A DNA stretch of 44,648 bases, taken from Acidobacteriota bacterium (GTDB taxonomy: Bacteria > Acidobacteriota > CAIWXX01). Shown piece after piece: positions 1 through 44,648 of this stretch. The translations under genes and the position numbers were made by a program. The DNA lies in NCBI GenBank assembly GCA_040755995.1, contig JBFMAF010000039.1, forward strand, positions 1-44,648. The letters are read 5' to 3'. Position 1 is the first letter of the stretch. The number at the start of each line of letters is the position of its first letter. A model generated the notes under the pieces. The model saw nothing but the letters and a program-made list of their open reading frames with translations, had not been told where the DNA came from and searched no databases.

Positions 1-64
1 CCACAACGGCGGGTTGCTGCTCCACCGCAGTCTCCTTCTCCGTCACTCTGCTCATTGTGCTCAT
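1..64 (-). CDS. 5' end of a CDS running off the window (MSTMSRVTEKETAVEQQPAVV...), product unknown
   Basis: ATG at 64 (in-frame ATG at 55) preceded by GGGGAG and a TACAAT -10-like hexamer; frame open to the window edge. Confidence 0.5.
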   Translation of the reverse strand, partial: MSTMSRVTEKETAVEQQPAVV

Positions 65-105
65 TCTCCCCGCCCTCTACAGTAATTGTATGGCAGGTCG
101 GTGTC

Positions 106-609
106 TCACGCATGTTGGCACAGAGGGAAGCGTCTCTCCCAGTCTGCCCCATCGGCAGTCAAGCTCTGCCAGTCTGCCGACAGGTCGTTCAGAAGAGCCC
201 GCGCCTCGTTCACCCACTTGAGTCCCAGGAGGGACTTCAGGTCCTCTAAGATGATGTGACGTTCTTCCCAATCGTCCGCTATTCGCAACGGTTGAGGTAG
301 CGCCGTCACGCGCGTGGCGTTCCGCAACAATTGGCGCAAGGCAAACGAATGCAGTGTAGAAACCCGTGGCGCCCTGCCCGTCCCGAGCACGTCTTCAGTT
401 CTCCTCCGCAATTCCCTTGCCGCGGCCCGTGTGAATGTGACAGCAACAATCTCCTCTGGGGGGATACACTTTCGTTCCACCAGATAGCAGATATGCCTCG
501 TCAATGTCAGGGTCTTGCCCGTGCCAGGCCCAGCTAGAAGTCGGGCATGAGCACCCGAATGCGCGGCAGCGACCCGCTGCTCGGGGAGCAAGTGATCATC
601 CCATGCCAT
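106..609 (-). pseudogene. Truncated UvrD/Rep-family (SF1) helicase, N-terminal 167 aa only
   Basis: Q-motif (PEQ), Walker A LAGPGTGKT, motif Ia VTFTRAAAREL and STLHSFA are present; the ORF stops before motif II (DExQD), far short of a full SF1 helicase. Confidence 0.85.
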
Positions 610-612
610 AAC

Positions 613-2991
613 TCAATTCCTCTCTGGCTTCTCATGGCCCGCAGAGACGCGAATCTCAATCGCCACCCATGGCCCGACGCCATCGTCTGTTCCGGCACGG
701 GCCTTCTCCACAAGTTGCCGGTCGGAGTCACCCGTCCAGAGGCCCACCACATCGTGCACGAGAAAAGATGGAAGATCCTTCGCGGCACGAATGAGCACTG
801 GAACTGGCACTGTGCTCGTACTCTGGGCGGCAAGGACATCCTGGACGAACCTGGCAGGCACGATGAGGGGCGCGGGCGCCAGCTCAGTGTTGAACATGAA
901 CATATAGTGGGAGTGTTCAGAGACTTTGAGTAGCGCGTCCAGCTGAGTGGTGTCTATGGGTACCGACCCCTCCCACCCTTGTGACCAATTCTTTTTCCAC
1001 AGAGATTTGGCCTGTATCAATGTCACGTGGGCAGCCTGAGCGAGCCCCGGAACCTCGCAGTCGAAGATCAGTCCAAGGTCGGCACGCGTGCCAGAGGGGC
1101 CGCCTTCGCCAGCTGCGCCGCCTTTTTGCCTGACCTGAAACCGTCGCACGGAGAGACTGATGGATATCGGAGGAGTGCGCCGGTCGGAGAGCCACTCCTT
1201 GATTGTCTTGTTCGTGTCTTCGAGGTGACGCACCATTGTCGCGGCCAAGTGGAACACCGGCTCGTGTTCGTAGTGGCCACCCCAATGGTTGAAGGTGTGC
1301 CCGAATTCCTTGCACGCAACATCCACCGCACCTCGCCATAGAGACTCGACTCCGATGTCGCCAAGCCACGTCTGACTTCGATCCCGGGGAACCCGGCTGC
1401 GCGACACCTCGATCAGATTCTCGACTGCATCCAACAAGCCCGACCCGCCTACCGATGGCCGGCCTTCCCCAGTGAGCGGTTCACCCTTCAAGTGGCGGAG
1501 CAGCACCTCCGCATGGAAGCGCTTCGTGTGGGGTCCATTCTTGTGCTCCGCGACGTACTCAGACAGCGCCCTAGCGACGGATTTCCTCGGCAGGCCGAGG
1601 ACGATTGGGTCGAGTTGATTCCAATGATTCTCGGCGAGGTCAAGGATGCCGCGTACTGCAACGGGGACCGCTTCCCGTTGCTTCTTGAGAGCTTCGACCG
1701 CGGCCCCTTGTCTCACAGCAGCCTCTCGGAGATCGAGCCTTCGCCCGTAGTACCCGCGAGACTCCATCTCGAGTAGGCTCATGATTGCCCGAAAGAACTC
1801 TATCCAAGCTCGACGCCTGGCATGCACTTTGTTCCAAGCTTCCTCCTGCATGCGGTCATGATGGCGCATGTGATCCATTCTGAACGGTTGGTGGAGCAAG
1901 TAGTCCTCCAGGGAGCCAATCCGCGCGTCAAGGTCTGCACCAAAGAGCGGTTCATTGCGGGTGTTGGACTGCGCGTGGAGGAAATACCACGCGAACGCGA
2001 ACTCATCCTCGGGAACAAGGTAACCTGCCCAGAGACGGAATGACTCTCGACGGTGGTCCTCGACCAGCGGGTTCAGGTCCGTGCAGAACTCTCTCATAAG
2101 CCGGCTTGCCGCCCGACTCGGGAATTGACACTGACGCAGTACCCGAAGACGATCGCGCTTGGAGAAGAACTCTCCTTTCTGAAGAGCGGCCAGGACCAGT
2201 CTCTCCACCTCGGTGTTCTCAGCCAGCTGCTGCTCTGGGATCGGATCGAGGAAGTGCATCAATAGTGCCTCGTAGGGCATCTCCAGGCCTTGCTCCAGTG
2301 TGAGCCGTAACAGCCGGGCCGTGCTTTCAGCGTCGAGGCCCAATGCGTCTCCGAGCAGTCTCAATGCCTCATCTCTCCGGTCCTTGATGCGCCGGAGCAA
2401 GGCTGACAAGCTCTCGCGTGCATGCTTGGGCAGCTCGTTCCAACCGAGGAGCCTCTTGCGCAGTTCGAGTACTGGCACTTCGAGCCCGCCAGTGACCAGG
2501 CACGTCCCGCCTTCGAATCGCACAATATCGGGATGATACAGCGCCACTCCCAGAAGGGTGACAGGATAGTATGAGATCGCATCCACCAAGTTCTGCCGCA
2601 AGTTGTCTAGGGACTCCCTTACTATAGGCGACTCGCTCCGGCTCGCATTACCGTGAAGGTTGGCTATGCCGGCACAGAGCCGGACAGCTTTCCCCGACAG
2701 TTGGTCGTACCAGATCCATCTGCTGAGGCCAGCACTCGCGATTCTCGATAGGAAGACCAAGACCGGCAAAGATAACCCCTCCTGAGAGGGAGCAATGAGA
2801 CTTCTAAACTCCTCAATTGTGGCCTGATCGGCGGGAGATACTGGCAGCATATTAACGAGTTCATCATGCCCCTCCTGATCCCCAGTCCAGGCTCTCTGAA
2901 AGGTCTGTCTCCAGCTGTGTACCCATGCATGCACTTGGCATGTCGGGCACTCCCGTACCTCGGAAAAGAGTTCTTCGATCTCGGTGTTCAT
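613..2991 (-). CDS. 792-aa protein with an unrecognised N-terminal region and a putative C-terminal PD-(D/E)XK-type nuclease domain
   Basis: Long ORF; C-terminal HEP...ADLGLIF...LIQAK pattern fits E..D..QxK restriction-like nucleases; ends 3 nt before the UvrD ATG. Confidence 0.7.
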   Translation of the reverse strand: MNTEIEELFSEVRECPTCQVHAWVHSWRQTFQRAWTGDQEGHDELVNMLPVSPADQATIEEFRSLIAPSQEGLSLPVLVFLSRIASAGLSRWIWYDQLSGKAVRLCAGIANLHGNASRSESPIVRESLDNLRQNLVDAISYYPVTLLGVALYHPDIVRFEGGTCLVTGGLEVPVLELRKRLLGWNELPKHARESLSALLRRIKDRRDEALRLLGDALGLDAESTARLLRLTLEQGLEMPYEALLMHFLDPIPEQQLAENTEVERLVLAALQKGEFFSKRDRLRVLRQCQFPSRAASRLMREFCTDLNPLVEDHRRESFRLWAGYLVPEDEFAFAWYFLHAQSNTRNEPLFGADLDARIGSLEDYLLHQPFRMDHMRHHDRMQEEAWNKVHARRRAWIEFFRAIMSLLEMESRGYYGRRLDLREAAVRQGAAVEALKKQREAVPVAVRGILDLAENHWNQLDPIVLGLPRKSVARALSEYVAEHKNGPHTKRFHAEVLLRHLKGEPLTGEGRPSVGGSGLLDAVENLIEVSRSRVPRDRSQTWLGDIGVESLWRGAVDVACKEFGHTFNHWGGHYEHEPVFHLAATMVRHLEDTNKTIKEWLSDRRTPPISISLSVRRFQVRQKGGAAGEGGPSGTRADLGLIFDCEVPGLAQAAHVTLIQAKSLWKKNWSQGWEGSVPIDTTQLDALLKVSEHSHYMFMFNTELAPAPLIVPARFVQDVLAAQSTSTVPVPVLIRAAKDLPSFLVHDVVGLWTGDSDRQLVEKARAGTDDGVGPWVAIEIRVSAGHEKPERN

Positions 2992-3079
2992 AGTGACTTA
3001 CCCAACCTCGCTGGGAGAGGACGCCATGCTCATATAGCCGTTCAAACGCTCGGTGATCATAGTGGCTTTACCCTCGCGA

Positions 3080-3475
3080 TCACTCTGGTCCTTCCTTCCA
3101 CAGCACCGCTCTTCCTGCCTCCGTCAACCGGTAATGCTGCCTGCTGCTCCGAGGCTTGTCGGGGATCGTGCGCTCTAGCCAGCCTCGTGCGAGTAGCGGT
3201 CGCAGGTAGGACCGCAGGAAGTGGACACGGTCGCTCAATCCTGCGGCACGTTGGAGGGCCTCAGCGCTGACAGCCTGCCTTGAGGCCTGCAAGATCGCTA
3301 CAACTTGCGCGGCGACTTGTGGGGTTGTTCTCGTGAGCCCCAGTACATCTACGCTGGATCGCACGACTGCGGCGCCAGCGACTTCCTCGAATTCGCGTGG
3401 CCGAATCCCCGCGGCCCCGCGCATCTCGATGAGGCGGTTGGTACCGCGACCCCGGACTTCCCCGGTCGGGTTCAT
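3080..3475 (-). pseudogene. Orphan C-terminal module 3 of the AlbA_2-HATPase gene, with a Fic-like C-terminal wHTH
   Basis: Begins MNPTGEVRGRGTNRLIEM (homologous to AVEVWGRGTNRVIAM of 4266..5735); ends HFLRSYLRPLL...TIPDKPRSSRQHYRLT. Confidence 0.75.
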
Positions 3476-3889
3476 CCTACAACCTCCCGGTGTCCGCCCT
3501 TGTCGGGGCCGATGCGGCGAAGCACACCCCTGTGTTTCAGCCTCCGCATGTTCCACTCGATCCCCGGGGCGTCAAACCGGTAGGTTGAGATAGGCTCAAC
3601 CGTGGCAACGAAAGGACTGCTACGCACCATGACCAGGATTTTCTCCCTAGGTTTCTCCCTACTCTTTCTCCACAGTCTTCTCCCCACTGTTCTCCCTACT
3701 CTTCCCCCTTGTCTCCTTCTCGCCATGCGCCTCACAATCTGGTCTCTCTCCCAGAACCATCTGCGCCTTGAATGTGACGATCACGAATCCCGACCGCTCC
3801 TCGACGGTCAGTGGCGCCGCTCCGTGCTTCGTGCACATCGCCATCACCTGGTTGGTGCTGCGGCCCCAGAGCTCCACAGTCGTGGTCAT
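3472..3889 (-). pseudogene. Orphan C-terminal module 2 of the AlbA_2-HATPase gene, frameshifted
   Basis: 3659..3889 encodes VELWGRSTNQVMAMCTKHG...FKAQMV and 3472..3735 encodes ...IGPDKGGHREVVG; the frames are offset by a 1-nt insertion in a 12-bp repeat tract near 3660. Confidence 0.8.
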
Positions 3890-4269
3890 CCCACAACCTC
3901 GCAGTGCCCATCCTTGTCCGGGCCGGTTCGATTCAAGAGACCTTGTTCCTTGAGATTGCGAAGATGCTTTTTCACGGCACGATCGCTGATTCCAAGCTCG
4001 AGTGACAGCCTTTCAATCGTAATGGATGGCTGCTGTCGAATCAGGTCGATGATTTCCTGGGTACTCTTCTGGGAACCTTTCTGGGAACTATTCTGGGTAG
4101 CCTCCTGTGACCCTTCATTCAATAGGCTCCCCTTCACCATCTGCGCCCTGAACGTGACCATCAGGCATCCCGAGCGCTCCTCGAAGGTGGGCAAAGCCAC
4201 CTCGTGGTTCTTGCACATGGCGGTCACCGGGTCGCTGCCGCGGTCCCAGACTTCCGCGGTCCTCTTCAT
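3886..4269 (-). CDS. Orphan C-terminal module 1 of the AlbA_2-HATPase gene (127 aa, wHTH), frame intact
   Basis: AEVWDRGSDPVTAMCKNH...FEERSG...FRAQMV, then wHTH (ITIERLSLELGISDRAVKKHL) ending GPDKDGHCEVVG; ATGA overlap with the upstream stop. Confidence 0.75.
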   Translation of the reverse strand: MKRTAEVWDRGSDPVTAMCKNHEVALPTFEERSGCLMVTFRAQMVKGSLLNEGSQEATQNSSQKGSQKSTQEIIDLIRQQPSITIERLSLELGISDRAVKKHLRNLKEQGLLNRTGPDKDGHCEVVG

Positions 4270-5735
4270 CCTACAACCTCCCAGCGCCCACCCTTGTCGG
4301 GGCCGATGCGTTTTAGACGGCCGTCGTGCTTCAGACCACGGATGATCTTCTCGACTCCGGCTTGACTCAGTCCCAAGCCTTCCATCATCTCTCGCGTGGT
4401 CATCTCCGGGTCCCCCGCCACCAAGGCTAGAAGTTTCTCCCTACTTTTCTCCTTACTCTTCTCCCTACTTCTCTCCACAGTTTTCTCCGCAGGCAGCTTC
4501 TCGACCTCTTGGATGGATGCGCCGATGTCGCGCCCCTGAACCATCCGCGCCTTGAACGTGACGATCAGAAATCCCGACCGCTCCTCGAAGGTGGGCGGAG
4601 GCGCCCCGTGCTTCTTGCACATGGCGATCACCCGGTTGGTGCCGCGGCCCCAGACCTCCACTGCGCCAATCCGGTGAAACGCGCCGGCGATCAACGGATT
4701 GACCGGTTTCGAGTCGTGCTTTCCTGACAGTTGCTCTACCGTGATTCCGGTCGGAAGGCGGCCGTAGCTGCGAATCTCGATCCGGTCGTCGAAGACCACT
4801 ATGGCGACGTAGCCCGAGTAGTGAGAGTAATCGCGGTGCATCACCGCGTTGAGCAGGATTTCGCGCAACGCGTCCGGAGGAACAGGGAAGCGATCCTCCC
4901 GGAGGATCTGGCCGGTGGGAAACCGCGCGCCGAGCGGCATCGTTCGTTCGAGAAAAGCCATGCCCTCGCGCACCGTGGCGAAGGCATTCATGTGCTCCTG
5001 CCGGTTGTCTACGATCTCGCCCGTGATTTCGGTACCCCGGAACCGGCCCATCTTGATGAGGCATTGGGGGTAGTCCGGTAGAAACCTCTTTCCGTATAGG
5101 ACAAAGGCGGCCTGCGTGAGGACGCCCGCCACCCGCAATCCCAGCCGGTCGAGAATCTCCCCGATGTCGCGGCTCGCATCCGGCGAGATCCGGTTCTGCT
5201 GGATGGCCAGCTCCCGTGTGCGCAGGATCTCCTTGCGGTCCAGGTCCTTCAGCGCCAGCCCCTCCGTGGGAAGGTTTTCCCAGCGGCGTTTGGCGTGGCC
5301 GCGCTCAACGAGCAGCCGCTCGTATTTGGCCTGGGGCATACGGCGCGTCGTGCTTCCCACGCGCTCGTACGCGCGGCCTTCGCATGTGAACGGCCTCGCA
5401 TCCAGACTGTCTTCGACAGATACTGCGACAACCTCGCGTCCGGCCCTTGCCTTCACGCGCTTGATGGAAACATGGGCGGGAGGTTCGAAGCGGTCTGTGG
5501 CCTGCGCGATCTCACGGATCGTTTGGTCGGTCACCTCCTGGCCTCGGGCGGTAGCGTCGGGCCCCACGCCGAAAAGCACCGTGCCGCCGGAACCGTTCAG
5601 GAAGGCGCAGAGCGTTTGCATGCCTTCCTTCATCTCGCCTGTGGAACGTTTGAACTCCAGAGTCAGGCCTTCGCCTTTCCGAAGGAGCGCCGCTAGCTGC
5701 TTTGCGTTCGCGGGAACACCACCAATCTCGGTCAT
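4266..5735 (-). CDS. AlbA_2/Schlafen + HATPase_c_4 (RecG-C-like) + wHTH protein
   Basis: GEGLTLEFKRS and CAFLNGSGGTVLFGV (AlbA_2); ALREILLNAVMHRDY and EVWGRG (HATPase_c_4); C-terminal wHTH ending IGPDKGGRWEV. Confidence 0.9.
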   Translation of the reverse strand: MTEIGGVPANAKQLAALLRKGEGLTLEFKRSTGEMKEGMQTLCAFLNGSGGTVLFGVGPDATARGQEVTDQTIREIAQATDRFEPPAHVSIKRVKARAGREVVAVSVEDSLDARPFTCEGRAYERVGSTTRRMPQAKYERLLVERGHAKRRWENLPTEGLALKDLDRKEILRTRELAIQQNRISPDASRDIGEILDRLGLRVAGVLTQAAFVLYGKRFLPDYPQCLIKMGRFRGTEITGEIVDNRQEHMNAFATVREGMAFLERTMPLGARFPTGQILREDRFPVPPDALREILLNAVMHRDYSHYSGYVAIVVFDDRIEIRSYGRLPTGITVEQLSGKHDSKPVNPLIAGAFHRIGAVEVWGRGTNRVIAMCKKHGAPPPTFEERSGFLIVTFKARMVQGRDIGASIQEVEKLPAEKTVERSREKSKEKSREKLLALVAGDPEMTTREMMEGLGLSQAGVEKIIRGLKHDGRLKRIGPDKGGRWEVVG

Positions 5736-5929
5736 TGAGGCGTCCTTCCATACGGCCCGGAATCTTCCCTCACCGTCATCGGCCTGGTCATCGCGTTCAT
5801 TTCCAGCCAGTAGTGCTGCACCCTGGATACCTCGTGCCGCTCGAAGCGGGCTGGGTCGCGGATCGGCTCCTGGAGCGTGGGGCTCGTAGCACAGTTCGTG
5901 ACGACGTAGAGCCAGTCCTTAGGGATCAT
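5732..5929 (-). pseudogene. Chimeric 65-aa ORF: MIPKD start fused to a copy of the SNF2 helicase C-terminus
   Basis: Residues from WLYVVTNCATSP onward match the end of 10080..13532; GAGGA RBS before ATG 5929. Confidence 0.85.
5763..5916. repeat. 154-bp direct repeat of 10108..10261 (helicase 3' end)
   Basis: Manual ungapped alignment, 8 mismatches in 154. Confidence 0.95.
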
Positions 5930-5959
5930 GTGTGTGTCCTCATCTGTCGTGGTCCTGCC

Positions 5960-8263
5960 TCAAGCCCCGCCTACCAGCCGGAGCGTGCGCTTCACATAGC
6001 CGTGTAACTCATCCTCGTTGATCGGTTCCGAGTCGGCATTCACGTTCTGGTCGTGGTGATATTTCTTCGAGTAGCCGTTTATGGCATCCAGTTCGTCGAG
6101 ATCGGCCTTGGCGTGCTGCAAGCCGCTCGTCGCGTCCGCCATCGGTATCCTCTTGATGAAGTCACCGAGCCATTCGTTCGGCTGAAAATGCCCAGGGAAA
6201 TGGATTCTCAACAAGCCTTCCAGAAAGGGCCGCATCGTTCTTGCGACTGCGCGGGGATCGCCCTTTCTCTCCGTATGAAATCCGAGCAGCGTCGAATAGT
6301 CCTTCATGTAGCTGCTCTGAGCTTCCGCCTGGATGTCCCATTCGCCGATTACGGTGGTGTCCCCTGCCTTGCTCATCTGAAGGGCCTTTACGGTGGTGCT
6401 GGCGCAGGGGCATTCATCGGAGAGCAACTTGAGGAAGAGCGGGTCGTGTGAAAGCACCAGGACCTGCTCGGCAGAGTCCGAAAGCCGCTGGATCCGTTGC
6501 TGGGTGCATGTCCGGCGGAAGCGGTCAAGGCTGGTGAACGGGTCGTCCAACACGACGATTTTCCTCCCGATGTCAGCATCCTGCTTCAGTACGGCGAGGA
6601 AGAAGGCCAACGCCAAGGAGCTCCGGTCACCGGAACTCAGAGCAGTCTTGAAGCAGGGCGTCCCAGGCGGAGTACGAGTGTCACCGAGGTCAATGGCGGT
6701 GTCGTTGATTTCGATTTGGTACTGGGAACTCGGCGTCCCCCCCGTATAGAGATGCCGCGTGTTCTTGATGCGGAATCCAGCATTGAACTGGTCAAGGTAA
6801 TGATTGATGGACTGCTCGTATGCCCTGAGAATATCGCGACAGTGCTGGTCGAGCTGCTGGCGGACGGCGACCTTCGTTTGTTCAAGACTCGCCTTCGCAG
6901 TCACGGCGTCCTGGTACGCCTGGCAAACTTGGATGACCTCCGGGTCAAAGCGCCTTTTCCGCGCCTCCAGTTGGGTCAACGCGTTCTTGAGCGTTACGAT
7001 CTCGCCTTCCCTTTGTGCGGCGGCCTTCTGCGCACTTACCACCGAGTTCGCGGCGTCCACTGCCCTGTTGTATGCAGCGAGGCTGTTCCGAAGGGCGTCC
7101 AGCTCTCCAAGCGCAGTGGTGAAGTCCGAATCTGGCGTGACCGCTTCGGGCGGGCTATCCTGCTTCTTCCGGGCGAGCGCGAAGCAGCGCTCCCGCAGCG
7201 TTCTGTACTTCTGCTGGATCTCCGAGAAGGAGACGAGAGGCAGGTCAACCGCGGTAAACCGCCTCCAGAACTCGGCAAGGGCTCCGTTGCCCGCAATTGC
7301 CTGCTGAGCGGGAGAAAGAGATGCCTCGCCAATCGCCTTGTCGAGGCGCTCGCTCAATTGGGCAACCTCCTGTTTGAGGCTCCGGTACGCGGCGTTGAAG
7401 TGAGAACGATAGGCTGCAACCAGCTCGTTTCCGCAAACCCCCTGTCCACAGAATGGGCAGCAGTCGTCCTTGACGTAGCCCAAGCCCTGAGACAGCCACG
7501 ACTCGCCTTGGTGCCCCATCCGGTGTTCAGCAATCTGTCGACGCACTTTCTTTTCCGCATCGGCCACGATATCTGTCAGTTGCTTGGCCAAGATCGCGGC
7601 GAAATCCGGAGGCAAGCAGGGGAGCTCTATCTTCGCGAACAGGCCCTTGGCCTTGATCTCGCCGGACTTAGCCGCGGCCCGTTGCCGGTTGTCCAATTCC
7701 TCAGTCTTGAGTTGAATCTGCGCTTCGATGTCGCCGATCTGTTGCCACTGAAGGTAATCATCAATCTCGGTTCCCGGTGGTACATGTCGGGAAACAGCAT
7801 CCCTCTTGGTGCGCACCTCGGCACTTGCATCCCGGACCTGCCCATCCAGTTCTTCAATCTGCCTTGCGAACTGCACGCCTTGGGCGCCGACGATGACGTG
7901 GTACAGGTTCTTCTTGTGCTCGTGCTCCACGTACTCCCCCGAATAGACGTTATCGTTCACGAACACGGAGTCGAAAATGGCGATGTCAGGAAACGTCGCT
8001 GTCCATGCGTCGTTCGCGAATCTCAGGTTGTCGCCATTCATGCGCAAGTGTGCAAGGGGTGGGTCTGTGGCGCCCAAGGTCTTCCGCTCCCGGATGAAAT
8101 CTGCCTGACCGCTCAGGAGCGAGCGCAGGATTGCACAAAGGGTGGTCTTCCCTCGACCATTCTCCGCATAGATGAGCGTGAGCTTACGGAAGCTCACGTC
8201 GCCGCTTGCAGCGTAGTTCCGAAAGCGACCGATGTTCTTGATCTGAATTATCTTCTCAAGCAT
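5960..8263 (-). CDS. RloC-like ABC/SMC ATPase (AAA_13) with zinc hook and putative C-terminal HEPN-type nuclease
   Basis: MLEKIIQIKNIGRF start after GAGG; Walker A YAENGRGKTT; coiled coil with CPFC; signature LSSGDR; Walker B VVLDDP; H-loop LSH; C-terminal RPFLE...SKKYHH. Confidence 0.85.
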   Translation of the reverse strand: MLEKIIQIKNIGRFRNYAASGDVSFRKLTLIYAENGRGKTTLCAILRSLLSGQADFIRERKTLGATDPPLAHLRMNGDNLRFANDAWTATFPDIAIFDSVFVNDNVYSGEYVEHEHKKNLYHVIVGAQGVQFARQIEELDGQVRDASAEVRTKRDAVSRHVPPGTEIDDYLQWQQIGDIEAQIQLKTEELDNRQRAAAKSGEIKAKGLFAKIELPCLPPDFAAILAKQLTDIVADAEKKVRRQIAEHRMGHQGESWLSQGLGYVKDDCCPFCGQGVCGNELVAAYRSHFNAAYRSLKQEVAQLSERLDKAIGEASLSPAQQAIAGNGALAEFWRRFTAVDLPLVSFSEIQQKYRTLRERCFALARKKQDSPPEAVTPDSDFTTALGELDALRNSLAAYNRAVDAANSVVSAQKAAAQREGEIVTLKNALTQLEARKRRFDPEVIQVCQAYQDAVTAKASLEQTKVAVRQQLDQHCRDILRAYEQSINHYLDQFNAGFRIKNTRHLYTGGTPSSQYQIEINDTAIDLGDTRTPPGTPCFKTALSSGDRSSLALAFFLAVLKQDADIGRKIVVLDDPFTSLDRFRRTCTQQRIQRLSDSAEQVLVLSHDPLFLKLLSDECPCASTTVKALQMSKAGDTTVIGEWDIQAEAQSSYMKDYSTLLGFHTERKGDPRAVARTMRPFLEGLLRIHFPGHFQPNEWLGDFIKRIPMADATSGLQHAKADLDELDAINGYSKKYHHDQNVNADSEPINEDELHGYVKRTLRLVGGA

Positions 8264-8811
8264 GACCTCTCTCCACCTCACCTTGTCTCTGGGAGGCAGG
8301 TCTTGACCGTCAAACTGGCCATCCCGGTTCCGCCGTGGTGAACCCAGGCATGCGTGTCACCTGGATGACACTGCCTGCAAGTCAGCGGGTCAGGCACAGC
8401 TTCCATGCTCATTCAACCGCCTTCCCCAGCGGCCCCATGTCTGAATCGGTTGCAGAGGCTCGCAAGATCGGCGACTGGTGGCAGCGGCATCAGCACGGCC
8501 TGCCGGCTGACGGTTTGGGATTGAGTCCACTCGCGGCGGCGCTTCTCGCGGGTGCGGATACCCGCCTGTGGGCCTGGAGATCGTTGCGGGCGTACAGGCG
8601 CGTTCTCCTGCTTCAACCGGCGGCACATACCGCCAGGAGCGGCAGCACATGCTACCAGATAACTCATACCCTGCCTTCCAGTCGGGTCCATAGGTGGCAC
8701 CGATTCCCGTAAATCTGGCGGTCTCCGAGCGCGGCGCCAATCCCCCCAGCGTTCTCCCGAATCGGTCGATTCTGGAGGAGCCGATTCGGTCGATCCCGGC
8801 GGCGCGATCGG

Positions 8812-10083
8812 TCAATCATCGGTCGAGCCCTTCTGGCGGCCCCAGTTCTTCTTTCGGAAGCCTCGCTTCTCCCTCGGGACAGTCCTACAAGATCCAGGAG
8901 TCTCCCCCTGCGCCTGACGAAGTGCCCTCACCCTCCGCATTCCCAAAGCATACCGAGTCCGTTCAATCTCGCCAGCGAGAATGTCCTCATCTGGAAGAGC
9001 GGTCTTATATTCGGACGCCAGCACCTTGTTCGCAAGGCCCTCCAGCGCGTAATGGACAACAGCCTCGTCCTTCTGGGCGCACAGAATGAGTCCTACAGGC
9101 GGGTTCTCCCCTTCGTGCATCCAGTGTTCTCGGGCGTAGTTTAGATACAAGTGCATCTGGCCGGCCTCGGCATGGGTGAACTTGCCGATCTTCAAGTCGA
9201 TGACCACCAGACACCGCAACCGTCGATGGAAGAAGAGAAGATCAATCCGGTACCACTCCTCGCCAATGCGCAGCCGTCTCTGCCTGCCAATGAAGCAGAA
9301 GTCACCTCCAAGCTCCAGAAGGAACGTCTCGAGGTGCCGGATGAGCGCCTCTTCCAGATCGCTCTCGGAATACTCATCCTTGAGGCCGAGGAACTCCAGG
9401 ACGTACGGGTCCTTGATCTGTTCCTCAGGGGTAACAGCGTCTTCCGGCAGGGACTTCTGGCCCTTCACCAGCATAGCGGCCTTGTTCCTGGAAAGGGCCG
9501 TCCGTTGGTAGAACTGCGACTCGATCTGTCGGGCCAGTTGGCGGACTGACCAGCCTCCGCGCAGGGCTTCAGCTTCATAGAATGCCCTGGCCTGCCCCGA
9601 GGGGCTGCGCCTTACCAGCAGAACGTAATGAGACCATGATAGTGGGAGGGCAGCAGCGAGAGATGTGAGATCCGTGGTCCCAGACAGCACTTCGGATTTT
9701 CCGGACGGTGTATGGAGTTTCTCACCCGTCGGCGCCAGAGACGATTTTCCAGACACTGTCTGGAGTATCCCTGCATAAGCCAGGTAGAAAGCCCGCATGT
9801 CGAACAGGTTGCTCTTGCCGAACCCGCGTCCAAACCTGGCAGATAAATCCGTGGCGAGTTGTTCGATCAGTTCTTCGCCGTACGCTGCACGTGCACCGCC
9901 CCCTTGCTCGTGCTCGACGACTCGACGCCCTATGAGCCAGTAGGCTGCCGTCATGACGGAGTTGACCGATCGCGCAACCGACCGCCTCGCCGTATGGATG
10001 ACATCACACAGCTCGCCGAGGATCGATGCGTAGTCCCTGTCGTTCACCTTGCTTCGTCTGGTCGGACGGTTCCTTGGCATCAC
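8812..10083 (-). CDS. DUF1016/YhcG-family PD-(D/E)XK nuclease
   Basis: AYWLIGRRVVE, LSWSHY, WSVRQL, IKDPYVLEFL, FLLELG, IDLLFFHRRLRCLVVIDLK, GQMHLYL; start codon uncertain (GTGA overlap with helicase stop). Confidence 0.92.
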   Translation of the reverse strand: MMPRNRPTRRSKVNDRDYASILGELCDVIHTARRSVARSVNSVMTAAYWLIGRRVVEHEQGGGARAAYGEELIEQLATDLSARFGRGFGKSNLFDMRAFYLAYAGILQTVSGKSSLAPTGEKLHTPSGKSEVLSGTTDLTSLAAALPLSWSHYVLLVRRSPSGQARAFYEAEALRGGWSVRQLARQIESQFYQRTALSRNKAAMLVKGQKSLPEDAVTPEEQIKDPYVLEFLGLKDEYSESDLEEALIRHLETFLLELGGDFCFIGRQRRLRIGEEWYRIDLLFFHRRLRCLVVIDLKIGKFTHAEAGQMHLYLNYAREHWMHEGENPPVGLILCAQKDEAVVHYALEGLANKVLASEYKTALPDEDILAGEIERTRYALGMRRVRALRQAQGETPGSCRTVPREKRGFRKKNWGRQKGSTDD

Positions 10084-13000
10084 TCTAATCTCTCGTAGCG
10101 CGACTTGTCTTCCCGCACCACCATCGGCCTGGTCATCGCGTTCACTTCCAGCCAGTAGTGCTGCACCTTGGATACCTCATGCCACTCGAAGCGGGCTGGG
10201 TCGCGGATCGGCTCCTGGAGCGTGGGGCTCGTAGCACAGTTCGTGACGACGCAGAGCCAGTAACAGTCACGCCTGTCCTCGGCCACGCGACGCTCGTTGG
10301 GCGTGAGCAAAATCGTTCCCGTGGCCCCGGCCAGCCCCTTCACCTCGATGAGACGCAGCTCGCCGGAAGCCGCGTCTAGACTCGTCACATCGTAGCCGAG
10401 GTTCTTCTCGTGAACATCGTGGACCTGGCGGCCTTGCGACTTCTCGTGCTCCATCACCACCCGCATGGCAGCGGCCTCGGTCTCGAGATTCGGCTGCAGA
10501 CGTTGCACCTCCGGGGTCTCGCGCTCGGGGTGCGGCAGGACAACAACGCTCGTGATGCGTTCGACAGCTTGGAGAGAGAGGGAGCGCTGCCGCTCCAGTT
10601 CCTGCCTGCGGCGGTCGCGGCGTGCCAGCAATTCCGCGTGCCGCGTTTCCGCCTGCGACAGTCGCCCTTCCGCGCCGGGAAGCTTCCTTTCCACATCCGA
10701 CGCGGCCCTGCCGATTTCCTCGTCCGCCTTCTGGAGTAGCTCGGTGAGTGACAACTCGACATGAGACGCGATACGCTCTACCTCGGACAACCGCTCTGCG
10801 CGGGTCTCATCGAGAAACGGCCGGAAGGCGCATGCCTGAAGCCATTCGCTTGCCTCAGGCAGGAGGGCGGCAGGTGGCAGGCTTGCTGGAACCTCGGCAG
10901 GCGCGAAGTTGCCCAAGAGCCCAGGTTCGCGAAGAGCGGGTTGCTTGCCCTCGGCAAGTTCCACGGCGAAGAGGCGCTCGTGAATGATCTGCCCAAGCCC
11001 ATCGACGACGCGGGCGCGGTAGAAGTCGATGCGGCTCGGTTGGTCGTTCTGAACCGAGTAGAAGCAGGCACCCATGCTGAACGAATCGACGGCGAGCGAC
11101 GAGGTGTGCCGCCGCAGGGCCTCGAAGAGCGGATGCCCCGGTGTGACCCATTCCAATCTGTTCTTCTCCGCAATCTCACGGTCGGTCGAGCTTCGCGGGT
11201 ACTTGGAGGCGAGAGCGGGGAGCTTCCAGTCCGGCTCGCGCTCATACCGGCGAAGAGGGGACGGCGTACGACCGGGCTCAAACGTGTGCGCCAGGCTGGG
11301 GACCATTTTGAGTTCCAGCCGCGCATACTCTGCGGCCTCGCGCATGAAGCGGGCGACTGTCTCGGGCACGACACGGTGTTCCTGCGCCATGGCCCGGCGC
11401 TCGACCAGCATCGCGAGATTTAGCTTCTTGGACGCAAGTCCCTCCAGTGCATTCTGGCAGATGGCGCGGAACTGGCGCTCGTCCACGTTCTTCAGCAGGC
11501 GGTCCTCGAGGTCCGCATCGCCCAGCCTGCCGGCATAGTAGTCGCGCAGGACGCGCTCCACGTGCGCTGCGGGCAGCACCTCGCCCACGACGTTGAAGAC
11601 GGCATCGTCGTCCAAGGCGTCACGGATTTCCTGCAACTTCTCCAGGAGGCGCTGCAGAACTCGGCCCTCGATCGTGTTCGTGGCAACGAAGTTGAAGATC
11701 AGGCAGTCCTTGAGCTGGCCGTAGCGGTGGATACGGCCCATGCGCTGTTCCAGGCGATTCGGGTTCCACGGAATGTCGTAGTTGAAGAGAATGTGGCACG
11801 CCTGGAGGTTGATGCCTTCGCCCGCCGCCTCGGTGGCCACGAGCACCTGGATCGCGCCTTCGCTGAACTGCTGCTCGGCGTACAGTCGGGTGCCTCGTTC
11901 CTCTCGCGAGCCGGGCTTCATGCCGCCATGGATGTATCCGACCTTGAAGCCCCAGTCCTTGAGCTTCGCCACGAGGTAATCCAACGTATCCTTATACTCG
12001 GTGAAGACAAGCAGGCGTTGGTCTGGACGGTCGAAGAAGCCCTCGTTCTGAAGGAGTTCCTTGAGTCGGGACAACTTCGACTCGACACCAGCCTCCTCAA
12101 CGGCCTGGGCTCGAGCCGCAAGTGAGCGCAGTTCCTGCGTCTCCTCACGAACCTGGCCCGCGCTGGCCGCGAGAGTCACCGCCTCGAGCATGCCCTCGAT
12201 CCGCTCACGCTCCGCCTCCTCCATCTCCTCCATCTCTTCGGGAGACGGGAGGTCCGGCGGAGCTTGGCGCACGATTTCCTGCGCCCGCTTCAGCCCTTCT
12301 TCCAACTTGCGGGCCCGGTTCTCCAGGCTGTGGCGCACGGCATACGTGCTGGATGCGAGCCTGCGCTGGTAGAGAGACATGAGGATGCCGATCGCCCAGG
12401 CGCGGGGGTCATCGCCCTGGGCCGCGGCCCTGGCGCTCTGCTCCTTCACAAAGCGCGTGACCTCCTGGTAGAGCTTGAACTCCGGGCCGTCTATCTGGAA
12501 GTCCACGGTACGTGGGATTCGCTTGGTGAATATCTTCTCGGCCACCCAGGATCCATCGGGCTTGCGCTCTGGGAAGTACACCATGGCTTCCTTGGTGCGG
12601 CGAAGGTAGAAGGGCGCACGCCTGCGATCCATGGCTTGGCGGATCGACTGGACGTCCGCATAAGCGTCCGCGTCCAAGAGCTGAAGGAAGAGGCTGAAAT
12701 TCCCCGGGTCGCCTTTGTGTGGCGTGGCCGTCAGCAAGAGTAAGTGGTCAGACGTATCCCGTAGAAGCTCTCCGAGCTTGTATCGAAGGCTCTTGTGGGT
12801 TTCATCGGATGCGGACATCCGGTGGGCCTCGTCCACGATGGCCAGGTCCCAGTGGACCTGTCGGAGACCGGGGAGGACATCATGGCGCTTGGCAAGGTCG
12901 AGCGACGTTATGACCCGCTTCTGCTCCAGCCACTGATTCACGCCGAACTGCTCCCGGATGTCCTGTCCCTTGAGCACCAGGAACTGCTCGCCGAACTTCT

Positions 13001-13532
13001 CCCTGAGTTCCCGCTGCCACTGAAAGGCGAGGTTGGCGGGGCAGACCACGAGAATGCGCTCCGCAAGGCCCCGAAGCTCCAACTCGCGGACCAGGAGACC
13101 GGCCATGATGGTCTTCCCAGCGCCGGCGTCGTCAGCCAGGAGGAATCGCACCCGGGCGAGTTTCAGCAGATAGTCGTAGATCGCTTCCAGCTGATGGGGC
13201 AACGGATCGACTCGGGAAATGGACAGGCCGAAGTAGGGGTCGAACTCGTAGGCGATGCCGAGCGAATGTGCCTGGACGCCGAGCCGCAGCAGTTGCCCAT
13301 CGCCCGCGTATGTGAAGCTGGAATCGAGTACAGTCAGCTTCTCCAGGTCGCGAACTGTGAGCGTAACCCTGCGGAATTGCTCTGTCCGAAGGCCGACCAG
13401 TCCAACGATCAAGGTGCCGGGGCCGCCAGAGCGGACAGTCTCAACACGCATGGGCTCACTGAAGAGTGAGCCGGTGAGAACGTGTCCTTCCCGGATGGGA
13501 TGAACTTCACTGGATGGGGCGCCCTCGCTCAT
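10080..13532 (-). CDS. SNF2-family helicase with C-terminal DUF3883 (NOV-like) nuclease domain
   Basis: LLADDAGAGKT, VDEAH, LTATPH, TEAAGEGINLQ, WNPNRLEQRMGRIHRYGQ; C-terminal GYDVTS...IEVKG...LTPNE. Confidence 0.93.
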   Translation of the reverse strand: MSEGAPSSEVHPIREGHVLTGSLFSEPMRVETVRSGGPGTLIVGLVGLRTEQFRRVTLTVRDLEKLTVLDSSFTYAGDGQLLRLGVQAHSLGIAYEFDPYFGLSISRVDPLPHQLEAIYDYLLKLARVRFLLADDAGAGKTIMAGLLVRELELRGLAERILVVCPANLAFQWQRELREKFGEQFLVLKGQDIREQFGVNQWLEQKRVITSLDLAKRHDVLPGLRQVHWDLAIVDEAHRMSASDETHKSLRYKLGELLRDTSDHLLLLTATPHKGDPGNFSLFLQLLDADAYADVQSIRQAMDRRRAPFYLRRTKEAMVYFPERKPDGSWVAEKIFTKRIPRTVDFQIDGPEFKLYQEVTRFVKEQSARAAAQGDDPRAWAIGILMSLYQRRLASSTYAVRHSLENRARKLEEGLKRAQEIVRQAPPDLPSPEEMEEMEEAERERIEGMLEAVTLAASAGQVREETQELRSLAARAQAVEEAGVESKLSRLKELLQNEGFFDRPDQRLLVFTEYKDTLDYLVAKLKDWGFKVGYIHGGMKPGSREERGTRLYAEQQFSEGAIQVLVATEAAGEGINLQACHILFNYDIPWNPNRLEQRMGRIHRYGQLKDCLIFNFVATNTIEGRVLQRLLEKLQEIRDALDDDAVFNVVGEVLPAAHVERVLRDYYAGRLGDADLEDRLLKNVDERQFRAICQNALEGLASKKLNLAMLVERRAMAQEHRVVPETVARFMREAAEYARLELKMVPSLAHTFEPGRTPSPLRRYEREPDWKLPALASKYPRSSTDREIAEKNRLEWVTPGHPLFEALRRHTSSLAVDSFSMGACFYSVQNDQPSRIDFYRARVVDGLGQIIHERLFAVELAEGKQPALREPGLLGNFAPAEVPASLPPAALLPEASEWLQACAFRPFLDETRAERLSEVERIASHVELSLTELLQKADEEIGRAASDVERKLPGAEGRLSQAETRHAELLARRDRRRQELERQRSLSLQAVERITSVVVLPHPERETPEVQRLQPNLETEAAAMRVVMEHEKSQGRQVHDVHEKNLGYDVTSLDAASGELRLIEVKGLAGATGTILLTPNERRVAEDRRDCYWLCVVTNCATSPTLQEPIRDPARFEWHEVSKVQHYWLEVNAMTRPMVVREDKSRYERLE

Positions 13533-13732
13533 GGCTCTATGCCCCGGCGTCCCTGCCTGCCGTCTCGTGCAACTGGGACTGTCCGAAGGGGGATGGCCTC
13601 TCCCTCGCTCCGGCTGCGTGTGTTGCGCACACCCACCGTTGGGCGGAAGGCCACAGGCGCCTCGCGTTCATTCATTTGGAGCTCTATCCCCGAGTTTCGT
13701 TGAGCGAGCACGTCAATACCCAGGAGATACGT

Positions 13733-13785
13733 CGAAGTTATATGAAGTCCGCAGCAGCGTCAACCTGTGTTCACACAGGTTAGAC
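13733..13785 (-). promoter_or_regulatory. Putative promoter of the helicase operon with an overlapping inverted repeat
   Basis: Minus strand TTGACG-17nt-TAACTT; inverted repeat AACCTGTG-TTCA-CACAGGTT at 13762-13781 overlaps the -35. Confidence 0.45.
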
Positions 13786-13909
13786 AGTCGCACAGGGCTG
13801 GAGGTCTCCGCCCTCTATCGCGCGGCCTCGGATCCCTGGCCAGCCCGCGCGTAGGTGAGGCCCGCCACCAGGGTCACTGCGGCGGCGCCCGAGGCCCTTG
13901 CTCGCACTC

Positions 13910-14254
13910 TCATTGGTAGCCCGACCACACGTCACGGAAGAGCGGCGTGATGTCCGAAGCCTCCTGCGGGCCGGTGAGAACGCGCCAGCCTTCACCGAGC
14001 ACATCCTCCAGCTCGCCCGAGATCACCGAGACGTGGCCTGGGACGATCACCGTTCGATGCGAGATTCGATCTGTGGCAGCCAGCTTGCGCAACGCCTTGC
14101 CCACGCGGTCGCCGGAGAACTTGCATGCGCCGGGCCCGTTGCATTCGGCGGAGATCGGTTCGGATGCGATCTGAGCCGCTCGGAGAATCGTAGTCTTCTC
14201 GTCCACCTGCACGCACCGGCCCGACGGCGAGAAGACGACGCGATGTTTGGTCAC
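13910..14254 (-). pseudogene. Chimera: 5' end of a 2Fe-2S/RACo (AcsV-like) gene fused in frame to a diverged copy of the acsC 3' end
   Basis: The first 44 aa (VVFSPSGRCVQVDEKTTILRAAQ...CNGPGAC) are a 2Fe-2S ferredoxin start; the remainder KFSGDRVGKAL...DVWSGY matches the AcsC C-terminus (13917-14124 vs 15543-15750). Confidence 0.85.
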
Positions 14255-14287
14255 TGCGGACCTCCCCCTCTAGCTCCCCGAGTAGCC

Positions 14288-15412
14288 TCAGAATGCGAGC
14301 TCTGCCAGGAACTCGTGAGCTGACAGCATCTCGACACCGCCGGCGCTCCTTCTACGATCGAGATCATGAACAACCTGGATCGCTCTTGCAGTCGGCAGGA
14401 AGGAGTGAAAACGAAGGAGAGAGCGCGCGAAAAGGTCATGACCGGACTTGACCTCGACCATCAACACGGGCTTGCCGTCCACGATAGCGAGGAAATCCAC
14501 CTCGTTCTTCTCCTTGTCCCGCAGGTAGTGCAGTGAAGTCCGGCTGCCTCTGGTATCCTCGACAAGATGGAGCTCCCGCAGCAAGGCGTTCGCCACCGCA
14601 TTCTCCAGCCTGGCGCCTACATCTCCCTCGACGGCGCCCGTATCATACAAGTAGTACTTCGGCTCCTTGAGTATCGACCTCGCAATGTTTCGGTGATAGG
14701 GCCTCACGGGGAAGATGACACACAGGTTCTCGAGTATCTGTAGCCAGTGCTTGACCGTGTGGACAGAGACCTGCAAGTCTTGAGCCAAGGAGCTGTACGA
14801 GGTCGGCGCCCCGACGCGGTTCCTGAGCAGGTCGATTAGAATCTCGATGGACTTCAGATCTCTGACGCTCTCCAGGTCGAGCACATCCTCGCGGATGATG
14901 GTATCGAGATGCGTGCGGCGCCAGCGAGCCGCTGCGACATCGCTCCTCTTCAGATACGGCTCTGGGAAGCCGCCGAAGCGCAGGAGGCCGGCCAGTGCCT
15001 CACGGGCCGACTCCCCAAGGAGCTCCACGCATTCCTTGACGGTCAGCGGATGAAGTCGGTAGGCATAGTAGCGTCCCGCGAGCGAATCGCCGCCTTTGCG
15101 GTAGACGTCGAGCCGCGCTGAGCCAGTCACGAGCAACCCAGGGGGTACGCCCCGAGTGTCGTACACCCCTTTGATCCACGACTTCCACTTCTTCATCTTG
15201 TGAAGCTCATCGAATATGACAAGCCCAACCTTGGTGTCCCATTCCTCCCTGTGGATCATCCGGCGGTCCGCAGCAGAGTCGTAACTGAGATACACAAAAG
15301 GCTCCACCAGCTGCTTGGAGAGCGTCGTCTTGCCCACCTGACGCGGCCCCGAAACCAGAACGAGCTTCTCCTGCAAGTCCTCCCTGATCTGCGCCTCCAG
15401 GTACCGCCGCAT
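14288..15412 (-). CDS. AAA_14 + DUF4143 ATP-binding protein
   Basis: SGPRQVGKTT, IFDELH, VTGSARL, DSLAGR, FGGFPEP, PKYYLYDTG, LEN, EVDFL...VEVKS. Confidence 0.92.
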   Translation of the reverse strand: MRRYLEAQIREDLQEKLVLVSGPRQVGKTTLSKQLVEPFVYLSYDSAADRRMIHREEWDTKVGLVIFDELHKMKKWKSWIKGVYDTRGVPPGLLVTGSARLDVYRKGGDSLAGRYYAYRLHPLTVKECVELLGESAREALAGLLRFGGFPEPYLKRSDVAAARWRRTHLDTIIREDVLDLESVRDLKSIEILIDLLRNRVGAPTSYSSLAQDLQVSVHTVKHWLQILENLCVIFPVRPYHRNIARSILKEPKYYLYDTGAVEGDVGARLENAVANALLRELHLVEDTRGSRTSLHYLRDKEKNEVDFLAIVDGKPVLMVEVKSGHDLFARSLLRFHSFLPTARAIQVVHDLDRRRSAGGVEMLSAHEFLAELAF

Positions 15413-15413
15413 A

Positions 15414-15446
15414 TGACTATTTTGAAGCTTACTTCAAAATAGTCAA
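15414..15446 (-). promoter_or_regulatory. Perfect 14-bp inverted repeat covering a probable leaderless promoter
   Basis: TGACTATTTTGAAG-CTTA-CTTCAAAATAGTCA (15414-15445); minus strand TTGACT-16nt-CAAAAT-6nt-ATG; no RBS. Confidence 0.75.
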
Positions 15447-15535
15447 GACTTTTTTGAAATGCGCTTCAATTTGGTCGGATGCGACCGCCCGTCCTCTTGC
15501 CGCGGGTGTTTGGCACGCGAATACGATGGCCTATT

Positions 15536-16870
15536 TCACGGATACCCCGACCACACGTCGCGGAAGAAGGGCGCTATGTCGGATGCTTCCTGAGGCCCGG
15601 TTAGAACGCGCCAGCCGTGCCCTAGTGCGTCCTCGAGCTCGCCCGAGATCACCGAGACGTAGCCCGGGATTATCACCGTGTGATGCGCAACTCGATCGGT
15701 GGCACCCAGCTCGCGCAACGCCTTGCCCACGCGGTCGCCCGAAAACTTGCCCGCTGACCATGCCGTCAACACGCTCATGCCCTCGGCATCCACCACGACC
15801 AGATGCGAGGGAACACCCGTGGCCTCGATCTCCGTCGATACGATGAAGTACGTGAGCGAGAAGTTGGTGGTGACGAGCATCGGCGACTTCGGCCCGGGTT
15901 CGCCGATCGCGTAGATCCCAGGGTCCATCTGAAGCGGCTTCTGCGGATCCGTGTAGATGTTCTGGCGAAGCGTCCAGAGTGGAAGCCATGTTTCACTTGC
16001 ATCGTCCTCGATCACCAGCACCGACGCGAACTTCGTGATCCCGAGGACAGCCTTCTCAATCTCGCCCTGCCCCACCCGCAAGAACACGGGATGGCCCAGT
16101 CCCGGGTGCACCCGATCGAGTGCACCTCGGCGAATGAGCGTCAAGTCGCGGTGCAGCGCAGGTAGATCGGCCGCCGGAGGCTCAAGCAAGACGTCAGCGA
16201 CGCCGCTCTTCACTATCTCCGCAGCGCTCGATGCCAGCGCGCTCAGATCCGGCGCGGAAACCACAAGAGGGATCCCGTGCCTCGCGGCGATGCTGGCGTA
16301 TGGTCCGGGATCGGCTCCGGCGGGGGGCACCAGGAGCGGCCGGTGAGACTTCAACTTCTCAACCAGCTTTCCCGCGCCATCCGGAGTTTCCGCCAGGACG
16401 ATCGCAGGAAGCCCGTGCTTCATCGTCGCATCGGCGCATGCGAGACACTGCGCGGCTGCGCTTGGAATCTCGCGAATCGCCACACCATCCACGCGAAAGG
16501 TCTCGCCGGCCCTCTCGATACGGATCGCAGCCCAGCGGGCCACGGTCGCTTCGGGATCGGCCACCTTGGCGGGATCAAGCACGCGGAAAAGGCCGGGCTT
16601 CCGGACGAACGTCTTCTCGTGCCGGAAGAAGACCGTCTCCTCGCCCACGGTCACCGCGCGGTCGCCGCTGCCGATCGTGACCCCGCGGATCGGCGGCGCC
16701 GATGCCGCGCCGAGCGCCGCCCTGGCCTCTTCAGACGCGTCGGGGCACTTGTCGAGAGACTCCTTGCCGGCAGCCAGCTTCATCGCGAATGCCAGGCAGG
16801 TCGGATAGCCGCACTTCTTGCAGTTGGTATTCGGGAGCAGTTTGAAAATCTGCAGTCCTGTCAGCGCCAT
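15536..16870 (-). CDS. acsC: Corrinoid iron-sulfur protein large subunit (CFeSP gamma)
   Basis: MALTGLQIFKLLPNTNCKKCGYPTCLAFAMKL, FFRHEKTF, LRQNIYTDPQKP, TTNFSLTYF, SVLTAWSAGKF. Confidence 0.96.
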   Translation of the reverse strand: MALTGLQIFKLLPNTNCKKCGYPTCLAFAMKLAAGKESLDKCPDASEEARAALGAASAPPIRGVTIGSGDRAVTVGEETVFFRHEKTFVRKPGLFRVLDPAKVADPEATVARWAAIRIERAGETFRVDGVAIREIPSAAAQCLACADATMKHGLPAIVLAETPDGAGKLVEKLKSHRPLLVPPAGADPGPYASIAARHGIPLVVSAPDLSALASSAAEIVKSGVADVLLEPPAADLPALHRDLTLIRRGALDRVHPGLGHPVFLRVGQGEIEKAVLGITKFASVLVIEDDASETWLPLWTLRQNIYTDPQKPLQMDPGIYAIGEPGPKSPMLVTTNFSLTYFIVSTEIEATGVPSHLVVVDAEGMSVLTAWSAGKFSGDRVGKALRELGATDRVAHHTVIIPGYVSVISGELEDALGHGWRVLTGPQEASDIAPFFRDVWSGYP

Positions 16871-16880
16871 GCTTAACCTC

Positions 16881-17840
16881 CTACCCGCCCGCCGTCTGGG
16901 GAAACCAGACGTCTATCGTACGGCGCACGTGCGCGAGCGCATCCGGATGGCGAAGCACCAGGATGTCGGCGCCGGCGAGCAGCAACGGTGTCGCCGTCGC
17001 GATCTCCCAATGCAATCCGCGGGCGCGCTGATCGCCCCACAGAGGTTCCTTGTCAGCGGGAACCTTGGCCTCTTTCGCCTTCCACGCTTCCTCGCCGACC
17101 AGGCAGATCACGGGGCAGTTCAGCATAGTATCGCCGCCAAGCGCTGCCAGCCGGACTCGTTCCATGACCGAGTAGGTGTACTCCAGACCGTAGCCCAACC
17201 CGCCTGTCAGTGGATCGATCAAAACACGATTGAGATCGACGTTTGACTCCGAGAGCAGTATGTTGACCTGCTTGGCGATGTTGATGTCGATTGGACTCTC
17301 AGCCACGAGAACGTGCCCGTAGGCGACTGTGACCGCGGCCAGTGTGCGGAAATCTTCCTGGCAGGCCGAGTGCAGGACGAGGCCCTCTCCCGCGCATTGC
17401 TCCGCGACCCTCGAAAGCACCTCGTTCTGCTTCTGTCCGGTGCCGGGTCCCTTGACGATCAATGGAACGTCAACAGCCTTCAGCACGCCGCGGACGTCGG
17501 CCACAGCCTCGTCGGCCGTGCGGTTTCCGCGATCGGGGTGCGTGCCGACCAGGTGAAGCATCAGCAGGTCGGCGCCGAAGTCCCTCACTGCGCGCGCCGC
17601 GGCCTCGCCGGGCCGGCCGACGACGCCGTCCCACGGCTGCCGCACCGCGTCAGGCCATCGGGGTGGATCGACGTCGGTGATCTCGAGCGCGAGTGCCGGC
17701 CGGTGCGGGAACTCCGCCTCGAACGTGTGCATCGGCAGCCCGCGGCCGCCGGCCACCACCAGCGGGCGCCGCGTTCTTGCCCCCAGCGTCACTTGCCGGA
17801 TCGCTCCGGCCCATTTCTTAGGTTTCAGATTCAGACTCAC
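16881..17840 (-). CDS. acsD: Corrinoid iron-sulfur protein small subunit (CFeSP delta)
   Basis: SPIDINIAKQVN, DPLTGGLGYGLEYTYSVMERVRLAAL.GD..L, AGADILVLRHP; GTG start at 17840 overlaps the acsB stop. Confidence 0.95.
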   Translation of the reverse strand: MSLNLKPKKWAGAIRQVTLGARTRRPLVVAGGRGLPMHTFEAEFPHRPALALEITDVDPPRWPDAVRQPWDGVVGRPGEAAARAVRDFGADLLMLHLVGTHPDRGNRTADEAVADVRGVLKAVDVPLIVKGPGTGQKQNEVLSRVAEQCAGEGLVLHSACQEDFRTLAAVTVAYGHVLVAESPIDINIAKQVNILLSESNVDLNRVLIDPLTGGLGYGLEYTYSVMERVRLAALGGDTMLNCPVICLVGEEAWKAKEAKVPADKEPLWGDQRARGLHWEIATATPLLLAGADILVLRHPDALAHVRRTIDVWFPQTAGG

Positions 17841-20026
17841 ACCATTTCTCCCATGGTGATCGCGGGGTGCTCGACTGTCATCAGATGCTCGATTAGTGGT
17901 TCGAGATCGGTGCACACAGTCTCGTCGGCGATCTTGTCGTAGAGATCAGGCAAGCCGATCGCTTCGCATCGCTGGCGCAGGCGATCGCCCAGCCGCTGCT
18001 TGATGCGAGTCGTGGTCCAGACAAGCCTGGCGAGCCCGCCGTCGGCGCTGATGAACTTCCGCGAGAGGATGTACAGCGTGCCGATGCCTATGAAACCCGG
18101 CGTCTGCTGGCCTCCGCCGGTGATCTCGGCGAGCGCCGAGAAGTTCATGCCCACAGGCGTCTGTCCCGCGTACTCGCGATCGACTATCATGATGCCGCCT
18201 GTGCCCGGCAGGACGCACGCGACGCACTCGAAGCAGCCGCACGAAGTCATCGGCTCCTGGATCATCGAATAGGCAGAGAACTTCGTGAAGGCGCCGTTGG
18301 AGGCGCGCTGAACGAAGTCGTTGACTCCTTTCCACTGTCCCAGCACCGGGTCGAGCTGCTCGCCCTTGGGCAGCGGCTGATTACCACCGTGCGGGTTGAT
18401 CTCGTAAGCGGCCTTGCCGTCGAGCCAATTGTAGGCGCCGCACAGCCCGAGCCGCTCGGGCGTGATGACGCAGATATGATTCGGAGCATAACTCTGGCAG
18501 AGCGCGCACGAATAAAAGATATCGACACTTTCGTCGGTCATGGCCCCCATGCGCTGGTCGCGCTGCTGGTAGGCCGACGCGGCCTCGGGGTAGAGCGCCT
18601 CGACCCTCTCGCCGTCCGTGAACAGCGTGACCTGCACCTTGTCGACAATCGCAGGGAAGTCGTTCTTGAGCTTGTGGAGAAGCACCGTGCCGAGGTGCTC
18701 GACCCGGAAGCCGGCCTCGCAGGCTTTCTTGGATATGCGGAGCCACACGGTGTCGCGCTGGCCGAGGTGCATCACGCCCATGGGCTCGCTCAGGAAGCTG
18801 TGGATGTGCCGCTCGAGAATCGACTCGAACTCCGGCTGCATCTTCCTCCCGGCGACCTCGACGAAGATCGCGAGCGGCAGCCGGGCGCCTTCGCCTACGT
18901 CCCCGATCTCCGGCCCCACCACCTGGATCCGCCCGTCCTCGATCTGCTCCATCGCGCGGCTCCTCAGGTACTCGAAGCAGCGCGTGTACTTCCCGCCGAA
19001 CTCGATCCTCAGATCCTCCTTGCGCACCCGCTCGCCCTCGAACGCCGGCCCGTGCCTCACCGGAATCGGGATCTCGACGGTTCGTATCTTCACCCCTCGC
19101 ACCTCGACGGCGCGCGCCGCCATCGTGCGGTGCGGGACGTTCGAGACGACGTGCTCGTATGTGCAGATGCCGCTCGGCAGAATCTGCGGGATATCCGTGT
19201 CGGCGATCACCGGGAAGCCGAAGTTGATCGCCCCTGCGGCGGTGGCATATTTCTCGTCGTCGACTTCGCCGAGCGCGAGCACGAATGCGAAGACGCGCCG
19301 CTTGTTGTATAGCAGAATCTCGCGCGCCTCGCCGAGCCCGCCGGGCTTCAATCCGCCAAACGTGAGTGCTGCACGGCACGCGAAACCGAGAGCGTGCACG
19401 ATCGACGAGGTGTCGGGTCCATATGGAACCAGAAAGGTATCCCAGTTCATTTCGACGCCGCGCCGGTTCAGCTGCCCCGCCATGCTCGTCCCGTTTGTGT
19501 GCGAGCCCATGAACACCAGAATGTTCCGCTCTTGCAGGTCCCGCGCCAGCTGCTCGGCCGTCTCATCATCCGGCAAGGCTCCGACGCACGCGGCAAACCC
19601 CGGCATCCGGCCGTCCACAAGTTTGATGCCCTGCTCCCGAAGAATGCCGTCCGGCGTGGGCCCGAGCCAATAGTCCGAGGCGAGGGTGATACCGCGCAGC
19701 GGTTTCAGCGCTTCGACCGCTTCGTGCGCGATCAGCGTGGCCGCGCCCGCGTCGAGCGCTCCACCGAGATACGGCAACCAGAGCGCATCGGTCGGGACAG
19801 GCGGCAGCCAGCGCCGGGCCTCCTGGATCGCCCCCTCGAGATCCCCGAGCTTCTCGACGCGCTTCCCGGTCAGGGCCAGCATGACGGGCAGTGCGTACGC
19901 CGTGCCTTCGAATCCGACTGCCTGATCGCGGCCATGCCGCTCGACGGCCTCCGCAACCATGCGCTCCGCGCGCTCCACACAAGCATGCGCTCCGCGTATC
20001 GCCGCAGTGGCAATTATTCTGGACAT
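17837..20026 (-). CDS. acsB: Acetyl-CoA synthase subunit
   Basis: FYSCALCQSYAPNHICVITPERLGLCGAYNWLD and PMTSCGCFEC A-cluster ligands; bacterial N-terminal domain present. Confidence 0.97.
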   Translation of the reverse strand: MSRIIATAAIRGAHACVERAERMVAEAVERHGRDQAVGFEGTAYALPVMLALTGKRVEKLGDLEGAIQEARRWLPPVPTDALWLPYLGGALDAGAATLIAHEAVEALKPLRGITLASDYWLGPTPDGILREQGIKLVDGRMPGFAACVGALPDDETAEQLARDLQERNILVFMGSHTNGTSMAGQLNRRGVEMNWDTFLVPYGPDTSSIVHALGFACRAALTFGGLKPGGLGEAREILLYNKRRVFAFVLALGEVDDEKYATAAGAINFGFPVIADTDIPQILPSGICTYEHVVSNVPHRTMAARAVEVRGVKIRTVEIPIPVRHGPAFEGERVRKEDLRIEFGGKYTRCFEYLRSRAMEQIEDGRIQVVGPEIGDVGEGARLPLAIFVEVAGRKMQPEFESILERHIHSFLSEPMGVMHLGQRDTVWLRISKKACEAGFRVEHLGTVLLHKLKNDFPAIVDKVQVTLFTDGERVEALYPEAASAYQQRDQRMGAMTDESVDIFYSCALCQSYAPNHICVITPERLGLCGAYNWLDGKAAYEINPHGGNQPLPKGEQLDPVLGQWKGVNDFVQRASNGAFTKFSAYSMIQEPMTSCGCFECVACVLPGTGGIMIVDREYAGQTPVGMNFSALAEITGGGQQTPGFIGIGTLYILSRKFISADGGLARLVWTTTRIKQRLGDRLRQRCEAIGLPDLYDKIADETVCTDLEPLIEHLMTVEHPAITMGEMV

Positions 20027-21741
20027 GTCGCAATCTCCTGAAGGTGGACGAACGGGCCGAGCGACCGCGCCAGCGTGTGTTCGTCCAATCGGTCGAGAAT
20101 TTCGCCGCCGACGTGGATTCTCTCTCTGTAGAGGCGGTAGAGCACACCCGCACCGGAGACGTCGCCGAACAACAGCGCTCCGGCGATCAGCCCGTCCCGG
20201 TGAACGAGCTTCCGATAGACCTCAGGGCGGTTGGTGAGAACCTGGGCACGGCCCCCCTCGAGACGCTGTTCTCGCACCTCGCCGATCGACACGATCGGCA
20301 CGTCGAAGAACCGTGAAGCGTTCATGCGGAGCGCCCCGCGCGAAGCGTGCTCGACGCCAACGGCCGTGCTTCCGGCCGCCCGCCCCATCTCATAGGCGAC
20401 CGGCCATATACCGCTCACTGCCGCCTTCCCGGTCAGTGGATCCTCGACCTCGGCGCAGTCTCCCGCGGCGAAGACGCCGTCGGCGTTCGTGCGCCCGTAG
20501 AGGTCCACCGTCACGCCGCGCCCGATCTCGACTCCGCTCCCGCGGAGCCACTCGACATTCGGCCGGATTCCCTTGCCTACGACGACCAGGTCTGCGGGCA
20601 TCACCTCTCCGTCGTTCAGGCGGATCTGCTCAACGCGGGCGGTCCCGCAGATCTCGATGACTTCGCTTCCTGTTCTCACCGCCAGGCCGTTCCGCGCAAA
20701 CAGCTCCCCCACGCGCCTCCCGGCCTCGGAATCTACCATCTGCGACAACAGGTGCCTGGACCCGACTACCGCCGCGACACTCATCCCGCGCGCGAGAAAA
20801 GCTTCGCACGTCTGCAGACCGACGTTGCCGCCACCGAGCACCACGGCGGCTCGACCCGGCTGCAGGAGTGCCTCGATGCGCTCGGCGTCTTCCAGATCTC
20901 GAAGGGTGAAGACCCCTTCGAGCGCGTGCCCCGGGGTCTCGACGCGCACCGCGCGCGCACCGGTGGCAACGATCAGGCGGTCGTAGTGAAGACGTGTGCC
21001 GTCATCCAGCTCGAGATGACGAGCCTCGATCGCCAGCGCGGAGGCACGCACGCCGGCGATGACCCGTACGTTCAGCCGCTCGGTCAGGTACTCCAGCGGC
21101 CTCCAATCGAGCGCACGCGGGTCGATGCTGTGTGACAGCAAGTATGCGAGGAGCGGCCTGGAGTACTGCGGGCGGGCGTCCGCGGTGACGATGGTGATCG
21201 AGCAGCCGGGGGCGAATTCGCGGGCCGCTTCGCACGCGGCGATCCCCGCGGCGCTCGAACCTACGATGACCACGTGGCCGCGGAAATCGCTTCGAGCAGC
21301 CGGCGCGCGCTGCTCGGCAGTGCCCAGCGCATGCGTAGGGCACGCTGCAACACACGCGGGCATCTCGCGATCTTCACAGACGTCACACCTCACCATGCGA
21401 TCGCGGCCCGTGTCGAGCTTGACTCCAAACGGACATACCATCAGGCACATGTAGCACCCCAGGCACCGGGATTCGTCGAGGTGCACCGTTCCGGTTTCAG
21501 CATCGCGGTGCAGCGCACCGCTCTTGCAGGCGAACACGCAGAGGGGCTCGGCGCACTGATCGCATCGTTGCGCCTCGATGCCAGCGTCGGTCGCGGAGAT
21601 AGTGACTCGCCGTCTCGGTGGCACGGATTCGAGAATGGCCCTGTCGAGGCGGCCGGTCTGCGAGTGAGCGACGGCGCACGCCAGCTCGCAGCTCCTGCAT
21701 CCGAGGCACAGCGCCTGATCGAATGTGAGCATCCGGCTCAT
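20014..21741 (-). CDS. Fusion of CooF-like 4Fe-4S ferredoxin and FAD/NAD(P) oxidoreductase
   Basis: CLGCRSCELAC, CDQC...CVFAC, CLGCYMCLMVCP, CDVC...CVAACP, then IVGSSAAG, ATGA, VLGGGNVG, FAAGDCA; ATG 21741 after GGAGAG. Confidence 0.9.
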   Translation of the reverse strand: MSRMLTFDQALCLGCRSCELACAVAHSQTGRLDRAILESVPPRRRVTISATDAGIEAQRCDQCAEPLCVFACKSGALHRDAETGTVHLDESRCLGCYMCLMVCPFGVKLDTGRDRMVRCDVCEDREMPACVAACPTHALGTAEQRAPAARSDFRGHVVIVGSSAAGIAACEAAREFAPGCSITIVTADARPQYSRPLLAYLLSHSIDPRALDWRPLEYLTERLNVRVIAGVRASALAIEARHLELDDGTRLHYDRLIVATGARAVRVETPGHALEGVFTLRDLEDAERIEALLQPGRAAVVLGGGNVGLQTCEAFLARGMSVAAVVGSRHLLSQMVDSEAGRRVGELFARNGLAVRTGSEVIEICGTARVEQIRLNDGEVMPADLVVVGKGIRPNVEWLRGSGVEIGRGVTVDLYGRTNADGVFAAGDCAEVEDPLTGKAAVSGIWPVAYEMGRAAGSTAVGVEHASRGALRMNASRFFDVPIVSIGEVREQRLEGGRAQVLTNRPEVYRKLVHRDGLIAGALLFGDVSGAGVLYRLYRERIHVGGEILDRLDEHTLARSLGPFVHLQEIATCPE

Positions 21742-21811
21742 CTCTCCGTGTCTCCGCGTCCCCGCGTCCGCTTCCTCTGGGCACATGGCGTGAATCAGAA
21801 GCAGCCCACCA

Positions 21812-23845
21812 CTACTCTTCCGGGGGCCTGGACTGGCTGTGGCGCTGAGCCTCGCCGCAACCGAGTGCCACGACACCGCGCGGCGTCTCGTAAGTCGCGA
21901 GCGTGCGCGAGGCGACTATGCTCTCAGCCTCCGCGCCCCCATCGTAGAGGACCGGCGCGAGCTTGCGGTCGCTGCGCTTCCGGTCGATGTGCGTGACGAT
22001 GGCCTTGGCGGCTTCCTCGATGTCGTCTGTGAAGAGGAACTTGGCTCCAGTGTCGCGCTCGACATCTTCCTCGAGGTACTTGCGCACCACCCGGCTGCCG
22101 GCGACGCGGGGAACGGGGAGGAAGGCCGTGAAGATGCCCGATGCAACGGCGTACAGGCCGATCGTCATCGCCTTCTCGCTCATCGCCTCCGGGGCGGCCG
22201 CAGCGATGGGAAGCTCGGACAGGTCGTTCCCGATGCCGCCCTCGGCGACAAGAGCCACGCAGACGTTGAGGATGCGCGAGTTGTCGACGCAGCTGCCAAC
22301 GTGCAACACAGGAGGCACACCGACGGCCTCGCACACCTCCCGCAGCCCCCGCCCTGCATACTCCATCGCGGCCTCCGGGCGGAGCAGTCCCGCCTTCGCA
22401 GACGCGATTGCGCTGCAGCCGGTCTGCACAACCAGCACGTCTTGTGCCAGAAGCTTGCGCACCAACGGCAGGTGATGGCTGTCCTGCGCGAACCGGACGG
22501 TGTTGCACCCGACCACTCCTGCCACACCACGGATACGACCCGCCGCGATGGCGTCGATCAACGGCCGGTAGCCGGAACGGAAGCGGCCTCCCATGTAGTA
22601 GGGGAGGTTTTCATTCGTGAAACCGGCCACCAGGTCCGTCCTCTCTCGCGGGATGCTCACGCGATGAGGATCGCGCCGCGGGAAGGCAGCGATGGCGCGG
22701 CGCACGATCTCTCGCGCGGCCGGCCGCGGGTTCTTCGCGTCGAACGCGACGCTCTCGGCGCCGGGGATGTGCGCCTTCGCGGATGTGGTGACGACCTTCG
22801 TATGATGGCATGACGCCAGTTGCGGCAGCGACGGCATCACGCACTGCACATCCACGACCATGAGATCGACCGCGCCCGTCAACAGCGCCAGCTCCTGATG
22901 CAGGTAGTTGCCCGCAATCGGCATCCCCTGCCGCATGAGAATCTCATTCGCAGTGCAACAGATTCCGGCGATGTTGATCCCATCGGCACCCGCGAGCCGC
23001 GCCTCATCGAGCAGCTCCTTCTCCCGACTGGCGGCCACAATCATCTCACTCAGCACGGGCTCGTGGCCGTGCACGAGAACGTTGACCTGCTTCTCTTCGA
23101 GGACCCCGAGATTCGCCCTCGACCGGATCGCCAGCGGCCCGCCGAAAAGAACGTCCTGCACGTCGGTCGCGATCATCGATCCGCCCCAGCCGTCGGCCAG
23201 CGCCGTTCGCATGGCAGCCCGCAGCAGCTCGATCGGGTCTCCTTCCACACCATGATGCGTGCGATGCAGCAGCTCGACGATCTCGCGGTCGATGCCGCGC
23301 GGGGTGATGCCGAGCTTCTCCCAGCGAGCCCGCTGGCCCTCGGGCGCGCGCGACACCGGGAGGAGCGGCCCGTGCTGAGAGCCGAATTGCGTGCCCATCA
23401 GCCTGGCGAGGGCGGTCGCCACTTCGCGATCGCTCTTCGCGCCGTCCGAGACGCGCCACTCCGCGGCGAGCGCCCTGAGCCTGGCCGGATTTGAGATCGT
23501 ATAGCCGGTTGTGAAGCCGGCTTCCGCCGAGCTCTGGAAAACCTCCACGACTTCGCGCCCGTGGTCGCTGTGCGCGGCGGCTCCGACCGCCACCGCGCGC
23601 GCGAGGTTCCGGGCGACGATGAGATGCGCATCGGCTCCACAGACTCCCCGCTGGGCACCGTTACCAAACGGGTCGATCCTGCACGGTCCCATGTAGCAGA
23701 CGTCGCAGCACAGGCCGAGATCGCCGAAGCCGCAGAGCGGCCGCAGGGCGTCGTGTCTGTCCCACGCCGTCGCCACGCCGCCATCGCGGGCGTTGGCGAG
23801 CACGTGCTGGGCGGCCGGATCTATCGAGCGATCGTTCACACTCAT
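21812..23845 (-). CDS. cooS: Ni,Fe carbon monoxide dehydrogenase catalytic subunit
   Basis: CGFG...CC..C.MGPC, VCG, AAHSDH, HGHEP, ICCTANE, DVQC, VVGC, TGC, GSCVDN, SEKA: B/C/D-cluster ligand motifs present. Confidence 0.97.
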   Translation of the reverse strand: MSVNDRSIDPAAQHVLANARDGGVATAWDRHDALRPLCGFGDLGLCCDVCYMGPCRIDPFGNGAQRGVCGADAHLIVARNLARAVAVGAAAHSDHGREVVEVFQSSAEAGFTTGYTISNPARLRALAAEWRVSDGAKSDREVATALARLMGTQFGSQHGPLLPVSRAPEGQRARWEKLGITPRGIDREIVELLHRTHHGVEGDPIELLRAAMRTALADGWGGSMIATDVQDVLFGGPLAIRSRANLGVLEEKQVNVLVHGHEPVLSEMIVAASREKELLDEARLAGADGINIAGICCTANEILMRQGMPIAGNYLHQELALLTGAVDLMVVDVQCVMPSLPQLASCHHTKVVTTSAKAHIPGAESVAFDAKNPRPAAREIVRRAIAAFPRRDPHRVSIPRERTDLVAGFTNENLPYYMGGRFRSGYRPLIDAIAAGRIRGVAGVVGCNTVRFAQDSHHLPLVRKLLAQDVLVVQTGCSAIASAKAGLLRPEAAMEYAGRGLREVCEAVGVPPVLHVGSCVDNSRILNVCVALVAEGGIGNDLSELPIAAAAPEAMSEKAMTIGLYAVASGIFTAFLPVPRVAGSRVVRKYLEEDVERDTGAKFLFTDDIEEAAKAIVTHIDRKRSDRKLAPVLYDGGAEAESIVASRTLATYETPRGVVALGCGEAQRHSQSRPPEE

Positions 23846-23869
23846 GGGATGTTCCTTGTCGAAGAAGTG

Positions 23870-24643
23870 CTATTTCTCGAAGTCCTCGCTGATGGCGCCC
23901 GGAATCCTGCCGGCGATGCCCTGCACGGCCCGATAGAAGTCGCTCTCGCGGCTGAAGGACCCTTGGCGGGCGTCGTGTTCCAGCGATCGGTCGAGCGGGA
24001 GCGCGCCCAGGAGCGGCGCTTCGATCCCCGCGGTTTGGACGAAAGCGAGCTCCTGTTCATTGGAGATCTTGTTTGCGACTGGAAGGACTCGCTGTATGCC
24101 GATGTCGCGGGCGAGCCGGGCGATGCGTGTGGCAGTCTGGATGCTGGCCCAGCCGGGCTCGATCACGACCAGCATCGCGTCGACACCCTCGGCCGTGGCG
24201 CGCCCGAGGTGCTCGATCCCAGCTTCCATGTCGACCACAACGTGCTCGCCTGCGCTGATCACGAGATGATTGAGCACCTCGCGGAGGAGCACGTTTTCCG
24301 GGCAGGCGCAGCCGCGCCGGCCGCGGTCGATTGTGCCCATCACGAGCAGCCTGATTCCGTCGATCACGACTCCGAACTGTTGTGGTATGTCGTCCACCTT
24401 TGGATTCATTCGCAGGAACCCGCTCCAGCCGTCGGCGCCTCCAACGCGCTCCTCGACCAACGATCTCAACTCCACCAGCGGGATGATTTCGGCGCCGCGG
24501 TATCCGAGCGTTCCGGCCAGGTTCGTGTCGGGATCGGCGTCCACGGCGACGACGTTGCAGCCGAGGTCTCGCCAGCAGCGGGCGAGGTAGGCGGCGACGG
24601 TTGTCTTGCCGACCCCACCCTTGCCGGTCACGGCGACTTTCAT
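23870..24643 (-). CDS. cooC: CODH nickel-insertion ATPase
   Basis: GKGGVGKTT, DADPD, GCACPEN, DMEAGIEHLGR. Confidence 0.93.
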   Translation of the reverse strand: MKVAVTGKGGVGKTTVAAYLARCWRDLGCNVVAVDADPDTNLAGTLGYRGAEIIPLVELRSLVEERVGGADGWSGFLRMNPKVDDIPQQFGVVIDGIRLLVMGTIDRGRRGCACPENVLLREVLNHLVISAGEHVVVDMEAGIEHLGRATAEGVDAMLVVIEPGWASIQTATRIARLARDIGIQRVLPVANKISNEQELAFVQTAGIEAPLLGALPLDRSLEHDARQGSFSRESDFYRAVQGIAGRIPGAISEDFEK

Positions 24644-25395
24644 CAGGCGATTTCCCAGGATCGCAGTGCCGAGGCGGCGGTGGAGGTATGGTTCAATTCC
24701 AGGAGTGAGCGGCCGGCGGACTCGATGGCCACGATGTCCTCGTCGTGAGGCACTGTGAGCACGTGGCTGAAGGCACCATGGCCGTTCGACGCCATGGCCG
24801 CGATCTCGTGCAAGCGCGGATCATCCGGTTGGAGGCCGTTCATGATCAAGTCGACGCGGCGGGGCAGCCCGCAGTTCAGCTCGCGGTAGATCGACAGGGC
24901 CCGGTGGATGGCCTCGGCCGACATCCGTGAGCGAGTCGCAACGCAGACCAGGATGTCGGCTCTTCCTGTAGTCCGCCGAGACAGATGTTCGAGGCCTGCC
25001 TCGCAGTCAAGCAACACGTGCCTGTAGGATCGCGCCAGTCGAGCCAGGTGATCTCGAATGAGATTGTTCACGAAGCAATAGCAGCCCTTGCCCTCGGGAT
25101 GCCCCATCGTCAGCAGGTCGAACCCGTTGTTCTCAGCGATGGCGTCTTCCGCCTGTAGGGCAAGCCATTCGGCCTGCGACATGGTTTTGGGGCGGCCGGT
25201 AGAGTCTCTCATGCCGTCGCGGATTTGGGCGAGAGTCTTTTTGACACGCATGGCCAGGGCCGAGCCCAGGCAGCTCGACGGGTCGGCATCAATTAGCAGC
25301 ACCGGAGTCTCGCGCGTATCGAGCAGGCGGCGGAGCAGAAGCGCGGCGATGGTGGTCTTGCCGACCCCACCTTTTCCTACGACGGCGATGATCAT
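24643..25395 (-). CDS. cooC: Second CooC/AcsF-type nickel-insertion ATPase
   Basis: MIIAVVGKGGVGKTT, DADP, GHPEGKGCYC, DCEAGLEHLSRRT. Confidence 0.9.
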   Translation of the reverse strand: MIIAVVGKGGVGKTTIAALLLRRLLDTRETPVLLIDADPSSCLGSALAMRVKKTLAQIRDGMRDSTGRPKTMSQAEWLALQAEDAIAENNGFDLLTMGHPEGKGCYCFVNNLIRDHLARLARSYRHVLLDCEAGLEHLSRRTTGRADILVCVATRSRMSAEAIHRALSIYRELNCGLPRRVDLIMNGLQPDDPRLHEIAAMASNGHGAFSHVLTVPHDEDIVAIESAGRSLLELNHTSTAASALRSWEIA

Positions 25396-25468
25396 GCGAG
25401 CCAGTCTCCGAAATGGAATCCTCGATGTGCGTCTCGACGGTCTCTCACCTCGACTCCGTGTCTCCGCG

Positions 25469-26539
25469 TCAGCGCGTCTGCAGAGCGGACCTCGCTTCAC
25501 GCTCGCGGAATCTCGAAGCCACCTCCGAGAGAACGCTCAACACATGACCGGCGCCGTCGACAGTCTGCGTTCCCATGCCGCAGGACGGGGTCAACAACGA
25601 CTGGCGGAAAAGAAGCGTGCGATCGACTCCCTTGCCGGCCAGTGCGTTCATGTGCCCCTCCAGTTTCTCCAGCAGGCCCTGCGGGGTGAATTCAGACATG
25701 GATCGTGTGGTCGGGACGATCCCCCAACTCAGGATACCGCCCCTCTCGAAGAACGCTTTGAGCTCCACAGGGTACAGCGACAGTCCCTGAAAATACTCGT
25801 ACGCGTCGAAGTTCACCACATCGACCCCGGTCGCCAGCACCAGCGACCAGTCCGTGTTGCCGCAGCAATGAAGGCCCGCCAGGGCGCCTTCCTTGTGAAC
25901 GGCCTCGACGGCGCTGTCGATCATGCCGACGACATCTTCGCGGGCGACGTTGACAAAGGCGGAGCCGAAGGAGCAGAGGTAGGGCTCGTCGAGCACGACG
26001 ATGGCGTTGGGCGCGGTTTCGAGCAGCCGTCGTGCCATCCAGCGCGCCTTCATCGCCATGCCCTGCACGGCCACCTCGTACAGCTCGGGGGTATACGCCA
26101 TCGCCCGCTTGTTCTCGTCGGTCACCGTCATCGCGAAGCTGAACGGACCGGTGACCTGTCCTTTGATCCACTGCGGCCGTCCCGCGCCGATCTGCTCAAC
26201 CCGCTCCAGGAACGCATGGAGCCCCAGCGCGTACTCACGGCTCACCGCGAATCGCTCGACGTCCTCGTCCACGATCGCCTGGTAGAAGCCTTCGAGCTCC
26301 TGCTGGAACCTCTCGTCAGTCCGGAACCAGATCTTCTGTGACTCCCGATCGATGGTAACACCCGGCAGGCCCTCGGAATACTGGACGTACATGCTCTCGA
26401 TCCAGTCGCGGGCGGGCATCTGCGGCCATGCGGGCAGCTCCGGCAGAGTGGCCAGAATGCGGCCGATCAGGCGATCAGGATCGCTGTGCGGGAAGCTCCC
26501 CACGACCGTCGGGGCAGCATCGAATCTGGCGCGTTGCAC
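25469..26539 (-). CDS. Single-domain ('core') MetE-like methionine synthase, probably MesB-type
   Basis: VGSFPH, WPQMP, KGQVTGP, LDEP, LHCCG, FDAY, WGIVPT, TPSCG Zn-ligand motifs; about 356 aa, no N-terminal folate-binding half; GTG start after GGAG. Confidence 0.85.
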   Translation of the reverse strand: MQRARFDAAPTVVGSFPHSDPDRLIGRILATLPELPAWPQMPARDWIESMYVQYSEGLPGVTIDRESQKIWFRTDERFQQELEGFYQAIVDEDVERFAVSREYALGLHAFLERVEQIGAGRPQWIKGQVTGPFSFAMTVTDENKRAMAYTPELYEVAVQGMAMKARWMARRLLETAPNAIVVLDEPYLCSFGSAFVNVAREDVVGMIDSAVEAVHKEGALAGLHCCGNTDWSLVLATGVDVVNFDAYEYFQGLSLYPVELKAFFERGGILSWGIVPTTRSMSEFTPQGLLEKLEGHMNALAGKGVDRTLLFRQSLLTPSCGMGTQTVDGAGHVLSVLSEVASRFREREARSALQTR

Positions 26540-26576
26540 TCTCTGCTCCAATCTTTGGATACCGACGCAGCCGGAG

Positions 26577-26605
26577 AGAATAGCCCGCAGAGTCTGGAAT
26601 GTCAA
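26577..26605 (-). promoter_or_regulatory. Sigma70-type promoter of the acs operon
   Basis: Minus strand TTGACA-17nt-TATTCT. Confidence 0.7.
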
Positions 26606-26765
26606 CGAAGCTGCGTCCCTGTCCCTGCGCCCGCACGTCCGGTATCTGGCGGTATCGTAAACGCAGGCGTCGACGTGAACGTGAACGGATCTCTGCCCGC
26701 CTCGCGTTGTCGCCTTCTTACACCAGCAGCTTGATAGCGCCCCCTCTTCAGAAGTTCGAAGAAAT

Positions 26766-26794
26766 TTGACACCGCCGTGGAGCCTGCGTAGAAT
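26766..26794 (+). promoter_or_regulatory. Sigma70-type promoter of tRNA-Leu
   Basis: TTGACA-17nt-TAGAAT, 12 nt before the tRNA. Confidence 0.8.
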
Positions 26795-26806
26795 GAGATC
26801 GCCCGT

Positions 26807-26894
26807 GCCGAAGTGGCGGAACTGGCAGACGCGCTAGATTCAGGGTCTAGTCCCCGCAAGGGTGGTGGAGGTTCGAGTCCTCTCTTCGGCACCA
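26807..26894 (+). tRNA. tRNA-Leu(CAG)
   Basis: Acceptor stem GCCGAAG/CTTCGGC, anticodon arm CTAGA-TTCAGGG-TCTAG, long variable arm, GTTCGAGTCC T-arm, discriminator A plus encoded CCA. Confidence 0.97.
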
Positions 26895-27072
26895 CACACA
26901 CTTCGCTTGCAGACCTCCCAGGTACGCACCAGCGCAGCACGCGGTGTGACTTCCGGAACGGCCGCCCCACGACCGAGGGATTCCTGCGGGCCGCGATGTG
27001 GTAGGATTGCTCCCGGCCATGAAGCCGGTATCAAGCACGCCAACTATCTTCATTATCAGCAGGTGGTGAATC

Positions 27073-30000
27073 ATGAAGGCAATTGCTGTCATCCTGTCCC
27101 TGTGCATCCCGGTTGCAGTCGGAGCGGCCGATACGGACGTCGATAAGAAACCGCTGACGAAGCTGGAAGAGCGCGAGAAGTTCAATCCCGCCGCAAGGGG
27201 AATGGCCGCTTCCGTGCGACTCGAAGGATTCGAGGCGCGGCAGGAGATGGAGCGGGTTTCGCGATTCAAGAACGTGGAATTCCGGAGCGTCGGGCCGGAG
27301 ATCCAGAGTTGCCGGGTTGTCGACGTGGACATCCCGCCGGATTCCCCCGAGACGATCATCGTGGCCTATGCGTCCGGAGGTCTATATGTCTCGAAGTCAC
27401 AGGGGATAGCCTGGGAGCCGATTTTCGACAAGCAGTCGTCGATGACCATCGGAGATATAGCCGTCGTCGACTCGAAGACGATCTGGGTGGGAACGGGCGA
27501 GAACAATTCCAGCCGGACCTCATACTCGGGAACCGGTGTCTTCAAGACCACCGATGGCGGCAGGACCTGGACGAACATGGGCCTCCACGACAGCCACCAC
27601 ATCGGCCGTATCGTGGTGGATCCGCGAGATCCCAACGTCGTGTACGTCGCCGCCCTGGGGCACCTCTATACGGAGAACGAAGAACGCGGCGTCTTCAAGA
27701 CGACCGACGGCGGCAAGAGTTGGCAGAAGTGCCTCTACGTGAACGAGCGGACCGGCGCTATCGACATGGCACAGGACCCGAAGTCGCCGGACACGCTGTA
27801 TGCGGCCACCTGGGAACGGGATCGCAAGGCATGGAATTTTCTGGAGAGCGGCCCCGGGAGCGGCATATACAAGACGACCGATGCGGGGAACACCTGGCAG
27901 AAGGTGGCTGGCGGCTTCCCGGCCGACGAGTACGCCGGGCGTATCGGCCTGGCTATCTACCCCGCCGACCCTCAGGTGATCTACGCGACCGTGGATAACC
28001 AACATCGGAAACCGCCGGCCGAGGTCCCCGACGAGGATACTCCCTCGGGCGAGCTCACGCCCCGGCGCCTTCGCGGCTTGACGAAGGAACAGTTCTTGGC
28101 CGTCGACAAGGGCGTGCTGGCGCGCTTCTTGAAAAGCTACGGCTACCCCGAAGATATAAAAGCAGAGAGCCTGATCGAACAGGTGAAGAAGGGAGAGGTC
28201 ACGCTGAAGGATATCATCGACTGGCTCGACGACGCCGACCGGAACCTCTTCGAGGCTGAGATCGTCGGGCCCGAAGTGTATCGGTCGAATGACGGTGGCA
28301 GGACCTGGGCGAAGACCCACCAAACCCGCATCGACCAGTTCGTATACACCTATGGCTACTACTTTGGGCAGGTGCGCGTCGCCCCGGACAATCCCGATCG
28401 CATCTATCTGCTCGGGGTCCCGATCATCACCTCGGATGACGGAGGCAAGACGTTCCGCGGGATCAACGGGCCCGGCGTTCACGGGGATCACCACGCGTTG
28501 TGGATCGACCCGCAGCACCCCGAGCACCTGGCGCTCGGGAACGACGGCGGACTGAACATCTCATGGGACAACGGCAAGACGTGGCAGAAAGTGAACAATG
28601 TCCCGGTGGGGCAGTTCACCACTGTGGCCGTGGACATGGCAGAACCGTTCAACATCTACGGCGGGCTCCAGGACAACGGCGTCATGAAGGGACCGAGCAC
28701 CTACAGGCCCGGCAACGACGACCTGTGGACCTGGGACATGATCTACGGCGGTGATGGTGGCGCGGTGGAGATCGATTCGCGCGACAACACCACGGTCTAC
28801 ACCGAGTCTCAGTTCGGGTACGTCAGCCGCCTGAACACGGAGACCCGTGACCGCAAATCGATTCGCCCCAAGCATGCCCTCAAGGAGCCCGCGTACCGAT
28901 TCAACTGGGTCTCCCCGATCCTGCTGTCCCCGCACAGCCCCGACATCGTCTACTTCGGCGGGAACAAGCTGTTCCGCTCCTTGAACCGCGGCGACAAGTG
29001 GACACCTGTCAGCGGCGATCTGACGTCGAACCGCGAACAGGGCGACGTCCCGTTCGGGACGCTCACCACCGTCAGCGAGTCCCCGAAGACTTTTGGCCTC
29101 CTCTACGCCGGCACCGACGAAGGCAAGGTCTGGGGGACGCGCGACGGCGGGTACGCGTGGACCGACCTTAGCACCGGGATCGCGCCGGATCGCTGGGTCA
29201 CGCGCGTGGTGGCCTCTTCTCACGATGAACACACGGTCTACGCAACACAGAACGGGTACAGAAACGACGACTTCTCCCCTTATGTCTGGAAGTCGACCGA
29301 CGACGGCAAGACCTGGGCGTCGATCGCCGCCGGCTTGCCGGCGGAACCGGTCAATGTCATCCGCGAAGATCCGAAAAACAAGAACATCCTGTACGTCGGC
29401 ACCGACCTCGGGTGCTTCGTCTCGCTCGACGGCGGAGCGAAGTGGGAGGCGCTAGCCGGAGATCTTCCGAATGCACCCGTGCATGACATGGTGGTCCACT
29501 CGCGCGACGCCGACCTCGTGCTCGGGACCCACGGACGAAGCGTATTCGTGGCGCACCTCGGAGAGCTGCAGAAGCTCACGCCCGAGATTCAGGCCAAGGA
29601 CGTGCACGCCTTCGAGATCAAGGACGTGACCGCAAGCCGCGATTGGGGTTACGGACTGCACCCGTGGTTCATGGACGAAGAAGACCTGCCCAAGGTAAAG
29701 ATAGGATACTGGCTGCTCGCCGGACAGGCGGCGAGCATCAGGATCAAGGACGACATGGGGAACATACTGCGGGAGATCCAGACGACCGGCGATACAGGCA
29801 TGAACTACTGCGAGTGGGACCTCACGGTGGATCGGGCAAAGGCGGAGGCGGCGGAGAAGCTGCGGAAGACGAAGGAGGCGAAACAGCGGAAGGAAACCAA
29901 ATCGAAGACACGCCCGGAGACCCAGGCTCTGGACGCTGCTCTGAAGGACCCCTACGAGACCAACCACGCACGATACGTCACACCGGGAACGTACACGATT

Positions 30001-30081
30001 GAGATCACGGCCGGAGGGAAGAGCGATTCGACCAAATTGACCGTCAAGCCGCCCAAGGACGAAGATCAGGCTGAGGACTAG
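27073..30081 (+). CDS. Secreted VPS10/BNR (Asp-box) beta-propeller protein, glycosyl hydrolase-like
   Basis: Signal peptide; many xTxDGGxTW repeats; WVGTGE, DHHALWIDP, GNDGG, GGLQDNG, THGR. Confidence 0.9.
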   Translation: MKAIAVILSLCIPVAVGAADTDVDKKPLTKLEEREKFNPAARGMAASVRLEGFEARQEMERVSRFKNVEFRSVGPEIQSCRVVDVDIPPDSPETIIVAYASGGLYVSKSQGIAWEPIFDKQSSMTIGDIAVVDSKTIWVGTGENNSSRTSYSGTGVFKTTDGGRTWTNMGLHDSHHIGRIVVDPRDPNVVYVAALGHLYTENEERGVFKTTDGGKSWQKCLYVNERTGAIDMAQDPKSPDTLYAATWERDRKAWNFLESGPGSGIYKTTDAGNTWQKVAGGFPADEYAGRIGLAIYPADPQVIYATVDNQHRKPPAEVPDEDTPSGELTPRRLRGLTKEQFLAVDKGVLARFLKSYGYPEDIKAESLIEQVKKGEVTLKDIIDWLDDADRNLFEAEIVGPEVYRSNDGGRTWAKTHQTRIDQFVYTYGYYFGQVRVAPDNPDRIYLLGVPIITSDDGGKTFRGINGPGVHGDHHALWIDPQHPEHLALGNDGGLNISWDNGKTWQKVNNVPVGQFTTVAVDMAEPFNIYGGLQDNGVMKGPSTYRPGNDDLWTWDMIYGGDGGAVEIDSRDNTTVYTESQFGYVSRLNTETRDRKSIRPKHALKEPAYRFNWVSPILLSPHSPDIVYFGGNKLFRSLNRGDKWTPVSGDLTSNREQGDVPFGTLTTVSESPKTFGLLYAGTDEGKVWGTRDGGYAWTDLSTGIAPDRWVTRVVASSHDEHTVYATQNGYRNDDFSPYVWKSTDDGKTWASIAAGLPAEPVNVIREDPKNKNILYVGTDLGCFVSLDGGAKWEALAGDLPNAPVHDMVVHSRDADLVLGTHGRSVFVAHLGELQKLTPEIQAKDVHAFEIKDVTASRDWGYGLHPWFMDEEDLPKVKIGYWLLAGQAASIRIKDDMGNILREIQTTGDTGMNYCEWDLTVDRAKAEAAEKLRKTKEAKQRKETKSKTRPETQALDAALKDPYETNHARYVTPGTYTIEITAGGKSDSTKLTVKPPKDEDQAED

Positions 30082-30138
30082 CGAGGCGCGGCCTCAGACC
30101 GGTGACGCATCCGAGGCCGCTTCGGCCGCGCCTCGCGT
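30078..30138 (+). repeat. 61-bp CTAG-anchored hairpin element, copy 1
   Basis: 53/61 identical to 44521-44581; GCGAGGCGCGGCC...GGCCGCGCCTCGC arms. Confidence 0.85.
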
Positions 30139-30182
30139 GGTGAGTCGAGAGTGGCGGCCACCCGTTGTAGGAGGAGAAACCT

Positions 30183-31484
30183 GTGCATACCGACGATTAC
30201 CGCAGAAAGCTAACGTCGCCGGAGAGCGCCGTCGCTGCGATCCGCGACAACAGCACGCTGTTCTATGGTCTGGTGATGGCCGAGCCGCCGGCGCTGCTCG
30301 AAGCCACGGCGCAGCGTGTGCGCTGCGGCGACCTGAAGAAGCTCACTGTATTCTCATCCCTGCCTCTGCGCCACAGCCTGAGCACCCTGCTGAGTCCGGA
30401 TCTGGTCGACCGCGTAGACGTCATGACATGCTTCGTGAGCGGCGGAGAGCGCGGCCTGGTGCGCACGGCACTGAACCTGTTCGTGCCGTCTCACCTCCAC
30501 CAGGTGCCTCGGCTGATCAGGGAGACCATGCAGGTCGATGTGCTGATCACCACCGTGTCTCCGATGGATGCGGCCGGCTATTTCACGTTCGGCACGGCCA
30601 ACGACTTCACGTCAACGGCGGCTCGGTGCGCGAAGCTGCTGCTGGTGGAGGTGAATCAGAACATGCCCCGGGTCTTCGGGGATTCGCTCCTGCACGTCTC
30701 GGAGGTCGACGCCATCGTCGAAAACCACCGGCAGCTCATGGAGACACCCCCTGAGAAGCCCAAACCGGTGGACGAGATCATCGGGCGCAGGATCGCCGAG
30801 CTTGTGCCCGACGGCGGCACAATCCAGCTCGGCATCGGCGCCTTGCCCAACACAGTGGCCTCGTTCCTGGAGAATCACAAGGATCTGGGCATCCACACAG
30901 AGGCCTTCGGACCGGGGATGGTCAGCCTGATCAAGAAGGGCGCGGTCACAGGGGCGCGGAAGACGTTGCATCCCAGGAAACACGTCTTCACATTCGCGCT
31001 CGGCGACCGCGAGATGCTCGATTTCATGCACGACAATCCCGCCGTCGAAAGCTATCCTGTCTCCCACACCAACCACCCGTCCGTTATCGCGATGAACGAC
31101 AACCTGATCTCGATCAACTCCGTGATCGAAGTCGACTTGCTGGGACAGTGCAACGCCGAGCATCTGGGGGGTCACCAGTTCAGCGGCACAGGCGGCCAGC
31201 TGGACTTCGTCCGCGGCGCTTACGACTCCAAGGGCGGCAAGTCCATCCTGGCGTTCCACTCGACTGCCGGGAAAGGCGAGATCTCGCGGATCGTTCCGCG
31301 TCTCGCCTCCGGCACCCAGGTCACCACACCGAGGATGGATGTGCACTACCTCGTCACCGAACACGGTACGGCCAACCTGAAAGGCAAATCGACACGAGAT
31401 CGCGCCCTGGCGACGATCGAGCTCGCTCATCCGAAGTTCCGCGCCGAGCTGCTCCGCGCCGCCGAAGACATGTACCTGCTGTAG
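30183..31484 (+). CDS. Acetyl-CoA hydrolase / 4-hydroxybutyrate CoA-transferase family
   Basis: EVNQNMPR, TIQLGIGALP, LGIHTE, EVDLLGQ, SGTGGQLDFVRGA, SKGGKS, VTEHG; GGAG RBS. Confidence 0.93.
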   Translation: MHTDDYRRKLTSPESAVAAIRDNSTLFYGLVMAEPPALLEATAQRVRCGDLKKLTVFSSLPLRHSLSTLLSPDLVDRVDVMTCFVSGGERGLVRTALNLFVPSHLHQVPRLIRETMQVDVLITTVSPMDAAGYFTFGTANDFTSTAARCAKLLLVEVNQNMPRVFGDSLLHVSEVDAIVENHRQLMETPPEKPKPVDEIIGRRIAELVPDGGTIQLGIGALPNTVASFLENHKDLGIHTEAFGPGMVSLIKKGAVTGARKTLHPRKHVFTFALGDREMLDFMHDNPAVESYPVSHTNHPSVIAMNDNLISINSVIEVDLLGQCNAEHLGGHQFSGTGGQLDFVRGAYDSKGGKSILAFHSTAGKGEISRIVPRLASGTQVTTPRMDVHYLVTEHGTANLKGKSTRDRALATIELAHPKFRAELLRAAEDMYLL

Positions 31485-31720
31485 TGTCCCGCCGCGACAG
31501 GTATCTGTATCTTCTGTTCGGCCACAGGAGCTATCCTGCGCTGCCGCCTCGTCCCAAGCGGTTTCATCTTCCCTGGTAAGGAAGACTCTGACCGGCTCTG
31601 CCTGGCGCTGGACGCCTTTGGCCACTTCTTACCGTGCGCAACCTGGTCGCTGACTCGTCCGCGCGGGTGAACGGCGAATTGGGAATCGGGGTGGCCGCGG
31701 AGCCCGTCCGGCGCGGACCC

Positions 31721-32083
31721 TCATCTGAAGAGCGCAATCCATTTCGCAAGGATAAGATCGAAAGTCCTCTTGTCGAAGGTCCCAAGAAACCTCTTCACTC
31801 GGGCTGCATCGAGCGACCGAGCCTGATCCAGAAGGACGATGGAGTCGACAGGCAGGCCACCGGTCCCATTCGGAACAGGAAGGTAGAGATCAGGCGCCGA
31901 CTTCGCCCATTGCTGTCCCCGGTCCGCGGTGAGGGGAACAGTGAGCAGCACTGGGAAGCGTGGCCTGGAAGGCACGGCCAGAACTAGGGCAGGACGGAAA
32001 CCTTCTTGCTCACGCCCTCTGGGATCGTGCTCTGGGAAACTCGCCAGAAAAACGTCTGCGGGCCTGGGACCACGCGTATTCAT
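31721..32083 (-). CDS. mazF: PemK/MazF-family endoribonuclease toxin
   Basis: DP.GREQEGFRPALVL, VPLT, DSIVLLDQARSLDAAR. Confidence 0.9.
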   Translation of the reverse strand: MNTRGPRPADVFLASFPEHDPRGREQEGFRPALVLAVPSRPRFPVLLTVPLTADRGQQWAKSAPDLYLPVPNGTGGLPVDSIVLLDQARSLDAARVKRFLGTFDKRTFDLILAKWIALFR

Positions 32084-32403
32084 CGGCTGGCCTTCACCAC
32101 GAAGGCCCCATTAGGTAGATGGCGCACAGGTGCGCCGAGCCGGCCCAGTTCCATCCCGTTGAAATCGTAGGGTTCGAACTCGCCAAGCCGGGAGATATCC
32201 GATCCCATCCAATCCCGATCCTCCGGCGACATGCCAACTGCGTCCGACTCCAACGACTCCAGCCCCTTCTGGATTACCATGCGGACGGCATCTGTCCGAG
32301 TAGCGCCTGGGACCTGCCTGGACAACCACTCCCGCACCCGTTCCACCCGCCGGAACAAGTCATCCGCGATCCGGATGTTGACAAGATGAGATGTAGCGTT
32401 CAT
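32080..32403 (-). CDS. Putative antitoxin with N-terminal ribbon-helix-helix (107 aa)
   Basis: LVNIRIADDLFRRVE...TRTDAVRMVIQKGL; GAGG RBS; ATGA overlap with the toxin gene. Confidence 0.8.
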   Translation of the reverse strand: MNATSHLVNIRIADDLFRRVERVREWLSRQVPGATRTDAVRMVIQKGLESLESDAVGMSPEDRDWMGSDISRLGEFEPYDFNGMELGRLGAPVRHLPNGAFVVKASR

Positions 32404-32423
32404 TTCGTCACCTCTTGTGAGAC

Positions 32424-32451
32424 ATTGTAATGCAGCCGTTGCTGTTGTCAA
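32424..32451 (-). promoter_or_regulatory. Promoter of the toxin-antitoxin pair
   Basis: Minus strand TTGACA-16nt-TACAAT. Confidence 0.7.
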
Positions 32452-32507
32452 CCAGGGCCTGTTTGCCGTGGACGGTCGCAGATGAGCGTGTGGTTGGTGC
32501 CTGCCGG

Positions 32508-33041
32508 CTACCACACGAAATCGGGGTAGGTGCGATCGCGGGCGATGATAGTCCGCTCCTCCATCGCAGGCCACTCGACGCCGAAAGCCGGGTCGTCCCA
32601 GCGGACTCCGCGCGCGAGCTCGGGCGCGTACCGGTTGTTCACGTGATAAGCGACATGCGTGTTGTCTTCGAGCGTCTGGTATCCGTGCGCGAGTCCCTCC
32701 GGCACGTAGAGCAGCTTGCCGTTGGCGGCGGTCAGCTCGACGCTCACCCACTTCCTGAAGGTGGCGGACTCACTTCGCAAGTCGATGACCACATCATATA
32801 TCGCGCCTGCCAGGCACTGAACGAGCTTGGCCTGGGCGAACGGCGGGTCCTGGTAGTGCATGCCGCGAAGCGTGCCGCGTCTGCGATTCATGGCGACGTT
32901 GCTCTGCAGCACCGTCAGGCGGATGTCGTGCTTTTCAAATTCCCCGGCACAGAAACAGGTGGAGAAGTATCCCCGCTCGTCCTCGAAGCGCCGGGGTTTG
33001 ACCACGACCACGCCGGGCAGAATTGTCGTAGTGAATTGCAT
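32508..33041 (-). CDS. rfbC: dTDP-4-dehydrorhamnose 3,5-epimerase
   Basis: DERGYF, GTLRGMHYQ, QAKLV, DVVIDLR..S.TF, LYVPEGLAHGYQTL, RWDDP. Confidence 0.93.
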   Translation of the reverse strand: MQFTTTILPGVVVVKPRRFEDERGYFSTCFCAGEFEKHDIRLTVLQSNVAMNRRRGTLRGMHYQDPPFAQAKLVQCLAGAIYDVVIDLRSESATFRKWVSVELTAANGKLLYVPEGLAHGYQTLEDNTHVAYHVNNRYAPELARGVRWDDPAFGVEWPAMEERTIIARDRTYPDFVW

Positions 33042-33051
33042 GAGCTCCCCG

Positions 33052-34293
33052 TCACTCCGTTGGATTGAACGGCTTGAGATCGGTCTCCATCGGAAGGCGC
33101 ACCGTGAAACGCGTCCCCTCACCCTCGATGCTCTCGACGGCGATATCGCCCTTGTGCTCCTCCAGTATTCGCTTCGCGATCGCAAGCCCGAGACCCGTTC
33201 CCGTTTCCTTCGTGGTAAAGAACGGATCGAAGATGGACTCCACCTGATCCTGCGGAATCCCGCAGCCGGTATCGGTCACCTCCACCGCCACCTCGCGATC
33301 CTCGGCGCGGCTTTCGACCCTGAGCTTTCCCCCCGCCGGCATCGCATGAAGGGCGTTGATGATGAGATTCAGGAACACCTGCAGCATGCGTTCGCCGTCG
33401 ATCATCAGCCGCACCCCGTCGCATGAGCTGCGGCGATCGATCTCGACGCCGGCGTCGAGCCGCTGGCTTTCGGTAAGCGTCACGGCACGGTCGATAACCT
33501 CTTCGATACTGTGTTCCCGTGCATGCAGCACGCCCTTTCGCGAGAAATGCAGCAGATCCTTGATGATGCGGTCCATGCGGTCGATCTCTTCGATGATGAG
33601 GCTTGTGTACTGGCCGATCTGCTCCGGAGTCGTCTTCGGGCGGCCGATGAGGAACGTGAACCCCTTGATGCTAGTGAGCGGGTTGCGCACTTCGTGCGCC
33701 ACCCGCGCCGCGAACTCGCCGATGACGGCCAGCCGTTCGACGTCCAGAAGCTTCTTCTCCAGCTTGTGCTTCTCGATGGCCGTCGCACCCTGACGTGCCA
33801 TGACGGTCAGCATCTTCTGATCCCCGGATGTGAATATCTCATCGCTGGAACGCCTGCAGATGCAGATGGCACCCAGGATCTTGTTGCGCACCAGGAGCGG
33901 GACGGCAAGAAACGCCCGCAGATTCATCTCCGGCCGGTAGTAGGGCATCGTGCGGAGGTCGTTGTGAAGGCTCGGCCTGCCCGTGTCGACTACGCGGGTT
34001 ACGATCTGCGCGTTCAGCTCGTGCGCCACCTCCCCCTCGACCCCGTGCAGCGCAACGGTATGCACGCGCCCGCTTCTTTCGTCCCTCAATACCACCCAGC
34101 CGCCCTCTGCTTCGAGCCGTTCGATGGCGAGCTTGGCCAGGTTCTGGATCGTCTGGTCGATGCTGGAGCTGCTCGTGAATATCTCGGTGAGGTCGTAGAC
34201 CAGGTTGAGCTCTTCGAACGTCTCGAGCAGCTTCTCGGTGAGGCTCTGTATCTTCTCGGTGAGCTTACGTTCTGCTTCGGCGGTCAGAGGCAT
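33052..34293 (-). CDS. GAF-domain sensor histidine kinase
   Basis: GAF (LAVPL...LGAICI), H-box AHEVRNPL, N-box QVFLNLIINA, DTGCGI, FDPFFTTK, GTGLGL. Confidence 0.93.
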   Translation of the reverse strand: MPLTAEAERKLTEKIQSLTEKLLETFEELNLVYDLTEIFTSSSSIDQTIQNLAKLAIERLEAEGGWVVLRDERSGRVHTVALHGVEGEVAHELNAQIVTRVVDTGRPSLHNDLRTMPYYRPEMNLRAFLAVPLLVRNKILGAICICRRSSDEIFTSGDQKMLTVMARQGATAIEKHKLEKKLLDVERLAVIGEFAARVAHEVRNPLTSIKGFTFLIGRPKTTPEQIGQYTSLIIEEIDRMDRIIKDLLHFSRKGVLHAREHSIEEVIDRAVTLTESQRLDAGVEIDRRSSCDGVRLMIDGERMLQVFLNLIINALHAMPAGGKLRVESRAEDREVAVEVTDTGCGIPQDQVESIFDPFFTTKETGTGLGLAIAKRILEEHKGDIAVESIEGEGTRFTVRLPMETDLKPFNPTE

Positions 34294-34300
34294 GCGGTCT

Positions 34301-36493
34301 CTACGCCAGGCGCCCTTCGGCGGACACCGGCTCCGTCTCAGCCGGGATGCTCGGCTGGTGTGAAGGAAGCGTGAAGTAGAACGTGGACCCCTGCCCTTCG
34401 ACGGATGTCACCCAGATCCGCCCACCATGGTGGCGGATGATCTCGCCGCAGATGGCCAGTCCCAGCCCGATTCCGCCGCGCTCGCGCGAAGATGTCGCGT
34501 CGACCTGGTGGAACTTGTCAAAAATCCTGGTCAGGTTGTCTTCCCTGATCCCGATTCCGGTGTCGGCCACCGAGATCGTGACCTCGTTGAGGTAATGCTC
34601 GACCTTCAACGCCACCTCTCCCCCGACCCGATTGAACTTCACCGCATTGCCGATGAGGTTGAAGACCACCTGGAAGATGCGATCCCAGTCGCCGTAGACA
34701 TGGGGGATGGGGCCGTCGGCGTTGAAGGTGATACGCAGCTTCTTGGTCTCGGCGATGGGCGAGGACGCCTGGATCGCCTCGCGAATCACCTCCTCGATCA
34801 CGAAGGGCTTCATCTTCCACTGCATCTTGCCGGCTTCGAGCTTGGACAGATCGAGGATGTCATCGATCAGACGCGTCAGCCGTTCAGTCTCCTTCTGTAT
34901 GATGGCGAGGAAGCGGGCGCGAGACGTACTGTCCTCGCCGCTTTCGTCCATCAGAATTTCAGCGAAAGCGCGGATCGAGGTGAGTGGCGTGCGGAGCTCA
35001 TGCGAAACGATGGCCAGGAAGTTCGACTTCAGCTCGTCGAGCCGCCTCAACTGCGCGTTGGCGGCCTCGAGCTCCGCCGTTCTCTCCCGCACCTTCCTCT
35101 CGAGCTCGACATTGAACGACTCGAGACGCGTGTAGAGCCGGGCGTTCTCGATGGCCACGGAGGCCTGGTTGGCCAGCAGCTCGATCCCCTGCAGGTCGGA
35201 ATCGCCCAGGCGCTTTTCCGGGTCTGTGCTGTAGAGGCACATCACCCCCAGCGGCTTTCCCTTGATCCTGAGCGGGGCCGCGATGAACGCCTGGAGGTTC
35301 GCCTCCTTCCTCGCGACGGCCTGGAAGATGTCCTCGTTGTCTACGCCGGTGGCAAGGAGCGGGCGTTCCTTCATCATTAGCGCGTAGGAGAGCGGCATCT
35401 CTCCGGGCCTCGATGGGATGTTGAGACGTTCCTGCTCCATTCCCGCGAGCATCATCTCTCGCAGCGTCGCCGCCTCCTCTTCGAACATCGACAGCGAGCC
35501 GTAGTCGACCCCCAGCAGCTCCATCGAAAGCGTGAGGGTCAGTTGGAGGACTTTCTCGAGGTCCAGCGTCGAGATGATGGCGAGGGAGAGCTGGTTCAGG
35601 ATCTGCAGCTCTTTGACGCGTTTCTCGAGCTGGTTCTTCGTCTCGCGAACCTGGGCGTACAGCTGGGCCAGAGTGAGGCTGGTCTTGACGGAGCTCTCGA
35701 GGAGGTCCCTCGAGTCGACCACGTAACGGAACCCGGTGTCCTCGTCCGGTGGTCGAGGGCGCTGCAGCACCGGAATGCCCCTGGGCGGCGTGCGCTCCTC
35801 ACCGGACGCCGCTCTCCCGGGCGCGGCCGGCACGTTGAGCAGCTGACGCAGCGCGTCGTCTACGTGGGCCAGCAGGCTCTTCCCTCCAATCTGTTCTATC
35901 CCCATCTGGTAACGCTGCGTCACGGAAAGCACCATCCGCTTCGATGCTTCCATGAATGTTTCGAGCACTCCCGTGCCCACCGTGGCCACCGAGAGGAAGC
36001 ACGGCAGGTTACCGGGATTGAGCTGCTGGTTGAGGACTTCCTGTGGCACCGCATCCGGCAGATCGCGCTTGTTGTACTGCATCACGATCGGGATTGAGGC
36101 CAGGTCGATCCCGTTGGCCGTCAGGTTCTCTTTGAAGTCCCCGAGGCTCTCCACGTTGTCCTCGAGTTTCGTCCTGCTGCTGTCGGCAACGAAGACGACG
36201 GCGTCGGCGCCGGCCAGCACCACCTTGCGTGTCGACTGGTACTGCGGCTGCCCAGGGACGGTGTATAGCTGCAGCTTGAGTGCGTATCCGCGGATTCTGC
36301 CGAGCGACAGGGGCAGAAGATCGAAGAACAGAGTCCGGTCCTGCATCGTGTTCAGGGAGTACAGCTCGACTTTCCGGTCGGGGTTGGCGGACCGGTGGAT
36401 GAACTGGAGATTGGTGGTCTTTCCGCCCAGTGCAGTGCCGTAGTAGACGAGCTTGGCCGTCAGCTCCTTCTTCTGATGATTGAACTGGGCCAT
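34301..36493 (-). CDS. MglA-family small GTPase fused to GAF and histidine kinase domains
   Basis: KLVYYG...GKTTNL, DRTLFFD, LYTVPGQ, NKRDL; then GAF, coiled coil, SHELRTPL, NLIGNAVKF, DTGIGI, GGIGLGL. Confidence 0.92.
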   Translation of the reverse strand: MAQFNHQKKELTAKLVYYGTALGGKTTNLQFIHRSANPDRKVELYSLNTMQDRTLFFDLLPLSLGRIRGYALKLQLYTVPGQPQYQSTRKVVLAGADAVVFVADSSRTKLEDNVESLGDFKENLTANGIDLASIPIVMQYNKRDLPDAVPQEVLNQQLNPGNLPCFLSVATVGTGVLETFMEASKRMVLSVTQRYQMGIEQIGGKSLLAHVDDALRQLLNVPAAPGRAASGEERTPPRGIPVLQRPRPPDEDTGFRYVVDSRDLLESSVKTSLTLAQLYAQVRETKNQLEKRVKELQILNQLSLAIISTLDLEKVLQLTLTLSMELLGVDYGSLSMFEEEAATLREMMLAGMEQERLNIPSRPGEMPLSYALMMKERPLLATGVDNEDIFQAVARKEANLQAFIAAPLRIKGKPLGVMCLYSTDPEKRLGDSDLQGIELLANQASVAIENARLYTRLESFNVELERKVRERTAELEAANAQLRRLDELKSNFLAIVSHELRTPLTSIRAFAEILMDESGEDSTSRARFLAIIQKETERLTRLIDDILDLSKLEAGKMQWKMKPFVIEEVIREAIQASSPIAETKKLRITFNADGPIPHVYGDWDRIFQVVFNLIGNAVKFNRVGGEVALKVEHYLNEVTISVADTGIGIREDNLTRIFDKFHQVDATSSRERGGIGLGLAICGEIIRHHGGRIWVTSVEGQGSTFYFTLPSHQPSIPAETEPVSAEGRLA

Positions 36494-36523
36494 TTAGGCT
36501 CTTTGCCCCGGCAGGCGACGCAT

Positions 36524-36898
36524 CTAGGACTCCCGGGAGAGCGCGTCCCTGATCTTCTGTTGCAGCGCCCTGGGTGAGAACGGCTTCGTCAGGTACTCGT
36601 CGGCCCCGGCCTTGAGGGCCTCCTCCTGATCTGATTCCTGGCCCCGAGCGGTCAGGATGATCACGTAGCTGCCCTTGAGCTCCGGGTCTTCCCGCAGCTC
36701 GCGGCAGACCTGGAAGCCGGTCTTCCCCGGCATCATCAGGTCCAGTACGATCAGGTCCGGACGTTGTGCCCGGGCCACATCCAGCGCCTCCACCCCGTCC
36801 TCAGCCGTGTAGACCTCGCAGCCCACCTTCCGCGCGACGTAGCTGACGGACTCGAGAATGTACGGCTCGTCGTCGCAAACGAGCACCTTCTTGAACAC
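36524..36898 (-). CDS. Single-domain response regulator
   Basis: VCDDE, LDLMMP, ILTA, TKPF. Confidence 0.92.
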   Translation of the reverse strand: MFKKVLVCDDEPYILESVSYVARKVGCEVYTAEDGVEALDVARAQRPDLIVLDLMMPGKTGFQVCRELREDPELKGSYVIILTARGQESDQEEALKAGADEYLTKPFSPRALQQKIRDALSRES

Positions 36899-36948
36899 GC
36901 TACACCATCATGCTCGAAGCAGCATTCCGTCGTGACAAACCCCGTTCA

Positions 36949-37356
36949 CTAGGTCGCCGGCGTGCTCGCTGCTCCTGCCGCCTCCAACAACCTCGTCACC
37001 TTCGAGAGTAATTCCTCGGGATTGAAAGGCTTGATGATATAGTCGTCGGCTCCGTGACCTTTGCCTTCGATCTTGTACTTCGTCTGAGTGTAGACAGCGG
37101 TCATCAGGATGACGGGTATCGAGCTCTTCTCCTTGATCCGGTGACAGATCTCGAACCCGTGGACCTTCGGGAGAAGGAGGTCCGTGATGACGATGTCGGG
37201 CTTTTCCTCATCGTACTTCTGAATGGCCATCTGCCCGTCGCCCGCTGTGACGACGTCGAATCCCTCCGACTCGAGGAACGCCTTCAGCATCTTGCAGATC
37301 TTGACCTCGTCGTCGACAACCAAGATCTTCCTTCTTGGGGCACCCTGATTATCCAC
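36949..37356 (-). CDS. Single-domain response regulator
   Basis: VVDDE, TDLLLP, LMTA, IKPF; GGAGG RBS. Confidence 0.92.
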   Translation of the reverse strand: MDNQGAPRRKILVVDDEVKICKMLKAFLESEGFDVVTAGDGQMAIQKYDEEKPDIVITDLLLPKVHGFEICHRIKEKSSIPVILMTAVYTQTKYKIEGKGHGADDYIIKPFNPEELLSKVTRLLEAAGAASTPAT

Positions 37357-37382
37357 TATCCCCTCCGCTGTCGAATACCGTA

Positions 37383-37411
37383 ATTATCCGCCTGCCATTC
37401 CACCTTGTCAA
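37383..37411 (-). promoter_or_regulatory. Promoter of the signalling operon
   Basis: Minus strand TTGACA-17nt-GATAAT. Confidence 0.65.
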
Positions 37412-37427
37412 CAAACCCGCCCCGCTT

Positions 37428-37913
37428 TCATTCGGGCTCGATCCGGACCGCCGACCACGCCACATCCCCGCTGCCTTCTCCACGAGCCTCGAAGAAGAGT
37501 CGCGCCGAGCCCGGTGGAATGCCGCCCAGCGGTATCCGCATTGACTGCCATGATCCGGATGCGATCGACTCTGGAGCCTGCAATAGCGTGGCCGACCTCT
37601 TCTCGCCGGGGCCGGCGAGCACCCGCAGGCGCACATCCCGGTCCGTGAGGTTGCACAACGCAAAGGATAGAACCACCGAAGCGCGCGGGATATCGATCTT
37701 GAACGAGAAATTGCAGGGCAGCTTCATGCGGAAACCCTCCCGGCTAGTCCCGCCACAGTCGACGCGAACGAGCTGATAGGACTTCGGCACGTAAGGCGGA
37801 TGCGCGCGCAGCCGTGCGACCATATCCTGCTCGCTCCCAAACCGATTCGCGAGAAACAACACGGCCGCGAGGACCACCGTCACACCGACGATCAATCCCA
37901 GGCGACTAGACAT
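37428..37913 (-). CDS. Hypothetical membrane-anchored protein
   Basis: N-terminal hydrophobic segment LGLIVGVTVVLAAVLFLA followed by a beta-rich-looking domain; fills an otherwise empty gap. Confidence 0.55.
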   Translation of the reverse strand: MSSRLGLIVGVTVVLAAVLFLANRFGSEQDMVARLRAHPPYVPKSYQLVRVDCGGTSREGFRMKLPCNFSFKIDIPRASVVLSFALCNLTDRDVRLRVLAGPGEKRSATLLQAPESIASGSWQSMRIPLGGIPPGSARLFFEARGEGSGDVAWSAVRIEPE

Positions 37914-38270
37914 CTCCCAATTGTTGACCGGCCGGGCGGCCCTTGGCAAGGCAAAACGGTATGTACCTCCGGGTCATGTTCGCACCGCTTCTGAAGCACG
38001 TGGAAGAAAGGGGGGGTCCAGGGGGGATTCTTTCGAAAAACCACAACATCCGCCTTGCGATGCCTTAGAAGATATCAAAAGGCCAAGTGCAAAATGACCT
38101 ATCCTTCTCGGGTACGCGAACGGCTACGGGCGCGGTCCCTGGGCACGGCCCTGGGGGCACGTACACGCACCTATCCCGCGCGGGACGCGGCGCCGCCACC
38201 GGAACTGCTACGAACCGGCAGACTGCGAAATGATTGACGATGGAGTTGGAGGCGGGTAGAGTCTGGCGGG

Positions 38271-39140
38271 ATGAAGGGACGGGAGCTCGCCGCCTACGCA
38301 GCTCTCTGCATGATCTGGTCGACGACGTGGGTGGCGATACGGATCGGGGTACGCTACCTGCCGCCGTTCGGCTTCGCGGCGGCCCGCTTCCTCATTGCAT
38401 CTGCCCTGCTAGGCGCCATCCTCCTCTGGCGCCCTCCGCGATCGAGCTCGGACTCCATACCATGGGCCAGTGTTGTCCTCACGGGCGTTCTGCAGTTTGG
38501 CGTGAGCTACGGGTTGGTGTTCTGGGGCGAGCAGTACGTGGCCGCCGGGTTCGCCTCGATTATCTTCGCCAGCATCCCCTTGTTCATAGCGCTCATCGCG
38601 CGCGTGATGCTGGGCGAGCGGCTCTATCTCCCGAAGGTGATCGGAATCCTCGTGGGTTTCTCGGGAATTCTGCTGCTCTTCTTACGTGACATCGGGGACA
38701 ATCCGGGCGACGTCTGGGCCGGGGTTGGGCTCGTCGCAGGCGCCATCGCGTCATCATTCGCCAACGTGCTGATCCAACGCGACCAGCGCGACCTCGATCA
38801 GACCTTCAACGCCGCCTTCCAGATGATCCTCGGCACCGTCTGCCTCTTCGGCATGAGCGCAATCGCAGAACCGGGGGCGCATTATCGATGGACCCCGGCG
38901 TCGATCGCATCGCTGTTGTTTCTGGCGCTGTTCGGCTCCACCATCGCATTCCTTCTCTATTACTGGCTTCTTCATCGAACGACGGCCATGCGCGCCTCAA
39001 CGATCGCATTCGTCGCCCCGCTGCTCACCGTGATCCAGGGCCACGTGTTCCTCGGCGAGGTTCTCGGCTGGAACCATCTGATCGGGGGCGTGCTGATCCT
39101 GGTAGGAAGCGCGATGGTGATACGGCAGAGGAGTCGATAG
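38271..39140 (+). CDS. EamA/DMT-family transporter
   Basis: IWSTTWVAIR, PPFGFAAARF, LGE motifs, about 10 hydrophobic segments. Confidence 0.92.
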   Translation: MKGRELAAYAALCMIWSTTWVAIRIGVRYLPPFGFAAARFLIASALLGAILLWRPPRSSSDSIPWASVVLTGVLQFGVSYGLVFWGEQYVAAGFASIIFASIPLFIALIARVMLGERLYLPKVIGILVGFSGILLLFLRDIGDNPGDVWAGVGLVAGAIASSFANVLIQRDQRDLDQTFNAAFQMILGTVCLFGMSAIAEPGAHYRWTPASIASLLFLALFGSTIAFLLYYWLLHRTTAMRASTIAFVAPLLTVIQGHVFLGEVLGWNHLIGGVLILVGSAMVIRQRSR

Positions 39141-39154
39141 GGCGAGGCGGCTGA

Positions 39155-40243
39155 GTGACGGGTCAAGGGATCGCGAAGCGGGGAGCGGCCCCCAGGCTCG
39201 CCCGGCTGATCGCCAGATCCGGCGGTCTGATACCGTTCGAGCGATTCATGCGCGAAGCTCTCTATGGGCCCTTTGGATACTACCGGAAGGAGCGGCGGGT
39301 CGGTGCCGATTACCATACGGCGCCACGCATTTCGCCGCTCTTCGGCCGGCTGCTCGCGCGGGCGGTCGGGCGGCTCGGCGATGAGATTACTACAATCGTA
39401 GAGCTCGGCGCACACACGGGGCTGCTCGCCGGCGATATGCTTCCCTCGCTTCCGCAGCGAATGCGCTACGTGGCGATTGAGGCAGGTGAAGCGCCGCGGG
39501 AGGCCGCTGCCGCCGGGCTGGCGGCCTACGGCCCACGGGTGGAGGTGCTGGATCGGCTTCCTCGCCGGAATCTCGGCGCGTGTGTCGTGATCGCCAACGA
39601 ATTCTTCGACGCGCTCCCGTGTCACCGCATCGTGCAGACCGCGGGCGGGCTGCAGGAGATGCACGTGGGGGTCGACGGCGCGCGTTTCGTCGAGCGAAGA
39701 GGGGCCGTGACGGACACGCGGATCGTGCGCTACCTGGCGCAGGAGAAAATCCGGCTGAGGCGCTGGCAGCAGGCCGAGGTCTGCCTCGATATCGAGCGCA
39801 TCTACGGTTCGCTCCGGCGCGCGTGCCCGCGCGGTGTCGTCATCGTGATCGATTACGGGTATTCGGCCGGCGAGCTATACGCCTGGAGCCGCCGGCGAGG
39901 GACGCTGAGGACGTACGCGCAGCAGCGTGATGCCGGCGATCCCCTCGAGCGGCCCGGCGAGAAGGACATCACCTACCACGTGGATCTGACTCGGATCAGG
40001 GCGGCGGCAGAGCGGTTCGGGTTCCGGACGGTGCATGAGCGGTCGCTGGCGGAGTTCCTGATCGGGCTGGGCGCGCTGGATCTGATGCGCACGGCTTCGA
40101 TGGAAGAACGCCTGAGCCTGAAGACGCTTGTCGTGCCCGGGCAGATGGGGGAGCGGTTCACGGTGCTGGTCCAGACGCGCGGGATCGCGATCAGAGACGA
40201 CGTTTTTCCGGCGATACAGGCGATAGCGGAGGCAATGCGATGA
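39155..40243 (+). CDS. NDUFAF7/MidA-family SAM-dependent methyltransferase
   Basis: FERFMREALY..GYY, DYHTAP.ISPLFG, VELGA..G, ANEFFDALP, IDYG, PGEKDITYHVD. Confidence 0.92.
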   Translation: MTGQGIAKRGAAPRLARLIARSGGLIPFERFMREALYGPFGYYRKERRVGADYHTAPRISPLFGRLLARAVGRLGDEITTIVELGAHTGLLAGDMLPSLPQRMRYVAIEAGEAPREAAAAGLAAYGPRVEVLDRLPRRNLGACVVIANEFFDALPCHRIVQTAGGLQEMHVGVDGARFVERRGAVTDTRIVRYLAQEKIRLRRWQQAEVCLDIERIYGSLRRACPRGVVIVIDYGYSAGELYAWSRRRGTLRTYAQQRDAGDPLERPGEKDITYHVDLTRIRAAAERFGFRTVHERSLAEFLIGLGALDLMRTASMEERLSLKTLVVPGQMGERFTVLVQTRGIAIRDDVFPAIQAIAEAMR

Positions 40244-40695
40244 AACAGATGCCGGCAGTTCATATCTTCACCGATGGGGCATGTATGGGCAATCCCGGGC
40301 CCGGAGGATGGGCCGCGATTCTTCGCGATCCTCTATCGGGCAAGGAGTCTCGGATCTCCGGTGCCGAGAAGAGGACCACGAACAACCGCATGGAGATGAT
40401 GGCGGTGATCAAGGCGCTGGAGATTCTGAAGATGCCTTGCCGCGTCACGCTGACCACCGATTCACAGTACGTCTCGAAGGGGCTATCCGAATGGCTGGAC
40501 GGCTGGCGTCGCCGCGGGTGGCGCACGGCCGGAGGCGGCGCGGTGAAGAATCTCGATCTGTGGCAGCGGCTGGACGGGCTCAGGGAGGTGCACAAGCTCA
40601 GGTGCGTGTGGGTTCCGGGTCACCGGGGCCACCCGGAGAACGAAGAATGCGACCGCCTCGCGACCGCGGCGATTGAGCGGCTGGCAGCGCCATAG
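40240..40695 (+). CDS. rnhA: Ribonuclease HI
   Basis: FTDGAC.GNPGPGGW, TTNNRME, TDSQYV, VKNLDLW, WVPGH.GHPENEECD. Confidence 0.97.
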   Translation: MKQMPAVHIFTDGACMGNPGPGGWAAILRDPLSGKESRISGAEKRTTNNRMEMMAVIKALEILKMPCRVTLTTDSQYVSKGLSEWLDGWRRRGWRTAGGGAVKNLDLWQRLDGLREVHKLRCVWVPGHRGHPENEECDRLATAAIERLAAP

Positions 40696-40815
40696 AATCT
40701 GCCTGGCGCCTCCGGGCTCATGGGATCGAGGCGAAGAAGAACATGTCGCGATCGAGCCAGGCTCTCGGAGTGGCCCGTCATCGCGACCGGTGCAGCTGCG
40801 CGCTCTCTGCGCTCT

Positions 40816-40876
40816 GCGCGAGGCGCGCCCGGAGCGGCCCAGCGTGCTTCATCGGTCCACGGCAGCGCCTCGCTAG
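40816..40876 (-). repeat. 61-bp CTAG-anchored hairpin element, copy 3 (reverse orientation)
   Basis: Reverse complement reads CTAGCGAGGCGCTGCCGTGGACCGATGAAGCACGCTGGGCCGCTCCGGGCGCGCCTCGCGC; same length and motifs as the other copies. Confidence 0.8.
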
Positions 40877-42186
40877 AGCTTCACGCGGTAGAACGCGTCG
40901 CCCACCTGGACCATCAGCAAGGCGCTCTGGTGCTTCCGCACGCGTGACATCGCATTGGTAAAATCCTGTGCGTTGTCGATGCGGGAGCCATTGATCTCAC
41001 GCAGGACGATGCCTCTTCGGATTCCGATCCTGGCGGCGCGTGAACGCGGGTCCACGGCCGTCACGACCATGCCGTCGTAGCTCCGGAGCCCGTAGCGAGA
41101 GGCGTTGGACTGCCCGATCTCCTCGACGGTCAGGCCGTAGTACTCACGGCACAGTGCGATTGCGGCTTCGAGGGTGAAATCCGAGGCCTTCATGCTGAAT
41201 CGGATGGAACTGGCCTGCCGCTCGACACCCAGCGTCACCGGATCGCCCACTCCGACCCTGGCCATGGCGGTCTCGTAGTCGTCGATGTCTTTGACGGCCA
41301 CACCGTTGATGGACCTGATCCTGTCTCCCTGGCGAAGGCCCGCCGTGGCGGCAGGACTCGCCGCGACCACCTCCACGGCCTCCACACCCACCGCGGCCCC
41401 GGACTCGTCGCGCACGCTGTCGGCCTGCAGGCCGATCCAGGCCCGATGGACGCTCCCGTACGAGATCAGGTCCCGGACGATACGTCTGGCCCGGTCGATC
41501 GGGATCGCGAAACCTATGCCCTGGGCGTTCTCATAGATCGCAGTGTTGATGCCGATCAGATCGCCGTTGATGTTCAGAAGGGGCCCGCCGGAATTGCCCG
41601 GGTTGATCGACGCATCGGTCTGTATGAAGTCATGCAGCAGCTGGTCGTCTGTGCGAATGGATCGGTTGAGGGCTGAGACGATCCCGGTGGTGACGGTGTG
41701 CGAGAGTCCGAAGGGGTTGCCGATCGCGATCACCGTCTCGCCTATCATGAGGTCCGCGGAGACGCCCATCTTGACAGCCGGCAATGCGCCGCCTCCCTGG
41801 ATCCGCAGCACCGCCAGATCCGACTCGGGATCCGAGCCCACGACCTCCGCCTGGAACTCCCGCTTGTCCGCAAGCGTGACCTTGATCTTCGACCCGCGCA
41901 GGATCACATGTTCGTTCGTAAGCACGTAGCCGCGCTCGTCTATGATCACGCCCGATCCGAGGCTTGTCTGCTTGTAGTCCGGCTGCATGCCGTAGAAGTC
42001 CCTGAAGAACTGCGAGAAGAAAGAATCATCCGTGACGTACGGATTGGCGCGCTGCTCGGAGGAGATATTGACGACGGCCGGAGCGACCCGCTGAACGGCC
42101 AGCACCACCGGTGTCTTGCGCAGGTCCTGGCCGGAGACGGTTGTGGCAAGCAGGGCGAGGGTCCAGAACGGCATCCGGCACATCAA
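40873..42186 (-). CDS. htrA: HtrA/DegP-family serine protease with two PDZ domains
   Basis: SLGSGVI, TNEHV, DLAVL, IQTDASINPGNSGGPL; signal peptide; TATAAT just upstream suggests a leaderless start. Confidence 0.93.
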   Translation of the reverse strand: MMCRMPFWTLALLATTVSGQDLRKTPVVLAVQRVAPAVVNISSEQRANPYVTDDSFFSQFFRDFYGMQPDYKQTSLGSGVIIDERGYVLTNEHVILRGSKIKVTLADKREFQAEVVGSDPESDLAVLRIQGGGALPAVKMGVSADLMIGETVIAIGNPFGLSHTVTTGIVSALNRSIRTDDQLLHDFIQTDASINPGNSGGPLLNINGDLIGINTAIYENAQGIGFAIPIDRARRIVRDLISYGSVHRAWIGLQADSVRDESGAAVGVEAVEVVAASPAATAGLRQGDRIRSINGVAVKDIDDYETAMARVGVGDPVTLGVERQASSIRFSMKASDFTLEAAIALCREYYGLTVEEIGQSNASRYGLRSYDGMVVTAVDPRSRAARIGIRRGIVLREINGSRIDNAQDFTNAMSRVRKHQSALLMVQVGDAFYRVKL

Positions 42187-42303
42187 GTTTGATTATACTG
42201 CGCGACATACGTCGCGCGGTATGCGCGTGGGGTTCCGGGGGCTCGCGGGCGGGCTTGAGGGGAACGGGTCCGAGCGAGCAGAACGAACAATGAAGCGGGG
42301 CCG

Positions 42304-43281
42304 CTAGAGCCCGTACCTGGCGACCTCGTCGCGAGTGAGCCGCCGCAGCTCCTTCATCTCGCCGGTGCGCTCCTTGCGCAACCTGTCCGCGATGCGGATT
42401 TCCTGCTGCCGCCGGATGATCTCACGCCTGACGGGGCGGCGTTCGGGAACTCTGTGTACGCCCAACATCCCGGAAAGCACTCCGTGGGCCCAGGCGAGAC
42501 GGCGGCGCCGGCCGATCAACGCCTGCTCGCCGCTCTGTACCAGGTATCGCAGCCCCTCGACGAACATGCTACGAACCGGGTAGTTGCGGTAGAGATACCA
42601 GAAGTAGTTGCGGGTGGCGAGGAAGGAATACAGGTCGGAGGAACGTTCGACGGGTGAATGGCAGTGAATGACCGAAACATGCGGGAAGAAGCGGACAGCC
42701 CAGCCGCAGTCCAGCAACCGCACGGTCAGATCGACCTCGCCGTGGTACAAGAAGAACTCCTCGCAGAACATGTCGGCCTCCAGCACAGCCGACCTCCTGA
42801 AGCCCGCGCCCCCGCCGTCGAAGGCGCTCGTCTCATACCCGCCTCTGGCATCGCCTTCCGCGATATGTTTTGGGGAGTTGCCGGAAAGCCGCAGGGAGAC
42901 GCCGGTCCGGTCGCGCACAACGTCCCATACGCGACACGCTGCGGCGCCCAACTGCGAGTCGTTGGTGAAGTAGCTGTACACACGGGCCAGAAGATCGTCT
43001 TCGACCAGCACCATGTCGTTGTCGAGGAAGAACAGGATGTCCGCGCGCGCCGCGCAGATGCCCGCGTTGTGGGCCCGCATGCCCGTGTTGGCTCCCATCG
43101 GAAGCACGCGCACGGCGGGAAATTCGTCCTGAAGCATCTGCGGAGTGCCGTCGGTACTGCCGTTGTCCGCCACGATCACCTCGAACGCAACCCCCGTTTG
43201 CCGCATCACGCTTCGCAGCGCCCGCCGCAGATCGTCCTGACGGTTGAATGTGACCGTGATGACCGAAATGTCCATTTCCAC
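42304..43281 (-). CDS. GT2-family glycosyltransferase
   Basis: ISVITVTFN, VADNGSTDGT, FLDND, FFLYHGEVDL; start uncertain (GTG 43281 lies 7 nt after TATAAT, or ATG 43275). Confidence 0.9.
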   Translation of the reverse strand: MEMDISVITVTFNRQDDLRRALRSVMRQTGVAFEVIVADNGSTDGTPQMLQDEFPAVRVLPMGANTGMRAHNAGICAARADILFFLDNDMVLVEDDLLARVYSYFTNDSQLGAAACRVWDVVRDRTGVSLRLSGNSPKHIAEGDARGGYETSAFDGGGAGFRRSAVLEADMFCEEFFLYHGEVDLTVRLLDCGWAVRFFPHVSVIHCHSPVERSSDLYSFLATRNYFWYLYRNYPVRSMFVEGLRYLVQSGEQALIGRRRRLAWAHGVLSGMLGVHRVPERRPVRREIIRRQQEIRIADRLRKERTGEMKELRRLTRDEVARYGL

Positions 43282-43349
43282 GGGAGCCATTATACAGGCT
43301 GGCGCTTCACGGCGCGCCGGCGATCTCGCGGCGCTCCGCATCCACGCCG

Positions 43350-44330
43350 TCATTCGCGCGGCGCTGCCCCCATCTGCTCACGGTAGCTGCCCGTGCTGTA
43401 AAACCATGCCCCGGGGAGAGTCGACAGGAGCGTCAGAGCGCGGAACAGCAACGCGATGGCGATGCTCAACTGGGTGTCCAGGCCCGCCAGCGTGAACAGG
43501 TAGGCATAGGCACCCTCCTGGACGCCCAGTCCTCCCAGGGAGATCGGGATCATGACCAGCACCGAAACGACCGGGACGATGAGGAAGAGGTACACAAGCG
43601 AGAGCTCAGCGCCGAGCGATCGCGCAACGAACCAGATGACCAGCACGGCCAGCGACTGATTGACCAGCGAGATGAGGAGCACGCTCAAGAGCGTTCCCCT
43701 CCGGCTCTTGTAGCTCTCGCAGGACTCATAGAACTTGAGGAAGTGCTCCCACAGGCGCGCGGCGAGCCCTCCGCGCCCGGACGAGCTTCTCCTCAAAGGC
43801 GGAAACGGATAGAGAGCCGCGCCCAGGGCCAGTGCAGCCAACACCGCAAGCGCCTGCCACGGCACGTTCAGTTTCAGCGTAGGGTTCGGTGCCACGGTCA
43901 GCGCGAGAAGCGCGAAGAGGGCCATCAGGAGCAATGAGTACAGGCCGATGACCCTGTCGATTATGACCGAGGAGAGCACATCATGGGATTTCGCGCCGTT
44001 TCTCGATGCCACCCACACACGGACGAAGTCCGGCGCGATGCTCGACGGCAGAAAGGTCCCGAGGAAGCCGCTGAGGAAGTAGACCTTCACCAGGCCGCCG
44101 AATGGGATGCGGATCCGCTTGGCAACGAGGAGGAGCTCCCAGCGGTACGAGACGACGTATCGCTCCGCAAGCAGCCCGGCGAGGGCGGCAAGCACCAGGT
44201 GCCAGCGCATCGTCGGCAGAAGGTGCTCGAACTGGTCCAGGTCGACTCGAGTCACGATGAACGCTATGACTGCGGCGCTCACGAGCAGCCGCAGGACGAG
44301 CATCCAGCGCCGTCTCGCGTGGTCTGTCAT
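43350..44330 (-). CDS. UPF0104 / lysylphosphatidylglycerol synthase TM-domain (flippase-like) protein
   Basis: YRWELLL, FLPSSIAPD, IIDRVIG, IPISLGGLGVQEG, multiple TM segments. Confidence 0.88.
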   Translation of the reverse strand: MTDHARRRWMLVLRLLVSAAVIAFIVTRVDLDQFEHLLPTMRWHLVLAALAGLLAERYVVSYRWELLLVAKRIRIPFGGLVKVYFLSGFLGTFLPSSIAPDFVRVWVASRNGAKSHDVLSSVIIDRVIGLYSLLLMALFALLALTVAPNPTLKLNVPWQALAVLAALALGAALYPFPPLRRSSSGRGGLAARLWEHFLKFYESCESYKSRRGTLLSVLLISLVNQSLAVLVIWFVARSLGAELSLVYLFLIVPVVSVLVMIPISLGGLGVQEGAYAYLFTLAGLDTQLSIAIALLFRALTLLSTLPGAWFYSTGSYREQMGAAPRE

Positions 44331-44520
44331 GCGTCGCCCCTCGACTCGATGTGAGCGGGCGACCCAGGATCCGGCGGCACCGCTCCTGCATTCGTGGACG
44401 CGAACGGATCTCTTCCGTCTTCGTCCACGTTCACGTCTACGACCACGACTGGCGAACGGCTGGGCAGAGGATGCATCGCGCCGGAGGACCCGAGAGACGG
44501 CGCCTGCACCACCACTCTGC

Positions 44521-44581
44521 CTAGCGAGGCGGGGCCTCAGACCGATGAACCATGCCAGGCCGCTTTGGCCCCGCCTCGCGT
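44521..44581 (+). repeat. 61-bp CTAG-anchored hairpin element, copy 2
   Basis: 53/61 identical to 30078-30138. Confidence 0.85.
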
Positions 44582-44648
44582 CGAGAGTCTACAGTCGAGA
44601 GTTGGGAGTGACTACCGTGGGAATTCAGAGCGAATGACGCGACGTGGC

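Follow-up and report, generated by a model that had tools for sequence, protein, structure and literature searches.

Behind a full-length Schlafen-family gene in the window, i.e. the whole stretch of 44,648 nucleotides analysed here, three short modules repeat the end of that gene. The locus raises the question whether such modules are kept as a store of exchangeable tips, act as small proteins of their own, or record earlier recombination. We favour the last: with a probability of roughly 0.64, the array records recombination events that displaced the C-terminus of a Schlafen-GHKL-wHTH defence gene, in a manner comparable to that of Rhs.

The resident gene and its defence-island neighbours

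The full gene (4266..5735, minus strand) encodes a protein of 489 aa, comprising a Schlafen/AlbA_2 RNase domain, a GHKL ATPase domain (HATPase_c_4), a linker of period-4 repeats and a class-A winged helix-turn-helix (wHTH). Pfam places SLFN_AlbA_2 at residues 22-133 and HATPase_c_4 at residues 310-394. HTH_24 matches residues 430-469 weakly, under the Pfam cut-off (E 0.0013), but despite this score the C-terminus shows a wHTH fold in the AlphaFold model (pLDDT 78). In this model the linker is disordered at 401-427, and the period-4 linker leads into the first wHTH helix (H420-441). The best match among solved structures is 3lmm. E22, E27 and K29 represent Ex4(E/D)xK, described as the Schlafen catalytic motif (PMC13056530), and are invariant, together with E292 and N296, in an alignment of 38 sequences. 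NCBIfam contains no family covering the full-length protein, and PADLOC gave weak partial matches only. A sigma-70 promoter scan of 2900-6100 yielded 0 sites compared to 0.7 in shuffled sequences; for terminator-like sites the values were 4 and 2.7.

The modules are not the only duplicated gene ends in this island. Directly upstream of the Schlafen gene lies an orphan 3' end of an SNF2/NOV_C helicase (5732..5929, minus strand), which has its own in-frame start and whose stop overlaps the Schlafen start; positions 5763-5916 are 95% identical to 10108-10261. The two helicase ends enclose, as cargo, an AAA_13 ATPase similar to PADLOC PDC-S06 (5960..8281) and a DUF1016/YhcG PD-(D/E)XK nuclease similar to PDC-S02 (8812..10083); upstream of these lies the helicase with its NOV_C nuclease (10080..13532; top PADLOC match HmaA), all on the minus strand. 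Likewise, an orphan 3' end of a CdhD-family gene (13917..14124, minus strand) shows 84% identity to 15543-15750, and these ends bracket an AAA_14/DUF4143 gene (14288-15412). Besides the Schlafen array, two duplicated gene ends bracket cargo in the same island, and orphan helicase tails were also found at the loci L022, L052 and L061. The cargo downstream of the last tip is a gene of 792 aa (613..2991, minus strand) belonging to no known family (no Pfam match, Atlas clusters unnamed), followed by an N-terminal UvrD ORF (609-106). No recombinase was detected by Pfam among the island ORFs scanned (beyond 12 kb, those of at least 150 aa), and none of the 25 longest matches listed was an inverted repeat related to the array.

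The modules, their family and related loci

The array described in the first-pass annotation is real and its coordinates are right: module 1 (3886..4269), module 2 (3472..3889) and module 3 (3080..3475) follow the full gene on the minus strand. As had been claimed, each restarts with a diverged copy of a segment of about 120 bp, here called the stub. Its template is the conserved stretch with which the GHKL-coding part of the gene ends (4539..4661, minus strand), beyond which identity within the family falls away. Over 123 nt the stubs are 84%, 86% and 52% identical to the full gene in modules 1, 2 and 3, respectively. A distinct linker and wHTH had been assigned to every module; two of the three have an open frame. 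Module 1 is an open ORF of 127 aa with a decayed stub, a repeat linker and a class-A wHTH (HTH_24, E 8e-8), in which the invariant wing Trp is replaced; module 3 is an open ORF of 131 aa with a mosaic, decayed stub and a class-B wHTH (Fic-like_C, E 9e-20). The decayed module 2, a stub with a class-A tip, is split by a frameshift in its linker of 12-nt repeats into the ORFs 3889-3659 and 3735-3472, neither of which has a Pfam match, and lacks the wing Trp as well.

In all three modules an ATG overlaps the preceding stop and lies exactly seven codons ahead of the W in EVWGRG, i.e. the junction register is common to them; in modules 1 and 3 the coupled start is accompanied by a Shine-Dalgarno-like sequence. 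The repeated unit takes in the wing end of the tip and the junction in addition to the stub (3756..4335, with copies at 3756-3955 and 4136-4335 that are 75% identical, and a third at about 3419-3516). The repeat finder reported 200 nt in three copies and 98 nt in three copies at spacings of 380-414. A junction formed through short wing/stub microhomology is ruled out, since the junctions retain the stop codon.

Evidence for exchange of tips comes from full-length homologues. Mean identity per block of 20 residues is 0.70-0.95 over residues 121-400 and 0.09-0.38 thereafter. Among 118 homologues, body identity reaches 95% or more in 41 pairs; in 6 of these pairs the tip class differs, and in 9 the tips are less than 50% identical. 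P0003, compared with P0025-P0027 and P0032, has a body 97% identical to theirs and an unrelated tip. Tip class changes 17 times on a FastTree body tree, but it retains phylogenetic signal, the mean in 200 shuffles being 28.9 and the minimum 23. Judged from these sequences, recombinational exchange of tips in the Schlafen-GHKL-wHTH family is well supported, and the earlier suggestion that the tips are exchangeable holds.

Related remnants exist elsewhere. Twelve metagenome loci of a second lineage have the same orphan junction, and their tip and downstream defence genes vary. Twelve of 13 pattern matches have the upstream gene end and the junction in common, mostly at 90-100% identity over the last 240 nt, and the loci diverge at about +60-97, +155-160, +211, +415-465 and +670 into distinct tips and cargo. 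A block of tip, second tip and PHP-ATPase lies 3' of a full gene in L063 and 3' of an orphan in L155 (89% over 902 nt). These mosaics (L147-L159), as well as the protein-pair mosaics, derive from metagenome assemblies, in which partial chimerism is possible. Three of the 12 second-lineage orphans are frameshifted and one is shortened. The expectation that orphan tips would recur on full-length homologues was borne out for this type of orphan: in 4 of 15 the tip equals that of a full-length protein (100% identity), and in another two it reaches 98%. The tips of the window reach 69-73% (module 2: 56%), none being identical.

A search for similar arrays returned single remnants at 6 of 41 evaluable loci, no orphan within 1 kb at 34, and a second triple at none. 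Two samples of 301 genomes, with scoring limited to 23 candidates in each genome, showed three or more tandem stubs only in G000; in these samples G031 and G370 each contain the gene with one short stub. Viral contigs gave 13 stretches matching the pattern, none of them a relative, and one full gene without an orphan; the nine plasmid records matched were all less than 60% identical. The exact wing-to-stub junction pattern occurred at 0 of 76 loci. A literature search, covering few subscription journals and no supplements, found no paper on orphan tips or arrays in the Schlatpase-HTH family.

Origin and possible roles of the array

The favoured course of events would be as follows. The final ~120 bases that encode the GHKL domain, and short wHTH wing motifs, both conserved in the family, would act as crossover arms, and crossover at these arms would swap the tip plus the defence genes downstream; the exchange is seen by comparison, its enzymology we infer. 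One early event may have joined start codons of the following gene in frame to the stub. This junction would then have been copied three times by unequal crossover, or by integration of a small excised circle carrying stub, tip and junction, before later stub/wing crossovers presumably brought in linkers and wHTHs of other family members. After displacement the stubs would drift. The modules might conceivably stay open mainly as translation through them couples the downstream operon.

Drift is indeed indicated by the substitutions in the stubs, a check proposed in the first-pass annotation with an outcome against their maintenance. Module 1 deviates in 8, module 2 in 6 and module 3 in 10 of 24 invariant columns, the last count being inflated because this stub belongs to another subfamily; 119 full-length proteins show at most 2 deviations. 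Stub pN/pS was 1.26 (module 1, at 84% identity to the resident gene) and 0.46, compared to a background median of 0.16 and a 95th percentile of 0.35. Loss of invariant residues from the stubs, the frameshift in module 2 and identical runs of at most 19 bases are the reasons why the array looks like a record and not like a maintained switch. In our best reading, what is present today is chiefly a record in decay, which could serve as an inefficient donor at most. Of the two roles suggested earlier, reservoir or historical record, the second fits. Against a fossil, however, tips 1 and 3 are open, coupled, preceded by Shine-Dalgarno-like sequences and look conserved: their pN/pS (0.28 and 0.27) equals the median of intact tips (0.28; 26 comparisons at similar identity). 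Such values in open ORFs are not predicted for a plain fossil, unless the tips were installed recently. The value for the module 2 tip was 0.54-0.66, with distant references. Six tip-only orphans elsewhere gave 0.55, which is below neutral (binomial p 0.02, uncorrected for transition bias), while the upstream gene's tip has a lower value of 0.19.

The contrast between decayed stubs and apparently purified tips 1 and 3 is what would be expected if the modules were expressed small proteins regulating or neutralising Schlafen-GHKL enzymes, similar to RpnSs. The stub would then be dispensable and free to decay, the repeat helix and the wHTH would be the working part, and multiple tips would protect against multiple enzyme variants. 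The coupled ATG of every module and the open frames of modules 1 and 3 agree with this. So does the period-4 linker, which 84 of 120 homologues contain, compared to 0 for a control segment, and which leads, in the model, into the first wHTH helix, as RpnS is described with four-residue repeats in its first helix and with expressed downstream copies (PMC10400941). We nevertheless consider this explanation rather unlikely. The wing Trp is lost from modules 1 and 2, module 2 is frameshifted, four of the 12 second-lineage orphans are frameshifted or shortened, and most evaluable loci lack a nearby orphan; furthermore, RpnSs cluster with their own upstream gene in that account, whereas the tips of the window are foreign.

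Unlikely, too, is a maintained reservoir, from which the cell would change tips under phage selection by recombination between the stub of the gene and that of an orphan, as with Rhs in Salmonella, for which an orphan precedent is described (PMC3967940). The layout permits it, and identical tips do occur on orphans and full genes elsewhere. Stub and tip share one frame in modules 1 and 3, as is needed for the proposed in-frame protein with a new wHTH; crossover in the frameshifted module 2 would yield no wHTH. The homology arm is, however, the most decayed part of the array, with identical runs among the stubs of 18, 19 and 8 nt, and no second triple was found in the 41 evaluable loci or the genome samples.

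A single local duplication of the gene's 3' end in tandem, with subsequent decay and no exchange, appears highly improbable. It would account for stubs 1 and 2, to which the resident gene is the nearest among 40 intact stubs, and for the wing ends, which agree with one another at 36-41 of 45 nt within the window compared to at most 36 for five outside wings. The tip of module 1, however, is 36% identical to the resident tip and 72% to an outside full-length tip; compared with the tip of L023, it shows 74% aa identity. The tip of module 3 falls into another Pfam class and is 69% identical to that of P0103; its stub starts with the local junction and continues with sequence of the second subfamily, where its nearest intact stubs are found (70-72% nt). 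These comparisons of tips and stubs largely refute duplication without exchange. An assembly artefact is scarcely credible, as no two modules share an identical stretch longer than 20 nt, each tip is unique in the source genome, in which no other tandem stub array was seen, and for this genome completeness is 99.84% and contamination 3%.

In one survey that covered 103,533 prokaryotic Schlafen proteins, 58.6% were of the Schlafen-GHKL type. There is some chance, albeit a small one, that this commonest prokaryotic Schlafen architecture is a polymorphic-tip system, in which the GHKL end would be a population-wide arm for swapping the wHTH sensor or regulator together with cargo, displaced tips would be translated as an RpnSs-like library of inhibitors or spare sensors, and arrays would be functional memory. 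If the orphans are merely scars, the value lies in the mechanism, a simple route for reshuffling defence islands by crossover at conserved gene ends that leaves coupled remnants behind, and in a test set: the pairs with near-identical bodies and unrelated tips, such as P0003 and its counterparts, are natural reagents for the role of the tip in phage specificity or toxicity control.

Comparison with known systems

In type I restriction-modification, hsdS shufflons keep silent alternative specificity domains beside one expressed gene, and here, too, alternative domains adjoin one full gene. The likeness to hsdS that had been proposed nevertheless fails, because the modules repeat in direct orientation, without the inverted arrangement of a shufflon, and because none of the island ORFs scanned is annotated as a site-specific or other recombinase; the cassettes are, moreover, decayed.

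With its AlbA_2 (PF04326), GHKL (PF13749) and short C-terminal HTH, its Ex4ExK motif and its location in a defence island, the resident gene resembles Schlatpase-HTH, or pSlfn HisKinase-HTH (bioRxiv 10.64898/2026.05.29.728809; PMC13056530; PMC12839542), and to judge from its sequence it is likely an anti-virus enzyme of this class. The available text of these accounts reports no defence activity for the HisKinase-HTH class and describes neither orphan arrays nor exchange of HTH tips within the family; the Schlatpase module is described as being exchanged between pAgo, NACHT and type I RM partners (bioRxiv 10.64898/2026.05.29.728809).

Similar to Rpn/RpnS/RpnSs, as described in PMC10400941, the family has a nuclease at the N-terminus and, at the C-terminus, a variable helical part with four-residue repeats; in both, the C-terminus recurs downstream in small copies, to which the N-terminal part may become fused. 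RpnSs, however, are cognate and shown to be expressed, whereas the tips of the window, predicted from sequence, are foreign and attached to a GHKL stub.

The array itself resembles Rhs displacement (PMC2935791, PMC3967940, PMC5361080). Differences exist: a wHTH forms the variable tip, the predicted toxic domain being in the conserved N-terminus; in contrast to Rhs/CdiA, the modules abut without immunity genes between them and without a low-GC trough; and unlike the near-identical Rhs cores described, the stubs reach 52-86% identity, and a coupled start codon is present in every module. Nevertheless, the Rhs-like layout recognised at first sight holds, with the end of a conserved core repeated in direct orientation ahead of dissimilar tips. 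As in Rhs, tips share about 70% identity or more with those of other genes, frameshifts interrupt some fragments, and core and tip are decoupled.

Resident gene and three-module array

The resident gene (5735-4266, minus strand) encodes a protein of 489 aa with SLFN_AlbA_2 and HATPase_c_4 domains and a weak HTH match. Its domain order is that of a 'Schlatpase' with HTH (bioRxiv 10.64898/2026.05.29.728809), alias the HisKinase-HTH class, which accounts for 19.2% of 5,930 prokaryotic Schlafens (PMC13056530) and is carried as cargo by BREX-related loci (PMC12839542). Across 38 aligned sequences E22/E27/K29 of the Schlafen motif are invariant, and so are E292 and N296 of the GHKL domain. In an AlphaFold model (pLDDT 78, pTM 0.53) the wHTH stands separate, and the linker (residues 401-427) is disordered. 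Among solved structures 3lmm matches the model best; the next matches, to kinases and Schlafen proteins, are weaker. Since genes near the array match the models HmaA, PDC-S02, PDC-S06, PDC-S01 and GajB, the locus is a defence island; the resident protein is presumably active.

The first-pass annotation had described three modules behind this gene, and these were confirmed. Each comprises a stub (a copy of the GHKL end), a linker and a C-terminal wHTH tip, and starts with an ATG overlapping the preceding stop codon, 7 codons ahead of a conserved Trp at all three junctions. On the minus strand, module 1 (4269-3886, HTH_24) and module 3 (3475-3080, Fic-like_C) are open over 127 and 131 aa, respectively; module 2 (3889-3472) contains a frameshift within its repeat linker. 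Over 123 nt the stubs match the resident gene at 84%, 86% and 52% (modules 1 to 3). No two modules share more than 20 identical nt in a row, which argues against an assembler duplication, the artefact considered earlier. The genome holds further, distant family members, and a search of it for such members and for stubs found no second array.

Of 40 intact stubs, that of the resident gene comes closest to stubs 1 and 2. Tip 1 resembles the tip of homologue P0081 (72% identity) more than the resident one (36%). Tip 2 shares 56% with the P0114 tip and 50% with the resident one, tip 3 69% with the P0103 tip.

Tip exchange in the family and in a second lineage

A protein search yielded 1,507 relatives among 8,000 scored candidates, 120 of which are listed and used here. 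Including the window protein, 33 carry a class A (HTH_24-like) tip, 85 a class B (Fic-like_C) tip and 2 neither. Identity to the window protein per block is 0.70-0.95 at residues 121-400 and then 0.09-0.38. Without the two unclassified proteins, 118 remain, which form 6,903 pairs. Body identity reaches 95% or more in 41 pairs; tip class differs in 6 and tips are less than 50% identical in 9 of these 41. A FastTree tree built from residues 20-345 shows 17 changes of tip class (counted without branch support values), compared to a mean of 28.9 and a minimum of 23 in 200 shuffles. Tip class thus keeps phylogenetic signal, yet with many switches. Judged from these comparisons tips are exchanged between family members, as had been suggested.

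Fifteen of 95 short homologues begin with one common novel N-terminus. The DNA pattern of this orphan start was found at 13 metagenome loci, in one of them by chance. The 12 genuine loci have the upstream gene end and the junction in common, run into class A or class B tips beyond it, and in five cases carry a second tip-only orphan. Their cargo varies (methylase, PHP-ATPase or a different ATPase, further full Schlafen gene). Divergence begins stepwise, the steps lying within conserved motifs; the comparison shows crossover points in such motifs, by which tip and cargo are shifted together. For this lineage, the earlier suggestion to look for orphan tips on full-length homologues was borne out: among 15 orphan clusters, the last 62 residues are identical to a full-length protein in 4, 98% identical in 2 and 66-87% in 6, and 3 no longer encode a family tip. 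These loci are short-read assemblies in which chimeras are possible. L156 and L158, however, agree over 915 nt on separate contigs. Furthermore, a block of tip, second tip and PHP-ATPase stands behind a full gene in L063 and behind an orphan in L155 with 89% identity over 902 nt, a divergence unlike the product of a chimera of identical reads. The second lineage shows the displacement process in a fresh state.

The second-lineage island adjoins a tmRNA gene in L148 and L150, with an SmpB-like ORF (by eye) in L148. In five second-lineage loci the upstream Schlafen gene bears a short patch of another subfamily.

Remnants, decay and proposed origin of the junction

From 56 loci of species-representative genomes, 41 were evaluated in which the tip is complete and the downstream flank is 600 nt or longer. 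Seven were flagged, one for a second full gene, leaving remnants within 1 kb in six (L022, L046, L058, L063, L067, L071; L046 and L058 appear to be one locus). None of the 41 has a triple remnant. Two samples of 301 genomes, with up to 23 candidates scored in each genome, contained a tandem stub run only in the genome of the window. Single remnants are thus fairly common and the window's triple is rare. A stub is also present at the second gene of L061 and in L023, outside the count for its short flank. The L023 stub (5281-5400) is tip-less, and its codons form a Shine-Dalgarno-like sequence for the nucleotidyltransferase gene downstream. L084, L117, L118, L121 and L076 hold solitary stub or stub-plus-tip remnants, the upstream body being absent.

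The window stubs depart from 8, 6 and 10 of 24 invariant columns (stubs 1 to 3), full-length proteins from at most 2 (n=119); the value for stub 3 is inflated by its other subfamily, several near-invariant columns still being changed. By simple Nei-Gojobori counts on short stretches, stub pN/pS is 1.26 (module 1) and 0.46 (module 2) vs a background median of 0.16. Tips 1 and 3 (0.27-0.28) equal intact tips, which counts against a reading as decay, although the invariant wing Trp is gone from tip 1. Six tip-only orphans elsewhere (0.55 vs 0.19 for the upstream gene's tip) appear relaxed, not clearly neutral.

A single junction may have arisen by in-frame fusion of a following gene's start codons to a stub. 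Ten of the 95 short homologues (P0123, P0149, P0156, P0158, P0175, P0177, P0180, P0181, P0193, P0214) are internal deletions fusing the family N-terminus in frame to later protein parts, the kind of event assumed here. The junction would then have been copied by unequal crossover or through a small circle, an intermediate proposed for Rhs (PMC2935791; PMC5361080). Copying would explain the shared junction register and the mutual likeness of the window wing ends; in a small comparison these agree at 36-41 of 45 nt, and five wings from outside reach no more than 36. In module 3, second-subfamily sequence appears to be joined to the local junction, and the join lies at a motif that also serves as a crossover point in the second lineage. 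An in-frame start was kept at 7 of 9 DNA-level junction events (by eye), a weak hint of selection for translational coupling.

The island bears two more scars of the same kind, so that the process belongs to the island as a whole and is no dedicated switch. An orphan helicase 3' end (5732-5929) and its counterpart (10108-10261; 154 nt, 95%) enclose YhcG and AAA_13. The first four codons of the orphan end match an N-terminus present in 6 of the 120 listed homologues, suggesting that a gene start was fused to the remnant. Helicase tails of this kind are also found in L022, L052 and L061. The 3' end of the last gene (CdhD-family) of the CODH/acetyl-CoA synthase (Wood-Ljungdahl) cluster (15536-26605), directly upstream of the island, is duplicated (13917-14124 and 15543-15750; 208 nt, 84%) around an AAA_14/DUF4143 gene. 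In front of the copy at 13917-14124, and in frame with it, is an N-terminal piece that contains Cys and resembles a ferredoxin start.

A 792-aa protein (613-2991) without matches in Pfam, PADLOC or NCBIfam has unnamed Atlas clusters as neighbours (0.92-0.96, recognition score low). It lies upstream of a UvrD (GajB-like) N-terminal ORF of only 167 aa (609-106), with which it possibly forms an undescribed defence pair. The window is contig C39 of its genome; its positions 1-127 overlap the terminal 127 nt of contig C37, inverted and with 98% identity.

Alternative readings and known systems

The modules might be expressed as small proteins acting on Schlafen-GHKL enzymes, similar to RpnSs. Period-4 linkers in 84 of the 120 listed homologues would fit, but a number of orphans are broken, and orphans are absent from most loci, which makes such a role unlikely. 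Slightly less probable still is a live reservoir for tip switching, for which Salmonella Rhs offers a precedent (PMC3967940) but whose homology arm, the stub, is the most decayed part of the modules. From the first-pass 'reservoir, or historical record', exchangeable tips and, probably, a decaying record stand, and a maintained reservoir, with stubs decayed and module 2 frameshifted, does not.

In the literature, incompletely covered, neither orphan tip arrays nor tip exchange were found for this family; taken singly, both the family and the mechanism of displacement are already known. Rpn nucleases contain four-residue repeats, comparable to the period-4 linkers, and their downstream C-terminal copies are expressed and homologous to their antitoxins (PMC10400941). 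Unlike in Rpn/RpnSs, the tips in the window are foreign to the upstream resident gene, which also speaks against an RpnSs-like role.
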